Positions 1 through 64,000 of a stretch of 64,000 bases of DNA are shown here, piece after piece. Under the pieces are notes generated by a model. That model searched no databases and was not told where the DNA came from. It was given only the letters and a program-made list of their open reading frames with translations. The position numbers and the translations under genes were made by a program. This DNA comes from Nannocystaceae bacterium ST9 (GTDB taxonomy: Bacteria > Myxococcota_A > Polyangia > Nannocystales > Nannocystaceae). Positions within the stretch are counted from its first letter, which is position 1; every line of letters begins with the position of its first letter. Location of the stretch: positions 1,541,642 through 1,605,641 of the forward strand of contig JBLWFJ010000001.1 of the NCBI GenBank assembly GCA_048320885.1. Reading direction: 5' to 3'.

Positions 1-1035
1 CATCGTGCCCTGCACGTCGCCGGCGCTCGACAGCTTCACCGAGCGCTCGACGCTGGCGAGGATCGTGTGCACGTGGGCGTTGGCGATCGGCAGCTTGCTC
101 GGCCCGCCGCCGTACATCGGGTGACCGAAGGCCAGCAGCTTCTCGCCGGCCTTGCCTCCGACCCAGGTGATCGTCCCGTTCGGCGCGGCCCCGTTGTCGC
201 CGGCGATCAGCACGACCGAGACCGAGTCGCCCGGCGTCCACTTGTGGCGCTGACTCGCCGCGGCCGCGACCCCCGACGACGCGCTCGCCCGATGCTTGCC
301 GCCACCGCGGACCGGCAGCAGCCCGGTCGACTCGGCCAGCAGCGCGGCGGCCTCGGCCCCGAGTCCGGCGATGGCCATCGGCGCCCCGATCGGCTCGAGC
401 CCGCCGCTCGGCGCTCCGCTCGGCCCCGGGATCTGCTCGGGCTTCATGCGTGGCGGCAGCGGATCGGTGTTGAGCCCGAGCATGCTGTCGGCCCACGCGA
501 AGCTGCCTTCGCGCCCGGCCGCCCGCGTCACGTGGCCGGGCTGGGCGAACACCTCGGGCCGGTAGGGCAGATCGGCGATCTCCAGCATGTTGGCGATCGG
601 CGTCATCCCGCCCAGCGGATCCTTGTTGAAGCGGTAGCCATAGGCGAGCGCGCCGGCCAGCTTGTCCTCGATGTAGATCGGGCTGCCCGACATGCCGCCG
701 ACGATCCCCGAGTGAACCAGGCGGGGATCCGGCGAGCTGAACAGCACCGCGTCTTGCCCGGTCACGTAGTCGCGGACGACGTCGACGACCTCGATCTCGA
801 ACTTGTCGGGCTTGTCGCCCTCGAACACGGTCAGCGCGTAGCCCCGCATGCCCGGCTTGATGTCGTCGACGGCGATCGTCTCGGGCGTGGCCTGGTGCTT
901 GGCGCCCGGTCGGGCCGCGACCGCGTCACCCATGAACCAAAACGCCGAGGCAAGCCCGACGCACAGGCCGAGCGACGCGCCCACGGTCATCCAGGTCCCG
1001 GAGCGACGAGAGTACGGATCAGGATTCGTTGCCAT
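1..1035 (-). CDS. SpoIVB-like S55 serine peptidase; N-terminus at 1035, C-terminus lies beyond the window start
   Basis: Manual minus-strand translation: ATG at 1035..1033 giving MATNPDPYSRRSGTWMTVGASLGLCVGLASAFWF (N-terminal TM or signal). Downstream is GIVGGMSGSPIYIEDK, which matches the SpoIVB GMSGSP catalytic-serine motif. GC3 codon bias is coherent. It is absent from the ORF track only because the stop is outside the window. Confidence 0.55.
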   Translation of the reverse strand, partial: MATNPDPYSRRSGTWMTVGASLGLCVGLASAFWFMGDAVAARPGAKHQATPETIAVDDIKPGMRGYALTVFEGDKPDKFEIEVVDVVRDYVTGQDAVLFSSPDPRLVHSGIVGGMSGSPIYIEDKLAGALAYGYRFNKDPLGGMTPIANMLEIADLPYRPEVFAQPGHVTRAAGREGSFAWADSMLGLNTDPLPPRMKPEQIPGPSGAPSGGLEPIGAPMAIAGLGAEAAALLAESTGLLPVRGGGKHRASASSGVAAAASQRHKWTPGDSVSVVLIAGDNGAAPNGTITWVGGKAGEKLLAFGHPMYGGGPSKLPIANAHVHTILASVERSVKLSSAGDVQGTM

Positions 1036-1570
1036 GCCGGTCGAGGGCCTCGCGCATGGTCGCGACGAGGTCTTCCTGCGGAGTATAGAAGTATCGAAAG
1101 CGCTTGCGATCCTTGTTGCGCAGCTCGGGATCGAGCTTGCCATTCGAATCGAGGAACATCACCCGCGGGATGTACTGACCGTCGGGCGCGTAGAGGGTCG
1201 CCTCGGGGGTCTGGTCTTGATCGACGTGGACCATCACGAAGCGCTCGGACAGCCGCTCGACCTGCGCGTCCTCGTTGAACACCTGCTTGAGCGCCCGACA
1301 CTTCGGGCACCACGCCGTGTGCACGACCATCATCACCGGCCGGTGATCTCGCTTGGCCTCGCGCAGGCCCTCTTCGAACCCGCGCCAGGCGATGTCGTCG
1401 TTCCAACCATCGGCCGGGACGCTCGCCTTGCGCTTGGGTCCGCTCGCCGCCCGATCGCGCTCGGACTCGCCGGACCCCGCGCTCGCTTCGCCCTCCGGCG
1501 GCGGGACGCAGGCCAGCACGCAAGCGGCGAAGACCAGGGCGAGCCGGGGCGAGTGGGCGGGGACGGCCAA
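1019..1570 (-). CDS. Thioredoxin-fold lipoprotein (WCPKC active site)
   Basis: The C-terminal 183 aa of ORF 1019..2257 contain HTAWCPKCRALKQVF and a lipobox-like ALVFAACVLAC. A TTG at 1570 is the probable start. The stop overlaps the S55 peptidase start by 17 nt. The upstream part of that ORF is R-rich garbage. Confidence 0.6.
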   Translation of the reverse strand: MAVPAHSPRLALVFAACVLACVPPPEGEASAGSGESERDRAASGPKRKASVPADGWNDDIAWRGFEEGLREAKRDHRPVMMVVHTAWCPKCRALKQVFNEDAQVERLSERFVMVHVDQDQTPEATLYAPDGQYIPRVMFLDSNGKLDPELRNKDRKRFRYFYTPQEDLVATMREALDRHGNES

Positions 1571-1614
1571 GCCACGCGAGCCTACCACGGGTTGCGTGAT
1601 CTCGACTGCCCGAC

Positions 1615-2241
1615 TCAGCGAGTCGCCGCGCGCACGCGGGCGACGATCGCCGGATCCGCCCCCCTCACGCTGCCGGCGTCGAAAGGCGGCTGCGGGTCGT
1701 ACTCCATGCCGAGCTGGACGCACTGGGCCAGCTCGGCGTCGTAGAGCTCGGCGATCAGCCGCAGCGCCAGATCGATCCCCGCCGACACCCCCGCGGCCGT
1801 CCACACCTCGCCGTCGACGACCACCCGCTCGTCGGCGACCGGCGTCGCGCCGAACTCCGCGAGCCGCTCGACGAACTTCCAGTGCGTGGTCGCCCGCCGC
1901 CCTCGCAGCAGCCCCGCCGCGCCGAGCAGGAGCGCGCCCGTGCAGACCGACGCGGTGACGCGAGCCGTCGCGGCCAAGCGGCGCAGCTCGGCCAGCAGCG
2001 GCTCGTCGCGCTCGAGCGCCCGCGTGCCCGGACCGCCCGGGACCAGCAGGATGTCGGTGCGCTCGAGCTCGGCGAGCGCTCGATCGGCGTGCAGGCGCAG
2101 CGGGCCGCGGCTGGTCGAGAGCGACCCGACCTGCATGCCGGCGAACTCGACCTCGAGCTCGGGCACCCGGATCAGCGCCTCGTAGGGGCCGATCGCGTCG
2201 AGCGGGGTCGACTCGGCGAAGAGGACCAAGGTGACGTGCAC
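1615..2241 (-). CDS. DJ-1/PfpI family protein (class I glutamine amidotransferase-like)
   Basis: 208 aa with nucleophile elbow SVCTGALLL and LLVPGGPG. Composition is typical of a real protein. Confidence 0.75.
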   Translation of the reverse strand: MHVTLVLFAESTPLDAIGPYEALIRVPELEVEFAGMQVGSLSTSRGPLRLHADRALAELERTDILLVPGGPGTRALERDEPLLAELRRLAATARVTASVCTGALLLGAAGLLRGRRATTHWKFVERLAEFGATPVADERVVVDGEVWTAAGVSAGIDLALRLIAELYDAELAQCVQLGMEYDPQPPFDAGSVRGADPAIVARVRAATR

Positions 2242-2354
2242 GGGCCGAGGCTAGCACTCCGGGCTCGTTCGCGCGCTCACGTCGATCGTCGCTTGCCCCG
2301 GTCGATCGCCCGCGCTAGAGAGCGCGGCGCTGGGAGCCGGCGCGTCGTCCGGAG

Positions 2355-3767
2355 TTGGCCATGTCGTACAAATACATCGTCGAGCAGCAGTCCGCGAATC
2401 ACTACGTGCTCCCGCGGACCGGGTCGATGCATGTCGACGTCCACGCCTTCCTCTCGCCGAGCCTGCTCGAGCAGACTGACGAGGCGCTCTGGCAGCAGGC
2501 CGTCCACTCGGCCAGCTACGAGGGAGTGATCGGCGTCTACCTGATGCCCGACACCCACCTCGGCTACGGCATCCCGGTCGGCGGCGTGGTCGTCACCGAT
2601 GGCACCATCATTCAGTCCGGGTCCGGCTACGACATCTCGTGCGGGGTCGTGTACATGCAGACCCCGCTGCACGCCCGCGACGTCCAAGACTGGGACCGCC
2701 GGGCTCGCTGGGTCGACGAGGTCGAGCGCCGGGTCGCGACCGGGCTCGGCGACCATCGGCCCGACCTCGCCCCCCGCGTCAAATACAAGCAGATCGAGGC
2801 GATCCTGCGCTACGGCGCCAAGCCGCTCGGCGTGTCCGCGGATCTGTGCGAGCGCCAGTACATCCCGATCCCCGACGAGATCGAGCTCGACAAGATCCCC
2901 AAGGCCCACGAGCGCTGCGCCCACCAGCTCGGCTCGGTCGGCGGCGGCAATCACTTCATCGAGATGCAGGTCGACGCGGCCGACGGCTCGGTCTGGGTGA
3001 TGATCCACTGCGGCTCGCGCGGCTATGGCTGGCACACCGCCGATTACTTCTTTCACGAGGGCGCCAAGCTGCGTGGATTGCCTCGCAATCGCCGCGAACA
3101 ATCGCACCTGTTCATCGACGAGCCGCTCGGCCAGGAGTATTGGGCCTATCACAACAGCGCGGCCAATTTCGCGATCGCCAATCGGCATTGCATCGTCGAG
3201 GGCGTGCAGGCGGCCCTGCGCGAGATCTATGCGGTCGAGGGCGAGGTCTATTACGAGATCAGCCACAACCTCGTGCAGGAAGAGACCCTGGTCCTGCCCG
3301 ACGGCAGCCACAAGCGCGGGTTCGTGCACCGCAAAGGCGCGACCCGGGCGTTCCCGGCCGGCCACCCCGATCTGGTCGACACCTGCTGGGAGCAGACCGG
3401 GCACCCCTGCCTGATCCCGGGCTCGATGCTCAGCGGGGCCGCGATCCTGTTTCCGCTGGCCGGCGCGCTGAACTCGGGCTGCTCGGTCAACCACGGCTCG
3501 GGCCGCACGCTCGGGCGCGGTGAGGCCAAGCGCGAATTGCTGGCCCTGCACGACGACATCGATCGCGAGATGAAGACGATCGTCCGCAGCTTCGACGGCG
3601 TCGAGATCACCGGGATCGTCGGCAACACCGAGCGCACCCCGCTCGACGAATGTGGCCACGTCTACAAGGACCTCGACGAGGTGCTCGCGGTGCTCGAGCA
3701 CGAGGGCATCGCCCGAGTCGAGCGGCGGCTCTATCCGGTCGCCAACATCAAGGGCACCGATTCTTAG
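2355..3767 (+). CDS. rtcB: RNA-splicing ligase RtcB
   Basis: 470 aa carrying RtcB motifs LMPDTHLGYGIPVGGV, GGGNHFIE, HCGSRGYG and SVNHGSGR. TTG start at 2355 (ATG at 2361). Confidence 0.9.
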   Translation: MAMSYKYIVEQQSANHYVLPRTGSMHVDVHAFLSPSLLEQTDEALWQQAVHSASYEGVIGVYLMPDTHLGYGIPVGGVVVTDGTIIQSGSGYDISCGVVYMQTPLHARDVQDWDRRARWVDEVERRVATGLGDHRPDLAPRVKYKQIEAILRYGAKPLGVSADLCERQYIPIPDEIELDKIPKAHERCAHQLGSVGGGNHFIEMQVDAADGSVWVMIHCGSRGYGWHTADYFFHEGAKLRGLPRNRREQSHLFIDEPLGQEYWAYHNSAANFAIANRHCIVEGVQAALREIYAVEGEVYYEISHNLVQEETLVLPDGSHKRGFVHRKGATRAFPAGHPDLVDTCWEQTGHPCLIPGSMLSGAAILFPLAGALNSGCSVNHGSGRTLGRGEAKRELLALHDDIDREMKTIVRSFDGVEITGIVGNTERTPLDECGHVYKDLDEVLAVLEHEGIARVERRLYPVANIKGTDS

Positions 3768-3802
3768 TCGCTCGAATGAAAGGATGAACGGGTCAACGTG
3801 TC

Positions 3803-4429
3803 ATGGGCGATCCTCCGAATCCCGCTCGCGTCAACGAGCAATGGAATCCCTACCGAATCGCGGTGATGCAGCGCGAGATCGCGGCGATCCGCGAATTCGG
3901 GGTCTTGAGCGGCGGTTGGGCTTGGCATTTCATGTCGCCGGCCCACGTCGAGTGCAAGCAATTGCACGATCACAAGGACATCGACATATTCGTCTATCCG
4001 CACGCCTTCGCGGCGCTGGTCGGATTGTTGGGTGATCGCGGATATTCGCGAGCCTGGACGCGCTTCGATGATCCGTCCAGCGAATTCATTCGCTTCGCGC
4101 GCTACGTCGAGCAGGCCTGCCCGGCCTGCCTCGAGGATGGTGTGCTGGCCGACGGCGACGAATTCGCCTGCGTCGCCTGTGGCTCGCGCTGGCCCGAGTC
4201 GCCCAGCCGCGTGGTCAAGGTGATCTTGGATCTCTTCGTCGAGGCCGTGCCCGAGCTGGTGCTCGCCGACGGCCACCGCGTGGTCGAGCCGGCCACCTTG
4301 CTGACCTTCTATGGCGACCGGCACAGCAGCGACCGCTGCGTCGCGGTCAAGGCCGCCCGCGAGCTGGTCGCCCGCGGCGAGCCGGTGGTCGGGCACGCCT
4401 CGCTGGTCGGGGTCTGGGGGCTCGACTGA
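3803..4429 (+). CDS. Hypothetical protein with a minimal nucleotidyltransferase-like motif and Cys pairs
   Basis: 208 aa. LSGGWAWHF...HDHKDIDIFV fits the pol-beta NTase pattern G[GS]x9-13 DhDh. Zn-ribbon-like CPAC...CVAC. It lies directly downstream of rtcB. Confidence 0.55.
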   Translation: MGDPPNPARVNEQWNPYRIAVMQREIAAIREFGVLSGGWAWHFMSPAHVECKQLHDHKDIDIFVYPHAFAALVGLLGDRGYSRAWTRFDDPSSEFIRFARYVEQACPACLEDGVLADGDEFACVACGSRWPESPSRVVKVILDLFVEAVPELVLADGHRVVEPATLLTFYGDRHSSDRCVAVKAARELVARGEPVVGHASLVGVWGLD

Positions 4430-4450
4430 GCCCCCGCGCTCGAGCTCGGC

Positions 4451-5767
4451 TCAGTCCCGGCCGATCTCGATCGCCTCGGGCAAGATGCAGCGAACCGTGG
4501 TGCCCTTGTCGGGCTCGCTCTCGATCACGAACTCGCCCCGACACTCGCGCTCGATGATCTTGCGGGCGAGCGGCAGCCCGACGCCGGTGTGCTGATCGTC
4601 CTTCTTGGTCGAGACCATCGGCAGCAGCGCGCGGCGGATCTCTTCGCGATCCATGCCGTAGCCGGTGTCGATCACCGCGATCTCGACCCAGCCACGCCGG
4701 GCGTTGTGGCTGGTTCGCAGCACCACCCTGCCCTTACCCTCGACCGCCTCGATCGCGTTCTTGGCCAGGCTCGACAGCGCCTGGATCAATCGGACGCGCG
4801 GGACGTGCAGGTGGGTGCCGGGTCGAGTGCCGAGGTCGATCTCGAAGCGGACCGCCGCCGGCACGTCGAGCGCGTCGCGGACTAGGCCGACGACCTTGTG
4901 CAGCATCTCGGCCAGGTCGGCGTCCTCGAGCTCGGGCTTGGGATCGTCGACGAGCTTCTTGGTGTCGTCGAGCATCCGCTTGAGGAACTTGGTCCGATCG
5001 AGCGCGATCGACAAGTTGCGCTCCCAGTGCTTCTTGGCCGTCCGGCTGGTCTCGAGGTTGCCCTGCAGCTTGCCGAGCGCGTCGAGCAGGCCGGCGACGA
5101 CCGTGCGCATCTCGTGGGTGGTCTCGTTGGTCAGCAGCTTGTACTTGTGCTCGGCCAGGCGCTCGGCCGCGGCCGCGACCCGCTCGCCGTGCTCGCGACG
5201 CAGACCCTCGAGCTCGCCGTGGACCACGTCGATCTCGTCGGTCTTGCGCTGGTACTCGCGGTCGAGCTCGCGGCGACGATCGGCGGCTTGGCGGGCGGCC
5301 TTGCTGACGTAGTTGTTGTGGTCCTGCTCGAGCGTGCCGGCGATCTGCTCGAAGAGCGGGTGGGTCAGGTGGACCAGGCCGCGACAGATCGCCAGCCTCA
5401 CCTCCCACTTGCCGTCGCCGGTCATCGCCAGCAGGCGCTCGGCGATCGTTCGCACCACGCCCGGATCGGGCTTGGTCTGCAGCTCCTCGATCATCAGCTC
5501 GATCGCGGCCTGCCGATCGCGCCACGACTTGGCCTGCAGACCGACGAGGTAGCTCTGCTCGGCGACCGCCGCGACCTCGGCCGCGGCCGCCCGCGCGCCC
5601 GAGTCCTCGTGCGAGCGCTCGTCGGGCCCCTGCTCGGTCTCGGCCTCGCCCTCGGTCTCGTCGAGCTGCTTGACGTTCTCGTCGAGCGGCCGGGCCTTCT
5701 CGCGGACCGCCCCGCGTGCGCTCTTGGTTCGTCCGCTCGCGCGCCGCTTGGCCACGCGCTCGGTCAA
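4451..5767 (-). CDS. Cytoplasmic sensor histidine kinase
   Basis: 438 aa. H-box NETTHEMRTVVAG, HATPase_c N/G boxes (AKNAIEAV, VIDTGYGMD, GVGLPLARKII). No TM segment. Its stop overlaps the upstream ATPase by 4 nt. Confidence 0.8.
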   Translation of the reverse strand: MTERVAKRRASGRTKSARGAVREKARPLDENVKQLDETEGEAETEQGPDERSHEDSGARAAAAEVAAVAEQSYLVGLQAKSWRDRQAAIELMIEELQTKPDPGVVRTIAERLLAMTGDGKWEVRLAICRGLVHLTHPLFEQIAGTLEQDHNNYVSKAARQAADRRRELDREYQRKTDEIDVVHGELEGLRREHGERVAAAAERLAEHKYKLLTNETTHEMRTVVAGLLDALGKLQGNLETSRTAKKHWERNLSIALDRTKFLKRMLDDTKKLVDDPKPELEDADLAEMLHKVVGLVRDALDVPAAVRFEIDLGTRPGTHLHVPRVRLIQALSSLAKNAIEAVEGKGRVVLRTSHNARRGWVEIAVIDTGYGMDREEIRRALLPMVSTKKDDQHTGVGLPLARKIIERECRGEFVIESEPDKGTTVRCILPEAIEIGRD

Positions 5768-7653
5768 TGTCCGTACCTCCGCTTGCGCTCGAGGAACGCC
5801 TCGGCCCCGCCTTCGAGGATCTGTTCGATCTCGAATTTGACCTTCTCGACGTCGCCCGAGGTCCGCAGCCGGCCGCGCTGGCCGTCGGACTCGGTCACGA
5901 ACACTCGCTCGGCGTCGCCGAGCACCGGGATGTTCGGGTTGTGGGTCACGAAGATCAGCTGGCGGCGATGCTTGACCTCGGCGATGTTGCGCACGACGGT
6001 CTCATAGATGAACGCGTTGTCGAGGTTGTCCTCGGGCTGATCGATCAGCAGCGGACGATCGCTGTCGAGCAGCAAGATCGGCAGGATCGTCGTGCACTTC
6101 TGCCCGGTGCTCAGCGTCGACGCATCCTTGTAGATCCCGCCGTCGCACAGCTCGATCTTCGGGCGATCTTCGAGCTGCAGGGTCTCGAGGTCGAGCAGCA
6201 GCTTGCCGTCCTCGACCGACTTGAGCGCGTCGAGCAGCCACCCGGCCTGCTCGTCGCGGACGTCGAGCGTCGACGCGAGCTCCGAGGCCGCGTTGCGCTC
6301 GACCAGCCGGACCAGCTCGCGCGGCGGCAGCTGCTGCTCGATCTTGCCGACCAGCGTGTTGTACTGGCGGCCCTTGCCCTTGAGCGCGACCCGCAGGCGC
6401 TCGGCGTACTCGGCCCGATCGCCGAACTGGGTGATCGACACGCGAATGTCGGGTTGCAGCCGGGCCGTGATCTCGCGGGCGGTCTGCTGGCGCAGCGCGA
6501 ACATCTTGTCGTGCAGCTCCGAGAGCTTGTCGAGCAGGTCGCCGCGCTTCTTGCCCAGCTCTTGCAGCTCCTTGCGGCGCTGCTCGATCAAGCGGCGCTG
6601 CTCGAGCAGCTCGTTGAGCCGGCCTTGCAGGCGGGCGGCCTCGCGGGCCTGGGCCTGCGCGTCCTGGTGCTTGCGCAGCAGCTCGCCGTAGCGCTGCTCC
6701 TGGCCCGAGTGGGCCTCGCCGAGCTCGCGATCGAGGTCCTCGACCGAGGTCCGAACCTCGTCGATCAGCTTGCGCGCGCTGGCCAGCTGGCCGACCACGT
6801 CGTTGCCGGCCGCCTCGAGCACCATGTGCAGACGTTCGAAGAGCGGCTTGTTCTCGCCCTCGTTGCGCTCGACCAGACGATCGAAGCCACGCACGTTGCG
6901 GATCAGCACCTCGAGCTGCTCGTGCACGCCGGCCATGGTCTCGTCGACCCGCCGCATCATCCGCTTCTCTTGATCGCGCGCGCCCTTGAACGCGACCTCG
7001 CGGTTGATGTCCTCGGCCCGCTCGCCGCCGATGTCGAGCGCGTCGATCCGCTTCTTGATCTCGGGCAGCTCGGTCAGCGCCTCTTCGCGGTCGGAGATGG
7101 CCTGGCGCAGCCGGTGGATGTCGTTGCTGTTCTTCTCGAGGTCGGCGATCAGCGAGCGCCGCTTGGGCTCGATCTCGGCCAGCTCGTCGGCGACGAACTG
7201 ATCGATGATCGCCAGCTGGGCCTTGGGGCTGATCGCGATGTCCTCGATCTGGTGCTGGCTGTAGAAGTCGGCCGCGAACACCTGGCCGCGGTGCAGCGAG
7301 ACCTCGACCGGCGTGCCGCGCTCGTCCGAGACCTCGGGATCGCCCGAGGTCCCGCGCAGCACCCGGTAGGTCATCCCGTCGCGGGTCTCGATCGTCACCT
7401 CGGCCGTCCCCCGATCGAGGTTGGCCTTGATCAGCTTCGAGAGCTGCTGCTCGCGGGCCGGATCGACGCCCGGCATCTGCCCGAGACAGTAGCGAGTCAG
7501 CTCGAGGATCGTGGTCTTGCCGGTCCCGCGCGCGCCGATGATGCAGTTGAGCCCCGCGGCGAAGTCGAGCTCGAGCCCGTCCCAGAACCCACCGTGCACG
7601 GTCAGCTTGCGGATCTTGTGCGAGGCGCGGGGCTCGATCGGCTCGTCGGTCAT
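5764..7653 (-). CDS. SMC/RecF-like ABC-type ATPase with coiled-coil middle
   Basis: Real start is probably the internal ATG at 7653 (MTDEPIEP...); the 92 aa upstream of it in the ORF are low quality. Walker A GARGTGKTT, coiled-coil EEL/RRL-rich middle, signature-like LSTGQKC and Walker B/D-loop LLIDQPEDNLD. Confidence 0.75.
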   Translation of the reverse strand: MTDEPIEPRASHKIRKLTVHGGFWDGLELDFAAGLNCIIGARGTGKTTILELTRYCLGQMPGVDPAREQQLSKLIKANLDRGTAEVTIETRDGMTYRVLRGTSGDPEVSDERGTPVEVSLHRGQVFAADFYSQHQIEDIAISPKAQLAIIDQFVADELAEIEPKRRSLIADLEKNSNDIHRLRQAISDREEALTELPEIKKRIDALDIGGERAEDINREVAFKGARDQEKRMMRRVDETMAGVHEQLEVLIRNVRGFDRLVERNEGENKPLFERLHMVLEAAGNDVVGQLASARKLIDEVRTSVEDLDRELGEAHSGQEQRYGELLRKHQDAQAQAREAARLQGRLNELLEQRRLIEQRRKELQELGKKRGDLLDKLSELHDKMFALRQQTAREITARLQPDIRVSITQFGDRAEYAERLRVALKGKGRQYNTLVGKIEQQLPPRELVRLVERNAASELASTLDVRDEQAGWLLDALKSVEDGKLLLDLETLQLEDRPKIELCDGGIYKDASTLSTGQKCTTILPILLLDSDRPLLIDQPEDNLDNAFIYETVVRNIAEVKHRRQLIFVTHNPNIPVLGDAERVFVTESDGQRGRLRTSGDVEKVKFEIEQILEGGAEAFLERKRRYGH

Positions 7654-7869
7654 CGGGCACGAGGGTACGCCAGATGGGGCCGCGAGGGCGATCTCGGCCG
7701 CTGCGCGGCGCTGGCGGGGGATCTGCTCGGGTTTGGCGGCGCGGCCCGGGCTCGCCGCGGGATCGAGCCCTCCGGTCCGGGGATGGACGAGGCGGGCCGG
7801 GACGACACCGGCAAATCCATACATTCGATTTCCATCGCAATGAAACCGTCGGATATCGACAATGGATCC

Positions 7870-7912
7870 GAATCGTGTGGGGTTGACAATCGAATCGGAT
7901 TCTCTACCGTCG
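7870..7912 (+). promoter_or_regulatory. Candidate sigma70-type promoter for the CHAT-McrB gene in a locally AT-richer divergent intergenic region
   Basis: gggTTGACAatcgaatcggattctcTACCGTcgag: consensus -35 and a weak -10 at about 17 bp spacing, roughly 20 nt upstream of the ATG at 7928. Short direct repeats (gacaatggatccgaatcg / gacaatcgaatcggattc). Confidence 0.25.
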
Positions 7913-7927
7913 AGGCTGGTGGCGAAC

Positions 7928-10900
7928 ATGCTTTCCGAATCCGAACTCGTCGCGCTCGTTCAAAAGCTCGAGGCCGATCCTCCGCAATGGGTGTCGGATT
8001 GGCGTCGGCGAGTCGCAAAATTCTTGGCCGAAGTCGCCAGCGCCGATCTCGAGACCCGGAGCAGCCGAGAATTCCAGCTTCGGCTCTGGAACGACAATCC
8101 GATCACCAGCGCCGGTCAGGGCGAGGTGGCGGTAGCGGTCGCGCTCGACGACGTCGAATTCCGCGAGTGGCTGGCCCGCGCCTCGTTCGACCCGCTCCCG
8201 CTGGACGCGGTCGAGAAGCGCAACGCGCTCGAACGGATCCTCGCCCGGATGTGGGAGCAATTCGAGGGCCAACGCAAGCCCTGGCTGAAGATGTTTCGGC
8301 TGCTCGCGGCGCTCTATCCCGATCATTTCACTTGCCTGAGTTCGACCACTCGACTGCACGAGTACGCCAGACTGCTGCTCGCCGGCCCACCCGCGCGGCC
8401 CATCGAGCAGCACCTCGCGCTCTGCGGGCAATTCGAGCGGCTGCTCGGACCGGCCAACGCCACGGCGCAGACCCGGGCGCAGCGAATGACGCTGCACTGG
8501 ATGGTCTACGAGCGGGTTCGTCAGGCGAACGCAGAATCGCCGATAGCGATCGTCGAGGACACCAACGAAGAACGGTTGATTCCGCTTCCAGCCGACCGCC
8601 GCCGCCGGGGGCTCATCGCGTTCAAGGGCTTGTCGTCGGCGCTTCGGCAGATCTTGGCCAAGGTCGGTGCCGGCATGACCGGCGCCGAGCTGCGCGAGGT
8701 CGTCCGTGCCGCGATCCCAGACTACAATGACTCGAGCCTGACCATCGTCATTCGATCATTGCAAACCGACCTCGGGGTCCTGCAAGTCGACGACGAACGT
8801 TTCGTATTGACGCCCTCGGGCCAATCTCTGTTCGAGAGCGAGGACTCCGACGCGCTGGCCGAGTGGCTGTTGACCCGCGTGCTCGGTGTCGACGTGGCGA
8901 TCGCGGCGCTCCGTCCACGGCCGCTGAGCAAACCCGAATGGCTGCGGGCGATCCAACGCGCTAACCCTCGCTGGACCAGCTCGTTCGCACCCAACGGGAT
9001 CACCAGCTGGCTGCTCGATCTCGGGGTCGTCGAGTCGATCGATGGCCAGTGCCAGCTGACGGAGCGCGGTCGGTCCTGGGCCGAGCTGATCCACTGGGTT
9101 CCGGTGACCCTCGACGTGGACGCACCGAACGAGACGCCCGAGTCCGAGCCGGAGCCCGAGGCCTTCTTCGACGAATCCGAGACCTTCGAACTGCACGTCG
9201 ACCTGCGCGCGGATGGCCGTGCGTGTCTGGTCCGGCTGCACGGAACCGAGAGCTGGTCGCAGGCGCCGTCGTTGCTGCCCTCGATCGCCGACGACAGCGA
9301 ATTCGTCGGTAAATCTCTGTTCGGCATTCTGTTCCACGAACAAAGCCTGCTCGGTCGCTATCGAGAGCTCCGCGCCGTCGCCCACGACCGGCACATGCCG
9401 CTGCGCGTGGTCTTGCACATGCACGCCGACGTTGTGAACCCCGATCGGCATTCGATCGCCGATCATTGCTGGGAGACACTACTCGATCCACAACATGGAC
9501 GCATCGCCAGCGATCTCGCGCTGCGCTTGGTGCGGGTCCGTGCGGGCCTTCATGCACTCGAAGTACCCCGAGCCCGGCCACGACTGCATGCATTGGTCGG
9601 ATTTGCTTGCCCTCGAGAATGTCAGGTCCTGGATTTCCACCACGAGCGCATCTCCTTCAAGAAGCTGACGCGCAGCTTGCAGGCCAGCACGTTGGTCGAT
9701 TTCAACTTTCATGAGCCGCTCGACATCGAGTCGCTACGGACGCACATCCGAGCCTCGGACTCCTTTCATTTCGGGGGCCACGGCGAAGTCGGTGGCCTGG
9801 TCCTCGAGGACTCCGGCAGTCACGCACAGGTGCTCGATAGCGAAGTGCTCCGAGCCATGCTGACACCACCGCTCCCCTGCTTTGTGGTTCTCAACGCGTG
9901 CCATGGCTCGGTCGCCGAAGATGCGCTCAGTGCAGCCCATGCGTTTCTCGAGCGTGGTGTGCATGCCGTCGTCGCCATGAACGGCGAGTTCGCGGACCGA
10001 GCTGCGGCTTCGTTCGTCGACGAACTCTACACGCGGCTGGTCGCGGGAAGCGATGTCGAGGCCGCCGTTCAGAGCGCGCGCTGGCGTCTGCTGTCTGAAC
10101 GAAGTGACTCATGGTTCATGCCGGTCCTGTGGACCCGAACCACCGCGAGCTTCGCGTTGGTCGATCGCAACCTCGCCGACGCCAACCCGGTCGTCCGCGA
10201 GCGCGTCGAGCAGCTCGATCGCTACGTCCGCGAGCATCGCCCACGCGTGGCGATCCGCGATCGCATCGACGCGAGCGGGATCGCGGCGGATCTCGACGCG
10301 AGTCGGCGAAGCGAGCTGGCCGAGTCGTTGCTGGAGCGCGTCGCGGTCGACGATCCCGATCGCTTCGAGGTCGAGCTCGACAAGCTGCTCGGCGACGCAT
10401 CGGTCACCCATCAGGTCGCGCAGCTGCGTCGCCGTGCGAGCAGCCCGTCCGGTGAGCTGCACGAGCTCGCCGAGGCGCTGCGCCGAGACGTGGTCCCTCC
10501 GCTCGGCGCGGCCGCGAGCTCGCTGCCCGCCTTGATCGCCGCGCTCGAGGCGATGACCCGCCCCGCCCCGACTCCCCCTGTCGAGCCCGCGCCGCCGCGC
10601 GAGTACGTCGACGTCGAGCGCCCGCTGACCCTCGAAGGCAGCCTCGACGCGATGATCCCGATCGCCAAGGCCGAGCTCGAGCTCGACGACGAGATCGTCC
10701 GCCGCTGCCTGATCCACCTGCTCGCCGGTCGCCACCTGGTGCTCGCCGGCCCGCCGGGCACCGGCAAGTCGACGCTCGCTCAGGGTCTCGCCAGGGCGTT
10801 CGGCTTCGCGGCGAAGATGACGACCGCGAACCCCGACTGGACCACCTACGACACGATCGGCGGGCTCGCGCCGATCCGCGTGCGCGACGAAGCCGGCCGC

Positions 10901-11797
10901 GGCCAAGTCGGCTACGAGTTTCAGCCCGGCCACGTGCTGCGGGCGATCGAGGCCAACTGGGTCGCCCGCGAGGGGGCCTGGCGGCGCGAGAAGGTGTGGT
11001 TGGTGATCGACGAGATGAACCGCGCGCCGCTCGATCAGGCGTTCGGCGCCCTGTTCACGGCGCTGGTCGAGCGAAGGCTCGAAGATCCGCGAATCGACGC
11101 CGCGATCCCCCTGCCCGCGGACTTTCGCCTGATCTGCACGGCCAACACCTCGGATCGTCGGCTGCTCTTCGAATTCTCCGAGGCGCTCAAGCGGCGCTTC
11201 GCCTTCGTCGAGATCCCGGCATTTCGTGGATCTCGCGGGCTCGGCGGGGGCGAGCGATTGTTGAGCCAGCTGCGCAAACGCGGGGTATGGGGCGACCACG
11301 ACATCGAGAACGATTTTAGCGAAACGCTCGCCAAACTCGATCCCATCGTCGATCGCCTGCGGATCCTGCATCCGCTCGGGCTCGCGCACGTGCTCGACGT
11401 CCTCATGTATGTCCTCGTCGCCCGCGCCCACGGTCGCGCCTTTAGCCGCCAATTGCTGACCGAGGCGTTGGTCGACAATCTGCTGCCGGTGCTCGAATCG
11501 CAACCCTCGGCGCGGCTCGACGCGCTCGCCAGCCTGCTCGCGGGTGGCATTCGCGGGTGGCTCGATCGCTGCGTTACCGAAATGCGAGCATATCGAGCCG
11601 ACCCCGTGGCCCTGCGCGTCGCGATCGAACTGGTGCGTGGTTCGAGCGAGTTCGACGAGCCGAAGGGCGAACTCGAGGCGTGGCTCGCCGCGCGAGTCGA
11701 GTCGCGCGGTCCGGAGCTCGACGAATGGCAGGCGCTCCCGTACGCCGCAGAGTTCACGCTCGCGCTGCAGCGCCTGGCCGCGGAGCGCAGTGCTTGA
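7928..11797 (+). CDS. Multidomain protein: N-terminal helical region + 2 winged-helix-like units + CHAT (caspase-like) protease domain + McrB-type AAA+ GTPase
   Basis: ORF 7862..11797. ATG at 7928 (MLSESELV) is preferred because a TTGACA promoter-like hexamer lies inside the 7862-7927 stretch. CHAT His/Cys dyad motifs FHFGGHGEV (about 9767) and VVLNACHGS (about 9890). McrB-like Walker A LVLAGPPGTGKST (about 10750), Walker B WLVIDEMNRAPLDQAFGALF (about 11000) and McrB-type FRLICTANTSDR. Confidence 0.8.
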   Translation: MLSESELVALVQKLEADPPQWVSDWRRRVAKFLAEVASADLETRSSREFQLRLWNDNPITSAGQGEVAVAVALDDVEFREWLARASFDPLPLDAVEKRNALERILARMWEQFEGQRKPWLKMFRLLAALYPDHFTCLSSTTRLHEYARLLLAGPPARPIEQHLALCGQFERLLGPANATAQTRAQRMTLHWMVYERVRQANAESPIAIVEDTNEERLIPLPADRRRRGLIAFKGLSSALRQILAKVGAGMTGAELREVVRAAIPDYNDSSLTIVIRSLQTDLGVLQVDDERFVLTPSGQSLFESEDSDALAEWLLTRVLGVDVAIAALRPRPLSKPEWLRAIQRANPRWTSSFAPNGITSWLLDLGVVESIDGQCQLTERGRSWAELIHWVPVTLDVDAPNETPESEPEPEAFFDESETFELHVDLRADGRACLVRLHGTESWSQAPSLLPSIADDSEFVGKSLFGILFHEQSLLGRYRELRAVAHDRHMPLRVVLHMHADVVNPDRHSIADHCWETLLDPQHGRIASDLALRLVRVRAGLHALEVPRARPRLHALVGFACPRECQVLDFHHERISFKKLTRSLQASTLVDFNFHEPLDIESLRTHIRASDSFHFGGHGEVGGLVLEDSGSHAQVLDSEVLRAMLTPPLPCFVVLNACHGSVAEDALSAAHAFLERGVHAVVAMNGEFADRAAASFVDELYTRLVAGSDVEAAVQSARWRLLSERSDSWFMPVLWTRTTASFALVDRNLADANPVVRERVEQLDRYVREHRPRVAIRDRIDASGIAADLDASRRSELAESLLERVAVDDPDRFEVELDKLLGDASVTHQVAQLRRRASSPSGELHELAEALRRDVVPPLGAAASSLPALIAALEAMTRPAPTPPVEPAPPREYVDVERPLTLEGSLDAMIPIAKAELELDDEIVRRCLIHLLAGRHLVLAGPPGTGKSTLAQGLARAFGFAAKMTTANPDWTTYDTIGGLAPIRVRDEAGRGQVGYEFQPGHVLRAIEANWVAREGAWRREKVWLVIDEMNRAPLDQAFGALFTALVERRLEDPRIDAAIPLPADFRLICTANTSDRRLLFEFSEALKRRFAFVEIPAFRGSRGLGGGERLLSQLRKRGVWGDHDIENDFSETLAKLDPIVDRLRILHPLGLAHVLDVLMYVLVARAHGRAFSRQLLTEALVDNLLPVLESQPSARLDALASLLAGGIRGWLDRCVTEMRAYRADPVALRVAIELVRGSSEFDEPKGELEAWLAARVESRGPELDEWQALPYAAEFTLALQRLAAERSA

Positions 11798-12953
11798 TCC
11801 GGCCGAGCGCGAGCTGCTCTTCGCCCGCATCGTCGTCCGGCTGACCGCGCTGCGGGCCGCGGGGGTGATGCGCGAGCCCTGCGACTTCTCGCGCGACGCC
11901 CCACCGGAGCACTCCGAGAGCGCAACCTTGCTGTGGAACTGGGCGCGGCTGCTCGGCGACGCCCAAGAGCTGATCCACGACGTGTTCGAGCCAGCCATGC
12001 GCGAGCCCGGCCGCGAGCATCTCCGACGAACGACGGAGCACCCCCATCGCCCACGCGGCGCCACGAACTGGCCGCAGACCAGCAAGCGCTCGCTTCGACG
12101 CGGACAGGCCGAGCCGCCGCGCTTCGTGTGCACCACGGCCTCGCGCAGCATCACGGCGCCCGAGAACATGCTCTTGGTCCAGACGCTCGACGAGGTGCTC
12201 GCGCGCGGGGCCCATGCGCTCGCCTGGCTCGAAGCTCGCCGCCTGCTCGGGCTCGAAGAGCGCGCGCTGATCCGCCACCATCGTCGCAGCGCCGCACGGA
12301 CGCTGGCGACCGCCTGGGTGGCGAGCTGTCGCGCGGCGCTGCACGAGCATCGGCGAACGCACGCGCTGGCCGAGATCGAGCGCGAGGTCGAAGGTCGCGT
12401 GCGCGGTCGGCCGAGCGCGGCGCCCGAGTGGGCCCGCCGCTTGCTCGAGCTGCGGCGAACCACGCCGAAGATCCCTCGCGACATGCGACTCGCGACGATC
12501 GACGACGATCGGCTCTGGCAAGACCTCGCGTGGCTGGAGGTGCTCGCGCTGCTGCATGGTCACGCGCGCCTCCACCAACACGACGACGGATTTCGTAGCC
12601 GGGAGGGCGATCTCGAATTTCGACCCTTGCCCGACACGCCCGCCTGGATCCTCGCGCACCGCGGCGCGCCTGCGATCGCCCTATTTCAATCATGCGCATC
12701 GACCTGGCAAGACGTGCGTCGCGATTCGCTCTATTGGAGTTGGACGGCGACCCATTGCGACGTCGACATCGATCGTTGGCTGATCCTCCATCGGGCGAGC
12801 GACGGCCCCTTCGTTCATGCCCGTCATCGCAGGGGCATCGAACTCGAGTATTGCCGCGTCGAGCCCGAGCGAGGCCTCGCCCCCGAAATCTCTGCGACGT
12901 TGGTTCGTTGGCTGGCTCCCTCGGCAGATTCTGCCGATCAGGGCGCCCGGTGA
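11790..12953 (+). CDS. Hypothetical protein translationally coupled to the CHAT-McrB gene; possible McrC-like partner
   Basis: The GTG at 11790 overlaps the upstream TGA (GTGCTTGA). About 387 aa, Arg/His-rich but the most protein-like frame here. No clear PD-(D/E)xK motif was recognised by eye. Confidence 0.45.
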   Translation: MLDPAERELLFARIVVRLTALRAAGVMREPCDFSRDAPPEHSESATLLWNWARLLGDAQELIHDVFEPAMREPGREHLRRTTEHPHRPRGATNWPQTSKRSLRRGQAEPPRFVCTTASRSITAPENMLLVQTLDEVLARGAHALAWLEARRLLGLEERALIRHHRRSAARTLATAWVASCRAALHEHRRTHALAEIEREVEGRVRGRPSAAPEWARRLLELRRTTPKIPRDMRLATIDDDRLWQDLAWLEVLALLHGHARLHQHDDGFRSREGDLEFRPLPDTPAWILAHRGAPAIALFQSCASTWQDVRRDSLYWSWTATHCDVDIDRWLILHRASDGPFVHARHRRGIELEYCRVEPERGLAPEISATLVRWLAPSADSADQGAR

Positions 12954-12971
12954 CGCCGCTATATTCGTTCC

Positions 12972-13622
12972 GTGAACTTCCATCCCTCGATGATCCTCAC
13001 CGTCTCGATGGCCCTCTTCGCGTGCACGCCCGATGGCGGGGGCGGTGACGAGGTCGGCAACACCGAGACTGCGGGCACCGACTCCACGTCCGGCGACTCC
13101 ACCTCCACCGACAGCACGTCCGGCGATTCGACCAGCGAGGGCACGTCCACCGACAGCAGCTCGGGCGACTCCACCGACTCCACCGACTCGACCTCGAGCG
13201 ATTCCACCGACTCCACCTCCGAGACCGGCGATCCCGATCCGATCGTGTCGACCTTCAGCTGCGAAGAGACCTCGGTGGTCGAGCCCTTCTTGCAGCTGAC
13301 CATCACCGGCGGCTTCACGGCCCAGAGCGAGCCTCGCAACCTGGTCGCCACCCACACGCTCGGCGGTGCGATCGAGTTCTCGGTGCCCATCCCGGCGCTC
13401 GTCGACCCGAACGACGCCAACTATGCCGACGTGGTCTACTGGGAGATGCAGCTCTCGATGGTCGGCTACGACGTGAACCTGCCCGACGACGGGACCGACG
13501 ACTCGCGCTACTTGTTCTTGCCGAGCGGGGCCGAGGGCGTGTCGACCTTCGACGCGTTCTATTATCGCGTCTACGGCGTGGGCGGCACCGGCCAGTTCGA
13601 CTTCACGTGCACGGCCGACTGA
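12972..13622 (+). CDS. Secreted lipoprotein with a Ser/Thr/Asp-rich linker
   Basis: Signal plus lipobox MALFAC, (STDS)n low-complexity linker, folded C-terminal domain. Confidence 0.7.
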   Translation: MNFHPSMILTVSMALFACTPDGGGGDEVGNTETAGTDSTSGDSTSTDSTSGDSTSEGTSTDSSSGDSTDSTDSTSSDSTDSTSETGDPDPIVSTFSCEETSVVEPFLQLTITGGFTAQSEPRNLVATHTLGGAIEFSVPIPALVDPNDANYADVVYWEMQLSMVGYDVNLPDDGTDDSRYLFLPSGAEGVSTFDAFYYRVYGVGGTGQFDFTCTAD

Positions 13623-13637
13623 GCGGATCGGGCCGAC

Positions 13638-14915
13638 TCAGATCGAGCTGGCCCGTCGCTGCGTGCGACAGGTCGGCTCGTCGTCGCCACACTTGATGCG
13701 CACGTGGATGTGTCCGTCGTGCCCGCGAGCGTGGCGGATCAGCTGCTTGCCCTTCCCGTCGCGCTGCGGCCAGGTGATGATCCGATCGAGCTCCTCGGGC
13801 GTGGCCCCGAGCGAGAGCGCGGCGTAGTAGAGCGGGCGCTGGAGCTCGTGGTCGAGGAAGATCATCTCGACCTCGCCGGTGGCCAAGAACGCGTCGATCA
13901 GCGCCCACACGGCGCGCCAGTCGATCTCCTCGGCGCGCGGATCGATCGTGGTCTCGAACCAGGGCAGCATCGGCAGGCGGATGTCGACGTCGCGGCCCGA
14001 TTGATGCGACTTGTGCGGTGGAAAGCGGCCGCCGTTCGGCCGGGCGATCGAGCCGACCAGGATCTCGCCCTCGTAGCCGCTCTCGTGCCGGAAGTTGGCG
14101 AACGCGGTGACGATCGTCTTGATCGCGTGGCTGCTGCCGTGGGCGATCCGATCGAAGCGGCGAGTGTAGAGCTCGGGGATCTCGGGCAGCTGGACCGGCT
14201 CGCCGCGGATCTTGCCGCGGTTGGGGTGGCCGTGGCTGAACGCGGTGGCGGGGATCGAGCTGATCCAGCTCGGATCGACGGCCGGACCGATCGCGTGAAA
14301 CACCGTCCAATCGATCGCCGGATCGACCCAGATCGTCAGCTCGCGACCCGGCTCGAGCGCGGCCATGCTCTCGGCCTCGCTGCTGTGGTTGTAGGCCTTG
14401 AGATCGCGGACGTCGACGCGATGATCGACCGCGATCGTCTCCCAGGTCTGGCCCTCGCCGACCACGTAGCTGACCGGATGCGGCGCCGGCGGGACTCGGT
14501 TGGCCTTGACCCGCAGCTCGGTACCCTCGCGCAGATGAGCGCGCGGCTTCTGCTTGGCCAGCTTCTCGTCGTTCCACTCGCGCAGCTCGTCGACCGACAC
14601 GCCGTAGCGGGCCGCGATGTCGCCCAGGGTCTCGCGCGGTCGGATCGCGTGCCGGACCCAGCGCGGCGACGCGAGCAGCTCGGTCTGATCGCCGCGCCAA
14701 TGTTTCTGCCACGCCGCCTGCGTGATCGACTTGGCGTGCTGACCCGCCGCCCACGTCGCCTGCACGAACTCGTTGGGGTCGGCGCCCTCGGGCAGCGCCG
14801 ACGTGGCCGCGTTGGGCTCGAGCGCCGTCAGAGGAAGGGTCAGGGAGAAGATCAGGGCAACGAGCGCTCCAGCCATGCTCACCTCGACGTGCGTGCTCGG
14901 CTCCATGCCGTGCAC
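13638..14915 (-). CDS. LysM-domain murein endopeptidase (M74/MepA-like)
   Basis: Signal peptide. Two LysM-like units (LGDIAARYGVSVDELREWN; QTWETIAVDHRVDVRDLKAYN). MepA-like metal-ligand motifs FSHGHPNRG, HQSGRDVDIRLP and HDGHIHVRIKC. The start may be the internal M (MAGAL) at about 14876. Confidence 0.7.
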   Translation of the reverse strand: MHGMEPSTHVEVSMAGALVALIFSLTLPLTALEPNAATSALPEGADPNEFVQATWAAGQHAKSITQAAWQKHWRGDQTELLASPRWVRHAIRPRETLGDIAARYGVSVDELREWNDEKLAKQKPRAHLREGTELRVKANRVPPAPHPVSYVVGEGQTWETIAVDHRVDVRDLKAYNHSSEAESMAALEPGRELTIWVDPAIDWTVFHAIGPAVDPSWISSIPATAFSHGHPNRGKIRGEPVQLPEIPELYTRRFDRIAHGSSHAIKTIVTAFANFRHESGYEGEILVGSIARPNGGRFPPHKSHQSGRDVDIRLPMLPWFETTIDPRAEEIDWRAVWALIDAFLATGEVEMIFLDHELQRPLYYAALSLGATPEELDRIITWPQRDGKGKQLIRHARGHDGHIHVRIKCGDDEPTCRTQRRASSI

Positions 14916-15159
14916 CAGGAGACGCTAGCAAGCGACGCGCGAGCGAAGCGACCCGAAAATCATTCGTCGCCGCGCAGATGGCGTTATGCCGTGATCGTCT
15001 GCGCATCGCGGATCTGCGGACGAGTCGAGCGACGCCGAGCATGCTCGACATCCTCGTGGGCGCGGGTCGTACCCCGAAGCGGGGTCGCAATGCCAAAACG
15101 GCGAGTCGATCACCGCGTCGGCTGGCCCACCAGACCGACAGTTGGCCTCGCGCTCGCGA

Positions 15160-16446
15160 TCACAGCAACCCGCGCGTCCAGGCTTCGCGCTCGAGCGACT
15201 CGCGAAAGCTCGGATGCGCGATCGAGATCAACGAGCGCGCGCGCTCGCGAGTGGTCTTGGCGTAGAGATCGGCGACCCCGAACTCGCTGACCACGAAGCG
15301 GACGTCGCCGCGGCTGGTGACCACGCCCGCGCCGGGCTCGAGCGTCGCGACGATCCGGCTGAACTTGCCCTGCTTGGCCGTGCTCGGCAGCGCGAGGATG
15401 GCTCGCCCGCCCTCGCTGCGCGCGGCCCCGCGGATGAAGTCGACCTGCCCGCCGATGCCCGAGTAGGGCCGGATGCCGACCGAGTCGGCGCAGACCTGCC
15501 CGGTCAGATCGATCGCCAGCGCCGAGTTGATCGCGACCATGTTGTCGTTGCGCGCGATCACGAAGGGATCGTTGACGAAGTCGTTGCCGTAGGACTCGAC
15601 GAAGGGGTTGTCGTCGACGAAGTCGTAGAGCCGCCGCGTGCCCATCACGAACGAGCAGATCGCCTTGTGCGGTCGATAGTTCTTGGCCGCGCAGTCGATG
15701 ACCCCGGCCTCGACCAGATCGACGATCCCGTCCGAGAGCATCTCGGTGTGCACGCCCAGCCGCCGGTGGCCCTGCAAGGCCGCGAGCACGGCGTTGGGAA
15801 TGCCGCCGATCCCGAGCTGCAGGCAGTCGCCGTCGTGGATCAGCTCGGCGACCTGCCGACCGATCTGCGCGCTGACTTCGTCGATCGGCTCGGGCGTCAG
15901 CTCGGGCAGCGGCGCGGCGACCTCGACCGCCGCGTGGATCTCCGAGACGTGGACCAGCGTGTCGCCCCAGGTCCGCGGCATCGCCGGGTTGATCTCGGCG
16001 ACCACGTGGCGAGCGCTGCGGATCGCCGCGACGACCACGTCGGCCGCGACCCCGACCGTGCAATAGCCGTGGCGATCGGGCGGGCTGAGCTGGACCAGCG
16101 CCCAGTCGATCGGCACGCGATTGCGAAACAACCCGGGGATCTCCGACAGGAAGATCGGCATGAACTCGGCCCGCCCGGCCTGCACGGCCTCGCGGACGTT
16201 GGGCCCGATGAAGAACGCGACATGCCGAAACACGTCGGCGTACTGCGGCGCGACGTAGGGCGCCGTGCCGAGCGTGAGGATCGAGTAGATGTCGACGCCG
16301 CGTAGATCGGCGTGGCGGGCCGTCATCGCCTCGACCAGCCGCTCGGGCTCGGCCGCGCCGCTGCCGATGAACACGTTCTCGTGCGAGGCGATCGCGGCGA
16401 CGGCCTCGGCCGCGCTGGTTCGGTGGAGCGAATGAGTGACGGGCAT
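15160..16446 (-). CDS. Acetyl-CoA hydrolase/transferase family protein (CoA-transferase)
   Basis: Matches across the length to 4-hydroxybutyrate/succinyl-CoA:acetate CoA-transferase family sequences (GIGGIPNAVL, SEFGVADL). Probable start MPVTH at 16446 (the ORF extends to 16503). Confidence 0.75.
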   Translation of the reverse strand: MPVTHSLHRTSAAEAVAAIASHENVFIGSGAAEPERLVEAMTARHADLRGVDIYSILTLGTAPYVAPQYADVFRHVAFFIGPNVREAVQAGRAEFMPIFLSEIPGLFRNRVPIDWALVQLSPPDRHGYCTVGVAADVVVAAIRSARHVVAEINPAMPRTWGDTLVHVSEIHAAVEVAAPLPELTPEPIDEVSAQIGRQVAELIHDGDCLQLGIGGIPNAVLAALQGHRRLGVHTEMLSDGIVDLVEAGVIDCAAKNYRPHKAICSFVMGTRRLYDFVDDNPFVESYGNDFVNDPFVIARNDNMVAINSALAIDLTGQVCADSVGIRPYSGIGGQVDFIRGAARSEGGRAILALPSTAKQGKFSRIVATLEPGAGVVTSRGDVRFVVSEFGVADLYAKTTRERARSLISIAHPSFRESLEREAWTRGLL

Positions 16447-16499
16447 GCGGGCGGAAGCTATCAGGCCGCGACGCGGGCCGTCATCTCGACGCCGCTCGC

Positions 16500-16925
16500 T
16501 CAACTCTCGGCCACGCGGGCCGGACCGCCACGCAGGTTCTTGACTAGGTGCTCGACCTTGCCGATCAGCCCCTCGGGCGTCGGATCGATCGCCAGAAATT
16601 CCGCGCCGTTCTTGCCGTCGCGGATGAACCCGAGCGGCAGCACGTGGACCTCGATCCCGCCCCCCGCACCGCCGCCTTGGCCACCCATCAGCGTCGGCAG
16701 CGGCTTGTCGCTCGCCGTCGCGGCGTCGCTCGTCGCGGTCGCGCTCGTCGCCTGCGGCCCGGTCCCCGAGCCCATCCCGCCGCCGCCGTTGATCTTGATC
16801 TCGACCCGCGCGACCGGGATGACCACGTGCTCGTCGAGCTTGCGCGGCTGACCGAAGATCGCGTCGACGTTGGCCTCTTTCTGAATGGTCTGAGCGAGCT
16901 GTGCGACGATGGCTTCGACGTTCAT
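16500..16925 (-). CDS. YtfJ/GerW family sporulation protein
   Basis: 141 aa with VIPVARVEIKINGGGGMGSG and a C-terminal Gly-rich region. 4-nt overlap with the CoA-transferase. Confidence 0.65.
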   Translation of the reverse strand: MNVEAIVAQLAQTIQKEANVDAIFGQPRKLDEHVVIPVARVEIKINGGGGMGSGTGPQATSATATSDAATASDKPLPTLMGGQGGGAGGGIEVHVLPLGFIRDGKNGAEFLAIDPTPEGLIGKVEHLVKNLRGGPARVAES

Positions 16926-17010
16926 GCTCGCACCTTGATGGATGCGCGCGCGTGGGACCAGCGCAGGTGCTTCGAGGTCTGTCGCCCGGGCCGGCAGGAG
17001 TTGCCGGGGC

Positions 17011-18699
17011 TCAACGCAGGCCCGCGAACTCGCTCGCGTCCTTGTACTTCGGCACGACCCCGCTCTTCGCGATCACCCGCACGATCGCTACCACCAACTG
17101 CGAGTCCTGCAGCGCCCCCTCGAACCCCCACGCCTCGTCGAATTGATCCGCGGGCGTATGGTAGCGCTCCTTCACGCCGGCCTCGATCAGCTCGCCGGCC
17201 TCGTGCCCGCCCTCGCGCATGTCCATCCCGCCGTGAAAGTAGAGCGCCGGGATCCCGACCAGCGCGAAGGGGAAGTGATCCGAGCGATAGAAGCTGCCGG
17301 CCTCGGGCTTCGAGTCGCCGACGACCTCGCGGCCCTGCGCCTCGGCCTGCTCGATCAGCACGTCCTCGAGCGTGCTCTGGCCCCAACCGACGACCTCGAC
17401 CTGCTTGGTCTCGCCGTACACGTTCATGCTGTCGAGGTTGATCACGCCAACGACGTTCTTGTACGGGATGGTCGGGTCGGCGACCCACGAGCGCGAGCCG
17501 AGCAGGCCCTGCTCTTCGGCGGTGGTCGCCAAGAACACGACCGAGCGATCGAGCGGCTGACCGGCGTCGGCTTGCCGGGCGAGCTCGGCCGCGATCCCGA
17601 GCATGCTGGCGATCCCGCTGGCGTTGTCGATCGCGCCGTTGTGGATCCCGTCCTTGCCCTCGGCGATCAGCTTGGGATCGGTGCCGAGGTGGTCCCAGTG
17701 CGCGGTCAAGATCACGGTCTGCTCGGGCTCACTCGCGCCCGGCAGTCGGCCGAGCACGTTGACGTCGTCGACGCGGCGCTCGGTCGTGACGATCTTGCCC
17801 TGCATGCGCAGCCGGGTCTTGATCGGCTTGAAGTTGGGCTTCAGCGCGAGCTCGTGCCACTCTTTCAGGCTCTTGCCGCCGCGCGAGGCGATCGTCTCGG
17901 CCGTGTCGGCGGTGATCCAACCTTGGATCGGCAACGCGGGCGCGGGCTCGCCCTCGGGGCCGAGCACGGTGAAGCGCTCGTTCGAGAAGCTGGTCTGCGG
18001 CACGTTCCAGCCGTACGAGGCCGGGGCCTCTTCGTGGATGACCAGGCAGCCGGCGGCCCCGGCCGCGAGCGCGGCCTCGTACTTGTAGCTCCAGCGGCCG
18101 TAGTAGGTCATCGCCTTGCCGGCGAAGCGACCGTCGTCGACCGGCGGATCACCGACGAACACCACGGCGATCTTGCCCTTCATGTCGAGCTTGCCGTAGT
18201 CGTTCCACTTCTGCTCGGGCGCGGTCACGCCGTAGCCGAGGAACACCAGCTCGGCGTCGATGGTCTGCTCGGTCCCGGCGGCGAAGCTGCTGCCGACCCA
18301 AGTCTTGCCGAAGGGCATGCTCATCGCCTGGCCCTGGCCGCTGCCGATCTCGACGTGGGTCGCGGCCTGGTCGACGGTCACGCCGCGCATGCGGACGGTC
18401 TGCGTCCAGCCGCCGTCGTCACCGGCGGGCTCGAGACCGATCGCCTGCATGGTCGCGACGATGTGCTCGACGGTCTTGCGCGCGCCCTCGCTGCCGGGCA
18501 GGCGTCCGCCGAATTCGTCGGTCGAGAGCAGGCGGGTGTGGTCGCGCAAGAACTCGATCGTCAGCGCGGGCGTGCCCGGCTCGGCCGGCGGCAAGTCGGG
18601 GGTGGTGTGCTTCGGCTCGGGCGGCGGCGTGGTGGTCGGCTGCGAGGGGCAGGCGGCGAGCAGCAGCGCGAGCGCGAGGGGCATGAAGCGAGGCGGCAT
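17011..18699 (-). CDS. M28 family aminopeptidase lipoprotein (PA domain containing)
   Basis: Only the C-terminal roughly 563 aa of ORF 17011..21015 are real. Start MPPRFMPLALALLLAACPSQ (lipobox) at 18699. M28 motifs HWDHLG and TAEEQGLLGS. Confidence 0.8.
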   Translation of the reverse strand: MPPRFMPLALALLLAACPSQPTTTPPPEPKHTTPDLPPAEPGTPALTIEFLRDHTRLLSTDEFGGRLPGSEGARKTVEHIVATMQAIGLEPAGDDGGWTQTVRMRGVTVDQAATHVEIGSGQGQAMSMPFGKTWVGSSFAAGTEQTIDAELVFLGYGVTAPEQKWNDYGKLDMKGKIAVVFVGDPPVDDGRFAGKAMTYYGRWSYKYEAALAAGAAGCLVIHEEAPASYGWNVPQTSFSNERFTVLGPEGEPAPALPIQGWITADTAETIASRGGKSLKEWHELALKPNFKPIKTRLRMQGKIVTTERRVDDVNVLGRLPGASEPEQTVILTAHWDHLGTDPKLIAEGKDGIHNGAIDNASGIASMLGIAAELARQADAGQPLDRSVVFLATTAEEQGLLGSRSWVADPTIPYKNVVGVINLDSMNVYGETKQVEVVGWGQSTLEDVLIEQAEAQGREVVGDSKPEAGSFYRSDHFPFALVGIPALYFHGGMDMREGGHEAGELIEAGVKERYHTPADQFDEAWGFEGALQDSQLVVAIVRVIAKSGVVPKYKDASEFAGLR

Positions 18700-18764
18700 C
18701 GGCTGCGACGACACCCCGGATCGCGGGCGCGAGCAAGCCCCATCGCTCGTCGGGATCCAGCCGC

Positions 18765-20618
18765 TCAGCTCATGCCCGTGAGCAGGCCGTCGGCGGTCCA
18801 GCGTCGCAGCCATCGCGCGACCGCGGCGGGCGTCGCCGCGTGGCCGGCCAGGCCCTCGGGATCGCTGGCCCCACAGGCCGCCATGCACAGCCCGAGGAAG
18901 TCGGCCCCGTCCTGCAAGGCCAGCAGCGTGCGGGCTTCGTTGGCCGGCAGGTCGCGGTGGAACACGGTCAGGCCCGAGCGCCAGATCAACACGTGGCTGG
19001 GCTCGACCGAACCAGGCCCGGATGGGCCGTGGGCCGGGTGCATGCGGCGGGCCTCGTCGATCGATCGACCCTCGCGACACAGCGACCACATCGGCGAGAA
19101 GGGCCGCGAGCAGGCGCGCACGCGCATCGCCGCGCTCGCGCGCAGGCGCAGCTCGGGCCAGCGATCGAGCGGCACGGCCTCGAACGCCGAGAGCGAGAGC
19201 ATCGGCGCGTCGGGCAGGTCGAGCAGCTCGACGCGATCGAGCTCGATCCGGGCGACCTCGATCAGCTCGGGATCGTCGATGCCCTCGGGGTGATCGGCGA
19301 GGTAGTCGGGGAAGGGCCGCGAGTAGTGGCGCAGGTCGGCGTCGTGCGAGGGGTTGTGCAGCACGTAGTCGGTCAGCAGGTTGTGGAAGCGGACATGGCC
19401 GAGCATCCACGCGACGGTCGGGAAGTGCTCCTCGAGCACGCCGGCCAGCCGCCAGTAGTAGTCGTTGGCGTAGATGTCCATGCGATCGAGGGCCGAGAAG
19501 CCCTCGCTGCAATCGAACGCCTCTTCGAAGGTCTGGCGCAGCTCGGGCGTCGCGGTGGCCAGGAAGTCGGCGACGCCGGTCGGGAAGCGGATCGCCTGCC
19601 AGAACAGATCCAAGTCGGTCGCCAACGCGTATGCGCCGGTTCGGCGAGTGGCGGCGCTCGCCGAGGCCAGCGCGTCGAGGTCGACCCGCGGCCGCTCGGG
19701 TGTCGGGGCCGGGCTGCGCGGGCGAGCGCCGAGCACCTCGTCGGCGATCGCGGCGGCCTTGCGCTGCTCGTCGCGCAGCTCCTCCCAGGCCGGGACGTCC
19801 TCGTCCCACTCGATCAGCGACGAGACCGGACCCCAGCGACGCAGCGCGTTGCGATAGAGCTCCCAGACCTCGTCGGGCACCGGGCCGAGGTGCGAGTCGA
19901 ATTTGTAGAGCCCGCGATCGGTGTGGTTGGCGAGGTGGAATTGCCAGACGCGCTCGCCCGGGATCGCGTCGAGGTAGTCGTCGGGATCCCAGCCATGGTT
20001 GCGCGCGCTGACGATCACGTTGTTGAGATCGAGCAGCAGCAGGCAGTCGGCCCGCTCGGCCAGCTGGGCCAGAAACTCCCACTCGCTCAGCTCGCTCGAT
20101 CGAAAGCCGACGTAGCTCGACACGTTCTCGATCAGGATCCGTCGACCGAGGATGTCCTGCACGCGAGCGACCCGCTCGATCACCGAGTCGAGCGCCTCTT
20201 CGGTGTAGGGCAGCGGCAGCAGGGCGTGGCTGTGCTCGCCTCGCCGAGTCGCCCAGCACAGGTGATCGGACACCCAGGCCGGCTCGATCCGATCGATCAG
20301 CGCCTGCAGGCGATCGAGGTAGCGACGATCGGGGGCGTCGAGCGAGCCGACCCCGAGCCCGACCCCGTGCAGCACGACCGGGAGGTCGCGGCGGATCGCG
20401 TCGAGCGTGGCGAGCGGGCGGCCGCCCTCGCCGAAGAAGTTCTCGCTGATCGCCTCGACCCAGTCGACGTCGAGGCCCTGCACGAGCGCGCGGGCGAAGT
20501 GGCGCGTACGCAGGCCGACCCCGTGACCGAGGAAGGGTCGCGCCCCCACGGCCGAGCCCGCAGGGCGCCCACGGCCGAAGGAAGCACCGCCGCGGTCGAG
20601 CTCGCGGTCTTCGGGCAT
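18765..20618 (-). CDS. Fused MNIO (DUF692, MbnB/BufB-like) - DUF2063 (BufC/HvfC-like) RiPP maturase
   Basis: N-terminal TIM-barrel DUF692 motifs ([31 protein letters not shown]). C-terminal half resembles DUF2063. Probable start MPEDRELD at 20618 (ORF to 20702). Confidence 0.75.
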
Positions 20619-20707
20619 CGGCCGGACGATACGCGATTCTCGAGGGCGACTGCACCGTCCCGCGTAACCTCGCGCTCGGGTCCGGCAATCTGCCCCGGAC
20701 AACCGCC

Positions 20708-21064
20708 ATGTCCAAGACCAGCACGCAGTTCATGTCCGCATTCGCCCTCTCGGCCGCCGCCCTCTTCCTCGGTGGGTGCAAGGAAAAGCCCGCCACGGTC
20801 GACCCCGAGTCCAATATCGACCCCGAAGGCGGGTCGACCGCGACCGGCGGCTCGACGGCGACGACCGACCCCGAGCTCGACCCGACCGAGCAGGTCAAGT
20901 GCTTCGGCATCAACGCGTGCTCGGGCCAGAGCGCCTGCAACGTCAACAAGCCCGAGCTGGGCATCGAGCACGCCTGCGCAGGCGAGAACGCGTGCGCAGG
21001 CAAGGGGTGGATCAAGGTGACCCGGCAGGAGTGCAGCGAGAAGAAGGGCGAGGAGCTGGGTTAG
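20708..21064 (+). CDS. DUF2282/bufferin-like Cys-rich precursor lipoprotein
   Basis: Signal plus lipobox AALFLGGC. Acidic Thr/Gly linker. Core [17 protein letters not shown]...[27 protein letters not shown] has 6 Cys in the DUF2282/BufA pattern. Transcribed divergently, 90 bp from the MNIO gene. Confidence 0.7.
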
Positions 21065-21228
21065 GCAGGTCCATCCGAACGCGACCAAACAAGGCTTGCT
21101 GGAGGCAGATCTCGTGCGGTCGATCACGAAGTAGAAAGTCTTCCTGAAGGACGAAGCCCCTCGCTCGGCTGAAGGGCGGCCCAAAACGGTCGAGTCGAGC
21201 CGGCCCGCCCGGCGGTACACTCGCTAAG

Positions 21229-22905
21229 ATGTCGGAGGCGAACGGTGAACAGGTGACGGACATCGTCTTCCTGGCCACAGCTTGGGGTCCCCGCAGTGGG
21301 GGTATCAACGCGTTCAACATCGATCTGTGCACTGCCCTCGCTGGTCTCGCGCGAAGTGAGCAGGGCCGCGCTTTGCGTGTCGCCTGCATCGTCCCCTCGG
21401 CACCTTGGGGCAACGACGAGCGCCTCTTGGATGGTGCCCTTGTGATTCCGCTTGGGCATTCCCCCGAGCTCACCGAGCTTCCAGTCGCCCACACGGCCGA
21501 GGTCATCGCGCAGTTGGACCGGCATGGCCTCGCCGGGTCAGTAATCGTCGGCCACGACCTTCATACTGGTCCTGTGGCGTTGGCAGTGCGCGATGCCCTG
21601 CGTGCTCGTTCGATCATGGGCAGCCGCGCAGCGATCGTGGTGCACACCGACCCAGCGGCCTACAAGGGCTTCGAGGGTGGGTCTGACGAACGAACACAGG
21701 TCAAGGTCAACGAACAGCGCGAGATCGTCCGCGGTGCCGATCTCGTGTTTGCGGTTGGACCTCGGTTGGCTAACGTCGCGCGCGATCTGCTGCGAGGTTT
21801 GAGCACACACCCGGTCGAGTTAATCCCCGGACTTGCACCGATCGAACCGATCCAGGAGCCTTCCATGCGGTTCCATGCGATCACATTTGGGCGCCTCGAG
21901 CCGCGCGCAGACCGGGTCAAGCAAGGTCGACTTGCGCTTGCTGGCTTCGCCAATTTGGTCGGCCCTCGGGCCACTGACCTCGGCCACGACCCGGTCTTTC
22001 GCCTCGTAGGGGTAGAGGAGAGGGAGGCCAGCCAGTTCGCTACGCTCGCTTCCGAACAAGCTGGGCGACCAATCATGGTCTATGCGTTGCCTTTCAACGA
22101 TGATCGAACCCATTTGTGGAAGCAGCTCTCCGAGCACTCCGCTTCGCTGATGCTGTCTCTACACGAGGGCTTTGGCTTGACTGGTTGGGAGGCGGTCGCA
22201 GCTGGGGTCCCGCTGGTGCTCTCTACAAACACCGGACTCTACGATCACCTCGAGAGTCACGATGCCTTGGGGCGGAAGGCAACGGGATGCGTCTACCCTG
22301 TGACAATCCAGGGCTCACTGAACGGTGATTTCGACCAGCGAGATATCGAGTTGATCGGGGCGGCGTTGGCCGATGTGGCGCGGAACCCCACCAAGGCCAA
22401 GAAAGGGGCGCTCGATCTCCGGCGTATGTGCCTTGATGCTGGCTTCACATGGGCATCGACAGCATACGAGTTTGCGGAGGGATGTGGGTTGAGGCTTGGG
22501 AATCCACGTGGCGTGCCAACTCACGAGACGGATCGAGCACCGTATCAGCACCGCGACTCCACGAGCGAGGGGAACGACGCACTCGAGGAGCCTCAGACTG
22601 CGATCGAGGCTACGTCGCTGTACTCTCGTTCGACCGCCACAACGTCCCAGTTGCCCATGCCCCTCATCCATTGCCTGGCCGAGAACTACCCCGACGTTAC
22701 CACTGCGCGGGAGCTCTGGCGCCGTGCCGGCGGATCGGCGCGCGAGGTGGAGAATCTCAGTCGACCAGTCGATCTCTGGCAGCGATTGTGGCAACTAAGC
22801 GTGGCGGGCGCCCCCGTGCGACCCGTTGCTTTACTCCGTGCTGCGCTGGAAGATTTGCCGAACAATGAAATCCTCTTGACAGCTCTCCAGGAAGTGATTA
22901 GTTAA
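21229..22905 (+). CDS. GT4-like glycosyltransferase-fold protein with a C-terminal helical effector-associated-like module
   Basis: GT-B motifs (LHEGFGLTGWEAVAAGVPLVLS). The C-terminal roughly 70 aa (ARELWRRAGGSAREVENLSRPVDLWQRLW...LEDLPNNEILLTALQEV) is shared with the C-terminus of 25999..28405. Confidence 0.7.
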   Translation: MSEANGEQVTDIVFLATAWGPRSGGINAFNIDLCTALAGLARSEQGRALRVACIVPSAPWGNDERLLDGALVIPLGHSPELTELPVAHTAEVIAQLDRHGLAGSVIVGHDLHTGPVALAVRDALRARSIMGSRAAIVVHTDPAAYKGFEGGSDERTQVKVNEQREIVRGADLVFAVGPRLANVARDLLRGLSTHPVELIPGLAPIEPIQEPSMRFHAITFGRLEPRADRVKQGRLALAGFANLVGPRATDLGHDPVFRLVGVEEREASQFATLASEQAGRPIMVYALPFNDDRTHLWKQLSEHSASLMLSLHEGFGLTGWEAVAAGVPLVLSTNTGLYDHLESHDALGRKATGCVYPVTIQGSLNGDFDQRDIELIGAALADVARNPTKAKKGALDLRRMCLDAGFTWASTAYEFAEGCGLRLGNPRGVPTHETDRAPYQHRDSTSEGNDALEEPQTAIEATSLYSRSTATTSQLPMPLIHCLAENYPDVTTARELWRRAGGSAREVENLSRPVDLWQRLWQLSVAGAPVRPVALLRAALEDLPNNEILLTALQEVIS

Positions 22906-22917
22906 GCAGATGCGAAT

Positions 22918-24204
22918 ATGACCGACTTTCTACTGAAGCTCGTCAATCGAGGTTTTGTTCCAAAGCTGGAAGGCGACGATCTCAAGCTTGCGAAAATCCA
23001 GAAAGCGAGCAACGCACTCGCAGCGGAGTTCGCCCGGTCTCCACGCCGTCTGATCCGCGCGATACTGGCGGGCATCGAACCAGATGTATCAGATAAGGAT
23101 CCCGAGATCGTCGCGGCCGAGCAGGCTGTGCTTCAACAGTGGGGCACGATGCGGACGGTTCACACCGATTCACCGACCAATCTGCTGCGCGCGGTGCTAC
23201 TCGACGCGTGCTTTCAGGCTGCACAGGGTCCCCGGGCCGCCGTGGTGTGGCTCACAATCGTCGATCAGTTGCCCTTTGTGAGGCTGGGCGCGGAGGAGAC
23301 GACGGTGCGCAACCAACTGGATACGTTGGCCATTTCGGTTGAGAATCAGGCGCTCGCCGGGCTTGGCGGAGAGAAGCCAAAACAGGTTGGCTCGATCAAT
23401 ATCGGCCGGCCTAATCTAGCGGGAGCGCAAAATCTCACCGGCGGGGACATGGCTGCGCTGAGCGAGCGGGCCAAATCTGCCTTCCCGTTCACCCAACAAA
23501 GTGGGAATTGGCAACTTCTGGCCGACGCCGTCAACGTTTGGATGAACGCGTTCCCTGACCAACTGAGCGGCATGCTCGCCGCGCTACACAGGGGAATCGT
23601 TGAGAGCGTACAACTTGATCGTTCTCAACTCATCACGGCATTCGCCGACGCAACCGCTATCATCGAGAAAACCGTCAACGACCAGAGGGAATGGCTGTTT
23701 GCGGCACAGGCCGATTTTGAGGCTTCCTCCCGTATTCGACTGGAGGCGCTGTGGTGGGCGGAGGCTCTCTATTCTCCCTCGCTACAGATCAGCTACCGAC
23801 AAATCCCGTCGACATTAGCGACTTTCGTCATGGCGTTTGATCTCGCCGCGGTGGTAGGGGTCACGGCGCCCGCATCGGTCGGCTTCCTGCTCGCAGAGAC
23901 GATAGCGAAGCTGCCTTCCGCCGGGTTCGATGAAGCCCGACCGTTGGGGACCATCCTTGACGGATTGCGCGAGCATCGAGGCCGGCTTCCCGCCGCGTGG
24001 CTCGACCAACTCGAGTCTCCGACCGAGGGCAGCTTGAGCATTCGAGATCTGGCGGTATTGTCCCTCCGCGGTGACAGCATCCGTTACGAAAACGCCAAGA
24101 ATGAGTTCAGCTCGCGCTTCGAGAAAACCATGAACTTACCGGATTTCGGACATGCGATTCATCGCCAGGAACGGGCATGTCGGATCGTTCAGGAGTTGAA
24201 ATGA
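22918..24204 (+). CDS. All-helical hypothetical protein (GTPase-associated, GASH-like?)
   Basis: 428 aa, predicted helical, no known catalytic motif. 12-nt gap from the upstream gene and overlaps the downstream GTPase. Confidence 0.6.
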   Translation: MTDFLLKLVNRGFVPKLEGDDLKLAKIQKASNALAAEFARSPRRLIRAILAGIEPDVSDKDPEIVAAEQAVLQQWGTMRTVHTDSPTNLLRAVLLDACFQAAQGPRAAVVWLTIVDQLPFVRLGAEETTVRNQLDTLAISVENQALAGLGGEKPKQVGSINIGRPNLAGAQNLTGGDMAALSERAKSAFPFTQQSGNWQLLADAVNVWMNAFPDQLSGMLAALHRGIVESVQLDRSQLITAFADATAIIEKTVNDQREWLFAAQADFEASSRIRLEALWWAEALYSPSLQISYRQIPSTLATFVMAFDLAAVVGVTAPASVGFLLAETIAKLPSAGFDEARPLGTILDGLREHRGRLPAAWLDQLESPTEGSLSIRDLAVLSLRGDSIRYENAKNEFSSRFEKTMNLPDFGHAIHRQERACRIVQELK

Positions 24205-25160
24205 GCACCTTGAAGTGCAGTGAGGCCCGTTGTTACGTTCACGAGGGCCAGGGTTGCAGCCTGGGTAATCCAATTGACCAGTGCCCAAATCGGGCTGTGC
24301 CCGAGCACCGCGACGGTTCGTCTCCGCCGACCACGTCTGAAGACAGTGGGCGGGTGTGTTGGTCCGGGGCAGCCCTGGGCACGGACGACATCGCGTTGCT
24401 CACGATGCGTGCACGCTCGATCATCATTGGCGTTGTTGGGGCACACAACGCCGGCAAAACAACGCTCCTAACCGGCACCTACGTGATGGCCCAGCGCGGC
24501 GAACAAATCGCCAACGCACGTTTTGCTGGCTCGCGGAGCCTCGAGGCCTGGGAGTCTCTCGCCGCGTGGACGCGATTCGACGACGCCGCCCGCTTGCCAT
24601 CCTTTCCGCCCCACACCCCGCGGGGCTTTGGTCGAACGCCGGGCCTCTTGCATGTAGCACTCCGGGGCGCCAACGACGAACTGCGCGACGTCCTGCTCAC
24701 CGACGCCCCAGGTGAGTGGTTCATGCGCTGGGCGATGCAGCGAGACAGCCCCGAGTGTGAAGGAGCGCGTTGGACAGCCGAGAACGCGGATGGATTCCTG
24801 ATCGTCGCGGATTGCATGAATCTGTCAGGTGAGGAGCGAGGCATTGCTCGTGAGTCTACGCGCTCGCTCATCGACCGGATGGGCGATGTCGTCGACGGGC
24901 GACCGGTGACATTTGTGTGGGCCAAGGCTGAGCAGCATCCACCCACGGGTATTCGAAAGGCGATTGAGAATACTCTCGCACAACGGATCCCACATGCCAC
25001 CCAGGTCGAGAGCCGTCTTGATCAACCCGCCACACTGTGCTCGGCCGTTGGCGGAATCGTCAAGGCATGCTGGTGGCCTCCCTGCGGTAAGGTGAGCCGG
25101 GTGCCAGTCCTGTCATCGACACCTTTCGAAGCATTCCGGGGGCATCGTGACCAAGCCTGA
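24177..25160 (+). CDS. P-loop GTPase with N-terminal Cys-cluster (zinc-ribbon-like)
   Basis: Walker A IIGVVGAHNAGKTTLL, DxxG LLTDAPGEW, N-terminal CSEARC...CSLGNPIDQC. Confidence 0.7.
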   Translation: MSDRSGVEMSTLKCSEARCYVHEGQGCSLGNPIDQCPNRAVPEHRDGSSPPTTSEDSGRVCWSGAALGTDDIALLTMRARSIIIGVVGAHNAGKTTLLTGTYVMAQRGEQIANARFAGSRSLEAWESLAAWTRFDDAARLPSFPPHTPRGFGRTPGLLHVALRGANDELRDVLLTDAPGEWFMRWAMQRDSPECEGARWTAENADGFLIVADCMNLSGEERGIARESTRSLIDRMGDVVDGRPVTFVWAKAEQHPPTGIRKAIENTLAQRIPHATQVESRLDQPATLCSAVGGIVKACWWPPCGKVSRVPVLSSTPFEAFRGHRDQA

Positions 25161-26003
25161 ACTTGTGTTGTTGGGCGGCCACGACAGTGGGAAAACCCAC
25201 TACGCGGCACAGCTCTACGGACGATTGCGTCGCCGCCCAGGCGAGCTTCGTCTGCGGGAGTTGGCGGCACGCCTGCGGATCTCAGTGCCCTTGAGGAAGT
25301 CCTCATGTGTTTGGGAAGGGGTCGTGCGGCAGGGCATACCGCGACCAGTACATGGGCGGAGTTGAAACTGCCACTGGTCGACCGAATCGGGCGCGAACTC
25401 GACGTGACCTGGCCAGACTACGGTGGTGAACAGGTCCGGCAAATGTCACGGCTTCGCATGATTCCGCGCGAGTGGGTGGAGCGACTGACGCGGGCGGATG
25501 GCTGGGCTGTGCTAATCCGCCTGCAGAGCGAGAAACAATACTCGGACTCGCTCGAACACCTGACGGAGCGGCCCCATGCAAACGAACATTCGGATGAAGG
25601 GTCCGCCGACACCTTCGAATGGGACGCCAACGCGAAATGGGTTGAACTTCTGCAGATGCTACTGCACGTAGCGGGGCACGGGACCGTGCGGAGGCTGCTT
25701 CGCCCACGTTTGATCGTGTTGCTGTCGTGCTACGACGAAGTCGCTGTCGCCACCGACGAGACCCCCGCGGCAGTGCTGGAGCGCTGGCTCCCCTTATTGT
25801 CCGCCTTCATCAACTCGAACTGGTCTGCTGGCGCGGCAACTGTGTGGGGTATTTCCCCACTTGGAAAACCGCTTACGCCGGATTCCCGCGACACGGACTT
25901 CATCGATGACGGCCCCGAACTTCAGGGGTGGATCGTTCAACCCGACGGGAGTAAGTGCGACGATCTGAGTCTCCCGCTCGCGTGGTTGCTGGAGGCGACG
26001 TGA
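25147..26003 (+). pseudogene. Second, paralogous P-loop GTPase interrupted by a frameshift (ORFs 25147..25365 and 25305..26003)
   Basis: Walker A LLGGHDSGKTHY is in the first ORF; DxxG (TWPDYGGEQ) and the rest of the paralog are in a second frame overlapping 25305-25365. The alignment is parallel to GTPase 1 (DAPGEWFMRW vs DYGGEQVRQM). Confidence 0.55.
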
Positions 26004-28405
26004 TTGAACCATTGCGCGCACGTTACGGCGACGTCAACCGAGGACACAACATCCTCGAGTGGACCGGCCAGGGCAATCTACCATCAGTTTTGTTGGGACT
26101 CACTGACAAACCCACTGGAACCCGGGGCCCTGATGACCGGTGGTGGCCTTCCGTTGGGTGCGGCGCGTTCGAGGGCTGGTGGGCGCTTTGGTGGACCATT
26201 CCCGACCGCGGTGCGCAGCGGGCTGGTATGGTGGAGAGTGAGGTTGCGCTGTGGCCCGTGGCGAGCATTGGAGAGGTGGCAGATCTCTTGCCAGTACTGG
26301 CGACGATGGCTGGCCGAGACTCCATCACCATGCCGAGCGACGATTACCTCGGTGCGATTGTCGAGGCTCTGGTTCGCGGCGGTGAACCCCCGGTGCTCGC
26401 GGATCTCGATGTGTGGCCCGGGGTGCTAGCCGCGCTCTGGCTCAGGTTGTCTCCGACTGACCGGCAAACGTTCTCCGCCCGCGTCGCCATGTTACCACCG
26501 CAGGGGGGCGACTCAGTCATGCCGCCAAGTCTGTTCGTGACAAGGAGTGACCGGACCCTTCAATGGCCTTGCGAGCGGGTCATCACCCAACACACCACGC
26601 CTGCCGAACTATCCCGCGCCGCCCGATGGTTTCTCGATCGCGAGGACCCAACCATCGCTGACCTACTCGACGGGTGTCCAGATCTCGAATGGCAGATGAA
26701 TCGCCTGCCAACTTTGGCACGCGCCGCTGATGAAATCGATCAGATGAATGCGACTTCTGATCCTGTGTACGCCCTGTACGCCCTACGCACGCTCATAGCT
26801 ATCGCACCGAATCCCCTTCACGCGGTTGAACCGAAACGCGCGGCTCTCCGGTTCCTCGGCGCAGGGCTCCCAACTGCAAACCTCCAATTCATTCTCGCAT
26901 TGCGAAATATCAAGGAGTCCGCCGTGCAGACGCTCGGAGATCTGAATGATGGTGTCCGCGCCTGGGTCGATCGGGGGACACCGTCGTTGAACGCAGCAGA
27001 CGCTGCGCGCCTTCTGAGTGAACTCGATCCCGATCGGGCCGAACCCTGGTGGACGGAAACGGTGTCGAATGGCCTTGGCGCTGCATTGCGACTACCGAAG
27101 GGGACTTGGGCAAAGGCCGTGCTGTGCTGGCTCGCGCTGCCGGCCTGCGCCACCGCCCTCCGCGAACTACTACCGACGACAGCGGACGTCGAGGACGCAC
27201 TATTCATGGCGGTAAGCGGCCTTGATTGGACGTCGGAAGCTTCCCCTTTGCTGTTGTCCGAGGTCCGTCGCCGCGGGTGGTCGCGCCTTCATGCCCGGGT
27301 CGCTATCGCGACACAGCCTGCCCGTGAAGCGATTAGGATTCAGCGAGCCTCGCAACTCGACGAGGATCCCGGCCTCGAGGTGATTGTTGAACTCGTGGCG
27401 GGTCAGGATTTGGTGCAAGAGGCCGTTGACAATCCCGATACGCGCTTTGTGGGGCTCGTCGCTCGACGTACCGTTCGTCAACCGGAACTGCTCGCCCCCC
27501 TCGATCCCCAGAACCCTGCCTGGCGCGGGCTGTGGGAGGCACACATCAAGGCCGGCGGTGAGCCCTGGCCTCCACGCGCAGATAGGTCGTTCGTATCGAC
27601 CTGCCTGCTCGACGCAACACTCGATGGTGAAGCGCCAGAATCTCTGTTGCGAAGTTTGGCGAAGGATATGGGACCCTTCGTATTCGGCTATAAGCGGCGC
27701 GCAGCACTTTGGGATGTCCTGCCCGGAAAAGTGAAAGACTCGCTGCTGGCCGCGGCCGCGGCCGTCTTACTCGAACAGGTTGACGCTGGAATCACGATCT
27801 CGCCCGAACCTCCCTTAGCAGCAGCCGCCTTCTTGCGAGCAGCGAATATGCAGCCCCGCCCAACTATTGTGGCCGCACTTCTGAAATGGGACGTGGACGT
27901 GACCGAACAACAGATGATCCACTGGTTGCACGAAGTGACGCCCGAACGTTGGAAGTCTGTCGCGCTACAGATCGGTGAAGAGATCTCGCGTCGGAGGTGG
28001 AGTGAGGCGGCGGCAGTGCTCGCGGATCAGTGGGCCTCCCGCAGCTTCACCAGGCCGGGTGCAATCGCCTGTGCTGAGCTCCTGCCCCGCTGGCGACGAT
28101 GGCGGCTGGGGCTGGACGCCGAGGAGGCTTCACGTTCGACTCTGATCGAGCGGGTGGTAGAGCTGGGAGCGGAGCATGCACCCGATGAGCTTGATATGCT
28201 CTGGGAGCGGGCAGGCGGGAAGCGAAAAGTCCTTCCTAGTGGTACACCGGAAATTCGCTGGCGCGAGGCCGCACGCGCTGCTGAGGGCGGCGCCCTCAAG
28301 AACGGCCTCGTGGAGTTGGTGGAGCAACTGCTCAGTAAGTTACCCTACAACCGCAATCTTCAGGAGCTTGCAGAAGTCCTGAGGAATAACGGACGTCGGC
28401 GATAA
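25999..28405 (+). CDS. Large hypothetical protein (about 802 aa) with W-rich N-terminal domain and C-terminal effector-associated-like module
   Basis: The GTG at 25999 overlaps the upstream TGA. The C-terminus DELDMLWERAGGKRKV...LLSKLPYNRNLQELAEVL is alignable to the C-terminus of 21229..22905. Confidence 0.7.
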
Positions 28406-28549
28406 CGAGTTTAGTGAACAGGAGAAAGGGTTGGCACTCCTCGGCTCGATCAGCGGCTTGGTGATCCCCACCCGATCTTGGCTTCGGGTGGGAGTCTCGT
28501 GCCGGCTTCGCCGGCACGAGCCCCACCAACCGAACGACCGCCCTCCAGC

Positions 28550-30484
28550 TCAGGTCCGAAGAACCCAAGCCTTCAAGCGCGCCGAGTAGGTCACCGCGTT
28601 GGCCCCACTCGCGCCGATCACCTGCCACACCGGCGGCGTGCCGGCGGTGAAGGGGATCGTGTACTCGGTCATGCTCGGCCGGTTGCTGACGAACGCGTGC
28701 AGGTCGCGGGACGGCGAGCTCCCCGAGAGATCATTGACACGCAAGATGGTCTGATTCGCGGTCGCGCCGGTGCCGGAGATCATCAGCTCGAGCACCGCCC
28801 CGATCGCGTTCGAGGGGACCCGCGAGGGGCCGATCGCGATCGGAGCCATCGGGGCGTTGGCCGTGCCGGACAAGAAGATCTCGCGCTCGTCCCCGAGCAG
28901 CAATTCGACGCCCTCGGCATAGCTGCGATAGCTGGCCGCGTACTCGCCCTCGACCACCCACACCGAGTCGACGAGCACGCGCTGCCCGTCGAGCTCGGCG
29001 ACGTCGCCCGCGTAGGGGTACACGCGAACCCGCAGGCGGCGAGGCCCGACCACGCCGCCGGCCAGGCCGTCGAAGCGACCGGTGAGCGAGCGGACTCGCC
29101 ACGAGGTCGGCCCGACGCCGGTGTCCGAGAAGAACCCGAGCCGGGTGCCGCTCGCGACGTCGATCAGATCGATCCGAAACGCGAAGATGTCGGAGTCCGA
29201 GTCGAGGATCTGGTAGCGAACGCCGACGGTGACGCTGCGGACGCCCGAGTCGACGACGAAGTCCTGGTAGACGTGCTCGCCGGTCGAGGCGTTGACGGTC
29301 AGCATGGTCGACGCGCCGCCGGTCACGAAGGGCGTCTGGTGGACCGCGACGAAGGGCGGCGGGACCGAGTTCGACCAGAACAGCGCGCCGCGGCTCATGT
29401 CCGAGTTCTTGAGCCGATTGACGTGCGCGGCCGTGGCCCCGCAGATCGCCCCGCCGTAGGCGTTGACGGCGTAGGCGTTGCCCGACTGCGGAGCCTGAGG
29501 CACGTCGACGACCCCGCGGGTCTCGGGCGGCAGCTCGAGGTAGGTCGGCGTCCAGTTCCACTCGCCGAAGGGCACGCCGGGCTCCGAGAAGAGCGCGCCT
29601 TCGAAGGTCAGGTTCATCGTCGACTCGTCGACGTAGACCGAGCGCCGGCGGGTGCTGCCCTCCTCGAAGTTGCCGGGCTCGAAGTAGCAGCCCTGCACGG
29701 TCACGCCCATCGAGCCGGTGATGCTCAGGCAGAGCGGCGAGGCCTCGACGTTGACGCCGGAGATCACCAGGCCCTGGGCGCCCTGCGGGACGCCGACGTT
29801 GCTGGGCGTGCCGACGATGTGAATGCCGACCCCCTCCTCGCGCGCGCCCTTGGGATCCTTCTCGGTGTAGAGCACCAGGCTGTAGAACACCCGGCCGTTC
29901 TGCAGCACGCAGGCGTTGGTGTGATCGCCGACGTAGATGCCGGTCTGGCAGCTGAACACGTCGAAGCGCTCGACGTAGTTGTAGCCGCTGTAGGGGGTGG
30001 TGCCCGCGCTGAGCTGGATGCCGATCCCGAAGTTGCCGATCACCACGTCGCGCACGCGGTTGAACAGCGACTGGTCGAAGCTGATCCCGATCCCTTGCGG
30101 CGGGGTGTTGAAGTCGTTGCCGACCGGGCCCTCGAGCCGAAAGTGATGCAGCGTGCTGCGGGCGAGCAGGCCGAAGGGCACGGTGTTGGGCGCGAACAAA
30201 AACGCGGGCACCGACAGATCGGTCGGCTTGTAGACCAGGTTGGTCTGGCCCTCCTGGCCCTGGCCGAAGATCTCGGTGCCGACCGGCAGCCAGGGGTTGC
30301 CCTGGTACATGATCTGCTCGAAGTACCAGTCGCCGGCCGGGATCGAGATCCGCCGCGCGCCCGAGTCGAACGCGGCGCGGAACGCCTGGGCGTTCTGCAC
30401 GGTCGCCAGCGGGTTGTTGGGGATGGCCCCGAAGTCCGAGAGATTCGCGATGCGTTCGGTACGAAGGATTCGAGTCGCCATCAT
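28550..30484 (-). CDS. Right-handed beta-helix (pectate-lyase-fold) protein, tailspike-like, no signal peptide
   Basis: Start MMATRIL at 30484 (the ORF to 30724 is an R-rich extension). N-terminus ANLSDFGAIPNNPLATVQNAQAFRAAFDSGARRISIPAGDWYF is typical of the Pectate_lyase_3/tailspike family. Gly/Val/Thr-rich beta-helix body. Confidence 0.7.
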   Translation of the reverse strand: MMATRILRTERIANLSDFGAIPNNPLATVQNAQAFRAAFDSGARRISIPAGDWYFEQIMYQGNPWLPVGTEIFGQGQEGQTNLVYKPTDLSVPAFLFAPNTVPFGLLARSTLHHFRLEGPVGNDFNTPPQGIGISFDQSLFNRVRDVVIGNFGIGIQLSAGTTPYSGYNYVERFDVFSCQTGIYVGDHTNACVLQNGRVFYSLVLYTEKDPKGAREEGVGIHIVGTPSNVGVPQGAQGLVISGVNVEASPLCLSITGSMGVTVQGCYFEPGNFEEGSTRRRSVYVDESTMNLTFEGALFSEPGVPFGEWNWTPTYLELPPETRGVVDVPQAPQSGNAYAVNAYGGAICGATAAHVNRLKNSDMSRGALFWSNSVPPPFVAVHQTPFVTGGASTMLTVNASTGEHVYQDFVVDSGVRSVTVGVRYQILDSDSDIFAFRIDLIDVASGTRLGFFSDTGVGPTSWRVRSLTGRFDGLAGGVVGPRRLRVRVYPYAGDVAELDGQRVLVDSVWVVEGEYAASYRSYAEGVELLLGDEREIFLSGTANAPMAPIAIGPSRVPSNAIGAVLELMISGTGATANQTILRVNDLSGSSPSRDLHAFVSNRPSMTEYTIPFTAGTPPVWQVIGASGANAVTYSARLKAWVLRT

Positions 30485-30858
30485 CCACCTGCCTTTCGCG
30501 CGTTGATTCGCGCGCCCGAGAATGTCCAGGGGATCACCGCCACGTCGGCGACGATCGCCTCCCTGGCGAACCATTCGACCAGGCTGGGCGCGGCCTGTCC
30601 GGCGGCGACCAGCGCCGCGTGCAGGGCATTGACGGCGCGCCGATGCTCCGCGCCGTCGCTGGATTCGCGGGGATCGGTCCCGACCACCCGATTGAGGAAT
30701 TCCCGCGAGCCACATTGGTGACAATGCGGCAATTCGATGATGTTGGGATCGCGCGGGGATTCGACGCCGACGCGCAGCCCGGCCCGCGGGAGCTCGCGCG
30801 TGGCGCCGCAGGCGTCGCAGCGCTGATGGATCGATTCGACGGAGATGTTCGTGAGCAT
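30481..30858 (-). CDS. Small zinc-ribbon protein
   Basis: MLTNISVESIHQRCDACG...PHCHQCG (two CxxC pairs). 4-nt overlap with the beta-helix gene. Confidence 0.5.
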   Translation of the reverse strand: MLTNISVESIHQRCDACGATRELPRAGLRVGVESPRDPNIIELPHCHQCGSREFLNRVVGTDPRESSDGAEHRRAVNALHAALVAAGQAAPSLVEWFAREAIVADVAVIPWTFSGARINARKAGG

Positions 30859-30872
30859 GATGTCTGGTCCTC

Positions 30873-31322
30873 TCAATAGGTGATCGTGTAGGTTCCGCGG
30901 ATCCAGGCGTCGGCGTTGGCGGCCACCGACGCCGAGGTGCCCGAGAGCACGAAGCCGACGTCGGTGACCGAGCTGACCGTCGGGAGGGTCGGCCAATCGA
31001 GCTGCGAGCTCGCGGTGATCGTGACCGAGCTCGGCGCCGTGTCGAGCACGGCCCGAAAGCCGATTGCGGTCAGCACGAAGACGGCCCGATTGGCCGTGTC
31101 GGCGGTGTTCTTGGCGCCCAGGCCAAAGGGCCCGATCGTCGGCAATCCTGCGATCGGTCGCCAGGTCGAGGCCGCGGCCAGCACTGCGGTCGCGGTATAG
31201 AGATTCACCCCATCGAGCAGACAGAAATCGCCCAATGCGACCCCGTCCTCGCTGCCGAGCGCGTCGCGTTCGAGCGTCGTGCTCGCCATCCACAGATTCA
31301 GCGTCTTGGTCGTCGTCATACG
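30873..31322 (-). CDS. Hypothetical protein (Ser/Thr/Ala-rich beta-type)
   Basis: Probable start MTTTKTLNLW. About 149 aa with protein-like composition, upstream in the same operon. Confidence 0.45.
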   Translation of the reverse strand, partial: RMTTTKTLNLWMASTTLERDALGSEDGVALGDFCLLDGVNLYTATAVLAAASTWRPIAGLPTIGPFGLGAKNTADTANRAVFVLTAIGFRAVLDTAPSSVTITASSQLDWPTLPTVSSVTDVGFVLSGTSASVAANADAWIRGTYTITY

Positions 31323-31467
31323 GTTCCCTTCGCGACCTCGAATCGTCGCAAATGCGCCGACTCTCGGTTCGAACCAGGGATTCCCGCGTTCGCTCGAATC
31401 GATCGATCTTCGCGAAGAAAGACGCAAAGCGATCAGGTCGCGATCCCGCCGCGAGGCGAGCGGCCGT

Positions 31468-32337
31468 TCAGCCGCCGCCGCAATCGATCGCCGTGAGCGC
31501 CCAACCCAGCCCGATCACCACCACCCACTTGAGCACCCAGACCAGCAAGAAGGTCTTGAGCACCGCGGGCCCGTAGTAGCGCAGCGCCTGGCCGACCGTC
31601 AGCCGGCGGACCATCGCGTCCCAGCTCGGCCGCTCGCGCAGCCGGGCGTACCAGTCGGCGATGTGCGGGCGACGGTGGGCGGCCATGGTCCGGGCGAAGC
31701 CGATGTGCTCGAGCCGGGCGATCACGGCCGTCCAGACCAGATCGGCGAGCGTGTAGCGATCGCCGGCCAACCAGCGGTGCTCGCCGAGGTGGTGTTCGAG
31801 CCCGTCGAGCACCACCTCGATCTCGTCGACCAGCTCGCGGGTCGCGGCGTGACCGGCGACGGCGCGCTCGAGCTGGTCGAGATCGTCGAGCTTGGCCTGG
31901 TAGACCGCGGCGAGCTCGGGCTGCTTGCGGATCAGCTTGCGCAGCTGCTTGCGCTTCTGCTTGAGACCCCAGCGCCGCAGCCAGCGAACCAGGCCCTTGG
32001 TCTGGGCGAGCTCGAGCTCGCGCATCGGCAGGCGATCTTGCAGGTCGACCCAGCGCATGACCTCGTCGGCGAGCTCGGCGGGGATCAGCGTCGGCCCGGG
32101 GAAGCGCCGATCGATCGACTCGACGATCTGTCGCGAATCGGTGACGACCTCGTCGTCGAGGACCAGCGTGGGCACGACCAAGCGCGGGTTGATCTGCGCG
32201 TACCAGGGCTGGAGCTGCTCGTGCGCCGGCCCGATGTTGACGATCGTGCTCTGCCAGGCGACGCCCTTCTCGGCCAGCGCGAGCCGGACCTTCTGCGAGC
32301 AGAGCGATGTCGGGAAGTGGTAGAGCCGAACGTGCAT
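31468..32337 (-). CDS. Glutathione S-transferase-like protein with C-terminal hydrophobic segment
   Basis: MHVRLYHFPTSLCSQKVRLALAEKG (GST N-terminal thioredoxin-like fold), then a helical C-domain and a terminal TM-like stretch. Confidence 0.7.
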   Translation of the reverse strand: MHVRLYHFPTSLCSQKVRLALAEKGVAWQSTIVNIGPAHEQLQPWYAQINPRLVVPTLVLDDEVVTDSRQIVESIDRRFPGPTLIPAELADEVMRWVDLQDRLPMRELELAQTKGLVRWLRRWGLKQKRKQLRKLIRKQPELAAVYQAKLDDLDQLERAVAGHAATRELVDEIEVVLDGLEHHLGEHRWLAGDRYTLADLVWTAVIARLEHIGFARTMAAHRRPHIADWYARLRERPSWDAMVRRLTVGQALRYYGPAVLKTFLLVWVLKWVVVIGLGWALTAIDCGGG

Positions 32338-32595
32338 CGCGCCGCGGGGCTGGGCCGAAGGGCCAGTCGACTCGTCGTCGGTCGCCAGCCGCAGGATCCT
32401 CCCCGCCCCTTCGGCGAGTGCGGGCGCCGGGTCGGCGGAGGGGGAGAGCGGCATGCTGGCAGAGTGTACGCCGCGATCGTGACCAGCTGACCGGCCATCG
32501 GGATTTTGGTCATCCGACCGGCAAAGGTTTCGGTATTGCGTGCGCAGGCCGGGAAATTCGCGCTGGACTCGGCTCTCTATGCTGCCCGCCAGCCC

Positions 32596-33699
32596 ATGTC
32601 CGAAGTCATCGACAGCATCGAAATTGCCCCGGATACCTACTGGGTCGGCAAGCGCGACCCGCAGAGCATCTTCTTCGCCAACCCCTACCTGCGCTGCTTC
32701 CGAGCCGGCGAGGGCGGCAAGCAGATCAACCTGCTGATCGACCCCGGCTCCAACTCCGACTTCGCGGTCGTCAGCGCCAAGGTCACGACGCTGCTCGGCA
32801 ACCTCAAGCGGCTCTCGGCGGTGTTCATCAACCATCAAGATCCCGACGTCGGGACCTCGACGCCGGCGCTGATCAACCGGTTCGCGCCCAAGGCCTCGAT
32901 CTTGTGCTCGGAGGACACCTGGCGGCTGATCGTCCACCTCAGCCTGCCGCGCGAGAACTTCGTCGCGCTCGATCGCTACAAGAAGGGCATGCGGCTGGGC
33001 ACCGGCCACGAGCTGATCCCGGTGCCGAGCCCGTTTTGCCACTTCCGCGGCGCGGTGATGCTCTACGACCCGCAGACGCGGGTGCTGTTCACCGGCGATC
33101 TGTTCGGCGGGCTCACGGCCGCCGACGCGCAGGGCATCTGGGCCGACGAGAGCGACTGGCGAGGCATGCGGGTGTTCCATCAGCTCTACATGCCGAGCAA
33201 CAAGGCGCTGCGCTCGACGATCGCGGCCATCCGCGCGCTCGACCCGGCGCCCGAGCTGCTCGCACCTCAACACGGCCGGCTGATCCGCGGCCGACTGATC
33301 GCCGAGTACATGGAGCGGATCGAGCACCTGCCGGTCGGGCTCGACATCCTCGACGAGGGCCAGGACGAAGCCTCGCTGGTCGGCTGGAACCACGTGCTGA
33401 CCCGCGTGCTCGAGACCGCGAGCATGCTGATGGGACCGCACGCCGAGATCCGCCTGGCCGACGCGCGCGAGCTCGAAGACAGCCTCTCGTTCGACACCGG
33501 CACGCCGCGGATCACCTCGATCGGGCGCTGGACGATCGGCAAGGTCGTCGACCTGCTGATCCGCGGCGAGCCCAGCTCGGTCGCCAACCCGATCAAGTTC
33601 GAGGCGATCGGCGCGGCCGAGGAGCTCGGCCTGCCGGCCCCGACCATCTCGATCGAGGAGCAGGGCGAGTTCGACGACAACGCGTTCTCGATGAGCTGA
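32596..33699 (+). CDS. MBL-fold (flavodiiron/ODP-like beta-lactamase domain) protein
   Basis: LLIDPGS...VFINHQDPDVG metal-binding motif region. Start MSEVIDSI at 32596 (ORF from 32506). Confidence 0.6.
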   Translation: MSEVIDSIEIAPDTYWVGKRDPQSIFFANPYLRCFRAGEGGKQINLLIDPGSNSDFAVVSAKVTTLLGNLKRLSAVFINHQDPDVGTSTPALINRFAPKASILCSEDTWRLIVHLSLPRENFVALDRYKKGMRLGTGHELIPVPSPFCHFRGAVMLYDPQTRVLFTGDLFGGLTAADAQGIWADESDWRGMRVFHQLYMPSNKALRSTIAAIRALDPAPELLAPQHGRLIRGRLIAEYMERIEHLPVGLDILDEGQDEASLVGWNHVLTRVLETASMLMGPHAEIRLADARELEDSLSFDTGTPRITSIGRWTIGKVVDLLIRGEPSSVANPIKFEAIGAAEELGLPAPTISIEEQGEFDDNAFSMS

Positions 33700-33772
33700 G
33701 CGGCAGGTAGGTCAGGGCATCGGCCAGGCGAGGATCGTGAAACCTCGCCGGCCGTGCCAGCATCTCGTCACC

Positions 33773-34621
33773 ATGCTCGAGCTGCGCCCGCTCGCCGAAC
33801 GCGACTTCGACCTCGTTCACGCCGCGATGCTCGACGCGTTCGCGGACTACCCGATCCCGATGCAGCCGCCGCCCGCGGCCTTCGAGCTGATGCTGCGTCG
33901 GCGCGGGGTGGTCTGGCCGCTCTCGCTCGGCGCGTTCGAGCGCGGCGAGCTGGTCGGCTACACGCTGAGCGCTCGAACCGGCACGCTGGCCTACGATCTG
34001 ATGACCGGGGTCCGCCGCGCGGCGCAGGGCCGCGGCGTGGTCGGCCGACTCTTCGCCGCGCTCTGGCCCCGCCTGCACGCCGAGGGGGTCGAGCGCATGC
34101 AGCTCGAGGTGATCACCGGCAACGCGCGGGCGGTCCGGGCCTACGAGCGGCTGGGCTTCGTGCGAGCGCGTCGATTGATCTCGATGAAGTGGGGAACGAC
34201 GATCGATCGGGTCGCGCCGGCGGGCGTGGAGCTGCGCGAGACGACCACGCTCGACTGGTCGACCTGGTCGCGCTGGTGGGACTGCGAGCCGGCGTGGCCG
34301 AGCGGGATCGCGACGGTCGAGCGCTGCGAGCCGCTGCGGGTGATCGAGGCCCGCAGCGAGGGTCGAGCGTGCGGGGTGGCGATCGCGTGCGGCGGCGATC
34401 TGCTGCAGATCGCGATCGCCCGCGAGGCTCGCCGGCACGGGCTCGCGAGCGCGCTGCTCAGCGCCATCATCCAGCCGAGCGCCGGCCCGCTGCGCGTGCT
34501 CAACGTCGATCACCGGGCCGCGCCGCTGCTCGCTTGGCTCGAGCGAACCGGCGCCCAGCCCTTCATCGAGCAGTGGGAGATGACGCGGGCGATCACGACG
34601 CAGGACGCCGGCCGGCCATGA
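33773..34621 (+). CDS. GNAT family N-acetyltransferase
   Basis: Acetyl-CoA-binding Q/RxxGxG/A-like GRGVVGRLF and ...NARAVRAYERLGF. Confidence 0.65.
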   Translation: MLELRPLAERDFDLVHAAMLDAFADYPIPMQPPPAAFELMLRRRGVVWPLSLGAFERGELVGYTLSARTGTLAYDLMTGVRRAAQGRGVVGRLFAALWPRLHAEGVERMQLEVITGNARAVRAYERLGFVRARRLISMKWGTTIDRVAPAGVELRETTTLDWSTWSRWWDCEPAWPSGIATVERCEPLRVIEARSEGRACGVAIACGGDLLQIAIAREARRHGLASALLSAIIQPSAGPLRVLNVDHRAAPLLAWLERTGAQPFIEQWEMTRAITTQDAGRP

Positions 34622-36236
34622 ACCCGCGCGGCGGCACCGACCAGACCTGATCCTCGCGCAGCCCTTCGTTCGAGCAAAACCCGTTGCTGGCCAGCAAGCC
34701 GGCCGTGTAGGCGGCCTCCATCAGCATCGCGGGCAGCGGCAGGGCGACCCAGTCGCCGGCCAGGCGCAGCTCGGGCAGATCGGTGTCGCCGCTCGGTCGC
34801 GTGGCTCGGGTGCCGACGTGAAACGCGGGGAAGTCCTCGCGCACGTACATGGTCTCGTGGACGATCGTCGCGTCGGCCAGCTCGGGGAAGTAACGGTGGA
34901 ACTCGGCGAGGAAGCGCTCGCGCAGCTCGGCCTGGCCCGGGTGCCGCGTGTCGCTGCCGGCGATCGTGGTCTCGCCGGGCAGCTGCTCGGGCACGGCGTA
35001 GCAGTGCAGTTCGAACACGCCGCCTTGCAGGCCGGCGGCGAGTCGCCCGGCGACCCACTCGGCCGACTCGCGCTCGGCTCGGTGCTCGAGGCAGACCGCG
35101 TCGAGCACCTGCTCGCGCTCGGTGATCACGAACACCGGCAGCTCGCGCGGCGTGTCGCGGTCGAGCCACAGACGCAGCACCGCGTAGCGCTGGCCGACCT
35201 TCAGGGCCGCGACCTCGGCCGCGGTCGCGGGCGCGGCCGCGGCCAGCGTGGGCGAGCGCTCGAACATCGCCCGCGTGCCGACCACGTCGCTGGCGATCAC
35301 CAGGTAGTCGAAGCTCTCGTCGGCGATCGTGAAGCGCGTGCGCTCGCCAGCCCGAGCGGGCGTGCAGGCGATCGACTCGACCGGAGTCGAGAGCCGCAGC
35401 GCGACCCCGAGCTGGTCGAGCCGGGCCTGGATCGGCGCCGCGAAGGCCCGAGCGAAGTCGTCGCCGAGGTAGTCGTAGTCGAGCCCGGCGTCGTTGCTCA
35501 GGTAATAGAAGTGGAAGCTCTCGATCAACGCGGCCATCGACATCTTCTCGGCGTCGGCGAAGAACGCCCGCGCGAAGGTGTTGAAGACCAGGCGGAGATC
35601 GTTTGGCAGCCGGGCCTGCTCGGCGAACTGGGCGTAGGAGACCGTGTCCCATTCGGCCCACGTCGCGACCGGATCGTAACGCAGCAGCGCCCGCATCTTC
35701 GGCCCGGTGTGCCGACCCGCGACCTTCCAGAAGTCGTACACGCCCTTGCGGGCCAGCGAGATCAGGTTGATCAGCGGGGTGGTCGCGACCCCCTTGAACG
35801 ACACGCTGCGCCCGTCGAGGGTCAGGATCCGGTAATCGTCGAGCTCGCGGTAGTGGCCGGCGACGCCGACCTCGGCCAAGAACGAGTTCAGGTTGTAGTA
35901 GTGACGAAAGAACGCATGGAACCCGTGGGCCATGCCGATCGTCGTTCCGTCGGGCAGCGTGGTCGGCCACGCGCCGAGCTTGCCGCCCAGCGAGGCGTTG
36001 CGCTCGAACACCACGACCTCGAACCCGCGCGCGGCCAGCTTGGCGGCCGCGCCCAGGCCCGCGAGCCCGCTGCCGATCACCGCGACCTTGCGGGGCTCGG
36101 CGAGCGCGAGCGGCAGGGCCTCGTCGACGACGTTGAAGCGATGGCGATAGCCGCCGAAGCGCCGCTCGATCCAACGGGCGATCAGGCCCTTGCGTGGTGA
36201 CGGTTCGGTCATGACGGGGTCGCGCTTCTCTATCAC
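34593..36236 (-). CDS. FAD-dependent oxidoreductase (amine oxidase / phytoene desaturase-like)
   Basis: Rossmann dinucleotide motif VAVIGSGLAGLGAAAKLAARGFEVVVFERNASLGGK. 547 aa. Confidence 0.75.
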   Translation of the reverse strand: MIEKRDPVMTEPSPRKGLIARWIERRFGGYRHRFNVVDEALPLALAEPRKVAVIGSGLAGLGAAAKLAARGFEVVVFERNASLGGKLGAWPTTLPDGTTIGMAHGFHAFFRHYYNLNSFLAEVGVAGHYRELDDYRILTLDGRSVSFKGVATTPLINLISLARKGVYDFWKVAGRHTGPKMRALLRYDPVATWAEWDTVSYAQFAEQARLPNDLRLVFNTFARAFFADAEKMSMAALIESFHFYYLSNDAGLDYDYLGDDFARAFAAPIQARLDQLGVALRLSTPVESIACTPARAGERTRFTIADESFDYLVIASDVVGTRAMFERSPTLAAAAPATAAEVAALKVGQRYAVLRLWLDRDTPRELPVFVITEREQVLDAVCLEHRAERESAEWVAGRLAAGLQGGVFELHCYAVPEQLPGETTIAGSDTRHPGQAELRERFLAEFHRYFPELADATIVHETMYVREDFPAFHVGTRATRPSGDTDLPELRLAGDWVALPLPAMLMEAAYTAGLLASNGFCSNEGLREDQVWSVPPRGFMAGRRPAS

Positions 36237-36353
36237 GACCCCGCCGACGTGGCGACGAGGTGACGAACCTGGGGTTCAGCGCTGGTTGCGTTGTCGCATT
36301 CTGTTCGCGAAGCCGTGATCGGCCAGTGAAACAATCGGTTCAGATTCGCCGCC

Positions 36354-36905
36354 GTGACCACCTACTCAGTCGCGAACCTCGAACCCCACGACTTCGGCGA
36401 GCTCATGGCCCTCGAGGACGAGGTGTTCGGCGCCGAAGGCGAGGCCGTGCTCGGCCCCTATTACGTGCGCCTGTGCTGCGAATTCTTCGGTCGGCACTGC
36501 TTCTTGGCCCGGGCCGAGGGCAAGCCGGTCGGCTACCTGCTGAGCTTCGTGCGCGAGCGCGAAGCCTACTGCACCACGCTCGCGGTCGTGCCCGAGTTCC
36601 AGGGCTCTCGCGTCGCGCACTTGTTGCTGCGGGCCTTCGTCGGGGCGATCGCCGACGAGGTCGACTCGTGCTGGTTCACGGTCAAGCAGGACAACAAGGC
36701 CGCCCGCGCGCTGCATGCCTCGCTCGGCGCGACCGAGATGGGCGTCCGCAACGACTTCTACGGGCCCGGCGACGAGCGGATCGTCTCGAAGATCGACTCG
36801 GTCGCGTTCGCTCGCCTGCGCGCTCGCTACGAGCGGCTCGGGCTGGTCGCTCGTCGTCCGCAGCTCGTCGCGGCCGGAGGGCTCGAGCAGGCGGCGATGT
36901 CGTGA
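36354..36905 (+). CDS. GNAT family N-acyltransferase
   Basis: 183 aa with GNAT motif A region VGYLLSF...[17 protein letters not shown]. Confidence 0.7.
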
Positions 36906-37660
36906 CCCCGGCGGGCCTCGGTCGTTCGAGCCGACGCCTGACCCGGGCGAGCATGTTCGTGTTCGACGCGGCGGCCCACGTGAAGGCCCGCCTGCGTCCG
37001 CTCGCCGACTCGGCTCCGAGCTCGCTGCGTCGGCAGGGCTACCTCGCGTTCATGGCCGAGAACATGTGCGCGATGCATGGCATCGAGGTTCAGCTCGGCG
37101 GTCGAGTCCCGCGAACGCCGGCGATCCTGGTCGCCAACCACATCAGTTATCTCGATCCCCTGGTGATCATGAGCGCCGTGCCGACCTTGGCGATCGCCAA
37201 GCACGAGGTCGCGCGTTGGCCCGTGCTCGGCGAGCTGTGTCGCGGGCTCGACATGCTGCTGGTCGATCGCAGCAGCCCGCACAGCGGCGCGCGAGTGCTG
37301 CTGCGCGCCCGCACGCTGCTCGAGCGCGGCGCGTCGATCCTGGTGTTCCCCGAGGGCACGACCACCCGCGGCGACGACGTGCTGCCCTTCAAGCGCGGCG
37401 TGTTCGGGCTGGCGCGTCGGCTCGGCCTGCCGGTCGTCCCGATCGCGCTCGACTACCTCGACGAGGACGTCGCCTGGGTCGACGACATGCTCTTGCTCCC
37501 CCACTACTTCAAGACCTCCGGGCAGCCGCGGGTCGGTGCCCGGCTCGAGTTCGGCGCGCCGATGTTCGCCGAGCCGAGCGAGCGCGCCGAGCAATTCGCC
37601 GCGCGCGTCCGCGATCGCCTGTGCTCCCAGCTTCGACGAGATCACGCTCATGCAGCCTAG
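36902..37660 (+). CDS. Lysophospholipid acyltransferase (PlsC/LPLAT family)
   Basis: HX4D motif [10 protein letters not shown] and FPEGTTTRG. The GTG start overlaps the upstream stop (GTGA). Confidence 0.75.
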
Positions 37661-38663
37661 CTCCGCGATCGACTACCTCCGCCATGGCCAGACCCCCTTC
37701 TTTCGCCTGCCGCTCGCGCAGCCCGGACCGGTCGGCGACTCGACTCGCTTCGTGCACGCCGGCCAACGGGCGCGCGCGGTCATGCTCGGCGTGCCCTGGG
37801 ACAGCGGGACCAGCTACCTGCCCGGCGCTCGGGTGGCGCCCTATCACGTGCGTCGGGTCAGCGCGCTGGTGTCCAGCTATCACCCGCGCCACCGGCTCGA
37901 CGTGTTCGCCTCGCTGCCGACGCTCGACGGCGGCAACGTGCCGGTCTCGCCCTTCGACGCCGCGATGATGCGCGAGGCCGTGTTCGCCGAGATCATAGCC
38001 GTGCAGGGCGCGGGCGCGGTGCCCTTCGTGGTCGGTGGCGATCACTCCATCACGATCCCGATCTTGAAGGCGATCCACGCCGTGCACGGGCCGGTCTGCG
38101 TCGTGCATGTCGACGCCCACTTCGACACGACCGAGGCCGGCGTGTGGGGTGACGACTTTCACCACGGCACCCCGATCCGCCACGGGCTCGCCGAGGGCTG
38201 GATCGCCCGTGGCGGGCTCTTCCAGGTCGGTCTGCGCGGGGGCTGGAAGGACGCCCGCGAGGCCGAGCGCTCGCTGGCCCACGACGCCCGGCTGTTCCCG
38301 GCCTCGGTGTTCGAGCAGCGACCCGCCCATGCGATCGCCGACGAGATCCGGCTCGCGGTCGGGGACCGACCCCTCTATTTGAGCATCGACGTCGACGCCG
38401 TGGATCCAGCGTTCGCCCCAGGCACGGGAACCGCCGTTCCCGGTGGATTGACCAGTCGCGAATTAATCAGCTTGCTCGGCAACCTCGCCGGGTCAAAGAT
38501 CGTGGGGATGGATCTCGTCGAGGTCTCGCCGCCGCACGACCACGCAGACCTGACCAGCATGCTCGCCGCTCACCTCTTGTTCGAGGGTTCGAGCCTGCTC
38601 GCCGTCCACGAAAATTCGCGCTTGGCCGACTCACCTGGAGGGGATCCGCTGCGTGCATCGTGA
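37650..38663 (+). CDS. Arginase/agmatinase/formiminoglutamase family ureohydrolase
   Basis: Mn-ligand motifs GGDHSIT, VDAHFDT and SIDVDAVDPAFAPGTGT. Overlaps the PlsC stop by 11 nt. Confidence 0.8.
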   Translation: MQPSSAIDYLRHGQTPFFRLPLAQPGPVGDSTRFVHAGQRARAVMLGVPWDSGTSYLPGARVAPYHVRRVSALVSSYHPRHRLDVFASLPTLDGGNVPVSPFDAAMMREAVFAEIIAVQGAGAVPFVVGGDHSITIPILKAIHAVHGPVCVVHVDAHFDTTEAGVWGDDFHHGTPIRHGLAEGWIARGGLFQVGLRGGWKDAREAERSLAHDARLFPASVFEQRPAHAIADEIRLAVGDRPLYLSIDVDAVDPAFAPGTGTAVPGGLTSRELISLLGNLAGSKIVGMDLVEVSPPHDHADLTSMLAAHLLFEGSSLLAVHENSRLADSPGGDPLRAS

Positions 38664-38686
38664 TGCTCTGATCCACCATCCATCCC

Positions 38687-39724
38687 ATGGTTCGTTTTGC
38701 CGAAGCCGAACGGGTGCTGCCCGAGCTCGGCGATCTCCACGAAGTCTTGGACCTGTTCGGGGCCCAAGCGGACACGCACGTACTCGCTCGCGTCTCGCAC
38801 GGCGGCATCGAGTTCCCGATACACGGGGTCGTCGTTGGAGCACGTCGAGCTGATGCGCCCACGCTCGCGCTGATCGGCGGCGTGCATGGCCTGGAGCGGA
38901 TCGGGACCCGCGTGGTCCTGGCCGGAATGCACACCTTCGCGCAATACCTGGCCTGGGATCGGATGTTGGCGGCCGCGCTCGACGAGATCCGGCTGGTGTT
39001 CGTGCCGCTGGTCAATCCAGTCGGGATGTGGATGTTGCGGCGCTCCAACCCGCGCGGCGTCGACCTGATGCGCAACGCTCCGCCGCACCCCGACGCCTCG
39101 GGCACGCCGCTGGTCGGTGGCCACCGCTACAGCTCGCGCTTGCCTTGGTACCAGGGCCCGAGCGAAGCGCCGATGGAGCTCGAGGCCGCGGCGCTCTGCG
39201 ACTTCATGCGCGCGTGGGTGCTGCCTTCGCGGGCCGCGATCACGCTCGACGTGCACTCGGGGTTCGGCTCGATCGATCGACTCTGGTTTCCCTACGCGTA
39301 CACCCGCCGGCCCTTCCCGAGCCTGGCCGAGGCCTACGCGCTCAAGTGTCTGCTCGACGATACGATGCCGCACCACATCTACGAATACGAGCCGGTCTCG
39401 CGCAACTATCGAGTCCAGGGCGACCTGTGGGACTTTCTCTACGACGAGCGGCGCAAGGCCGAGATCGAGGGGCCCTTCTTGCCGCTCACGCTCGAGCTCG
39501 GCTCGTGGGCGTGGGTCCGCAAGAACCCGGCGCAATTGCTCGACGTGCTCGGCAGCTTCAACCCGATCCGTCCGCATCGCCTGCGCCGCACGCTGCGTCG
39601 GCACCTGCCCTTGATCGAATTTCTGCTGCGCGCGGTCGCGGGCAGCCGGGCTTGGTCGGCGTTCGAGCCCCACGAGCGCCAGCGGCTCGAGTCGGAGGGG
39701 TTTCGGCTGTGGTTCGCGCGCTGA
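38687..39724 (+). CDS. M14-like zinc carboxypeptidase-fold protein (DUF2817-like)
   Basis: HxxE zinc motif GGVHGLERIG. 345 aa. Confidence 0.6.
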   Translation: MVRFAEAERVLPELGDLHEVLDLFGAQADTHVLARVSHGGIEFPIHGVVVGARRADAPTLALIGGVHGLERIGTRVVLAGMHTFAQYLAWDRMLAAALDEIRLVFVPLVNPVGMWMLRRSNPRGVDLMRNAPPHPDASGTPLVGGHRYSSRLPWYQGPSEAPMELEAAALCDFMRAWVLPSRAAITLDVHSGFGSIDRLWFPYAYTRRPFPSLAEAYALKCLLDDTMPHHIYEYEPVSRNYRVQGDLWDFLYDERRKAEIEGPFLPLTLELGSWAWVRKNPAQLLDVLGSFNPIRPHRLRRTLRRHLPLIEFLLRAVAGSRAWSAFEPHERQRLESEGFRLWFAR

Positions 39725-40482
39725 GCGAGCGCTTCGTGCTGGTCCGCGGGCTCGCGCGCGCGGCCGGGCATTGGCACGACTTCGATACCGGGCTGCGCGA
39801 GCGCTTCGTGAACGCGACGATCGAGCGGCACGACCTGGCCGGCAACGGCGATCAATGCCGGCGGGCGAGCCCGATTCGGATCGCCGAATTGGCCGAGGAT
39901 CTGCGCGAGCGCGTGCTCGCTCGTGATCCGCGGCCGCCGGTGGTGATCGCGATCTCGCTGGGGGCGATGGTCGGGCTCACCTGGCTCTCGCGCCGGCCGA
40001 GCGAGCTGCGCGGGCTGGTCACGATCAACACCAGCGCCGGCAAGCTGAGCTCGCCGCTGCGGCGGATGCAGCCGCACGCGATCGGGCACACGCTGCGGGC
40101 GATGGTCGAGCGCGACGCGGTCGCTCGTGAGGAGCGGATTCTCGCGCTGACGACTCGGCGATTCGGGCGGGATGTCGAGCTCGCGCGCAGGCAGGCCGCG
40201 ATGCTGCGCGAGCAGCCGATCGCGCGGATCAACGTGCTTCGCCAGATCGTCGCGGCTGCGGGGTTTCGGGTCGATCCGAGCGCGGTGCCGCGCGAGCACG
40301 CGCCGATCTTGATGTTGGCGTCGCGCGGCGATCGAATGGTCGACCCGGCGTGCACGGTCGCGCTCGCGCGGGCGTTCGGGGCCACGCGGATCGAGCATCC
40401 CGATGCCGGGCATGATTTGACGTTGGATGATCCGCGCTGGATCGTCGAGCGGGTGTTCGAGTGGATGTCCGCTCGTGCTTGA
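39709..40482 (+). CDS. Alpha/beta hydrolase
   Basis: The GTG at 39709 overlaps the upstream stop. N-terminus FVLVRGLARAAGHW, nucleophile-elbow-like ISLGAMVG. Confidence 0.65.
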   Translation: MVRALSERFVLVRGLARAAGHWHDFDTGLRERFVNATIERHDLAGNGDQCRRASPIRIAELAEDLRERVLARDPRPPVVIAISLGAMVGLTWLSRRPSELRGLVTINTSAGKLSSPLRRMQPHAIGHTLRAMVERDAVAREERILALTTRRFGRDVELARRQAAMLREQPIARINVLRQIVAAAGFRVDPSAVPREHAPILMLASRGDRMVDPACTVALARAFGATRIEHPDAGHDLTLDDPRWIVERVFEWMSARA

Positions 40483-40490
40483 TTGAGCGT

Positions 40491-40535
40491 TCGGATCCTT
40501 CGCACGGATCCTTCGCGCGGATCCTTCGCGGATGA
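40491..40535. repeat. Three tandem copies of a GGATCCTTCGC(a/g)c(g) unit
   Basis: cggatccttcgcacggatccttcgcgcggatccttcgcgg, immediately after the alpha/beta hydrolase stop. Confidence 0.7.
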
Positions 40536-40560
40536 TCACTTGCCCGACCAAGGGGCCATA

Positions 40561-40646
40561 CGGACGGAATCATGACCCCGCTGCCGGGCTCGTCTCGATC
40601 CTTCGGGGGCCTCTGCTCGCCCTCCCGGTGTCATGATTCCGTCCGC
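40561..40646. repeat. 16-bp perfect inverted repeat pair separated by about 52 nt
   Basis: cggacggaatcatgac ... gtcatgattccgtccg. Confidence 0.65.
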
Positions 40647-40739
40647 GCGCCTTCGAGTTTTCCATGGTCCACTCCGCCACCTCCAGGGACCGCGGGACCG
40701 GATCTCGAGCAATCTGGTCTCGGAGATGATGCCTCCGAT

Positions 40740-41141
40740 TCAATCGCTCATTCGAGTCGGGCAGCGCTTCGTGGCCATCTCTGAAATCTCGACGGTCATG
40801 CCAAATCCATGATTTCGGTCTTCGGGCAAGTAGACGTAGAGCCGCAACTCGTGTAGGTCCGCACCCACCGCGATCTCGACGCCGATTCGGTCATGGAGCA
40901 GTGTGCGAGCCACGGGTCCCCCGACATCGACCGGACTCGCTCGAACCTTGGCGTCGAGGGTTCGAGCCACGCGCCGAGCCGTTTCGACGTCACCGGGGAC
41001 GCAGCGTTCGATCATCGAGATCAGCTCGATCTCGTTGGCGTAGACCTCGGCCTCGCGGCGGAGGAATTCGTCCGGGCCCGTACATTTGCAGGCGACCCCG
41101 TAACACAGGACGTTGATCCACGTCAGGAGCCTCGTCTGCAT
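40740..41141 (-). CDS. Hypothetical protein
   Basis: 133 aa with protein-like composition (MQTRLLTWINVLCYGVACKC...) and no recognisable motif. Confidence 0.4.
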   Translation of the reverse strand: MQTRLLTWINVLCYGVACKCTGPDEFLRREAEVYANEIELISMIERCVPGDVETARRVARTLDAKVRASPVDVGGPVARTLLHDRIGVEIAVGADLHELRLYVYLPEDRNHGFGMTVEISEMATKRCPTRMSD

Positions 41142-41374
41142 CGAACGATGGATAGTCGAGGTTCTCGGCGCGGCAACTCGGATTCCGGCGTTGCCGATTC
41201 GTCGACGCGACGACCGTGTTCATGCCACGCGATCGCAACGATCGACCCCGACGTCGCAATCGCGTGACAATGCGACATTCGAGTGTCGCCGCCGGCGTCG
41301 GCGTGCGCACGGATCCACGATCGTCACCGGGAAGTTGAACGCGCGCCGACGCGCATCGGCGAGATTCCGCCGCG

Positions 41375-42982
41375 ATGGCAATCGGACGACGCAACTTCAT
41401 CATCACCGGTGGCGCGGCCACCCTCGGGCTCTCGCTGGCCACGCTGGCCACGCACAAGCAGGCGCGGGCGCGCGGGTTCGGTGAGCTCATCCCCGATCCC
41501 GAGGGGATCCTCGATCTGCCGGAGGGGTTCAGCTATCAGGTCCTCGAGACCGTGGGCGACGGCATGGACGACGGGTATCGGGTGCCGGGCAAACCCGATG
41601 GAATGGCCTGTTTTCCGGGCCCCGACAATACGCTGATCTTGATGCGCAACCACGAGGTCGGCGTCGGCGACATCCTCAATGGGCCCTACGCGCTGGGTCA
41701 ACTGCCGCCGGCCGAAGCCTATGAGCCTGCGGCGATGGGCGGAGTGAGTCGGCTGGTGGTCGACGCGACGACCTACGCGCGGGTGTCGAGCAACCTCGTG
41801 CTGGTCGGGACCATTCGCAATTGTGCGGGCGGGCCGAGCCCCTGGGGCTGGTTGAGCTGCGAGGAGAACACCGACGTCAACGGCGAGTATCGGCACGGCT
41901 ACACCTTCGTGTGCCCGACCGACGCCGAGTCGGTCCTGGCTCCGCAGCGGATCACCGGCTACGGGCGCTACAACCACGAGGCGGTCGCGATCGATCCGAG
42001 CAACTACTACGCGTACCTGACCGAGGATCGCGGCGACTCGTGCCTCTATCGCTTCGTGCCGACCGACATGGCCGAGCCCTTCGTCGGCCAGCTGCAGGCG
42101 CTGCGGGTGGTCGGCGTCGACGAGTACGAGACCGACGGCATGGCGGCCGGCGAGGTCGTCGACGTCGAATGGGTCGACATCGATCAACCCGATCCCAACG
42201 GCGACACGGTCCGGACCGAGGCCCAGGACAAGGGCGCGGCGATCTTCGTGCGCGGCGAGGGCATCTGGTTCTTCGAGGGTCAGATCTACGTCTGCTCGAC
42301 CAGCGGTGGCGAGGTCGGAGCCGGGCAGATCTTCCGGCTGATCGACGGCGACGCGCCGACGCTCGAGCTGGTCGTGCAGTCGACCGACACGGCCGAGCTG
42401 CAGAGCCCCGACAACATCACGGTCGCGCCCTGGGGCGAGGTGTTCGTCGCCGAGGACGGCGACGGCGACAACTTCATCCGCTGGGTCACCGCCGAGGGCC
42501 AGATCTGCACCTTCGCCCGCAACGCGGCCAGCGACAGCGAGTTCGCCGGTGTGTGCTTCTCGCCCGACGGCAAGGCGATGTTCGTCAACATCCAGGCCGA
42601 CGGGCTCACGCTGGTGGTGACCGGGCCCTTCCCGATGGTGATGATCCCCGGCGACGACACGACCGACACCGACTCGACCGACGACAGCGAGGGCACGGAC
42701 TCGAGCGACGGCAGCGAGGGCACGGACTCGAGCGACTCGGGCGAGGAGAGCACGACGTCGGGCGAGGGCGAGTCGGGCACGACGTCCGAGAGCGATGGCG
42801 AGGGCAGCGGCGACGAGATCGCCGACGACGAGAGTGGCGGCACCGACGAGACCGGCGCGGCGGTCGGGGACGAGGCCGAGGGCTGCAGTTGCTCGACCTC
42901 GGGCGAGTCCTCGGGTCTCGGCGCGCTGGTCACGGGGCTGGCGACGGTCGCCTTCGGTGCCATGATTCGCGATCGTGAATGA
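41375..42982 (+). CDS. PhoX-family (DUF839) alkaline phosphatase-like, TAT-secreted, MYXO-CTERM tail (paralog 1)
   Basis: TAT motif GRRNFII, beta-propeller-like body, acidic S/T/D/E linker, then GCSCSTSGE + hydrophobic helix + RDRE. Confidence 0.8.
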   Translation: MAIGRRNFIITGGAATLGLSLATLATHKQARARGFGELIPDPEGILDLPEGFSYQVLETVGDGMDDGYRVPGKPDGMACFPGPDNTLILMRNHEVGVGDILNGPYALGQLPPAEAYEPAAMGGVSRLVVDATTYARVSSNLVLVGTIRNCAGGPSPWGWLSCEENTDVNGEYRHGYTFVCPTDAESVLAPQRITGYGRYNHEAVAIDPSNYYAYLTEDRGDSCLYRFVPTDMAEPFVGQLQALRVVGVDEYETDGMAAGEVVDVEWVDIDQPDPNGDTVRTEAQDKGAAIFVRGEGIWFFEGQIYVCSTSGGEVGAGQIFRLIDGDAPTLELVVQSTDTAELQSPDNITVAPWGEVFVAEDGDGDNFIRWVTAEGQICTFARNAASDSEFAGVCFSPDGKAMFVNIQADGLTLVVTGPFPMVMIPGDDTTDTDSTDDSEGTDSSDGSEGTDSSDSGEESTTSGEGESGTTSESDGEGSGDEIADDESGGTDETGAAVGDEAEGCSCSTSGESSGLGALVTGLATVAFGAMIRDRE

Positions 42983-42990
42983 TGGTGGCC

Positions 42991-43018
42991 AAGATCGAGT
43001 GACGCGTCACTCGATCTT
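42991..43018. repeat. Perfect 28-bp palindrome just after the phoX-1 stop and before phoX-2
   Basis: aagatcgagtgacg|cgtcactcgatctt. Confidence 0.7.
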
Positions 43019-43068
43019 CACTCGACTATCCGAAGGGTTGTCACGCGAGCGAGAGAGATTTCCCCGCG

Positions 43069-44634
43069 ATGGCATCCTTCGGACTCGGTCGACGCAAGTT
43101 CTTCCTCGCGAGCGGCGCGGCCACCCTCGGCCTCACGCTCGCCTCGCTCGCCACTCGCAAGCGTGCGAACGCTCGCAACCTGGGTGACTTGGTCCCCGAC
43201 CCCGCGGGCGTGCTCGACCTGCCGCCCGGGTTCAGCTACCAGATCCTCGATCAGTTCGAAGACGACATGGACGACGGCTATCGGGTGCCGGCCCGACCCG
43301 ACGGCATGGCCTGCTTCGCGGGTCCCGACAACACGCTGATCCTCATGCGCAATCATGAGAACAGCTTCGGTGACCAAAACGGGCCCTACACGGGCGACCA
43401 GACCCCGCCACCCGAGGCCTACGTGGCCCAGGCCAACGGCGGCGTCACCCGCATGGTCGTCGACGCCACGACCTTCGAGCGGATCTCCAGCAACCTCGTG
43501 CTGATCGGGACTCGCCGCAATTGCTCCGGCGGACCGAGCCCTTGGGGCTGGTTGAGCTGCGAAGAGGACGTGACCAACAGCTCCAACGGTCGGCACGGCT
43601 ACGTGTTCCTGTGTTCGATCGACGCCACGTCGGTTCAGGCGCCCAATCGCATCGATGGCTATGGTCGCTACAATCATGAGGCGGCCGCGATCGACCCGAG
43701 CAACTACCACGCCTATCTGACCGAGGACCAACTCGATTCGTGCCTGTATCGCTTCGTGCCCGACGACATGGCCGACCCCTTCGTCGGCAAGCTGCAGGCG
43801 CTCAAGGTGGTCGGGATCGACAACTTCGCGACCGGCGGCATGGCTGACGGCGAGGTCGTCGACATCGAGTGGGTCGACATCGACGAGCCCGATCCCGAGA
43901 CCGACACCGTCCGCGACGAGGCCCAAGCCAAGGGCGGCGCGCTCTTCATTCGCGCCGAGGGCATCTGCTTCTTCGAGGGACAGATCTACATCTGCACGAC
44001 GGCCGGCGGCCCGGTCTACGCCGGCCAGATCTTTCGGTTGATCGATGGCGCCACGCCGACCCTCGAGTTGGTCGTGCAGTCGCACGCGTTGCCCGAGCTC
44101 GAGGCCCCCGACAACATCGTCGTGGCGCCCTGGGGTGAGGTGTTCCTGTGCGAGGACGGCAACGGCGACAACTACATCCGCTGGGTCACCGCCGAGGGCC
44201 AGATCTGCACCTTCGCCCACAACGCGGCCAGCGACAGCGAGTTCGCCGGCGTGTGCTTCTCGCCCGACGGCAAGGCGATGTTCGTCAACCTCCAGGCCGA
44301 CGGCATCACCTTGGTGATCACCGGACCTTTCCCCAGCGACGCGCCTGGGGATGGCGACGGCGACACCACCGACACGACCGAGAGCACCGACACCGACGCC
44401 GGCGAGAGCGAGGGTGACTCGGCGGGTGGCTCGAGCGAGGGCGACGCGACGGGCACCGGCGACGAGATCGCCGACGAGAGCGGCACCGGCGACGAGACCG
44501 GCGCGGCGATCGGGGACGAGGCCGAGGGTTGCAGCTGCTCGACGAGCGGCGAGCAGACCAGCGTCGGCGCGTTGGTCACGGGGCTGGCCGCGATGGCGCT
44601 GGGCAGCCTGGTCCGCGAGCGCGATCACGAGTAG
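43069..44634 (+). CDS. PhoX-family protein with TAT signal and MYXO-CTERM tail (paralog 2)
   Basis: GRRKFFL TAT motif. Roughly 65-70% identical to paralog 1 across the length. Ends ...EGCSCSTSGEQTSVGALVTGLAAMALGSLVRERDHE. Confidence 0.8.
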   Translation: MASFGLGRRKFFLASGAATLGLTLASLATRKRANARNLGDLVPDPAGVLDLPPGFSYQILDQFEDDMDDGYRVPARPDGMACFAGPDNTLILMRNHENSFGDQNGPYTGDQTPPPEAYVAQANGGVTRMVVDATTFERISSNLVLIGTRRNCSGGPSPWGWLSCEEDVTNSSNGRHGYVFLCSIDATSVQAPNRIDGYGRYNHEAAAIDPSNYHAYLTEDQLDSCLYRFVPDDMADPFVGKLQALKVVGIDNFATGGMADGEVVDIEWVDIDEPDPETDTVRDEAQAKGGALFIRAEGICFFEGQIYICTTAGGPVYAGQIFRLIDGATPTLELVVQSHALPELEAPDNIVVAPWGEVFLCEDGNGDNYIRWVTAEGQICTFAHNAASDSEFAGVCFSPDGKAMFVNLQADGITLVITGPFPSDAPGDGDGDTTDTTESTDTDAGESEGDSAGGSSEGDATGTGDEIADESGTGDETGAAIGDEAEGCSCSTSGEQTSVGALVTGLAAMALGSLVRERDHE

Positions 44635-44677
44635 TTCCACCGTCGCAGTCGAGTTCGCATGCGTGTTAGCCTCGCGC

Positions 44678-46360
44678 ATGCGAACTTCGACTTGGCGGGC
44701 GATCGGCGGCTCGGTGGCCGCGATCGTGATATCGACCGGCTGCGGCACCCCGAGCAGCGACGAGGGCACCAGCAGCGACTCGCTGTCCAGCAGCGACGAC
44801 GAGATCGGGACCAGCGAGTCGACCAGCGAGTCGGCGAGCGAGGACTCGAGCTCGTCGATGGACGACGCGAGCACGAGCGAGAGCGAGGCCGACTCGGGCA
44901 TCAAGTTCGACATGGCGCCGATCCCCGACGGCGAGGACACCGGTCCGCCCGGCGATCTGTGCAAGGTCGTCGACGACATGAACGCGGTCGGCGACTGCCG
45001 CGAGACCGCGCCGCCCGACGCGTTCGAGCCCGACGTGCAGTGGGACTGGTGGGGACCGAACGGCGAGGTCGAGTCGCTGGTTCCGCCGCTGGTCGCCAAC
45101 CTGACCGACGACAACGACGACGGGGCGATCGACCTGTGCGACATCCCCGACGTGATCGTGGTCGCGACCGCGTTCCCCAACAACGCGCACATCTACGTGC
45201 TCGACGGCGAGACCGGCACGCTGCACTTCCAGGTCCCGATGAACGTGGCCTGGTCGATCACGCCGGCGATCGGCGACATCGACTTCGACGGGATCCCCGA
45301 GATCGTCGCGGCGGTCGGGCCCGGGTTCGGCGGCGGCGGACAGATCGCGGCGTTCGAACACGACGGGACCCACATCTGGACGAGCAACGAGCAGTGGGAG
45401 CACAGCCAGGGCGGTTCGATCGCGCTGGCCGACCTCGACAACGACGGCGACGTCGAGATCCTCGGCGACCGGATCGTGCTCGATCACCTCGGCAACACCG
45501 TGTTCGTCGCGCCGGCCCAGCAGGGCGCGCCGCAGAACACGGCCGTGACCGCGGCCGACCTCGACGGCGACGGCGACCTCGAGGTCGTGCTCGGTCAGAG
45601 CGCCTATCACCACGACGGCGCGCAGGTCTACTTCAACGGCGGGGTGACGGCCGGGTTCCCGCAGATCGGCAACCTCGACGCCGACCCGCAGCCCGAGATC
45701 CTGGTCAGCAGCGACGCCGGCGTGACCGTGCTCGAGCACGACGGCACGACCAAGTATTTGAACGCGCATCCCGGCGGGACCTTCCCGGCGTTCCGACCGG
45801 CGGCGATCCACGACTTCGACGGCGACGACGTGGCCGAGTTCGCGGTCAGCTCGAGCTCGGTCTACTCGGTCTACGAGACCGCGCCCTCGGTGCTGTGGAG
45901 CGCGGCGATCACCGACAGCAGCGGCTGGTCGGGCGGGACCGCGTTCGACTTCGACGGCGACGGCGTGGCCGAGGCGATGTACGCCGACGAGACCCAGCTC
46001 TTCATCTTCGACGGCCAGGGCATCCCGCTGCTGACCGTGCCCCGCAGCGCGCGGACGCTGACCGAGTATCCGGTCGTGGCCGACGTCGACAACGACGGCT
46101 CGGCCGAGATCATCGTGGTCTCCGACGCCGGGTTCGACAACAACCAGACCTCGCCGACCGTGCAGGTGATCCGCGACGTCGAGGATCGCTGGATCCAGGC
46201 CCGGCGGATCTGGAATCAGCACACCTACCACGTGACCAACGTGCGCGAGGACGGGACCATCCCGCAGTTCGAGCAGCCCAACTGGGAGACGCTCAACACG
46301 TTCCGGACCAACGTGCAGATCGAGGGCGGCTCGATCTGCGATCCCGAGCCGCAGGGCTGA
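44678..46360 (+). CDS. FG-GAP/VCBS-repeat beta-propeller lipoprotein
   Basis: Start MRTSTWRAIGG...ISTGC (lipobox). Ser/Asp/Glu linker. Repeated FDGDG / DLDNDGDVE / DFDGDGVAE calcium-binding-like motifs. Confidence 0.75.
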   Translation: MRTSTWRAIGGSVAAIVISTGCGTPSSDEGTSSDSLSSSDDEIGTSESTSESASEDSSSSMDDASTSESEADSGIKFDMAPIPDGEDTGPPGDLCKVVDDMNAVGDCRETAPPDAFEPDVQWDWWGPNGEVESLVPPLVANLTDDNDDGAIDLCDIPDVIVVATAFPNNAHIYVLDGETGTLHFQVPMNVAWSITPAIGDIDFDGIPEIVAAVGPGFGGGGQIAAFEHDGTHIWTSNEQWEHSQGGSIALADLDNDGDVEILGDRIVLDHLGNTVFVAPAQQGAPQNTAVTAADLDGDGDLEVVLGQSAYHHDGAQVYFNGGVTAGFPQIGNLDADPQPEILVSSDAGVTVLEHDGTTKYLNAHPGGTFPAFRPAAIHDFDGDDVAEFAVSSSSVYSVYETAPSVLWSAAITDSSGWSGGTAFDFDGDGVAEAMYADETQLFIFDGQGIPLLTVPRSARTLTEYPVVADVDNDGSAEIIVVSDAGFDNNQTSPTVQVIRDVEDRWIQARRIWNQHTYHVTNVREDGTIPQFEQPNWETLNTFRTNVQIEGGSICDPEPQG

Positions 46361-46361
46361 G

Positions 46362-46829
46362 TCAGATCCCGACGCAGACCGGCAGCGGGTCACAGGGGTA
46401 GCAGATCATCTCGCCCGAGTAGGGATCGATCTCGCAGGGCGGCGGCGGATCGCAGCCGATCAACTCGATCTCGCACTGCTGCGGATGCTCGAGGCACTTC
46501 TCGTACGAGAGGCTCTCGCAGTCGACCTCGGGCACGCACATCGGGATCGGATCGCAGGGGTAGCAGAAGAGCAGCTCCTGGGTGACCGGATCGAATTCGC
46601 ACTGCGGGAAGTCGCAGCCGAACGCGATCACGGTGCAGCCATCGACTTGCTCGCACTTCTCGATCGAGACCTTTGCGCAGTTCGGTGAGAGCGAGGGCTT
46701 GGCTTCGCTCTCGAGCTCCGCCGATCGCTCGAACGACTCGTCGTCCTCGAGGCAGCCCGGGAGCGCGAACAGGGCGAGCAGGAACAGGGATGGGGTGGAC
46801 ACGCGATTCATGGGCGCAGGATCGCGCAA
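46362..46829 (-). CDS. Cys-rich lipoprotein with duplicated C...CYPCDP.P.CV module
   Basis: Lipobox LFALPGC. Two repeats, each ending ...LFCYPCDPIPMCV / ...MICYPCDPLPVCV. Confidence 0.6.
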   Translation of the reverse strand: MRDPAPMNRVSTPSLFLLALFALPGCLEDDESFERSAELESEAKPSLSPNCAKVSIEKCEQVDGCTVIAFGCDFPQCEFDPVTQELLFCYPCDPIPMCVPEVDCESLSYEKCLEHPQQCEIELIGCDPPPPCEIDPYSGEMICYPCDPLPVCVGI

Positions 46830-46934
46830 CGCCGCGCGTCGTGCTGTGCACGAGTTTCGCCTCGCCTCGCGGTGGGTGTCCGAGGCCGGCCGGCTTGCTC
46901 GCTCACTCGCTCACAGTGATACCTTGCGCGCCGC

Positions 46935-47813
46935 ATGATCGACTACGACCCCAAGGCCTGGCTGCGCATCGTCGTGACCCTGCGAGGCGCCGTCGCGCCG
47001 CGCTTGATCGTCCGGGTCTCGATCGCGATCGCGTTGGGCCTGGTCGCCTGGTGGGCGCACGTGACCGCCGAGGTCGCGATCCCGCCGCTCGCCCACACGC
47101 TGATCGGCGCCGCGCTCGGCCTGCTCTTGGTGTTTCGGACCAACGCCTCGTACGGCCGCTACGTCGAGGCCCGCGAGCTGCTCGGGCGGATCGTCAACGC
47201 CAGCCGCGACCTCGCCCGTCAGGTGGTGATCTACGTCGACGATCACCCCGAGCGCGCGGCGCTGCGGGCCGACGTGCTGCGCTGGATCGGCGCGTTCTAT
47301 CGCCTGCTCGTGCAGAACGTCCGCGACGAGCGAGAGCTCGGCGAGCTCGGCGAGCGGCTGAGCGCGAGCGAGCGGGCGCTGCTCGAGCCGCTGCGCCATC
47401 GGCCTTCGGTGGTCGCGACGTGGATCGGCGTGCGCCTGCACGCCGCGCACCGGGCCGGCCACCTCGAGATCGAGCCGCTGCGGGCGATGGACGCGAACCT
47501 GACCGTGCTGGTCGCCTCGCTCGGCGGCTGCGAGCGAATTCGTCGGACGCCGGTCCCCTTCGCCTACGCCCAGCACATCAAGCTGTTCATGGTCTTGTTC
47601 TGCTACACGGTGCCCTTCGCGATCGTCGAGGCGCTGGGGGTCTACACGCCGATCGCGTCGGGCGTGCTCTCGTTCGCGCTGTTCGGGATCGACGAGATCG
47701 GCGTGGAGATCGAAGACCCCTTCGGCAGCGATCCCAACGATCTGCCGATGGAGCGGATCGGCGACACCGTCGATCTCAGCACGCGCGAGATCGTCGAGGC
47801 CGGCGAGCGCTGA
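46935..47813 (+). CDS. Bestrophin/UPF0187 family anion channel homolog
   Basis: Four predicted TM segments and overall similarity to bestrophin-like YneE proteins. Confidence 0.7.
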   Translation: MIDYDPKAWLRIVVTLRGAVAPRLIVRVSIAIALGLVAWWAHVTAEVAIPPLAHTLIGAALGLLLVFRTNASYGRYVEARELLGRIVNASRDLARQVVIYVDDHPERAALRADVLRWIGAFYRLLVQNVRDERELGELGERLSASERALLEPLRHRPSVVATWIGVRLHAAHRAGHLEIEPLRAMDANLTVLVASLGGCERIRRTPVPFAYAQHIKLFMVLFCYTVPFAIVEALGVYTPIASGVLSFALFGIDEIGVEIEDPFGSDPNDLPMERIGDTVDLSTREIVEAGER

Positions 47814-47853
47814 GGCTGGACAAGCTCGCGGGCGTGCTCGAAACTCGCGAGCG

Positions 47854-49374
47854 GTGCTGACTCGCCGCAAGCTGCTGACCGGCGCGGGCTTGGCCTTGAG
47901 CTTCGCGGCGCTCGGGCGGAGCCGCAGCGCGCGGGCCAGCGGGCGCTGGGGTGAGCCGATCCCCGATCCTCGCGGCGTGCTCGATCTGCCGGCGGGGTTC
48001 TCCTACGTGATCCTCGAGGAGTCCGGGCAGACGATGAGCGACGGCTATCGGATGCCCGGGCGGCCCGACGGGATGGCCTGCTTCGCGGGTCCGAGCGGCA
48101 CGCTGATCCTCATGCGCAACCATGAGAACAGCGTCGGGGCGATCGCCGAGGGGCCCTACCGCGAGGGCCAGAGCGCGCCGCCCGAGGCCTACGATCCCAA
48201 CGGGATGGGCGGCGTGTCGCGAGTGGTCGTCGACGCGCAGTGCTTCTCACGGATCTCGAGCAACATGGTGTTGATCGGATCGTCGCGCAATTGTGCGGGC
48301 GGCCCGAGCCCCTGGGGCTGGCTGAGCTGCGAGGAGACCATCCTGATCAGCGGCGAACATCGCCACGGCTACGTGTTCGTGTGCCCGATCGACGCCGACT
48401 CGGTCCGGCCGCCCGATCGCAAGCTCGGCTACGGTCGCTTCTTCCACGAGGCCGCCGCGGTCGACCCGAGCACCAACGTCGCGTACCTGAGCGAAGATCG
48501 CCCCGACGGCTGCCTCTATCGCTTCGTACCCGACGCGATCGCCGAGCCCTTCGTCGGCAAGCTGCAGGCGCTCGCGGTCGTCGGTCAGCCCGGCTACTCG
48601 ACCGGGCTGCTCGAGGTCGGCAGCGTGCTCGACATCGAGTGGATCGACATCGACGAGCCCGATCCCGATCAAGACACGCTCCGGGCCGAGGCGCATGGCA
48701 AGGGCGCGGCGGTGATCCTGCGCGGCGAAGGCATGTGGTTTCACCAACCCGACGGGTCGGACGCGGGCCAGGTGTTCTTCTCGGCGACGATCGGCGGGCC
48801 GATCGGCAAGGGCCAGATCTTCCGCCTGATCGACGGCCCCGCGCCGACGCTCGAGGTGGTGTACGGCTCGAGCGATCCCGAGGTGCTCGACATGCCCGAC
48901 AACATCACGGTCGCGCCCTGGGGCGACCTCTTCGTGGTCGAGGACGGCACGGGGACCAACTCGATCCGCTGGCTCGACGGCGCGGGCGAGCTCCACCACT
49001 TCGGCCGGACCGGCCTGAGCGAGCTGACCGGGATCTGCTTCTCGCCGGACGGCCGGGCGATGTTCGTCAACATCCAGGCGGCCGGGCTGACGCTGGTGGT
49101 GACCGGGCCCTTCGTCGACGAAGGCGGCGGCGACACGGGCGAGGGCACGAGCAGCGAGACCGGGGCGAGCACGAGCGGCTCGGGCACGGGTGGCGACTCG
49201 AGCTCGAGCGACGAGGCCGGCGCGGCGACGTCGAGCGAGGCCTCGTGCGGCTCGGCCAGCGAGGCCGACGCGAGCTGTGCGTGCTCGAGCGACGCGGGCG
49301 TGGGATCGAGTGCGCTGGCGCTGGCGGCCGCCGGCGTGGTCGCGGCCGGCCTGCGCCGCGAATCCGGCGAGTGA
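47854..49374 (+). CDS. PhoX-family protein with TAT signal and MYXO-CTERM-like tail (paralog 3)
   Basis: TRRKLLTGAGLA TAT motif. Body is homologous to paralogs 1 and 2. C-terminus SCGSASEADASCACSSDAG...AAAGVVAAGLRRESGE. Confidence 0.8.
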   Translation: MLTRRKLLTGAGLALSFAALGRSRSARASGRWGEPIPDPRGVLDLPAGFSYVILEESGQTMSDGYRMPGRPDGMACFAGPSGTLILMRNHENSVGAIAEGPYREGQSAPPEAYDPNGMGGVSRVVVDAQCFSRISSNMVLIGSSRNCAGGPSPWGWLSCEETILISGEHRHGYVFVCPIDADSVRPPDRKLGYGRFFHEAAAVDPSTNVAYLSEDRPDGCLYRFVPDAIAEPFVGKLQALAVVGQPGYSTGLLEVGSVLDIEWIDIDEPDPDQDTLRAEAHGKGAAVILRGEGMWFHQPDGSDAGQVFFSATIGGPIGKGQIFRLIDGPAPTLEVVYGSSDPEVLDMPDNITVAPWGDLFVVEDGTGTNSIRWLDGAGELHHFGRTGLSELTGICFSPDGRAMFVNIQAAGLTLVVTGPFVDEGGGDTGEGTSSETGASTSGSGTGGDSSSSDEAGAATSSEASCGSASEADASCACSSDAGVGSSALALAAAGVVAAGLRRESGE

Positions 49375-49391
49375 TTGCGTAGACTCCGTCC

Positions 49392-50825
49392 GTGCGCGAG
49401 CCAATCCGCCTCCTCGCGGTGTTCTTGATCAGCCTGCTCGCGCTGGGCGTGCTGGCCGGACGCGAGCGGCTGAGCAAGCCGAGCCACGACAACCACTACA
49501 GCCACCTCGCGGCGGCCTGGCTCGACGGCCGCCTGCATCACGAGGGCAAGCCGCCCGGATGGTGTACGCCCGAGCGCTCGCGCAAGAAGGAGTGTCGACG
49601 GCACGACTTCGACGACTGGGCGGTGGTCTGGACGCTCGGGCTCGCCGATGGCTCGACGCTGCGCGGCTACCCCTGCAAGACCACCGCATGCCTCGAGAGC
49701 CGCAAGCAGGGCCGCGAGTCGTGGTGGGTGATCGGCGAGGGTCTGCGCGTGCTCGAGCGCGGCGAGATCCGTTCGCGCAAGGACACCTGGTACGTCAGCT
49801 TTCCGCCCGGGCCGGCGCTGGCGATGCTGCCGGCGGTCGCGATCTGGGGCGTGGGGGCGTGGGACGTGCTGATCACCTGCTTGTTCGCCGCGCTGATCCC
49901 CGTGGTGTTGCTGCGCTGGTTCGACCGCGAGCGAGGGCTCGCCGATCGCCGCGCTCGCGATCATCTGTGGGCGGTCGCGGCCTGGACCTTCGCTAGCCCG
50001 GCCCTGCTGATCGGCGCGCACGGGCGGGTGTGGTTCACCGCGCAGATCCTCGGGGCGCTCTGCACCTGCCTGTATCTGTCGGCTGGTTGGAAGTGTCGCA
50101 GGCCGGCGATGGCCGGGCTCTGGCTCGGCCTGGCGGTCTCGTGTCGGCCCCACATGGCGCTCGCCCTGCCCTTCTTCGTGATCGAGTGGTGGCGCGAGAG
50201 CCCACCCGGACGCGCGCGTTGGATCGCCGCGCTGCGCTTCGCGGCCCCGCTCGCGGTGATCGGCGTCGCGCTGATGTGGATGAACTACGCTCGCTTCGGC
50301 GACGTGTTCGAGTTCGGCCACCGCTACCTCGAGATCCGCTGGCAGCAGCGCATTCAGGAGGTCGGGATGTTCTCGGTCGAGTACCTCGGCCGCAACCTCC
50401 AGTGTGCGTTCAGCCTGCTGCCGGTCTGGCGCGAGGGGCCTTGGGACGGTCGACTGCCGCGGGTGTCGATGCACGGCTCGAGCGTGCTGCTCGGCGCGCC
50501 CTGGTTGCTCGCGCTGCTCTGGTCGCGCGACGCCCTGCCGCAGCGGCTCGGGTTGATCGCCAGTGCGGTGTTGGTCGCGATCCCTTCGCTGCTCTACCAG
50601 AACAGCGGGCAGCTGCAGTTCAGCTATCGCTTCGCGCTCGACTGGCTGCCGATGCTGCTCGCCGCGATCGTGTTCGGTGGCGGCGCGAAGGGCTGGGCGT
50701 TTCGCGGCTTGGTCGTGCTCGGCGGGCTCTGGCAGGTCTATGGCGCGTGGTTGTTCGGTCGCAAGCCCGGGCTCTTGTTCGTGACCGATCCGCTCGGCTG
50801 GCCCTTCGAGTCTGAGCTCGAGTGA
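49392..50825 (+). CDS. Polytopic membrane protein, GT-C-fold glycosyltransferase-like (DUF2029/PMT-like)
   Basis: More than 10 hydrophobic segments, W/R-rich loops, no soluble catalytic motif seen. Confidence 0.6.
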   Translation: MREPIRLLAVFLISLLALGVLAGRERLSKPSHDNHYSHLAAAWLDGRLHHEGKPPGWCTPERSRKKECRRHDFDDWAVVWTLGLADGSTLRGYPCKTTACLESRKQGRESWWVIGEGLRVLERGEIRSRKDTWYVSFPPGPALAMLPAVAIWGVGAWDVLITCLFAALIPVVLLRWFDRERGLADRRARDHLWAVAAWTFASPALLIGAHGRVWFTAQILGALCTCLYLSAGWKCRRPAMAGLWLGLAVSCRPHMALALPFFVIEWWRESPPGRARWIAALRFAAPLAVIGVALMWMNYARFGDVFEFGHRYLEIRWQQRIQEVGMFSVEYLGRNLQCAFSLLPVWREGPWDGRLPRVSMHGSSVLLGAPWLLALLWSRDALPQRLGLIASAVLVAIPSLLYQNSGQLQFSYRFALDWLPMLLAAIVFGGGAKGWAFRGLVVLGGLWQVYGAWLFGRKPGLLFVTDPLGWPFESELE

Positions 50826-50856
50826 GCGCCACGAACCCTGGCGACTCGGACAAATT

Positions 50857-50895
50857 GAAAAGAGGCCGCTCCCTCGGGAGCGACCTCTTTTCACC
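50857..50895. terminator. Bidirectional intrinsic terminator hairpin between the converging GT-C gene and hcp
   Basis: aaaagaggccgctccc-tc-gggagcgacctcttttca. 13-bp GC-rich stem with one mismatch, flanked by A-run and T-run. Confidence 0.5.
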
Positions 50896-50918
50896 GACGC
50901 CGGAGCGCCGAGTTCGGC

Positions 50919-51410
50919 TCACTGGTTCTCGCGCCAGTTGTCGTGGTGCTCGACGCCGCCGTCCTCGTAGGTCCAGGTGATCGAGTGGAACACGAAGCTG
51001 ATCTCCTCGGTCGGGGGCTCGACCGCGGAGGCCGGGTCGATGGTGTCGGGCGAGACCCGCTTGATGCCGGCGACGCGGCCTTCGGTGAACTTGATGGTGA
51101 AGAACTGCTGGGTGGTGCCGTCGCCGGTCGGGCTCGGACGGAAGAACTTGAAGGTGCCCTCGACGATCTCGTTGTTGCACAGCGCCTTGGCCAGCAGCGG
51201 CGAGGACTTGTCGATGCGCTTGCGCAGGACGATCGGCTCGTAGGTGCGGCGGCCGGTGGCCATGCCGCTGCCCTTCTCGCGGGCCGTACGAACGGAGTCT
51301 TCGAAGTAGAGGCACTCGATCGAGTCTTCGCGACCGAGGCTGGTCTGGGTGCTCTCACCCTTGATGTCGGAGCCGTTCGCCTTGAGGTAGAGGTGTACTG
51401 TCTCGGCCAT
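50919..51410 (-). CDS. hcp: Type VI secretion tube protein Hcp
   Basis: 163 aa. MAETVHLYLKANGSDIKGES... is typical of Hcp1. Confidence 0.9.
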   Translation of the reverse strand: MAETVHLYLKANGSDIKGESTQTSLGREDSIECLYFEDSVRTAREKGSGMATGRRTYEPIVLRKRIDKSSPLLAKALCNNEIVEGTFKFFRPSPTGDGTTQQFFTIKFTEGRVAGIKRVSPDTIDPASAVEPPTEEISFVFHSITWTYEDGGVEHHDNWRENQ

Positions 51411-51551
51411 GGTGTTTCGTTGCTTTCTCGGACGGTCGGGTTGACCGACTCTCGTGGTTCGCGTTGATCTCCGCGAAGATCGGGTGCTGTCTCGGGTGCG
51501 ATGAGACGTTAGGACTCGGGTACGTTGAATGTCAAGGACGCCTGGACGCGT

Positions 51552-53270
51552 TCAAGCGCCCAGAGCCACCCTCAGCGGCAGGTCGAAACCGACCTCGAAG
51601 GGGATCGAGGCGAGCCGCGGACTGACCGTCGCGACCAGACGGATCGCGGGGCCATCGGACCCATCGACGACGCCGGCATCGAGCCGAGCACCTTCGCTGA
51701 GTCCTGGAAACAAGAACACCGTGGACGCATCGGTGAACAACTTCGCGACTTGATCGCGAGGCGTTCCGACCGGCACCTGCTCGGCGACCCACATGCCGAA
51801 GCGCACCAAACGCCCGGTCAAGATTTGGGCCGGAAGCGGCACGGCATCCTTGGATCCACGCAAGGTCGGTACGCCCGACAACGCGATCATGTCGGTGTTG
51901 CGACCGCTGCCGAGGCCCACGATACCCAACTCGGCGAGCTCGGACTGGGCCTTGATCGACAGGAACGCGGCGGTCGGAATCGTCGAACCAGCTTCGCGGC
52001 CCTTCGTGACTTCGTGCAGGCCCGGAGCCTTGAGCGATCCGTCCTTGCCCATGACCCGAGCGAATCCGCCGGTGTGCCTGAAGCTGGCCGCGAGCATGGC
52101 CGCGAGCACGAACACCGGATTGCCGAACACGCTGCGGCGAGCCGTGCCGGCCCCTTCGACGGCGACGACCGGATCGTTGAAGACCACGCTCATCCAGCGT
52201 GAGACCTCGTCCGATCGCAGATCGGCCCAACCTTCGGGCAGCGCCGCGCTGGGGTCTGGCTTGGCGTCGCGCAGGACCTGGCCGACGTCCTCGGCGTCCT
52301 CGACGTCGAACAACGCCGGACCGACGCCGACGACGACCGGCGCGTGGAGGTCTTCGGCCAGGGACGCGAGCGCCTGAAATTGTCCGGCGACCTGCGAGCG
52401 ATGATCGAAGCGATCGAACACGAAGAACGCGTCGGGCCGGTTCATCGCTTCGTCGTCGAGGCAGGCCTTCATCGCGGCCTCGATCTGATCGCTACCGGCG
52501 TCGACGACCTCGACCAGCATGCCGGAGCGCTTGGGGCACTGCTCGACGACCAGCTTGAGCCCGCGCCAGAGCGCCTCGGGCTCGGTCACCGCGGGGTGAT
52601 TGAGGATCGCGTTGACGGCCCCGAACACGGCCGTCTCGACCAGCTCGCGAGCGCGGCGAGGCACCGGCGTGCCCTTGTCGGCGACCTTGCTGGTGCTGCC
52701 GCGGATCGCCGTGATGAACGAGTCGACCGCACGCTTGCTCTCGGTCTGCCGCGCGACGCCACGCTCGAGCAGCTCGTCGACCAGCTCGCCCGACGCGGGC
52801 TTGGACTCGGTGTCTCGGTCGCGGGCGGCCGACTCGACGGCGGGCGCCGGCGTGGGCTCGCTCGCGGACTCGGGCGGCTCGCTCAGCAACTTGCCGAGCT
52901 CGCTGGCCAGCGGACCCTCGCCGATCAACGCGACCACGCGGGCGACCGCGGCCTCGGCCGAGGGCCGACGCGAGCTCGGACCCGCGACCTCGTCGGCCAG
53001 CTTGCGCAGCTCGCCGAGCACCGGGACGGTCGCGAGCACATGCTTGATCGCGTAGTGCTTGAGCTCGGCGAAGTTCAGCTCGACCTCGTGCTTGCCGGCG
53101 GCTCCGAGCGCGGGCCCGATGTCGAGCTTGGCCCCGAGCTTGGCGGCAGTGAACGCGGCCGCGAAGCCCTCGCCATCGAGCACGAAGCGACGGCCGGTGG
53201 GCGCGTCGGACAGCGCCCCGAGCAGCAGCCAATGAACGTGGGCAGAGTCGCGTGCGGAAGCTTCGGTCAT
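51552..53270 (-). CDS. T6SS sheath-like protein; apparent TssB-like N-terminus fused to a divergent TssC-like C-terminus
   Basis: The N-terminus matches the TssB pattern (VELNFAELKHYAIKHVLATVPVLGELRKL vs tssB VSLRFKSMKDFTPEGVVSQVPELQKLLDL). After a Pro/Glu linker the body aligns by eye with the TssC core (LHAPVVVGVGPALFDVEDAEDV vs AHAPFLGNAGPQMFGIESYEEL). Confidence 0.5.
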   Translation of the reverse strand: MTEASARDSAHVHWLLLGALSDAPTGRRFVLDGEGFAAAFTAAKLGAKLDIGPALGAAGKHEVELNFAELKHYAIKHVLATVPVLGELRKLADEVAGPSSRRPSAEAAVARVVALIGEGPLASELGKLLSEPPESASEPTPAPAVESAARDRDTESKPASGELVDELLERGVARQTESKRAVDSFITAIRGSTSKVADKGTPVPRRARELVETAVFGAVNAILNHPAVTEPEALWRGLKLVVEQCPKRSGMLVEVVDAGSDQIEAAMKACLDDEAMNRPDAFFVFDRFDHRSQVAGQFQALASLAEDLHAPVVVGVGPALFDVEDAEDVGQVLRDAKPDPSAALPEGWADLRSDEVSRWMSVVFNDPVVAVEGAGTARRSVFGNPVFVLAAMLAASFRHTGGFARVMGKDGSLKAPGLHEVTKGREAGSTIPTAAFLSIKAQSELAELGIVGLGSGRNTDMIALSGVPTLRGSKDAVPLPAQILTGRLVRFGMWVAEQVPVGTPRDQVAKLFTDASTVFLFPGLSEGARLDAGVVDGSDGPAIRLVATVSPRLASIPFEVGFDLPLRVALGA

Positions 53271-53522
53271 GATCTCGTCGCTCGTTGGTGTCCGATCGTC
53301 GGCGAAGCTGTCGATCCACTCGCGAATCGATCCAGCGCCTCGGTTCGCGCGGCCAGGGTATCCGCAACCAACCGGCAGTCCAAGCCCGATTCCACGTGAA
53401 AAACCGAGTCAGCCGCCCGCGATCGAGAAATCTCTGCGATCGTCGACACGCGTCGACGAGGTGACGGGGCGCTCGCAGCCCCGTGGGCGGGTGGTTTCGA
53501 GCGCCCCCGATCGTCGCGCACC

Positions 53523-56500
53523 TCAAGTCAGCTTGCTGGCGGCCTCCGGGTCGATTCGGCACAGTCGCTCGAACGCCGAGTCGCTGGTCAGCGGGGGCTT
53601 GGCCTTCTCGGCGTCGGCCCGAGCGCGGACCAGCCCTTGCAGGCAGCGCGTCGCGAGCTCGGGCTCCCAGCGATCGAGCCCGCGCTCGTCGAGCTCGCGG
53701 GCGAGGCCGCCGAACAGGCCGAGCGCGACACGGGGCGCTCCGGCCCCAGCCATCTCCGCCAGTGCCAATCGGATCAGCATACGGTTGCGATCATTGCTGG
53801 CGGAATCGATCAGCGCTTGAACCTGCTTGGCCGCGTCGCCGAACTTGCCGCCGCCGGCCGCCTTCTTGGCTTCGTCGAGCGCCGCGACAACGTCTTCGGG
53901 CAGACCCCCCGGACCGCCGCCGCCTCCCGAGCCGCCCGCGTCGACGAACACGTCGTTGTCGATCCAGGCCTTGGCGTCGGGGCTGCACATGGTCGTCCCG
54001 TTGCCGAAGTTGAGCGTCATGACCATCGGCATCCGACCGATCAGCGAGTGCACGCCGTCAATCACCGCGTCGCGTGCGTCACCGTGGCCGAGCTGCCCGA
54101 GCGCGAGCGCGCTGAGCCAGTGCAGGTCCATCCAGAACCGAAAGCGCATCAGCGACGACTCGGTCTCTTCGAGGACGTCGGCCCACTTGCCGTTGGCCTT
54201 CATCAGCTCGAGCCGCTTGAGCAGGTCGGGCGGCGGCGCGGGGATCTGGGTGTTGCCGTTGGGCTGCGCGGGCGGTGGGTTGACGATGTGCAGGTAGAGA
54301 CCCTGACGCATCAATCGATAGGCCAGCGGATCGCGGAGGTTGGCCCGGCGCATCAGGTTGGCCGTGCTGATCAGATCGCCGCCGACCTTGGCGAGGTACT
54401 GGACCGCCTCCTCGGCGGACTTGGGCGCGGCTTGAGCCGCGGGCATCGGTGCACCGCCGCCGGCAGGCGCCGCTGCTGGGGCCGGCGCGGCGCTGGGTTG
54501 AGGTGGTGGCGGCGGGGCAGCGGGGGGCGGTGGCGGTGGCGGTGCGGCCGGCTTGGGCGGCTCGGGCACCGACATCTCGAGCCGGCTGATCGCGTCGCGC
54601 AACCCTCGGGTCGCGGGCGGGCTCTCGAACTTCTGATTGATGACGCCGAACAGGTGCTTGGCCGCGAGGCCGAGCTTGACGATCGACTCGCGCTCGGCGG
54701 CCGTCGGCTTGTGCTCGCCGACCTCGCGCTCGAGCTGATCGAGCAGCCAGCTCATCGCGTTCGACCGCCGGCGCTCCTTGTCCTTGGGCGGCTGCATGTC
54801 GTCCCAGAACCGATCGCAGAGCTCGGCGAGCATCGCGAGGCCCTGGACCAACCCCTCGAACCCGCGCTGCCTGTGCAGCGCGCGAGCGAGGTAGGCCGCG
54901 ATCAAGAGGTCCTTGCTCCTCGTCTGCAGCAGCTTGGTCGAGATCCGCTGGACGCTCGGCCAGTCCGGCTCGCCGCCGCTGACCGACTCGAGCTTGCCGA
55001 TCTCGTTGCGGACGGCCTCGTGATCGGGGTCGTACTTCGCGTCTTCGCCGGCCGGCTTGGCCTCGGAGATCGGCTTGATCCACGCCTCGGCGAGCGCGGC
55101 CGGATCGAAGGCGGGCTTGGCCGGCTCGGCCGCGGGCGCCGACGCGGGTGCAGACGCGGCGGGCTGAGGCGCGGGTGCGGACGCGCTCGGTGCAGGTGCG
55201 GGCTGGGGCGCCGCGGCGGGCTGGGGCGGCGGAGCGGGAGGTGGCGCGGCGACCTGAGGCGCCGACATCTTGGCCCGGTTGATCGCGTCGCGCAGCCCTC
55301 GGGTGGCCGGGCCCGACTCGACGAAGCGAGCGTTGAACACCCCGAACATGTGCTTGGCGACCTCTTCGAGATCGGCGAGCGGCTTGCTGTCCTTGGCCGT
55401 CGGGGTCAGATCGGTCAGCACCCGCTCGACCGGCTCGAAGAGCCAGGTGATCGCGTTGGAGCGCCGGCGCTCCTTGTTGGGATGCACGTCGTCCCAGAAG
55501 CGATCGCAGAGCTCGGCGATCAACGCGAAGCCGGTGACCAGCCCGTCGAGCCCCTCGAGTTCGAAGAGCGCGCGGGCGAGGTAGGTCGCGAGCACGAGAT
55601 CCTTGCTCTTCGTCTCGAGCAGCTTGCCGGTGATCCGCTTGACCGCGATCCAGTCGGGCTGGACGCCCGAGACCGACTGCAGCTTGTCGATCTCGTTGCG
55701 CGCCTCGGTGTGCTCGGCGTCGTAGCGCGTGTCTTCACCGACCTTGCTCGGCCCGGGGATCGGCTCGAGCCACTTGGCCACGCGCGGCGTCCAGGGCTGA
55801 GCCGGCGCTGCGGAGGTGGCTGCGGGCGGTGGTGGAGGAGGTGGCGGGGGTGGAGGTGGTGGTGGAGGGGGCGGAGGTGGTGGAGGTGGTGGCGGTGCAG
55901 CGACCGGCGCAGGCTCGGGTGCCGGAGGCGTCTCGATGACGGGCGGCGCCTCGATGGGTGCGGAAGTCGATGCCTCGACGGGCGCCGGTTCAGGCTCGGG
56001 TTGCGGAGGCGGAGCAGCCACGGGCTCGGGCGCAGGCGCGGGCTCGGGCGCTGGTGTGCCGGCGGGCGCAGAACCGCCAGCGAGCGCCGCCGCGAGGGCG
56101 GCCTGCTCGTCGGCGGACGCGGGCGGCAAGTTCAACTCGAGCCGCTTGATGCCATCGGTCAGCGAACGCATGCTGGGCGCTTCGTCGCCGAAGCGATCGC
56201 GGACGATCCTCGCCAGCTCGGGTCCATACTCGCCGAGCAACGCGATCGCGATTCGATCCTTCGCACCGACCTGCATGCTGCCGCTCGCCGCCTCGAAGCG
56301 ACCGATGAACCAAGACAGCGCGTTGGCTCGCCCGCGCAGCCGCTTGACCGGCGGGAACCCGTCGTCCCAGTACTTCTCCATCAGCCCGTTGAGCAGGCGC
56401 AACCCGGCCGCGAGCCCGCCGAGCCCCTCGAGCTCGTACCAGGCCCACGCGACGTAGCAGGCCAGCAACACGTCCTTGCTGACGGCGCGCAGCAAGTCGC

Positions 56501-56681
56501 TGCCGCCCTGAGCCACGCGCGGCCACTCGGGCAGCCCACCCATCGGCGACTCGATCTTGGTGACCTCGCGGCGGAGGTCTTCGTGACGAGGATCGTAGTT
56601 GGCGTTCTCGCCCGCCGGGCTCGCGCCGGGGATCGGTGCGAGCAAGGGAGCGACGCGAGCTTCGAGGGTCTTGCGGTCCAT
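53523..56681 (-). CDS. tssA: TssA-family protein with three tandem ImpA_N domains and Pro-rich linkers
   Basis: Three copies of the ImpA_N pattern (PIpG...GEdarYDpdheavRnEI.kLeS..G..pDW..V.r....LL.T.SKDL..A.YLArAL....G..GL..G...L.eLcdRFWDD). A 24-residue polyproline run (seen as a poly-G codon run on the + strand around 55816-55900). TssA/VasJ-like C-terminus. Confidence 0.8.
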   Translation of the reverse strand: MDRKTLEARVAPLLAPIPGASPAGENANYDPRHEDLRREVTKIESPMGGLPEWPRVAQGGSDLLRAVSKDVLLACYVAWAWYELEGLGGLAAGLRLLNGLMEKYWDDGFPPVKRLRGRANALSWFIGRFEAASGSMQVGAKDRIAIALLGEYGPELARIVRDRFGDEAPSMRSLTDGIKRLELNLPPASADEQAALAAALAGGSAPAGTPAPEPAPAPEPVAAPPPQPEPEPAPVEASTSAPIEAPPVIETPPAPEPAPVAAPPPPPPPPPPPPPPPPPPPPPPPPAATSAAPAQPWTPRVAKWLEPIPGPSKVGEDTRYDAEHTEARNEIDKLQSVSGVQPDWIAVKRITGKLLETKSKDLVLATYLARALFELEGLDGLVTGFALIAELCDRFWDDVHPNKERRRSNAITWLFEPVERVLTDLTPTAKDSKPLADLEEVAKHMFGVFNARFVESGPATRGLRDAINRAKMSAPQVAAPPPAPPPQPAAAPQPAPAPSASAPAPQPAASAPASAPAAEPAKPAFDPAALAEAWIKPISEAKPAGEDAKYDPDHEAVRNEIGKLESVSGGEPDWPSVQRISTKLLQTRSKDLLIAAYLARALHRQRGFEGLVQGLAMLAELCDRFWDDMQPPKDKERRRSNAMSWLLDQLEREVGEHKPTAAERESIVKLGLAAKHLFGVINQKFESPPATRGLRDAISRLEMSVPEPPKPAAPPPPPPPAAPPPPPQPSAAPAPAAAPAGGGAPMPAAQAAPKSAEEAVQYLAKVGGDLISTANLMRRANLRDPLAYRLMRQGLYLHIVNPPPAQPNGNTQIPAPPPDLLKRLELMKANGKWADVLEETESSLMRFRFWMDLHWLSALALGQLGHGDARDAVIDGVHSLIGRMPMVMTLNFGNGTTMCSPDAKAWIDNDVFVDAGGSGGGGGPGGLPEDVVAALDEAKKAAGGGKFGDAAKQVQALIDSASNDRNRMLIRLALAEMAGAGAPRVALGLFGGLARELDERGLDRWEPELATRCLQGLVRARADAEKAKPPLTSDSAFERLCRIDPEAASKLT

Positions 56682-56930
56682 GATCGAGGTCCGAGGAAGC
56701 GGAGCAGAGACGAGAAAGGCCCCCTACGCGAATAGGGAGCCCTGAAGCTGCTCACCGAAGAGCAATGACCCGAAGGGTCGAGCGAAGGCGAAGCCAGAGG
56801 CTTGCGAGGAGGTGATGAGCGAGCGAAGGCGAAGCGAACAGGCGCGAAGCACTTGCGAGGAGGGGGTCCCGTCCCGGCTTCGCCGGGACGGGGGAGGGCG
56901 GCGGAACGCCCTCCCTCAAACGTAGTCCAA

Positions 56931-56965
56931 GGAGTGATGAAAGGCCGAAGGCCTTCCATCACTCC
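56931..56965 (-). terminator. Perfect 16-bp-stem hairpin overlapping the tssC stop
   Basis: ggagtgatgaaaggcc-gaa-ggccttccatcactcc. It is followed on the operon strand by two further GC hairpins (gagggcggcggaacgccctc; cccgtcccggcttcgccgggacggg). Confidence 0.4.
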
Positions 56966-58434
56966 TTGTCGAGCTTGCCGACGAGCGAGAGCGTGAACGA
57001 GGCGCCCATGTACTTGAAGTGCGGGCGGACGAGGATCGAGCAGCGGTACCAGCCGGGCTGGCCCTCGACGTCCTCGACGTTGATGCGAGCGGTCCGCAGC
57101 GGACGGCGCGAGCGGACGGCCGGCGCCGGGTTGTCCATGTCGGCCACGTACTGACCGATCCACAGGTTGAGCTCGCGCTCGAGATCGCCGCGCTCCTTCC
57201 ACGAACCGATCTGCTCGCGCTGCAGCACCTTGAGGTAGTGCGAGAGCCGAGTGATCACGAACATGTAGGGCAGCTGAGTGCCGAGCCGGTAGTTGGTCTC
57301 GGCCGCCTTGCCCTCGGGGGTGTTCGGGTAGACCTTGGGCTTCTGGACCGAGTTGGCCGAGAAGAAGGCCGCGTTGTCGCTGCCCTTGCGCATGGTCAAG
57401 CCGATGAAGCCCTCTTCGGACATCTCGAACTCGCGCCGCTCGGTCAGCTGGCACTCGACCGGGAGCTTGGTCTGGATCTCGCCCTGCGCCTTGTACTGGT
57501 GCAGGGGCAGGCTCTCGACCGCGCCGCCCGAGGTCGGCCCGATGATGTTCGGGCACCAGCGGAACTTCGCGAAGCTGTCGGCGATGCGGGTGGTCAGCGC
57601 GACCGAGCTGTAGCCCCACAGGTACGCGTCGTGCTTGGCGATCACGTCCTCTTCGAAGTCGAACGACTTCACCGGGACGGTCTCCTTGCCGTAGGGCATG
57701 CGCAGCATGATCCGCGGCGCACACAGGCCGACGTAGCGGGAGTCCTCGCTCTCGCGGAAGCCGTGCCAGCGGGCGTACTGCGGACCCTCGAACAGGCTCT
57801 GGAGATCCTTGAGGCGCGGCAGCTCCTCGTAGCTCTCGATCCCGAACATCTGCGGGCCGGCATTGCCGAGGAAGGGCGCATGGGCCATGGTCGCGACCGC
57901 GGCGCAGTTCTGCAGCAGCTGAATGTCCTGCGGCCCCGAGCCGAACTCGTAGAGCGAGCACATCACGCCGTAGGGCCGGCCGCCGAAGGTGCCGTACTCG
58001 GCCGAGTAGACCGTGCGGTAGAGGCCCGACTTGACGATCTCGGGCGCGTCTTCGAAGTCCTCGAGCAGCTCGTCCTTCTGGACCGAGAGCACGTTGACGC
58101 GGACGTTCTCGCGGAAGTCGACGTTGTCGATCACGTACTTGAGGCTCCGCCAGGCCGACTCCATCTTCTGGAAGGTCGCGTTGTGGAGGATCTCGTTGAC
58201 CTGCGAGCTGATCCGGGCGTCGAGTTCGGCGATCATCGCCTCGACTGCGGCCTTGTCGATCTTCTTGGCGTCGCGGCCCTTGAGCATCTCGGCGATGAAG
58301 GCCTGGACGCCCTGGCGGGTGACGTCGTAGGCCTCGTCCCCGCGCTTCATCTTGGTCTCGGACAGGATGGAGTCGAGCAGCGAGCCTTCTTCGAGGCCAG
58401 CTCCCGCGCCTTGCTTTTCGGTTTCGGTACTCAT
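56959..58434 (-). CDS. tssC: T6SS contractile sheath large subunit TssC
   Basis: 491 aa, VipB/EvpB family (GLYRTVYSAEYGTFGGRPYG, DSRYVGLCAPRIMLRMPYG). Confidence 0.9.
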   Translation of the reverse strand: MSTETEKQGAGAGLEEGSLLDSILSETKMKRGDEAYDVTRQGVQAFIAEMLKGRDAKKIDKAAVEAMIAELDARISSQVNEILHNATFQKMESAWRSLKYVIDNVDFRENVRVNVLSVQKDELLEDFEDAPEIVKSGLYRTVYSAEYGTFGGRPYGVMCSLYEFGSGPQDIQLLQNCAAVATMAHAPFLGNAGPQMFGIESYEELPRLKDLQSLFEGPQYARWHGFRESEDSRYVGLCAPRIMLRMPYGKETVPVKSFDFEEDVIAKHDAYLWGYSSVALTTRIADSFAKFRWCPNIIGPTSGGAVESLPLHQYKAQGEIQTKLPVECQLTERREFEMSEEGFIGLTMRKGSDNAAFFSANSVQKPKVYPNTPEGKAAETNYRLGTQLPYMFVITRLSHYLKVLQREQIGSWKERGDLERELNLWIGQYVADMDNPAPAVRSRRPLRTARINVEDVEGQPGWYRCSILVRPHFKYMGASFTLSLVGKLDKE

Positions 58435-58489
58435 CGGGAATCTTCTCGTGCGGCGAGTGAGTGGTTGGTGATCCGATTCGACGAAGGGT

Positions 58490-58975
58490 TCAGCCTTCGC
58501 TGGCGCCGAGCTCGGCCAGCAGCTTGTCGCGGGCTTCCGAGTCCTCGAGGATCGACTGGATCTTCTTGCGGAAGGCCGGGATGTTGCCGAGCGGGCCCTT
58601 CAGCGCGTTGAGGGCGTTGCGGAGATCGAGCAGCTTCTGCAGCTCGGGCACCTGCGAGACCACGCCCTCGGGCGTGAAGTCCTTCATGCTCTTGAACCTG
58701 AGGCTGACCGGCATCTCCGCGCCGGCCTCTCCCGACAGCTTGTCCGGTACGTTGATGTCGACGCCGACCTTGTACTCGGCCAGCACGTCGTTGAAATTGT
58801 CCTTGTCGACGTTGATCGCCTTGCGATCCTCGACGGGAGTGTCGTCCTTCTTGCCGGTGAAGTCGCCCAGCATGAGGATCTTGAGCGGGAGCTCGACATC
58901 CTCCGTGGCGTTGCCGGCCGGCTTGTAGACGATGTTGACGCGTTCCTTCGGGGCGACGGATCCTTCTTTGGCCAT
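58490..58975 (-). CDS. tssB: T6SS contractile sheath small subunit TssB
   Basis: Start MAKEGSVAPKERVNIVYKP at 58975 (the ORF extends to 59125). VipA pattern ...LPLKILMLGDFTG...MKDFTPEGVVSQVPELQKLLDLRNAL. Confidence 0.85.
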   Translation of the reverse strand: MAKEGSVAPKERVNIVYKPAGNATEDVELPLKILMLGDFTGKKDDTPVEDRKAINVDKDNFNDVLAEYKVGVDINVPDKLSGEAGAEMPVSLRFKSMKDFTPEGVVSQVPELQKLLDLRNALNALKGPLGNIPAFRKKIQSILEDSEARDKLLAELGASEG

Positions 58976-59149
58976 CTCGGCGCGCAGCGTATCACTTCTA
59001 CTCCGCGCTTCGCGAGCGTTGATCGAGGATCTCGACAGGTTGTCGGGGTCACGGGCGAACCACCACGATCGCTCGGCCTCGCGGTCGGGCCGAGTGCGAA
59101 AAAGAGCGCGATCTGCATTGCACACGTCGCGAACACGTAATCTCCGACA

Positions 59150-59870
59150 CGGGAGGGGCTGAGATAGGCGCTGGCTCTGGCTGAGATAGGGAGGCTGAGA
59201 TAGGGAGGCCGTCCGCCGGCCTCCCCCTCGAGCTTCGCTCGAGGAACCCCCTCCACGCGGCTCTGCCTACGTGCAGTGTTGCGTGGTTCCCCTGCTCGGG
59301 CCGTCTCGCCCTCGCGGGGAATGGACAGCGGGTTCGGCTTCGCCTGCCCTTGGTTGCGACTTCGTTGGGGCGATCTTTGGCGGGCTGGTCTGCTTCGGCG
59401 AGGCTGGTCTGCTTCGGCGAGGGCTGGTCTGCTTCGGCGAAGATTGGTCTGCTTCGGCAAAGGTCGGTCTGCTTCGGCGAAGGGTTGGTCTGCTTCGGCA
59501 AAGGTCGGTCTGCTTCGGCAAAGGTCGGTCTGCTTCGGCGAAGAATGCGAGGGGAGGCGAAGCCGAACCCGTTGTCCATTCCCCGCGAGGGCGAGACGGC
59601 CCGAGCAGGGGAACCACGCAACACTGCACGTAGGCAGGGCCGCGTGGTGGGGGTTCCTCGGCTCGCGGAGCGAGCTGAGGGGGAGGCCGGCGGACGGCCT
59701 CCCTATCTCTGTCCATTCCCCGCGAGGGCGAGACGGCCCGAGCAGGGGAACCACGCAACACTGCACGTAGGCAGAGCCGCGTGGTGGGGGTTCCTCGGCT
59801 CGCGGAGCGAGCTGAGGGGGAGGCCGGCGGACGGCCTCCCTGAGATGGGCCGCCCACCCCCCACGCTCGC
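59150..59870. repeat. Composite repeat region in the clpV-tssB intergenic space: about 140-bp element in three copies (one inverted, two direct) flanking an 8x tandem array of a 19-21-bp unit
   Basis: Copy A at about 59150-59350 is the reverse complement (about 90% identity) of copy B at about 59555-59700. Copy C at about 59706-59855 is a direct repeat of B. The tandem array at 59391-59545 has units like GGTCTGCTTCGGCGAAG(g/a)(n)(t). CTGAGATAGGGAGG short repeats sit at the A end. Confidence 0.85.
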
Positions 59871-59875
59871 GAACC

Positions 59876-62584
59876 TCACCCAAAATCGAAGCGCCAATCC
59901 CCCTCCGGCGAGAGCCCGATATCCAACTTGGGCGGCACTTCGCCGTCGGCCATGTACTCGAGCAGCACGCGGGCGAGCGCGGGCATCAGCGAGGCTCGCA
60001 GGGTGTGGTCGACGTTGCGGGCGCCGGTGTCGGCGTCGGTGCAGCGGCGGACGAGCTCGTCGATCAGCTCGGTGCTGTAGGTGACCTCGAGCTCGTGGGT
60101 GTCCTGCAGGCGCTTGGCCAGCTTGCCGAGCTTGAGCAGGGCGATGTCTCGCATGATCTCGGCGCTGATCGGGCGGAAGGGCACGATCGTCATGCGGGCG
60201 AGCAGGGCCGGCTTGAAGTGGCTGCTGAGCGCGGGCCGGATCGCCTCGACGACGGCCTCCTTGGTCGGCGTCTCTTCGGCCTCGTAGGCGCGCATGATCG
60301 TGTCCGAGGCGAGGTTCGAGGTCAGGATGATGACGGTGTTCTTGAAGTCGATGGTCCGACCTTCGCCGTCGTTGAGCATGCCCTTGTCGAACACCTGGTA
60401 GAACAGGTTCATGACGTCGAGGTCGGCCTTCTCGCACTCGTCGAGCAGCACGACCGAGTAGGGTCGCTGGCGGACGGCCTCGGTCAGCAGGCCGCCCTCG
60501 CCGTAGCCGACGTAGCCGGGCGGCGATCCGATCAGCCGGCTGACCGTGTGCTTCTCTTGGAACTCGCTCATGTTGATGGTGGTCATGAAGCGCTCTCCAC
60601 CATAGAGTTGATCGGCGAGCGTCGTGGCCATCTCGGTCTTGCCGACGCCGCTGGGGCCGACGAAGAGCAGCACGCCGATCGGCGCTCGTGGGTCGCGGAC
60701 GCCGGCGTAGGCCATCCGCACGGTCTCGGCGACGACCTTGCTGGCCGGCTCTTGACCCTTGACCCGCTTGGCCAGCACGTCCTCGAGCTCGAGCACGGCG
60801 CCGATCGTGTCGGACTTCATCTTGCCGACCGGGATGCCCGTCCAGGCCGCGACGACCTTGGCGACCACGTCGGCGTCGCACTCGTGGTGGACGAGCGGAT
60901 CGTTGTCGCCGCGGACCTCGGCGATCTTGGCGAGCGCGGCCTCGACGTTGCCGCGCAGGGCCTCGACGTCGACGGGCGGCGCGGCGTCGAGAGCGGGCGG
61001 GGGCACCGGCTCGCCCTCGGGCGGCGCGGCGGCCTGCTCGGCCCCGCGCAGGACCACGCAGGCCTCGTTGAACGCCTTGACGGCGTCGCGCTCGGCCTCC
61101 CAGCGGATGGTCAGATCGACGACCTGCTGACGGACGGCCGCGATCTCGCCGAGCAGCTCGGCGTACTCGGTCTTGTCGACGTCGATGTGCTCGGCGATGT
61201 CGCGCTCGAGCGCGACGCGCTGGCGGTCGAGCGACTCGAGCTCGAGCTCGAGCTCCTGGACCTGCTGGGGCTTGGCGCCCTGCTCGATCTTCACCCGCGC
61301 GGCGGCGGTGTCGAGCAGATCGACGGCCTTGTCGGGCAGCTGCCGGCCCGAGATGTAGCGACCCGAGAGCTGCGCCGCCGCGACCACGGCCTCGTCGCGG
61401 ATCGTCACGCCGTGGGCCTTCTCGTAGGTCGAGGCGATCCCGCGGAGCATGACGATCGCATCGTCGACGCTCGGCTCGTCGACCTTGACCGGCTGGAAGC
61501 GACGCTCGAGCGCGGGGTCTTTTTCGAAGTACTTCTTGAACTCGGTCCAGGTCGTGGCGGCGATCGTCCGCAGCTCGCCACGAGCCAGCGCCGGCTTGAG
61601 CAGGTTGGAGGCATCGTTGCCGCCTGCGCCACCGCCCGCGCCGATCATCGTGTGGGCCTCGTCGATGAAGCAGATGATCGGCGTCGGCGAGGCCTTGACC
61701 TCGGAGATGACCGCCTTGACCCGCTTTTCGAACTCGCCCTTGACGCTGGCGCCGGCCTGCAAGAGACCCATGTCGAGGCTGATCAGCTCGACGTTCTTGA
61801 GCAGATCGGGGACCTCGCCCTTGACGATCGCGAGCGCCAGACCCTCGACCAGCGCGGTCTTGCCGACACCCGGCTCGCCGACGATGATCGGGTTGTTCTT
61901 GCGCCGGCGGGCGAGGATGTCGATGCACTGGCGAATCTCGCGATGCCGGCCGAAGATCGGATCGATCTCGCCGCGCCGGGCCGCGGCGGTGAACGAGATC
62001 GTGAACCGACCGATCGCGCTGTCGCCCCCGGGCGCGCTCGGGCCCGGGCCGCCCGGACCACCACCGCCCGCGCTGGTCTCCCCGCCGGTGCCGACCGCGG
62101 TCGGCCGCTCGTCGAGCTCGTTGGAGTTGCGGACGATGCTGTCGAAGTCGCGGCGCAGGACCTCGGTGTCGACCGCCTCGATCTCCGGGAACTCCTCGGC
62201 GGTGTAGCGAGACGAGCGCTCGCAGAACTGCATGAGCAGATGCCCGCTGCGCAGCGCCGTGACCCCGTAGAGCAGCGAGGCGATCGTCCAGGCGTCCTCG
62301 ATCCACTGGAAGAGCGCCTCGGCGAACACCGGCCGGCCGGCGTTGCCCTTCTTCATGGCTTGCAGCGTGCGATCGATCCGGCCGAGCAGGCGCTGGCGGT
62401 CCTGGCCGAAGTGCTGGAGGATCTGCGTGGCGTCGCCGTCGTCCTGCTCGATGATCTTGAGCAGCAGCAGCTCGGGGACGATCTCGTAGAACTGACCGGA
62501 GGCGGCACGACCGACCGCGGCTTCGAGCATGCCAGTGCAGACCGGGCTGAGCCGACGGACGAGGATCTTGGGTTCGACGCGCAT
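59876..62584 (-). CDS. clpV: T6SS AAA+ ATPase ClpV (TssH)
   Basis: 902 aa. ClpB-like N-domain, two AAA modules (GEPGVGKTALVEGLA; LFVGPSGVGKTEMA) and the middle coiled coil. Confidence 0.9.
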   Translation of the reverse strand: MRVEPKILVRRLSPVCTGMLEAAVGRAASGQFYEIVPELLLLKIIEQDDGDATQILQHFGQDRQRLLGRIDRTLQAMKKGNAGRPVFAEALFQWIEDAWTIASLLYGVTALRSGHLLMQFCERSSRYTAEEFPEIEAVDTEVLRRDFDSIVRNSNELDERPTAVGTGGETSAGGGGPGGPGPSAPGGDSAIGRFTISFTAAARRGEIDPIFGRHREIRQCIDILARRRKNNPIIVGEPGVGKTALVEGLALAIVKGEVPDLLKNVELISLDMGLLQAGASVKGEFEKRVKAVISEVKASPTPIICFIDEAHTMIGAGGGAGGNDASNLLKPALARGELRTIAATTWTEFKKYFEKDPALERRFQPVKVDEPSVDDAIVMLRGIASTYEKAHGVTIRDEAVVAAAQLSGRYISGRQLPDKAVDLLDTAAARVKIEQGAKPQQVQELELELESLDRQRVALERDIAEHIDVDKTEYAELLGEIAAVRQQVVDLTIRWEAERDAVKAFNEACVVLRGAEQAAAPPEGEPVPPPALDAAPPVDVEALRGNVEAALAKIAEVRGDNDPLVHHECDADVVAKVVAAWTGIPVGKMKSDTIGAVLELEDVLAKRVKGQEPASKVVAETVRMAYAGVRDPRAPIGVLLFVGPSGVGKTEMATTLADQLYGGERFMTTINMSEFQEKHTVSRLIGSPPGYVGYGEGGLLTEAVRQRPYSVVLLDECEKADLDVMNLFYQVFDKGMLNDGEGRTIDFKNTVIILTSNLASDTIMRAYEAEETPTKEAVVEAIRPALSSHFKPALLARMTIVPFRPISAEIMRDIALLKLGKLAKRLQDTHELEVTYSTELIDELVRRCTDADTGARNVDHTLRASLMPALARVLLEYMADGEVPPKLDIGLSPEGDWRFDFG

Positions 62585-62806
62585 GAAGTCTCCTGAGCGG
62601 GTGCGGGGCGAGAGAGCGAGAGGTGGAGAGTGTGCCCGAGGCGTCGACGGGCACTCAACCGCAAACGTGCCGAGGGCGAACGATCGTCACCGAACTCGCG
62701 AGCGGGGCCGCGGGCGGGGTGGCGCTCGTGCGAGCGTCGTCGTTGCTTGGTGTCCGGGCCCGGCGAAGTTCGTGGCCGCGGCGCTCGAACGCGCCGGGTC
62801 GCCGAC

Positions 62807-64000
62807 TCAGCGGGCCAGCACCGGCAGGCGTCGCGGCGAGTGGCGAGTCGAGGCCTCGCCGACGATCGCCGCCTCGAGCCCGCGGACCTCGGAGAGCCAG
62901 GCCGGGCGGACCTTCTCGACCCACGATCGGAAGTCGCGGACGTGCCCGAGCACGCGCGCGACCTGGTCGGGGTCGGCGTAGAAGTCGAGCTCGGCCACGC
63001 CACCGAGGGTCAGCGGGAGCAGGCGGATCGGCAGGTCGCGCTCGTGGGCGAGCAGCCCGAACGCCTGGAGCGTCTCGATGTTGTGGGGCATCGCGACGAA
63101 GCTGAGCGTGAGCCGAAACTCGTCGCCGAGCCCTCGCCGGTGCTCGCGAAGCGCGTCGATGTTCGCGAGCACGACCTCGAGCGCGAGCCCGCGTTGAACC
63201 TGCTCGTAGACCTCGGGGGTACCGGCGTTGAGCGAGACCGTGATCGAACCGAAGCGACAGCGTCCGAGGTGCTTGAGCGCCCGCTCGCCGAGCAGGGCGC
63301 CGTTGGTCACGAGGTCGACCCTCGCGTCGGGGTACTCGTCGCGATTCCAGCGCCTCAGAAAGTCCATCGCGCTGGCGTTGGCCAGCGGCTCGCCGCCGAG
63401 CAGGCCGAGCGTCCGCAGCGTCGGCAGCAGCTCGCCGACCTGCGCCCAGATCTCGTCCGGCATGTCGCGTCGCGGCGTCCGGCCGTAGGTGCACATGATG
63501 CAGTCGTAGTTGCAGTAGGTGCTCGGGCACAGCGCGAGCTGGATCGGGCGGGCCTGCACCTCTTCGCGGGCCAGGGCGATGTCCTCGGCCAAGCGGAGCT
63601 GATTGTGGACGAAGCGCGGAGCGCCGGGCGAGACGCGAAAGCTGGCCTCGGCGAACTTGCGATCTTCGAGGCGCGGACAGATCGAGCGGCACAGCGAGTC
63701 GACGTCCTCGACCATCGCACGGCGAGCGGCCTGGTACTCGGCGCCGTTCCACAGCTCCAAGAGCGAGCGGCGTGGAAACCCGCCGCGATGCCCCTTGGTC
63801 CACTCGGAGCAGCACTGGTACACGAGCCCGCTGGGATCGACGATCTCCATCTGCACCCATGGTTGAATGCAGACGAGCGGCGGTCGAAGTCGGCGAGCCA
63901 CGCTCGGCGCCGCGAGCTGGCTGCCGAACAGCCGCTCGGGCAGCGAGCTCGCCTCGCCGCGCTCGGCCTCGCGCAGCCCGGCGATCAGCGGGTCGAGGAC
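62807..64000 (-). CDS. Radical SAM protein; the ORF remains open to the window edge (N-terminus possibly outside the window)
   Basis: CxxxCxxC (LCPSTYCNYDCIMC). The track start at 63901 is a GTG. The same frame translates without a stop through 64000 (VLDPLIAGLREAERGEASSLPERLF...). Upstream of the rSAM core is a SPASM/twitch-like Cys pattern (GLVYQCCSEW...ELWNG...CRSIC). Confidence 0.6.
   Translation of the reverse strand, partial: VLDPLIAGLREAERGEASSLPERLFGSQLAAPSVARRLRPPLVCIQPWVQMEIVDPSGLVYQCCSEWTKGHRGGFPRRSLLELWNGAEYQAARRAMVEDVDSLCRSICPRLEDRKFAEASFRVSPGAPRFVHNQLRLAEDIALAREEVQARPIQLALCPSTYCNYDCIMCTYGRTPRRDMPDEIWAQVGELLPTLRTLGLLGGEPLANASAMDFLRRWNRDEYPDARVDLVTNGALLGERALKHLGRCRFGSITVSLNAGTPEVYEQVQRGLALEVVLANIDALREHRRGLGDEFRLTLSFVAMPHNIETLQAFGLLAHERDLPIRLLPLTLGGVAELDFYADPDQVARVLGHVRDFRSWVEKVRPAWLSEVRGLEAAIVGEASTRHSPRRLPVLAR

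Follow-up and report, generated by a model that had tools for sequence, protein, structure and literature searches.

A predicted CHAT protease-McrB GTPase fusion with a McrC-like partner in Nannocystaceae bacterium ST9, a candidate protease-based derivative of McrBC

McrBC is a textbook GTP-driven restriction machine, and cell death triggered by proteases is increasingly recognized as a major bacterial immune logic, exemplified by Craspase, SAVED-CHAT, Avs-Pepco, and the gasdermins. In the 64-kb stretch of Nannocystaceae bacterium ST9 DNA analyzed here (the window), a single gene combines a CHAT-type caspase-like domain with an McrB-type AAA+ domain and is followed by a second, overlapping gene. 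This locus raises the question of whether such a pair cuts DNA, cuts proteins, or serves some purpose of the host cell. The reading favored here, with a probability of roughly 0.55, is that the two genes form a conflict module derived from McrBC, in which a protease has replaced the nuclease as the effector, and that the module acts in defense or abortive infection.

The ST9 genome has a GC content of 68%, and antisense ORFs in it reach 791 aa. ORF length is therefore unreliable, and the gene calls rest on domain matches, homologs, and conserved synteny (Table 1). The plus-strand frame 7862-11797 runs for 1311 codons before its stop, and the residue numbers of gene 1 run from position 7862, the beginning of the longest ORF, not from the annotated start. 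The NCBI annotation (MFV8750190.1, "AAA family ATPase," 1289 aa) starts at the ATG at 7928, which is the likelier start because the region 7800-7927 is more AT-rich and looks intergenic and because residues 1-21 are modeled as disordered. The annotated length agrees with the fusion protein of ~1290 aa described in the first-pass annotation, all of whose quoted peptide strings are present in the ORF. Pfam searches with gene 1 detected the CHAT domain at residues 586-766 (E value of 2.8e-16; score of 60.2 bits, cutoff of 24) and AAA_5 at residues 958-1113 (E value of 7e-19). The helical N terminus and the two winged-helix-like units, originally proposed from the letters of the sequence, were recovered in the AF2 model, with a disordered basic linker (residues 239-250, containing PLPADRRRRG) after the helical domain. 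Both AF2 models were built on alignments of 7 sequences. The conserved linker at residues 767-935, which joins the protease to the AAA+ domain, is probably mostly helical.

Table 1. Features of the two-gene locus (window coordinates; gene 1 residues are counted from position 7862)
Feature	Position	Strand	Remarks
Gene 1, reader-CHAT-McrB fusion	7928..11797	+	1289 aa from ATG 7928; 1311 aa from 7862
All-helical N-terminal domain	7934..8533	+	aa 25-224; AF2 pLDDT mostly 80-96
Winged helix 1	8633..8809	+	aa 258-316
Winged helix 2	8849..9088	+	aa 330-409; AF2 model and resemblance to winged-helix proteins
CHAT caspase-like protease region	9209..10159	+	aa 450-766; Pfam match at 586-766
Protease-AAA+ linker	10160..10666	+	aa 767-935; full-length alignment with relatives, 47-48% identity
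McrB-type AAA+ GTPase module with C-terminal lid	10667..11794	+	aa 936-1311
Gene 2, predicted McrC homolog with degenerate nuclease domain	11790..12953	+	387 aa; GTG start
Partner N-terminal domain	11790..12479	+	aa 1-230; predicted to engage McrB
Partner C-terminal domain	12504..12914	+	aa 239-375; restriction-endonuclease-like fold, without catalytic residues

The predicted CHAT peptidase appears to have an intact His/Cys dyad, as had been claimed at first sight. In an alignment of 13 family sequences, residues H636, H640, N678, and C680 are invariant, and H640-G641 constitutes the HG motif; the codons of the catalytic His640 and Cys680 occupy positions 9779-9781 and 9899-9901, respectively. 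Every relative tested scored above the Pfam gathering threshold for CHAT, and the closest solved relative of this domain by sequence profile is SAVED-CHAT (structure 8tl0, matched by the family profile at 4.5e-13).

The AAA+ domain contains the Walker A motif GPPGTGKS (residues 963-970) and the Walker B motif DEMNR (residues 1050-1054), of which GPPGTGK and DExNR are invariant in the 13 family sequences. These are followed by the signature ANTSDR (N1095...D1098, nt 11141-11158; ANTSDRR spans residues 1094-1100), an NxxD signature whose N, T, and D are likewise invariant in the family. The motif MNxxDR(S) is described as a replacement of sensor 1 in all McrB homologs (PMC7680126, PMC11090510), and the NxxD signature is found at the same position, in the form (M/L)NxxD(K/R), in 51 of the 52 parsed sister-clade proteins. 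A search of PDB with the 13-sequence profile returned McrB proteins as the best AAA+ matches (TgMcrB at 9.4e-16 and EcMcrB at 6.9e-15); the next AAA+ proteins appeared at 1e-5 or worse, with similarity in the P-loop only. Judged by sequence, this domain can be assigned to the NxxD type of the McrB family and stands nearer to McrB than to any other AAA+ clade, in line with the original description of the domain as McrB-type. The NCBIfam McrB equivalog model scored only 16 bits with gene 1, against a cutoff of 637, which means that gene 1 is not an ortholog of E. coli McrB; indeed, neither gene 1 nor gene 2 reached any of the McrB, McrC, or DUF2357 family thresholds.

Two other NTPase assignments were considered and rejected. 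Among the STAND NTPases (NACHT, NB-ARC, nSTAND), the sole match, to nSTAND3, covered the P-loop and stayed below the cutoff (16.4 versus 27.2 bits). The MoxR-vWA ternary conflict system pairs a MoxR AAA+ protein with a vWA co-chaperone (Kaur et al. 2020); the bpMoxR match (19.9 bits, with the cutoff at 27) covered the N-terminal 47 residues only, and gene 2 encodes neither a vWA nor any other Pfam domain.

The presence of an AAA+ domain and a protease in one polypeptide also recalls, in domain order only, Lon and FtsH, so that the AAA+ ring might unfold substrates and feed them to CHAT for processive degradation, with the gene 2 product as an adaptor. Such a mechanism appears highly improbable. 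Characterized CHAT/caspase proteases, such as SAVED-CHAT (see PMC11417357 for context), are site-specific endopeptidases that are activated by assembly, and the AAA+ domain belongs with the McrB family rather than with a classical unfoldase clade. Furthermore, the partner keeps the predicted domain that in McrC blocks the ring pore; in McrBC, that pore is filled by the McrC finger (PMC7680126).

The GTG codon of gene 2 at 11790 overlaps the TGA of gene 1 (11795-11797) by 8 nt (gtgcttga), as originally noted, and is preceded by GGAG located 9 to 6 nt upstream. The suspicion that this ORF could be a noncoding artifact was dispelled by several observations: the NCBI annotation contains the same 387-aa product (MFV8750191.1), codon-position GC favors its frame, and its homologs are full-length (31-53% identity) and always encoded directly 3' of a CHAT-AAA_5 gene. 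In each locus examined, the partner is the next gene downstream. Seven ST9-like loci (including the window, L001, L002, L005, L089, and L091) show an overlap of 8 nt and four distant ones (L092-L095) an overlap of 14-17 nt; the partner starts 2 nt past the stop codon in P. pacifica and 29 nt past it in L090.

Invariant motifs of the partner include EPGR (residues 72-75), RPRGAxxWPxT (residues 87-97; nt 12048-12080), RSxxAPENLLL (residues 119-129), and PxAAPxWARxLLE (residues 208-220), all within its N-terminal domain. Gene 2 has no Pfam DUF2357 match; its proposed McrC-like nature found backing in HHalign, which related residues 7-141 of the gene 2 family to the sister-clade McrC-like partners with probabilities of 96.8% (local) and 98% (global), and in the REase/McrC-like fold described below. 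The GxxxWxxT...PEN motif, found in 11 of 11 family partners, is common to the sister-clade partners. A profile of the sister-clade McrC-like proteins matches E. coli McrC at 28 bits, and alignment of the partner motif with the GIKGRIEFAKT...DTLAN segment of E. coli McrC is weak (0.9 bits). Neither Pfam nor PADLOC has a model for these sister-clade partners, which are encoded in hundreds of loci.

The C-terminal domain of the partner was modeled by AF2, with high confidence, as an REase/McrC-like PD-(D/E)xK fold. After residue 230, no Asp, Glu, or Lys residue is invariant in the 11 sequences. A regular-expression search for the PD-(D/E)xK motif found it in none of the 11 family partners, as opposed to 41 of the 48 sister-clade partners, and in none of the 4 partners in the distant CHAT group, and the partners in L080 and L100 are missing the nuclease domain entirely. 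Overall, this motif was found in 0/17 partners of CHAT-fused relatives versus 84/104 partners of non-CHAT relatives (Fisher's exact test, p = 8e-10, calculated on 0/15 rather than 0/17). As far as such motifs can tell, this distribution shows that nuclease loss tracks protease gain in the McrBC lineage. The data support the prediction that gene 2 encodes a McrC homolog that keeps the McrB-engaging N-terminal domain and has lost the nuclease residues.

It could be argued that DNA restriction persists in this system, carried out by the partner through a noncanonical site comprising the invariant residues R329, W330, H334, and R335, or by a nuclease acting in trans, so that the CHAT domain would only regulate the system or process it autocatalytically. 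The REase fold is kept with high model confidence, invariant His and Arg residues fall in the strand aligned with the (D/E)xK strand, and the N terminus of gene 1 resembles a DNA reader. However, the nuclease-fold domain has no conserved acidic residue and therefore nothing to bind a metal, and the partners devoid of this domain, the invariant protease dyad, and the N termini of most family members, which are not DNA-binding, all argue against this explanation. Persistent restriction is regarded as decidedly improbable. The ST9 module probably responds to an invader with proteolysis and not with DNA cleavage.

The helical domain and tandem winged helices of gene 1 show 32-40% identity over ~380 aa to the N termini of P0002-P0007, which are NxD-type McrB proteins of ~754 aa with McrC-type partners. 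One of these homologs (P0004) has a faint match to the Pfam domain WHD_halo_double. Despite the common N terminus, these proteins do not contain the CHAT domain, their GTPases belong to a different lineage (VNMDETT, NxD), and their partners have DUF2357 and PDDEXK_7 matches; the genes adjacent to McrB of this type encode, besides that partner, Mrr, DNA methylase, or CBASS components. The ST9 module resembles winged-helix DNA binders and FokI-type recognition domains and, given this likeness and its occurrence in NxD McrB proteins, appears to be of the DNA-reader type. The initial proposal of a protease carried "instead of, or in addition to," a reader thus stands in its second part: the protease was apparently added to a DNA-type reader, and it was the nuclease, not the reader, that was replaced.

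The ST9 architecture is not a single case but represents a family of at least ~55 clusters. Its core (CHAT, linker, AAA+, and partner) is constant, and the N-terminal modules are exchanged, with at least ten different sensor modules, among them WD40, LRR, kinase, REC, S1, TIR, and helicase, attached to the same core. Many relatives carry a putative effector gene coding for a Pepco, metallophosphoesterase-like, or SIR2-FGE protein. Such an accessory gene is present in 4 of 4 distant operons and in five of the ST9-like loci with readable flanks (L001, L002, L005, L089, and L091), with Pepco adjoining the homolog in L001; a metallophosphoesterase-like third gene is conserved. Pepco is a pore-forming toxin whose activation by an adjacent protease has been demonstrated experimentally, and metallophosphoesterase-like proteins are listed as protease-associated (PMC12642450). 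The TIR, LRR, WD40, and helicase sensors, together with the Pepco and metallophosphoesterase-like neighbors, give the family an immune flavor.

No accessory effector of the relatives was found by tblastn in the 64-kb window, which also contains no gene for a candidate substrate of the protease, and these effector genes are absent from both the ST9 and P. pacifica loci. If the ancestral system depends on an effector encoded by a third gene, the ST9 pair could be an orphan or in decay, with partial function or none. This explanation appears improbable: both ST9 ORFs are intact and keep every catalytic and family-invariant residue, P. pacifica SIR-1 independently retains the two-gene arrangement with another sensor, and the 7-Mb genome could code for an effector at another site.

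A more serious, albeit still unlikely, possibility is that the family performs regulated proteolysis for the cell's own physiology, such as developmental programmed cell death, stress response, or kin interactions, with the N-terminal module receiving a cellular signal and the protease processing cellular regulators. The REC, kinase, and WD40 modules suit ordinary signal transduction as well as immunity, some N termini in the family being REC receivers or Ser/Thr kinases, and L090 has genes for a histidine kinase and a response regulator just upstream. Every named source of the ST9-like subfamily belongs to the Myxococcota (Nannocystaceae, Enhygromyxa, and Myxococcales), and no family copy turned up on a plasmid or phage. 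Nor is the ST9 locus an obvious defense island: its immediate neighbors are mostly of the housekeeping type (RtcB, LysM peptidase, and acetyl-CoA hydrolase), with the exception of a divergent Ppl/TrlF-like ATPase, and gene 2 is followed by a 216-aa lipoprotein-like ORF without a Pfam match. However, the TIR, LRR, and helicase modules and the Pepco, SIR2-FGE, and metallophosphoesterase-like neighbors typify conflict systems, and fast exchange of sensors on a constant core is the pattern of immune receptors. In addition, the ST9 reader is common to McrB proteins encoded beside CBASS, Mrr, and methylase genes, and the GC3 of gene 1 (0.81, compared to 0.91-0.94 in its neighbors) suggests horizontal acquisition.

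Under the favored reading, which we infer to be a GTP-gated, sensor-triggered protease acting in defense or abortive infection, the GTPase domains would assemble, with GTP bound, into a hexamer that the dead McrC plugs and stimulates, as in McrBC; the use of GTP rather than ATP and the formation of a ring are assumed by homology. Binding of a ligand to the N-terminal module, in ST9 most likely some particular kind of DNA, would change the state of the ring or cause association of complexes and bring the six ring-borne CHAT domains into an active arrangement. In loci that encode a dedicated pro-toxin, the protease could then cut it; in ST9, it would cleave cellular or invader proteins, so that the infected cell stops growing or dies. 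Partner-stimulated GTP hydrolysis might serve as a timer or reset. It is tentatively suggested, at somewhat less than even odds, that the McrB ring, rather than translocating DNA, serves as an NLR-like platform on which a caspase-like protease is assembled, with the dead McrC as a GTPase-activating plug and interchangeable sensor heads that set the trigger, which in ST9 would be a DNA feature read by the FokI-like tandem winged helices.

If correct, this suggestion would define a previously unrecognized class of GTP-gated immune proteases and document the transition from a restriction system to a protein-cleaving abortive-infection system. The modular scaffold would be useful for studying how sensing is coupled to proteolysis and, possibly, for engineering ligand-triggered proteases. 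The impression that the system had not been described before held up, as no system-level match was found in PADLOC, Pfam, or NCBIfam, and the combination was not found in the searchable literature. With the PADLOC v2 system models, gene 1 had only generic AAA matches, the best being REase_II (5.9e-8 over the AAA core), and gene 2 had no match.

The McrBC systems of E. coli and T. gammatolerans share with ST9 the NxxD(R) AAA+ domain, McrB being its best solved relative, as well as a variable N-terminal reader and an overlapping downstream partner (the E. coli mcrB/mcrC overlap is 1 nt) that combines a McrC-type N-terminal domain, predicted in the case of ST9, with an REase-fold C-terminal domain. 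In contrast to McrBC, the ST9-type partner has no PD-(D/E)xK catalytic residues, the CHAT protease and the linker add ~490 aa between the reader and the GTPase, and the predicted output is proteolysis rather than DNA cleavage.

McrBC systems with an inactivated McrC nuclease and substitute effectors have already been described (PMC11090510). As presented in the main text of that work, the CoCoNuT systems (Bell et al. 2024) follow the same logic of an McrB-like GTPase, an inactivated or lost McrC nuclease, and a different effector, and an abortive-infection role is predicted for both. However, CoCoNuTs are of the NxD type with long coiled coils and employ HEPN or other nucleases with predicted RNA targets, whereas ST9 has an NxxD signature (NTSD) and a CHAT protease fused to the GTPase. 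The ST9 system was not identified as a CoCoNuT, as the NxD signature is missing and no nuclease domain, HEPN or other, was found among the scanned ST9 neighbors; the main text of PMC11090510 does not mention a protease fusion.

The same sensor-NTPase-protease modularity is seen in Avs/STAND-Pepco, in caspase-bearing MoxR-vWA ternary systems, and in type III CRISPR SAVED-CHAT. The ST9 family has in common with such immune proteins the exchangeable WD40, LRR, and TPR-type sensors and the adjacent protease-activated effectors, such as Pepco (PMC12642450, PMC7159879). Unlike MoxR-vWA and SAVED-CHAT, it contains no vWA or SAVED domain, and its NTPase, unlike those of all three groups, is predicted to be an McrB-type ring GTPase with a McrC-type partner. 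By uniting the McrBC GTPase with protease-triggered immunity, this family may represent a new way of triggering a defense protease.

The longest ORF at the locus, here referred to as gene 1, spans 1311 open codons, which also set the residue numbering; all peptide strings quoted from this gene in the first-pass annotation were found in that frame. The NCBI annotation lists it as MFV8750190.1, an "AAA family ATPase" of 1289 aa that starts at ATG 7928. This start is favoured over the one at position 7862 because the 7800-7927 stretch has a higher AT content and the look of a spacer between divergent genes, and because residues 1-21 are modelled as disordered. An antisense ORF of 791 aa overlaps the locus, and long spurious ORFs are common in this genome, which has 68% GC, so the gene calls were based on codon-position GC, domain matches and conserved homologs rather than on ORF length. 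The GC3 value of gene 1 is 0.81 versus 0.91-0.94 in its neighbours, which hints at a horizontal origin. A promoter and terminator scan of the window detected no promoter-like site and a single terminator-like one, located inside gene 1; shuffled sequences give more of those.

Coordinates of the features discussed in the text (nucleotide positions in the window, unless a separate locus or amino acid residues, aa, are indicated)
Feature	Coordinates	Strand	Remarks
RtcB RNA ligase	2355-3767	+	E = 1.9e-85; beyond the TrlF/Ppl-like ATPase and HATPase_c genes
208-aa ORF	3803-4429		Function unassigned; follows RtcB
HATPase_c protein, 438 aa	4451-5767	-	Start overlaps the stop of the TrlF/Ppl-like ATPase gene by 4 nt
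ABC/SMC-like ATPase, TrlF/Ppl-like	4451-7929 (with the HATPase_c gene)	-	Divergent from gene 1
Gene 1	7862-11797	+	Longest ORF
Gene 1, N-terminal helical domain	aa 25-224		AF2 model
Gene 1, basic linker (PLPADRRRRG)	Between helical domain and winged helices		Disordered in AF2 model
Gene 1, two winged helices	aa 258-316; 330-399		AF2 model
Gene 2	From GTG 11790	+	MFV8750191.1, 387 aa
216-aa ORF	12972-13622	+	MFV8750192.1, hypothetical; 19 nt past the gene 2 stop
MbnB/TglH/ChrH-DUF2063 fusion	18765-20702	-	
GT4-conflict protein with C-terminal EAD1, 558 aa	21229-22905	+	
P0002-P0007 loci	L007 8001-11820; L008 8001-11830		NxD-type McrB, ~754 aa, with helical and tandem winged-helix reader
Metallophosphoesterase-like gene homologs at ST9-like loci	L089 7274-8446; L091 774-2192		

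Pfam searches place a CHAT domain at residues 586-766 of gene 1 (E = 2.8e-16) and an AAA_5 domain at residues 958-1113 (E = 7e-19). In the alignment of 13 family members, the invariant positions include H636, H640 (followed by G641), N678 and C680 in the CHAT part and GPPGTGK (963-969), DExNR (1050-1054), N1095, T1096, D1098 and KRRF in the AAA+ part. Such invariance points to selection on the NTPase site as well as on the caspase-type dyad; the His/Cys dyad, initially described as intact in this one protein, is represented by H640 and C680 in all 13 aligned members. The MNxxDR(S) signature, which stands in for sensor 1 across all McrB homologs (PMC7680126; PMC11090510), is matched by the ANTSDRR motif of gene 1. 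When the 13-sequence profile was compared with all PDB sequences, the top scores belonged to the McrB proteins of Thermococcus gammatolerans (9.4e-16) and Escherichia coli (6.9e-15), followed by the SAVED-CHAT protease 8tl0 (4.5e-13), while the remaining AAA+ proteins scored 1e-5 or worse and matched only in the P-loop. The STAND and MoxR models likewise produced only sub-threshold P-loop matches. With McrB proteins as its best AAA+ relatives in the PDB and the NxxD signature in place, the earlier assignment of this domain to the McrB type is borne out. From its score of 16 bits with the NCBIfam McrB equivalog model (cutoff, 637), this is a domain of the McrB family but no ortholog of the E. 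coli protein. Next to these AAA+ relationships, a Lon-like unfoldase-protease appears scarcely credible.

The start codon of gene 2 overlaps the TGA of gene 1 (gtgcttga), just as the first-pass annotation had it, and is preceded by GGAG; the same start is called by NCBI. Ten homologs of gene 2, with 31-53% identity, are each encoded directly 3' of a CHAT-AAA_5 gene. Gene 2 is a real, conserved gene: the possibility of a non-coding artefact is dispelled by this conserved synteny and by the NCBI annotation. The invariant residues of the gene 2 family are concentrated in the N-terminal half (EPGR, RPRGAxxWPxT, RSxxAPENLLL and PxAAPxWARxLLE), with not a single invariant Asp, Glu or Lys past residue 230. 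Gene 2 had no matches in NCBIfam, PADLOC or Pfam (the latter tried to E = 1 on all 11 members), and none were obtained with the 11-sequence profile against all PDB sequences (E up to 10) or in the hhalign comparison of a 7-sequence alignment with two DUF2357+PDDEXK_7 proteins. The AF2 model, based on an alignment of 7 sequences, has a pLDDT of 73.8 and a pTM of 0.72, with values of 87-94 in the C-terminal domain, to which the model assigns a nuclease fold.

The nearest non-CHAT relatives of the gene 1 AAA+ domain, taken from 53 parsed loci in GTDB species genomes, form a sister clade of >400 loci in these genomes, with varied N termini and with hosts among Chloroflexota, Bacillota, Actinomycetota and haloarchaea. 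The (M/L)NxxD(K/R) motif is found in the GTPases of all but one of the parsed loci, and almost all of these GTPases are encoded next to a gene for a 400-450-aa protein. These partners carry a clear PD...(D/E)xK motif in 41 of 48 cases, and their profile matches E. coli McrC at 28 bits in an alignment that spans the nuclease region. Of these partners, the 10 compared with Pfam matched no family and the 5 compared with PADLOC matched no specific model, which marks a gap in the annotation of McrC-like proteins. An HHalign comparison of the gene 2 family with these partners returned probabilities of 96.8% in the local mode (aa 7-141) and 98% in the global one, pairing RPRGAxxWPxT...APENLLL with vrGxIxWxxT...tPENxvL. 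The McrC-like nature of gene 2, originally proposed from the gene arrangement, is thus supported through a transitive link, via the sister-clade partners and the fold only. On this combination of sequence and model evidence, gene 2 is a divergent McrC with the N-terminal domain and the predicted nuclease fold kept and the catalytic residues gone.

The distribution of the nuclease motif follows that of the protease domain. PD...(D/E)xK was seen in none of the 11 ST9-like partners, none of the 4 partners in the distant CHAT group (e.g., RPWTAAL...VVVEARN) and neither of the partners from two further CHAT-fused loci, L080 and L100, which are ~280 aa long and consist of the N-terminal domain only, as opposed to 84 of the 104 partners of non-CHAT relatives (Fisher's exact test, p = 8e-10, computed for 0/15). 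The absence of this motif from all CHAT-fused partners and its common presence in the non-CHAT ones indicate that protease gain and nuclease loss go together. Set beside these counts, residual DNA restriction by the pair via a non-canonical site seems highly improbable.

Residues 44-417 of gene 1 align with the N termini of six ~754-aa proteins, P0002-P0007, at 32-40% identity (E = 1e-50 to 1e-73). These proteins (29% query coverage) had been candidate AAA+ relatives and were rejected as such, since it is the N-terminal reader module that the alignments cover; the C-terminal GTPase of P0002-P0007 is from a different McrB lineage, the NxD branch (VNMDETT). In both loci read, L007 and L008, the NxD McrB gene has a NOV_C-domain gene upstream and a PDDEXK_7 gene downstream, the latter with a weak DUF2357 match in one of them; one locus adjoins Mrr and a DNA methylase, and the other adjoins a CBASS operon. 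P0002-P0007 fall into the NxD branch associated with methyltransferases, the description of which was deferred in the CoCoNuT paper. The AF2 model of the N-terminal module of gene 1 (mean pLDDT of 76.6, alignment of 7 sequences) contains both winged-helix units that had been claimed for it. The most fitting interpretation of this module is a portable DNA-reader head used by McrB-type systems.

An exhaustive HMMER search with residues 440-1311 retrieved 11,212 proteins at E values up to 1e-3, and a colinear match over the CHAT domain, linker and AAA+ domain was seen in 13 representative clusters. With a family-specific CHAT profile, 55 proteins were recognized as containing a CHAT region, almost all of them ranking within the best 150 matches; in several relatives of 1500-2100 aa (P0071, P0073, P0076, P0078 and P0108), two CHAT regions precede the McrB-like GTPase. 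This census depends on representative clustering and on ORFs that we called in the retrieved loci. Among the best 80 matches in 185,579 species genomes, the full ST9-like fusion is encoded only by Plesiocystis pacifica SIR-1, and a more distant CHAT-bearing protein comes from an Anaerolineae MAG. Scanning GTDB species genomes with gene 2 patterns found nothing, and the metagenome scan, which needs exact patterns, contributed little. Wherever a source is named for the ST9-like subfamily, it belongs to Myxococcota, the family loci have GC contents of 62-71%, and no family copies were found on plasmids or phages. The N-terminal modules across the family include WD40, Ser/Thr kinase, REC, IF2_N, LRR, two S1 domains, TIR (P0094), ResIII/DEAD helicase (P0057), FHA (P0029) and DUF8426. 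An endogenous signalling or developmental protease is an unlikely description of the ST9 pair.

All four distant CHAT operons consist of three genes, which encode the fusion, the partner and a 459-483-aa protein with faint Metallophos matches. This metallophosphoesterase-like protein is a candidate protease-activated effector; such proteins are found among protease-associated modules (PMC12642450). In three ST9-like loci, its place is taken by a gene with weak, sub-threshold SIR2_2 matches and a strong FGE-sulfatase domain, and in one of these the gene directly upstream encodes Pepco, a pore-forming toxin that has been experimentally shown to be activated via cleavage by a neighbouring protease (PMC12642450). 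No Pepco, metallophosphoesterase-like or SIR2-FGE genes were found near the P. pacifica pair or, within the 64-kb window, near the ST9 pair. That the ST9 pair is an orphaned remnant, as this absence might suggest, appears distinctly improbable in view of the invariant protease and NTPase residues.

On the upstream side, the TrlF/Ppl-like ATPase scores 4e-98 with the NCBIfam TrlF model (330 bits, with a cutoff of 350), 1.5e-41 with the Ppl anti-phage protein and 5e-30 with the PADLOC Ppl model, covering only the C-terminal two thirds of the TrlF/Ppl models; its true start is probably ATG 7654. Together with the HATPase_c protein, it may form a second defence-like pair beside gene 1. RtcB, encoded beyond this pair, is often tied to RNA-damage responses. 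On the downstream side, the 216-aa ORF combines a lipoprotein-type signal (MILTVSMALFAC, lipobox LFAC) with an extended low-complexity linker rich in S/T/D and a C-terminal domain of ~120 aa; Pfam gave no match, and the ORF is the sole member of its own 90% cluster. This lipoprotein-like ORF may be co-transcribed with gene 2 and probably lies outside the gene 1-gene 2 system. A minus-strand ORF (12959-13420) was rejected as a gene in favour of this NCBI-annotated plus-strand ORF. Other downstream neighbours encode a LysM/M74 peptidase and an acetyl-CoA hydrolase.

Separately, a MbnB/TglH/ChrH domain (a RiPP precursor-modifying enzyme, E = 3e-99) fused to DUF2063 suggests that a RiPP biosynthesis locus lies in the vicinity. 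The GT4-conflict protein (E = 1.9e-71) with a C-terminal EAD1 is encoded at the edge of a GC drop from ~0.69 to 0.60-0.62 across 22000-28000; this stretch has the appearance of a conflict-system island of its own, acquired horizontally. No tRNA genes that would mark an island edge were found in the window.

Genes 1 and 2 can be interpreted, with a probability of roughly 0.55, as a GTP-gated, sensor-triggered protease module that would lead to abortive infection. With McrBC (PMC7680126) as the homologous model, the GTPase domains are expected to assemble as a hexamer, whose ring would be plugged by the McrC-type N-terminal domain of gene 2, with a basic residue of this domain acting on the NxxD loop and stimulating hydrolysis. 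Judging from the context, the N-terminal head would sense a ligand, predicted to be DNA for ST9, and this sensing could activate the CHAT domains by altering the ring or its higher-order assembly. These domains might then cut a pro-toxin where one is encoded, and other proteins in ST9, resulting in abortive infection.

The CHAT-McrB fusion is absent from the McrBC census (PMC11090510, main text), from the NTP-dependent conflict-systems paper and from papers of 2025 that deal with protease-effector and nuclease-protease modules; searches of the open-access literature for CHAT or caspase combined with McrB or McrBC returned nothing relevant. The initial impression that this is not a described system therefore holds for the open-access main texts searched. 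The closest families are McrBC and its CoCoNuT-type derivatives, in the latter of which HEPN or other nucleases replace inactivated McrC nucleases (PMC11090510). In contrast to McrBC, the ST9 module has no active McrC nuclease and, unlike CoCoNuTs, it has no NxD motif and HEPN nuclease. Although it does without the STAND domain of the Avs/STAND-protease systems, the vWA partner of the MoxR-vWA-caspase systems and the SAVED domain of the SAVED-CHAT systems, the module functionally resembles all of these.

Follow-up and report, generated by a model that had tools for sequence, protein, structure and literature searches.

The window (the whole 64,000-nucleotide stretch of Nannocystaceae bacterium ST9 DNA analysed here) carries a gene pair of an already known kind, a bufferin 2, arranged in a myxobacterial layout; it is a natural variant and not a new system. 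Most probably (we put the probability at roughly 0.8), it encodes a bufferin-2-type RiPP metallophore system in which a single-chain maturase would give rise to a lipid-anchored, copper-buffering product. Bufferins, modified peptides that buffer copper, form a very large family that was recognised only recently. Their enzymes are hard to work on because the MNIO enzyme and its partner bind each other weakly, for which one group's remedy was an artificial HvfB-HvfC fusion. At this locus, nature made the same fusion and paired it with a putative substrate of the lipoprotein type.

A divergent bufferin gene pair

All three genes described in an initial annotation of this DNA were recovered (Table 1). 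Its reading as a bufferin/MNIO RiPP locus was borne out by domain and family profile matches, and the domain E-values of the encoded proteins exclude chance. Precursor and maturase genes are divergent as described, but the spacing of 90 bp given earlier measured 89 bp.

Table 1. Coordinates of the genes, domains and intergenic region within the window
Feature	Position	Strand	Remarks
bufA2-like precursor gene	20708..21064	+	118 aa plus stop
Predicted lipoprotein signal peptide, residues 1-24	20708..20779	+	PROSITE-type rule; lipobox L-G-G-C24, Lys at +2
Hypervariable Thr/Gly/Asp/Pro-rich linker, residues 25-61	20780..20890	+	column identity 0.33, pairwise identity 0.21
Six-Cys bufferin core, residues 62-118	20891..21061	+	C65, C71, C77, C90, C96, C109
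Divergent intergenic region	20619..20707	none	89 bp between the two start codons
Single-chain BufB-BufC maturase gene	18765..20618	-	617 aa plus stop
MNIO (DUF692) TIM-barrel domain, residues ~30-300	19719..20531	-	
Variable inter-domain linker, residues ~301-345	19584..19718	-	length and sequence vary among aligned homologues
PME-type-1 partner domain (DUF2063 plus RRE-like), residues ~346-617	18768..19583	-	
M28 aminopeptidase lipoprotein gene	17011..18699	-	562 aa; neighbour, probably outside the system

The locus departs from the canonical bufA-bufB-bufC(-doxX) operon in that the precursor gene is divergent and bufB and bufC form one ORF. Where bufB and bufC are separate genes, 121 of the 139 listed loci have the precursor gene upstream and on the same strand. 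Such a co-directional arrangement defines a layout, not a family. The layout had been called non-canonical, but the fusion, the lipoprotein signal and the lack of DoxX and sigma/anti-sigma genes proved less unusual than that implies. Close relatives were gathered by exact-protein look-ups, whereas contig-level profile scans of genomes and metagenomes yielded, among the matches listed, mostly distant canonical systems and not close relatives. Co-conservation of the two genes was confirmed: precursor and maturase adjoin on opposite strands in all 13 of the related Myxococcota loci showing both, while the rest of the neighbourhood changes from locus to locus. Enhygromyxa salina (L003) shows this layout too.

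The maturase

The proposed fusion of DUF692 and DUF2063 in one 617-aa protein held, with matches to PF05114 (3e-99) and PF09836 (2.8e-15) in a single ORF. The ORF spans 18765-20702 on the minus strand; homologues favour a start at position 20618 (ATG, MPEDREL), which gives the 617 aa. As judged by family profiles, the MNIO half belongs to the BufB subfamily: it scored 346.1 bits against the MNIO_BufB equivalog NF050167 (cut-off 310) and stayed under the cut-off of each of the HvfB, ApyH, MbnB and ChrH models. The AlphaFold model of the maturase (pLDDT 90.6, pTM 0.87) showed the TIM-barrel fold of DUF692 in the N-terminal half, and a DUF2063 domain followed by an RRE-type domain (PME type 1, BufC/HvfC) in the C-terminal half.

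The MNIO iron ligands are conserved, all nine metal-site positions being intact. H84, H119, E164, D197, N200, H228, D241, H243 and E270 are invariant among 24 maturase homologues and align with the H/DH/E/D..N/H residues in MbnB and 3bww. H192 of MbnB was checked against this alignment, and H210 is one of its residues named as mutated in the title given to entry 7tcw. HvfB requires its site-3 residues N175, D242 and H244 (preprint 10.64898/2026.07.17.739211).

The precursor

The cysteine signature of the precursor had been ascribed to DUF2282 (Buf1, PF10048). We rejected this identity: neither the full protein nor the core alone matched PF10048 at E<=10, and the core holds six cysteines versus the four of the DUF2282 core. 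In fact, the precursor is without any Pfam match, and only one of 101 precursor homologues, the weakest, contains PF10048. The cysteines are arranged as in the BufA2 / Buf_6/12Cys family, and the profile match points to the BufA2 type, a sister family of DUF2282. NCBIfam NF050166 (BufA2) matched it with E=4e-14 and 52.6 bits, under the equivalog cut-off of 60. Other low scores were those of E. salina (55.2 bits) and locus L008 (52.8 bits), and the cut-off was passed by L004, L006 and L012 of the same clade (68.7, 67.8 and 74.2 bits); a score under the cut-off goes with a longer CysIII-CysIV loop.

Both the lipoprotein signal and the Thr/Gly/Asp linker of the earlier description were found. The signal combines a positively charged n-region, a hydrophobic h-region and the lipobox LGG-C24, and the stretch LFLGG-C24 satisfies the PROSITE-type lipoprotein rule. 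So do 94 of 100 family members, among which Lys occupies position +2 in 74. The linker is rich in Pro as well as in Thr, Gly and Asp. Column identity reaches 0.89 in the h-region and lipobox versus 0.82 in the core. Lipoprotein signals have already been reported for about 16% of Buf2 precursors (PMC12452194).

In 52 family sequences all six core cysteines are invariant, as are G67, N69, G73, S75, G92, N94, K99, G100 and W101, and the cysteine spacing 6-6-13-6-13 is common to 95 of 100 precursor homologues. The core fits the family motif vKC.GiN.C.Gqs.C ... C.G.N.C.GKGW ... C, and its cysteines align with those of canonical Buf2 precursors whose loci have bufB and bufC as two genes. Divergent traits are a CysIII-CysIV loop of 12 residues and CSG/CAG replacing CKG, with the usual CKG lysines missing. 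The structure model, of moderate confidence (pLDDT 62.5 overall, below 55 in the linker), put C65 on beta strand one, whereas C109 lies within a short helix.

A proposed route from precursor to product

We propose the following route, with the chemistry, the identity of the modified cysteines, copper binding, lipidation, membrane location and the leader role of the signal peptide all modelled on Caulobacter Buf1/Buf2 and HvfBC. After synthesis in the cytoplasm, the 118-aa precursor would be bound by the C-terminal DUF2063/RRE half of the maturase, probably through the conserved signal peptide besides the core, and handed to the N-terminal MNIO iron site. There, the four central cysteines (C71, C77, C90 and C96) would be oxidised to 5-thiooxazoles at -4 Da each. 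In Caulobacter Buf2, whose operon is without DoxX, CysI and CysVI are unmodified and the central cysteines show a shift of -4.03 Da (PMC11626156). The modified precursor would then be exported by Sec, Cys24 would be diacylglycerylated, signal peptidase II would cleave, and a disulfide would form between C65 and C109. The expected product is a small copper-binding domain on a flexible linker of ~37 residues, which would buffer periplasmic copper while tethered to a membrane. Because of the Lys at +2, a mark of inner-membrane lipoproteins in M. xanthus (PMC3222651), this would likely be the inner membrane.

A broader reading is more tentative, and we would not give it even odds: single-chain MNIO-PME1 enzymes may have arisen repeatedly and be common, and in this myxobacterial clade the fusion may go together with an opposite-strand, obligately lipid-anchored bufferin whose signal peptide is more constrained than its core. 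Sequence conservation hints at a signal peptide that doubles as leader. If it is recognition by the fused RRE half that constrains this peptide, the Sec/SPII signal would be the RiPP leader too, and the clade would provide a model of one enzyme and one substrate in which to study how premature export is blocked in MNIO systems.

Comparison with known systems

Bufferin 2 of Caulobacter vibrioides (BufA2/BufB2/BufC2, CCNA_03001-02999; PMC11626156) likewise has six cysteines in its precursor, an export signal at the precursor's N-terminus and an MNIO enzyme with a DUF2063/RRE partner, again with no DoxX gene, and the chemistry expected here by analogy (four thiooxazoles plus a CysI-CysVI disulfide) would be the same. 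In contrast to it, BufB and BufC are one chain here, the precursor is encoded on the opposite strand across the short intergenic region, an SPII signal is followed by a 37-residue linker, and the CysIII-CysIV loop is longer; the SigF/NrsF regulator of the Caulobacter system was not found among the window genes scanned. The engineered HvfBC fusion of Haemophilus influenzae, which was more active than the co-expressed pair, has the same domain order in one chain, an N-terminal MNIO and a C-terminal PME1 partner (bioRxiv 10.64898/2026.07.17.739211). That protein is man-made, linkerless and has oxazolin, an EGKCG-repeat protein, as substrate, whereas the fusion described here is natural, contains a linker of ~45 residues and is of the BufB family.

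With DybA/DybH (ChrH subfamily; PMC13056109) and the predicted lipoprotein Buf2 (PMC12452194), the present system shares a lipobox precursor and, presumably, cytoplasmic MNIO modification and the SPII pathway. DybH differs in forming a macrocycle and a hydantoin on a CPxCGxG motif and in carrying a different extra domain. The lipoprotein bufferins of PMC12452194 are so far predictions, described with maturases that are separate proteins. MovX is an MNIO with a fused winged-helix/RRE (wHTH) only, unlike the full DUF2063-RRE partner found here, and MbnBC and TglHI are two-chain heterodimers whose precursors are without signal peptides. The locus offers a test case for the predicted lipidated bufferins, and with the fused maturases nature supplies single-chain enzymes on which structural and spectroscopic studies could draw. 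For annotation, the small ORFs of the clade are without a Pfam domain, and most of those named at source go by 'hypothetical protein'; BufA2-like precursor can serve as their name despite the opposite strand.

Alternative readings of function and substrate

Copper-resistance, sigma/anti-sigma and DoxX genes were all absent among the window genes scanned; without a copper gene there, the link to copper comes through homology only. The same kind of modified lipoprotein could instead serve another metal, act in redox or hypochlorite stress, or deliver metal to a partner protein. The divergence of the core from characterised Buf2 in loop and CKG motifs would fit such a role, as would the MerC-bufferin fusions and 'gold-induced' gig operons noted in the literature (PMC12452194). 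We nevertheless consider it unlikely, as the characterised MNIO-PME1 thiooxazole peptides all bind copper (PMC11626156, PMC13097082, PMC12538549) and the core keeps the four thiooxazole-forming cysteine positions. The separate transcription units and the precursor score under the BufA2 equivalog cut-off could also mean that the small ORF is a Cys-rich lipoprotein but no substrate, with the fused enzyme acting on another peptide or on none. This is very improbable: the adjacency of the two genes persists in every clade locus showing both, BufA2 precursors homologous to the window ORF sit in operons with BufBC, and no other Cys-rich small ORF was found near the maturase gene.

The M28 peptidase gene had been noted as following the maturase gene, and indeed it starts 65 bp past the maturase stop codon on the same strand; nothing found here ties it to the system. 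The protein matched PF04389 (2.4e-44), carries its own lipobox (LLLAA-C), and has a PA-domain match under the Pfam cut-off (21.7 vs 23.9 bits). As a third component, the peptidase could trim the linker after export and so cut the bufferin loose from its lipid anchor, leaving it soluble in the periplasm or outside the cell. Its position and its lipobox, which would send it to the same compartment as the precursor, agree with this, as does an adjacency kept in L001. Yet the gene adjoins the maturase gene only in L001/L002, is one gene away in L166 and is absent from all other related loci, where an esterase, a histidine kinase or unknown genes take its place. Relatives with M28 nearby share ~80% DNA identity with the window, as simple synteny would give, and synteny with close relatives stops exactly at the M28 stop codon. 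M28 enzymes are exopeptidases, and to our knowledge published bufferin gene clusters are without a protease. A role as third component is therefore quite improbable, and as a conserved partner M28 was ruled out by synteny. Being kept only in the closest relatives, the peptidase is probably a bystander to the bufferin gene pair. We found no flanking repeats of the neighbouring 10.4-kb insertion.

Distribution and origin of the fusion

Of 14 loci in the related Myxococcota clade, 10 carry bufB and bufC as one fused gene and four as two genes. In the latter, the end of bufB and the start of bufC fall exactly at the inter-domain linker, with the bufC frame beginning 5-6 nt after bufB in L007 and L009 and overlapping the bufB end in L008 and L012. 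Since the break lies at the domain boundary, we dismissed a frameshift artefact as the source of the four split loci. The fusion arose within a clade that already had the opposite-strand precursor. Fusion of MNIO and partner is not rare: both domains were present in 108 of the 150 best cluster representatives at 50% identity, i.e. in at least 108 clusters, and a second fused clade is proteobacterial. Natural BufB-BufC fusions are not mentioned in the MNIO literature searched or in the supplements of PMC12452194, an absence that is not proof.

Intergenic region and accessory genes

As precursor and maturase genes lie on opposite strands in different transcription units, they need separate promoters. 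A sigma-70 consensus scan of the 89-bp intergenic region gave no match. On the precursor strand, GTAACC occurs at 20664-20669, and GTAACC-N16-CAAT half matches the Caulobacter sigmaF motif GTAACC-N16-CGAA (PMC3511200), although it is kept only in close relatives. We regard a possible sigmaF-type promoter as a lead rather than a finding. Operons of the buf2 type are normally without DoxX and sigma/anti-sigma genes (PMC11626156, PMC12452194). DoxX was accordingly rejected as an absent component, and the genes that follow bufC in canonical loci do not form one family; their largest cluster consists of Buf1-type precursors of a second operon.

Organization of the locus

Three genes occupy 17011-21064 of the window, in which the G+C content is high (about 0.69), and the coordinates and descriptions that the initial annotation had given for them are correct (see table). 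We placed the maturase start at the listed ATG because homologues start there; given this start, the divergent intergenic region between precursor and maturase measures 89 bp. The maturase and M28 peptidase genes are 65 bp apart, and the M28 protein has in addition a PA-domain match under Pfam's cut-off.

Features of the bufferin-type locus and of the adjoining insertion
Feature	Position	Strand	Description
M28 peptidase gene	17011-18699	-	562 aa; own lipobox LLLAA-C
Maturase ORF	18765-20702	-	start placed at ATG 20618 (MPEDREL...), 617 aa
Precursor gene	20708-21064	+	118 aa
Precursor signal peptide and lipobox	residues 1-24		lipobox Cys = C24
Precursor linker	up to residue 61		Thr/Gly/Asp/Pro-rich
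Precursor core			six Cys: 65, 71, 77, 90, 96, 109
GT4-conflict+EAD1	21229-22905		insertion conflict system
GASH	22918-24204		insertion conflict system
DO-GTPase2	24177-25160		insertion conflict system
DO-GTPase1	to 26003		insertion conflict system
GAP1-N1...EAD1	25955-28405		insertion conflict system

A predicted single-chain maturase

The maturase matched PF05114 (DUF692) at 3e-99 over residues of about 30-300 and DUF2063 with 56.8 bits over residues of about 346-617, in line with the fusion described initially. It passed the MNIO_BufB equivalog (346 bits versus 310), while the HvfB, MbnB, ApyH and ChrH models each stayed under their own cut-off. The protein unites a complete BufB with a complete PME-type-1 partner (BufC). 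The MNIO iron-ligand site is intact in the fusion protein: nine positions (H84, H119, E164, D197, N200, H228, D241, H243 and E270) do not vary among 24 homologues (43-83% identity), and in alignments they coincide with the H / DH / E / D..N / H positions in MbnB and in the DUF692 structure from H. somnus. In HvfB, the residues equivalent to N200, D241 and H243 are essential (preprint 10.64898/2026.07.17.739211).

The best 120 maturase homologues all comprise 450-650 aa and both Pfam domains; their named sources are Enhygromyxa salina, Pseudenhygromyxa, Nannocystaceae and Polyangiaceae, and one is already named 'MNIO family bufferin maturase' by NCBI. Among the best 150 representatives (50%-identity clusters, 1.84 billion proteins), 108 contain both domains in the order MNIO, partner. 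Using custom HMMs on the window and 170 loci (171 sequences), we found 26 fused, 139 with separate bufB (MNIO) and bufC (partner) genes, and 6 without a visible partner. In a neighbour-joining tree built from the MNIO domains, the window fell into a Myxococcota clade of 14 sequences. A second, mainly proteobacterial clade is mostly fused (e.g. Hydrogenophaga palleronii, L050), which suggests that fusion has occurred more than once; five more fused sequences were found besides.

Four members of the Myxococcota clade (L007, L008, L009 and L012) have separate bufB and bufC genes. Their bufB match stops at the domain boundary and bufC lies in another frame, starting 5-6 nt after the bufB end in L007 and L009 and overlapping it in L008 and L012. 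This break and the frame and overlap pattern rule out a frameshift error as cause of the split, and we read the four as real gene pairs. Their separate genes thus argue that the fusion is the derived state within the clade.

In the searchable MNIO literature, no description of natural BufB-BufC fusions was found. A July 2026 preprint fused HvfB and HvfC artificially because the two proteins bind weakly, reported the fusion to be more active, and gave only MovX and ChrH as extra-domain MNIOs (10.64898/2026.07.17.739211). Databases contain many fused maturases, which as far as we searched are undescribed, and the locus points to natural single-chain MNIO-partner enzymes.

The precursor as a probable divergent BufA2 lipoprotein

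The precursor had been labelled DUF2282-like. This label was not upheld: PF10048 (DUF2282) gave no Pfam match, even at E<=10, and the sole Pfam match was a sub-threshold one to DUF7640. The single NCBIfam match was NF050166, 'BufA2 family periplasmic bufferin-type metallophore' (E=4e-14, 52.6 bits; equivalog cut-off 60). Within the Myxococcota clade, this cut-off was passed by precursors whose CysIII-CysIV loop is shorter (L004 68.7, L006 67.8, L012 74.2), whereas those with a long loop just missed it (window 52.6, E. salina 55.2, L008 52.8). The six-Cys motif is common to canonical Buf2 precursors of other phyla. A search of 5.8 billion proteins returned 101 relatives, of which only the weakest has any Pfam domain; the Cys spacing is 6-6-13-6-13 in 95/100. 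As for the lipobox noted initially, 94/100 relatives have a PROSITE-type one, followed by Lys after the lipid-modified Cys in 74/94, and the family is consistently predicted to be lipoproteins. Profile match, Cys spacing and lipobox counts therefore argue for a divergent BufA2 (Buf_6/12Cys) lipoprotein and against DUF2282.

An AlphaFold model of moderate confidence (pLDDT 62.5) has C65 within the first beta strand and C109 within a short helix, which would agree with the disulfide described between these two elements in bufferins (PMC11626156). A 2026 paper demonstrated lipidation of another MNIO RiPP via the SPII pathway by experiment and listed bufferins among its predicted RiPP-lipoproteins (PMC13056109).

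Gene order and neighbours

In 121/139 separate-gene loci, the precursor lies upstream of bufB on the same strand. In the Myxococcota clade it lies on the opposite strand in 13/13 loci showing both genes (divergent in 11, convergent in 2, L006 and L012), and the two genes adjoin in all 13, so that the proposed co-conservation holds. The surrounding genes vary by locus (GST, Peptidase_M50, esterase, histidine kinase, lipoxygenase). What is conserved is therefore the pair of precursor and maturase. In the basal split-gene members L007-L009 and L012, the lipoprotein precursor is already encoded on the opposite strand; the strand flip thus appears to predate the fusion. Some clade members, but not the window, have a further ORF of about 167 aa without Pfam family between the two genes, encoded on the same strand as the precursor (L004 9391-9894, -; gaps of about 700-790 nt in L007-L009). 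The gammaproteobacterial loci L033, L034 and L037 have two MNIO/partner pairs in tandem, ordered as Buf2-type operon, DUF2282-type (Buf1) precursor, and second bufB and bufC.

The initial annotation had counted the M28 peptidase as part of the locus. It adjoins the maturase in L001/L002 only and is one gene apart in L166, all relatives at about 80% DNA identity, and the L001 alignment ends exactly at the M28 stop codon. This adjacency looks like inherited synteny, with no evidence of function, and the most likely reading of the peptidase is that of a bystander. Neither DoxX nor sigma/anti-sigma genes were found among the window genes scanned. Such absence is normal for Buf2, because the Caulobacter buf2 operon has none (PMC11626156) and a survey found sigma/anti-sigma-type regulators with Buf1 only (PMC12452194).

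Class and proposed mechanism

By the family, metal-site and gene-linkage tests, the locus belongs to, and probably works like, the bufferin-2 class. The gene parts, family assignments, intact metal site, two-domain fold, lipobox and gene linkage were established for the window locus; the following steps we propose by analogy with Caulobacter Buf1/Buf2, HvfBC and MbnBC. The maturase C-half would bind the precursor in the cytoplasm, and the MNIO half would turn its four central Cys into 5-thiooxazoles by oxidation; for Caulobacter Buf2, a shift of -4.03 Da is reported on the central Cys, with CysI and CysVI free for a disulfide (PMC11626156). The modified product would be exported by Sec and enter the lipoprotein pathway, in which Cys24 would be acylated and the signal peptide removed, so that the copper-binding domain would hang from the membrane via a linker of about 37 residues. 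Our best guess for its location is the inner membrane, because Lys at +2 is enriched among Myxococcus xanthus inner-membrane lipoproteins (8/12, PMC3222651). Unlike Caulobacter Buf2, the window has a single-chain maturase, a precursor on the opposite strand, and a precursor with lipoprotein signal and long linker. Lipoprotein signals of Buf2 are already in the literature as a prediction, reported for about 16% of these bufferins (PMC12452194).

Signal peptide and putative promoter

Signal peptides ordinarily drift in sequence. Among 52 family members, precursor residues 9-24 (h-region and lipobox; window 20735-20779) have a column identity of 0.89 and a mean pairwise identity of 0.82, versus 0.82 and 0.73 for the Cys-rich core and 0.33 and 0.21 for the linker. 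Conservation above that of the core is consistent with a published proposal that recognition by the BufB-BufC complex involves the signal peptide, and hints that this peptide may double as recognition leader. The locus points to this role as a testable one.

No sigma-70-like promoter was found in the precursor/maturase intergenic region. On the precursor strand, GTAACC at 20664-20669 precedes the precursor ATG by 44 nt and is followed by 16 nt and CAAT; this hexamer is identical to the -35 element in the sigmaF motif of Caulobacter, GTAACC-N16-CGAA (PMC3511200). The window's element is kept in its closest relatives only. Among 139 Buf2-type loci, GTAACC occurs upstream of the precursor 26 times in sense and 4 times in antisense orientation, and the full motif in 7 loci (L050, L089-L091, L107, L116, L149), mostly of the second fused clade. 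We regard a sigmaF-type promoter element as a lead, not a result.

Other features of the window

Compared with the close relatives L001 and L167, the window has a 10.4-kb insertion (21065-31475) that starts one base past the precursor stop codon. Flanking repeats >10 nt were not found, and the ORFs at 28478-31400 had no family match. The first 7 kb of the insertion have a lower G+C content (0.60-0.62) and contain five genes, all co-directional, that belong to a GTPase-associated conflict system (see table). A 1317-aa protein with a CHAT protease domain and a dynein-type AAA_5 ATPase domain (7844-11797, +) adjoins an SMC/AAA_23-like ATPase (5767-7959, -), and a 216-aa lipoprotein-like protein (12972-13622, +) has Ser/Thr/Asp-rich 'DSTS' repeats and no Pfam or NCBIfam match. 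Finally, 41339-44634 and 50922-64000 hold two tandem PhoX alkaline-phosphatase paralogues and a type VI secretion cluster with Hcp, two VipB/TssC-like sheath genes and an ImpA/VasJ protein with three ImpA_N stretches.

Follow-up and report, generated by a model that had tools for sequence, protein, structure and literature searches.

A probable GAP1-N1-type DO-GTPase conflict system with a GT4 glycosyltransferase effector and a frameshifted GTPase gene in Nannocystaceae bacterium ST9

The GAP1-N1-type DO-GTPase system was described by Kaur, Burroughs, Iyer & Aravind (eLife 2020, PMC7159879) as comprising two DO-GTPases, one of them with a ZnR, together with GASH and with EAD1 on both GAP1 and the effector. 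The effectors reported for the GAP1-N1 subtype are calcineurin phosphoesterase, PNPase, TIR, SLATT, trypsin, caspase, alpha/beta-hydrolase and DNA glycosylase, and the subtype shows no association with multicellular bacteria (48/262 organisms, P = 0.9998; PMC7159879). Kaur et al. (eLife 2021, PMC8195603 section 15) describe GT4 effectors for GreA/B-C, VMAP, CATRA, STAND, nSTAND2 and AP-GTPase systems; for DO-GTPase systems, GT4 is not named in the text (figures and source-data files aside) of PMC7159879 or PMC8195603.

In the window analysed here, a stretch of 64,000 nucleotides from Nannocystaceae bacterium ST9, a block of five + strand genes at 21229-28405 carries the Pfam labels GT4-conflict + EAD1, GASH, DO-GTPase2, DO-GTPase1 and GAP1-N1 + EAD1, in this operon order. 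Very probably, the block is a conflict system of the GAP1-N1 DO-GTPase ('GTPase-centric') type that was acquired horizontally, with a GT4 effector and a frameshifted DO-GTPase1. It is a rare variant of an already described, predicted system type and not a new kind. Its features are as follows.

21229..22905, +, effector gene, 558 aa: GT4-conflict domain (residues ~1-415), polar linker of ~55 residues, C-terminal EAD1
22651..22902, +, EAD1 of the effector, residues about 475-558 (Pfam EAD1 at 480-550)
22918..24204, +, GASH, all-helical, 428 aa (Pfam GASH 3.2e-67, residues 9-422)
24201..25160, +, DO-GTPase2, 319 aa (Pfam DO-GTPase2 1.2e-61), start ATG at 24201
24216-24284, +, zinc-ribbon-like cluster of four Cys at the DO-GTPase2 N-terminus, spaced C-x4-C-x7-C-x8 (8-10 across the family)
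25147..26003, +, DO-GTPase1, disrupted (Pfam DO-GTPase1 positions 1-35 in the first ORF, 46-271 in the second)
25256..25265, +, frameshift site, a 1-nt deletion adjoining the GGG run 25256-25258
26000..28405, +, GAP1, 801 aa: GAP1-N1 (about 26000-26404), long alpha-solenoid, C-terminal EAD1
28130..28402, +, EAD1 of GAP1, residues about 711-800, modelled as a bundle of five helices
28467..28520, no strand assigned, pair of GC-rich hairpins in the interval separating the operon from the convergent gene 28550-30724(-)

The + strand ORFs span 21229-22905, 22918-24204, 24177/24201-25160, 25147-25365, 25305-26003 and 25955/26000-28405, the longest forms of DO-GTPase2 and GAP1 beginning at 24177 and 25955, respectively. 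The five genes are translationally coupled; 12 nt separate the first two, and the later junctions are overlaps, of ATGA at 24201, of 14 nt at 25147 and of GTGA at 26000. Because GC falls across 21229-28405 to 0.617 (61.7%) vs 0.688 (68.8%) in the remainder of the window, and GC3 to 0.65-0.71 in the block genes vs about 0.9 in neighbouring genes, the block is, judging from its base composition, horizontally acquired DNA. The initial annotation had proposed a lower-GC run of tightly coupled + strand genes, which the ORF coordinates, GC and GC3 confirm; its six genes are reduced to five, ORFs 25147-25365 and 25305-26003 being a single split DO-GTPase1 gene. Its view of the locus as a GTPase-centred EAD conflict system is upheld by the match of each gene to a dedicated Pfam family of that system, and its link to multicellular bacteria does not hold for the GAP1-N1 subtype. 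As it had also supposed, no experimental characterisation was found in the literature searched for this system type or for any of its members. The term "conflict system" therefore rests on comparative genomics, because such support was not found and none of the five proteins matches the PADLOC models.

The gene order is shared with relatives. In 80 species-representative loci, the core order recurs in 77 genomes, so that the neighbourhood, as the initial annotation asked, is conserved elsewhere; GASH is detected in 77/80, DO-GTPase2 in 78/80 and GAP1, the least well detected core gene at phmmer E<=1e-3, in 65/80. By Pfam labels, the order effector-EAD1, GASH, DO-GTPase2, DO-GTPase1, GAP1-N1(-EAD1) is also found in relatives. 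The effector slot is variable: among 23 close loci it carries EAD1 in 21, PNP_UDP_1 in 16, TIR in two, and SEFIR, Metallophos and CHAT in one each, and in a distant clade it is caspase-EAD1 in 11/11. The closest-clade effectors are thus PNPase-, TIR-, calcineurin- or CHAT-EAD1 proteins, and GT4 occurs in 0/80. Compared with the system of PMC7159879, the ST9 block has the same gene order, a GAP1 with N1, GASH, two DO-GTPases (one with ZnR) with the Walker B glutamate, and EAD1 both C-terminally in GAP1 and on an effector encoded by its own gene, and it behaves as a mobile unit with a variable effector. It differs in its frameshifted DO-GTPase1 and in its GT4 glycosyltransferase effector, which is absent from both the effector list of that paper and the 80 loci.

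The effector matches GT4-conflict (1.9e-71) and EAD1 (2.8e-5) in Pfam. In its AF2 model (pLDDT 91.2, pTM 0.91), the top Foldseek matches are the retaining GT-B enzymes GlgM (2e-14), MshA, BshA, SPS, OtsA and WaaG, bearing out, together with Pfam, the earlier reading of a glycosyltransferase-fold protein with an EAD-like tail. Every family-invariant residue is kept, including K231 and H312-E313...E321 (EX7E motif). The GT4 domain is therefore predicted to be a catalytically intact-looking retaining GT-B glycosyltransferase, whose activity is likely kept because the invariant K and EX7E are present and the model has the retaining GT-B fold. It belongs to the same family as the known GT4-conflict effectors (Pfam PF20706), sharing all their invariant residues and their position as effector of an NTPase-regulated system, relatives being STAND NTPase fusions or EAD2 fusions next to VMAP-C; unlike them, it is coupled to EAD1 and to a DO-GTPase core, which PMC8195603 section 15 does not list among its contexts.

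The two parts of the effector have different closest relatives. By tblastn, its tail shares 44-67% identity with the C-termini of the EAD1 effectors (PNPase-, TIR- and others) of 24 related loci, and the GT4 domain has no match in the 80 related loci, including those 24. At 58% identity, the N-terminal part of a GT4-nSTAND5 protein of 1975 aa is the nearest relative of the GT4 domain, further relatives being NB-ARC/TPR/WD40 fusions. When 1.84 billion representatives were searched exhaustively, the best 150 matches all stopped short of the EAD1 tail. By its sequence relationships, the effector is a chimera of a close-clade EAD1 tail and a GT4 domain closest to a GT4-STAND NTPase fusion. It probably arose by domain replacement: the EAD1 tail of the clade was retained, and a GT4 domain such as is usually found in STAND (NLR-like) NTPase fusions took over from the customary PNPase or TIR head. 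GT4 conflict effectors as such are already described; GT4 as an effector of a DO-GTPase system was not found described in the two papers. The earlier remark that a glycosyltransferase effector would be unusual is thus valid within this system but not in general.

The C-terminal modules of the 558-aa and 801-aa proteins, taken as shared in the initial annotation, both exceed the Pfam EAD1 cut-off of 24.2 (24.9 and 28.2 bits). Pairwise BLASTP aligns the effector and GAP1 tails weakly (33% over 86 aa, E 0.34), and profile-profile comparison of the two tail families with hhalign gives 97.9% probability (E 3.5e-13, 78 columns), indicating at the sequence level that the modules are homologous and both EAD1. 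The effector-tail HMM scores the GT tail at 125.7 bits and the GAP1 tail at 19, and the GAP1-tail HMM gives scores of 109 and 27.8 bits; by these scores the tails belong to distinct sub-lineages. The predicted model suggests that EAD1 is CARD/death-fold-like. Bacterial CARD-like domains occur in gasdermin and other anti-phage systems (Wein et al. 2023, PMC10312443; PDB 9frr, 8ss1), where, as proposed for EAD1, a small terminal helical adaptor joins a sensor or regulator to an effector, a role shown experimentally for bacterial CARD (PMC10312443). However, the likeness is to the predicted model, with no sequence-level link: the EAD1 sequence profile found no death-fold protein in the PDB. Instead of a protease or gasdermin, EAD1 has as its partners a glycosyltransferase and a GTPase-associated scaffold.

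GASH is the fastest-evolving core component, with about 30-39% identity to close-clade orthologues. DO-GTPase2 has the P-loop GAHNAGKT, and its four N-terminal Cys are invariant in 19/19 orthologues. Both GTPases carry the Walker B Glu (DAPGE in DO-GTPase2, DYGGE in DO-GTPase1). Pfam and the orthologue alignment agree with the initial annotation on an all-helical protein and two P-loop GTPases, the first with a Cys cluster. The relationship behind its description of the GTPases as paralogous is deep: there is no significant BLASTP match, and profile comparison is weak (hhalign E 0.0056, probability only 6.6%), with P-loop, HT and DxxGE motifs in register.

GAP1, named 'effector-associated domain EAD1-containing protein' by NCBI in strain ST9, matches GAP1-N1 (5e-22; an alpha/beta domain) and EAD1 (2.6e-6). 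Its middle and C-terminal part has no Pfam family, GAP1-M or GAP1-C included, even at E<=1; of the families proposed for checking, GASH, GAP1-N1 and EAD1 were found and GAP1-M and GAP1-C were not. In the AF2 model (pLDDT 89.7), elements ordered bb-a-bbb-a-a precede the solenoid, and Foldseek with the whole model returns weak solenoid matches alone (E >= 4.6e-3). The predicted element order, shared with longin GTPase regulators (GATOR1 NPRL2/NPRL3, FLCN-FNIP, Lst4-Lst7), suggests that GAP1-N1 is longin-like, a longin-type GTPase-regulator domain; it is likewise encoded and co-evolving with a GTPase pair. In contrast, the ST9 GTPases are of a different TRAFAC family, and the likeness is an analogy from predicted structure. 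Neither longin nor roadblock is mentioned in PMC7159879 or PMC8195603.

After Kaur et al. 2020, the two GTPases would form a heterodimeric switch that GAP1-N1 contacts and regulates, with GASH and the solenoid as fast-evolving, probably invader-sensing parts. The EAD1 of GAP1 would pair with that of the effector, and a GTP-dependent conformational change would deploy the glycosyltransferase, which may use a nucleotide-sugar to modify an invader or host target. The notion of an ordinary cell-envelope or polysaccharide glycosyltransferase operon with chance NTPase neighbours draws on weak matches to general GT4 families (Glycos_transf_1 and others) and on the JGI name of several homologues, 'glycosyltransferase involved in cell wall biosynthesis'. 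It is effectively refuted: GT4-conflict is by far the best family (241.6 bits vs 28), no genes for sugar-nucleotide synthesis, flippase or polymerase lie near the effector, GT and GAP1 bear the same adaptor, and the GT homologues inspected (STAND NTPase or EAD2 fusions, or neighbours of VMAP-C, restriction-modification genes, TniQ and integrases) sit in conflict contexts and not in envelope operons, which also settles the envelope-role test set by the initial annotation. A GTPase-controlled module for self-directed programmed death, kin discrimination or mobile-element addiction, as opposed to anti-phage defence, is unlikely. The GAP1-N1 subtype is widespread in unicellular Gamma-, Beta- and Alphaproteobacteria, Acidobacteria and others and is not enriched in multicellular bacteria (PMC7159879), and its effector pool (TIR, PNPase, caspase, calcineurin) is common to other predicted counter-invader (anti-phage type) systems. 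In favour of this reading, ST9 belongs to the socially developing myxobacteria, the block comes from foreign DNA, and systems of this type have decayed more than once, in the manner of costly or toxic modules; neither a defence phenotype in the literature searched nor a PADLOC match was found.

The N-terminal fragment of DO-GTPase1 (25147-25365, 72 aa) bears the P-loop GGHDSGKT, and the remainder (ORF 25305-26003, 232 aa) lies in the -1 frame; they represent one gene because the fragments match complementary parts of the DO-GTPase1 profile with a -1 frame change between. The stretch between the LR and GTP codons (25258-25265) is 8 nt long, one short of the 9 required. One G added to the GGG run gives an uninterrupted 285-aa ORF with no other defect, which aligns gap-free to 12 intact homologues of 276-294 aa; the homologues listed, apart from the window's own 232-aa fragment, are 275-294 aa, and the best tblastn segment is essentially full-length in 80/80 related loci. 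Since the deletion cuts the P-loop off from the remaining protein, the system as sequenced is probably inactive, unless the deletion is an assembly error. Such a homopolymer-length error (GGGG read as GGG) in an intact, functional system is a realistic though less favoured possibility: the site borders a G run, a single G restores all family-invariant residues, the other four genes are full length relative to orthologues, and the record is a single 6.98-Mb contig, inferred to be a long-read assembly, a type prone to such errors. On the other side, the run is only three G long. In a non-exhaustive GC3 phase scan of the 64 kb, several flags were interpreted as arising at gene boundaries or from edge tolerance, and no further gene was seen to be clearly split, which argues against a high indel error rate. 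Related systems are also demonstrably broken in other genomes, with frame changes in two loci (L010, L030) and GASH interrupted by about 1.5-1.8 kb of non-matching sequence in two others (L013, L068), a probable insertion that base-calling error would not explain. A programmed frame change (ribosomal slippage or phase variation) setting the amount of full-length DO-GTPase1 is highly improbable: a -1 shift within the frame overlap 25161-25365 could in principle make the full protein, but the site has no X-XXY-YYZ slippery heptamer or long repeat tract, the sole nearby stem called (25292-25305) is a weak 5-bp consensus match, and the gene is in one frame in all 80 related loci and every homologue listed, the window's fragment excepted.

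A bufferin RiPP cluster and an unannotated gene, rather than classic defence genes, immediately flank the block; 9-17 kb upstream there are a CHAT-AAA+ protein and a Ppl-like ATPase. No U-tract follows the hairpins at 28467-28520, and a consensus terminator scan gives no call there; they fold at -47.4 kcal/mol (z = -6.1 vs shuffles) and may serve as a terminator or insulator.

Every gene of the operon at 21229-28405 (+), which lies on a 6.98-Mb contig of Nannocystaceae bacterium ST9, was placed by Pfam in a dedicated family of the GAP1-N1-type DO-GTPase system, a predicted GTPase-centric conflict system, bearing out the system type proposed in the initial annotation. Six genes had been counted; the analysis gives five, because the 72-aa and 232-aa open reading frames (ORFs) are one DO-GTPase1 gene in two frames. 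The features are as follows, EAD1 being a small helical adaptor at the C-terminus of both the effector and GAP1.

21229-22905, +, ORF 1, GT4-conflict+EAD1 effector, 558 aa (Pfam GT4-conflict 1.9e-71, EAD1 2.8e-5)
22918-24204, +, ORF 2, GASH, 428 aa (Pfam GASH 3.2e-67, profile positions 5-397 of 398)
24177-25160, +, ORF 3, DO-GTPase2, 327 aa, or 319 aa if started at the ATG at 24201 (Pfam 1.2e-61)
25147-25365, +, ORF fragment, N-terminal part of DO-GTPase1, 72 aa (Pfam DO-GTPase1 5.2e-8, positions 1-35)
25305-26003, +, ORF fragment in the -1 frame, remainder of DO-GTPase1, 232 aa (Pfam 4.1e-57, positions 46-271)
25955-28405, +, GAP1-N1+EAD1, 816 aa, or 801 aa from the GTG at 26000 (Pfam GAP1-N1 5e-22, EAD1 2.6e-6)

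The genes look translationally coupled, as the first two are 12 nt apart and the following junctions all overlap, by ATGA, by 14 nt and by GTGA, the last between the DO-GTPase1 stop and the GAP1 start. The 801-aa form corresponds in length to the GAP1 product at NCBI, which is already named by its EAD1 domain. The GC content of the block is 61.7%, compared with 68.8% in the remaining window, and its GC3 is 0.65-0.71 compared with ~0.9 in the flanking genes, consistent with recent acquisition from a donor of lower GC. Within the effector gene, the segments for GT head, linker and EAD1 tail have an even GC content (0.61-0.63). An island boundary search at the block ends found no tRNA gene, no flanking direct repeats and no promoter-like site. 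Two strong hairpins (28467-28520, -47.4 kcal/mol, z = -6.1) lie between the operon and the convergent gene.

The system described by Kaur et al. 2020 (PMC7159879) comprises two DO-GTPases, one of them with a zinc ribbon, together with GASH and GAP1, and in one configuration EAD1 is found both at the end of GAP1 and on an effector encoded by a gene of its own. The architecture of the locus is exactly as published. A GAP1 with an N1-type N-terminal domain lies downstream of a DO-GTPase gene, and GASH, which is exclusive to the N1 subtype, is present. Both DO-GTPases retain their P-loops and the Walker B Glu (DAPGE, DYGGE), DO-GTPase1 being frameshifted, and DO-GTPase2 has four N-terminal Cys that are conserved without exception in 19/19 orthologues. 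A variable effector completes the set, and a small terminal non-enzymatic helical domain, EAD1, is carried by both this effector and the core component GAP1 in one locus. The two GTPases had been described as paralogous; their motifs are indeed in register, but their mutual similarity is weak (hhalign E 0.0056, probability 6.6%; BLASTP not significant). GAP1 residues ~101-734 match no Pfam model, GAP1-M and GAP1-C included, even at E<=1, and 100 GAP1-N1 proteins, likewise labelled with N1 and EAD1 only, align collinearly with the protein over its entire length (E down to 1e-190). Judged by sequence, the locus shows all those defining features of the GAP1-N1 system that can be tested, except for recognisable GAP1-M and GAP1-C domains by Pfam. 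The suggested link to multicellular bacteria fails for the GAP1-N1 subtype (P = 0.9998, Kaur et al. 2020). A literature search by family names and Pfam accessions yielded no experimental study of any system member, the relevant papers being the two by Kaur et al., and PADLOC has no model for the system and no match for any of the five proteins. Since this system type has been predicted since 2020 and never tested, any tractable example has some value.

The proposal that the GT and GAP1 proteins end in a common module was confirmed, as both tails score above the Pfam EAD1 threshold. In pairwise BLASTP the two tails are 33% identical over 86 aa, which is not significant alone (E 0.34), and a profile of 20 effector tails aligns to one of 19 GAP1 tails with 97.9% probability (hhalign, E 3.5e-13). 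With the effector-tail HMM the GT tail scores 125.7 bits and the GAP1 tail 19; with the GAP1-tail HMM the GAP1 tail scores 109 bits and the GT tail 27.8. By these scores the tails are two distinct EAD1 sub-lineages, and the cross-scores point to a predicted pairing between two long-separated EAD1 subtypes instead of recent duplicates. No third EAD1 was found in the 64-kb window.

Conservation of the gene order, raised as a check in the initial annotation, was examined in 80 loci that serve as species representatives (one genome per species) of 120 confirmed matches. The loci span Myxococcota, Gamma-, Beta- and Alphaproteobacteria, Acidobacteriota, Actinomycetota, Armatimonadota, Planctomycetota and one cyanobacterium, and the core genes are present with their order kept in 77/80 (GASH), 78/80 (DO-GTPase2) and 65/80 (GAP1) loci. 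In the close clade, defined by a DO-GTPase1 46-59% identical to that of the window plus one related locus (L063) at 41%, an EAD1-bearing gene lies immediately upstream of GASH, as in the window. The contents of this effector slot vary, the Pfam assignments in 23 close-clade loci being EAD1 (21), PNP_UDP_1 (16), TIR (2), SEFIR (1), Metallophos (1) and CHAT (1). Distant-clade loci have a caspase-EAD1 gene after GAP1 (11/11). Identities to the close-clade orthologues are ~55% for DO-GTPase1, ~50% for DO-GTPase2, ~38% for GAP1 and ~35% for GASH; having the lowest values, GASH and GAP1 are the fast-evolving parts.

The GT4 domain of the window has no match in any of the 80 loci (phmmer; tblastn on both strands), and the last 80-100 residues of the effector are 44-67% identical to close-clade effector tails, indicating a chimera in which the local adaptor was kept and the head was changed. 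When 1.84 billion representatives were searched exhaustively with HMMER, 1573 matches were obtained, the best 150 of which cover residues ~10-470 only, none reaching the EAD1 tail. Closest among these 150, at 58% identity, is a 1975-aa GT4-nSTAND5 protein, matched at its N-terminus, and other matches carry NB-ARC, TPR or WD40 domains. These comparisons document an effector exchange at domain resolution, with a GT4 head of STAND-fusion ancestry. The relatives retrieved by a word-indexed search, all at <=40% identity, have three kinds of setting: some are fusions to nSTAND NTPases; at locus L008 the domain is joined to EAD2, with an EAD2-VMAP-C gene alongside; and at loci L001 and L002 it belongs to an operon of GT4, NUDIX-like and guanylate-kinase-like genes near restriction-modification, TniQ and integrase genes. 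The window's GT itself adjoins GASH, the GTPases and GAP1, and the relatives inspected lie in conflict contexts, not in glycan operons. An ordinary envelope GT operon was therefore rejected on context, the partners being of conflict type both here and in these relatives.

The GT enzyme looks active, as its invariant residues are kept and its model is that of a retaining GT-B enzyme. The GT4-conflict family (PF20706) is matched with 241.6 bits against a cut-off of 26, and all 28 family-invariant columns are present (28/28), including K231 and the EX7E glutamates E313 and E321. The AF2 model (pLDDT 91.2, pTM 0.91) adopts a retaining GT-B fold nearest to GlgM, MshA, BshA, sucrose-phosphate synthase (SPS), OtsA and WaaG, with TM-scores up to ~0.7 to MshA, SPS and BshA among the top structural matches. 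Against the PDB, the single GT4 domain sequence found no match and its profile found weak C-terminal matches only, to SPS and 7qsg ('D-inositol 3-phosphate glycosyltransferase'). GT4 effectors have been proposed to glycosylate invader molecules or host-invader interfaces (Kaur et al. 2021, PMC8195603), and the GT4 section of that paper names several host systems, the DO-GTPase system not among them. With this locus, the range of the GT4-conflict effector grows by a system type for which we found no such description in the literature; the swap is rare and of a type foreseen by the published model itself.

As deposited, DO-GTPase1 has its P-loop severed from the remaining protein. The joined frames align gap-free to 12 intact homologues of 276-294 aa, and 8 nt (25258-25265) separate the 'LR' and 'GTP' codons where 9 are required; a GGG run adjoins, and one inserted G restores a clean 285-aa ORF. 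Apart from the window's own 232-aa fragment, the other DO-GTPase1 homologues among those listed are 275-294 aa long, and the best match is essentially full-length in 80/80 genomic loci. Programmed frameshifting was rejected, as there is no slippery heptamer and the relatives examined have a single frame.

As sequenced, the ST9 switch has no complete DO-GTPase1, so that the system has probably been switched off and is at an early stage of decay, unless the defect is a one-base (homopolymer) error of the assembly. Such an error is the less probable explanation, if by no means a negligible one. In its favour, the defect is single and all other operon genes are intact; against it, no other clearly split gene was noticed in the 64 kb by a GC3 phase scan, in which several flags were put down to edge tolerance or gene boundaries without a homology check. 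Decay, moreover, has parallels, as related systems are broken in other genomes too, with damage in 4/24 close-clade loci (L010, L013, L030 and L068). In two of them, a Nannocystaceae MAG (L013) and Methylobacter tundripaludum SV96 (L068), GASH is interrupted by a stretch of ~1.5-1.8 kb that matches nothing in it and is probably inserted. In Nannocystis pusilla Na p29 (L010), GASH has one frame change and GAP1 two, and a DDE transposase adjoins; L030 has many frame changes.

The AF2 model of GAP1 (pLDDT 89.7) consists of an alpha/beta N-domain (bb-a-bbb-a-a), an alpha-solenoid (~233-700) and a C-terminal bundle at 711-800, where EAD1 (PF19955) is predicted to form five helices. In this model GAP1-N1 appears longin-like and was likened to FNIP2, FLCN, NPRL3 and an Asgard longin domain; the terms longin and roadblock are absent from both Kaur papers. 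EAD1 may be CARD-like or death-fold-like in the model, and its sequence profile found no death-fold chain in the PDB. Kaur et al. treated EAD1 as structurally comparable to death-like domains, and later experiments have shown that effectors of anti-phage systems are activated by bacterial CARD-like adaptors (Wein et al. 2023, PMC10312443).

Our analyses establish the parts list, the common adaptor, the conserved order, the variable effector and the intact-looking GT active site. In the likeliest working model, the two GTPases would form a switch engaged by GAP1-N1, GASH and the solenoid would sense the invader, and a GTP-driven rearrangement would deploy the EAD1-tethered glycosyltransferase. 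On a separate, speculative reading that we consider unlikely, DO-GTPase systems could be a bacterial 'longin-domain regulator + GTPase pair' switch (cf. GATOR1/FLCN-Rag) coupled through a CARD-like EAD1 to interchangeable effectors, the output here being glycosylation by a STAND-derived GT4. If true, it would represent a GTPase-gated glycosyltransferase immune effector, acting on an invader or host target, whose GT4 was captured from an NLR-like STAND protein. The predicted structures offer two testable mechanistic handles, the apparently longin-like GAP1-N1 and the possibly CARD-like EAD1. The new elements are the rare effector swap, the frameshift and the two model-based fold assignments; the architecture is published, the copy is apparently broken, and the finding would not surprise a specialist.

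Several genes around the operon were also annotated. A bufferin-type RiPP cluster (18765-21064) lies immediately upstream, and further conflict-type genes occur 9-17 kb upstream (4451-12953), a region that may be a loose defence island.

20708-21064, +, BufA2-like precursor, 118 aa, lipoprotein-signal, Cys-rich (NCBIfam BufA2 4e-14, 52.6 bits, cut-off 60)
18765-20702, -, BufB MNIO maturase fused to a DUF2063/HvfC-like domain (346 bits, cut-off 310)
5764-7929, -, SMC/AAA_23-like ATPase (PADLOC Ppl 5e-30, profile positions 274-891 only; LmuB models also match)
7862-11797, +, CHAT (caspase-like) and AAA_5/MoxR-like ATPase protein, 1311 aa
11544-12953, +, ORF without family match

The bufferin precursor and maturase genes are divergent, and the maturase is fused to its partner domain; both arrangements seem unusual. 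Among the GT4-conflict relatives, a conserved four-gene operon is found at 10001-14412 of L001 and 4825-9273 of L002. It encodes the GT4-conflict protein (645-660 aa), a NUDIX-like protein (~430 aa) and two smaller proteins, one guanylate-kinase-like (~200 aa) and one of ~195 aa, and adjoins type I restriction-modification genes, TniQ or three integrases. The operon has the look of a distinct conflict module based on GT4, perhaps one not described before. Downstream of the operon in the window, a 724-aa ORF (28550-30724, -) has no match in Pfam, NCBIfam or PADLOC. On the minus strand ahead of a GST-like gene, the GC3 phase shifts three times (30484-31470), suggesting two short genes or possibly frame changes. 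In addition, an M28 peptidase gene (17011-18759, -, Pfam 2.6e-44), revealed by the GC3 phase plot only, is situated inside a spurious 1334-aa ORF.
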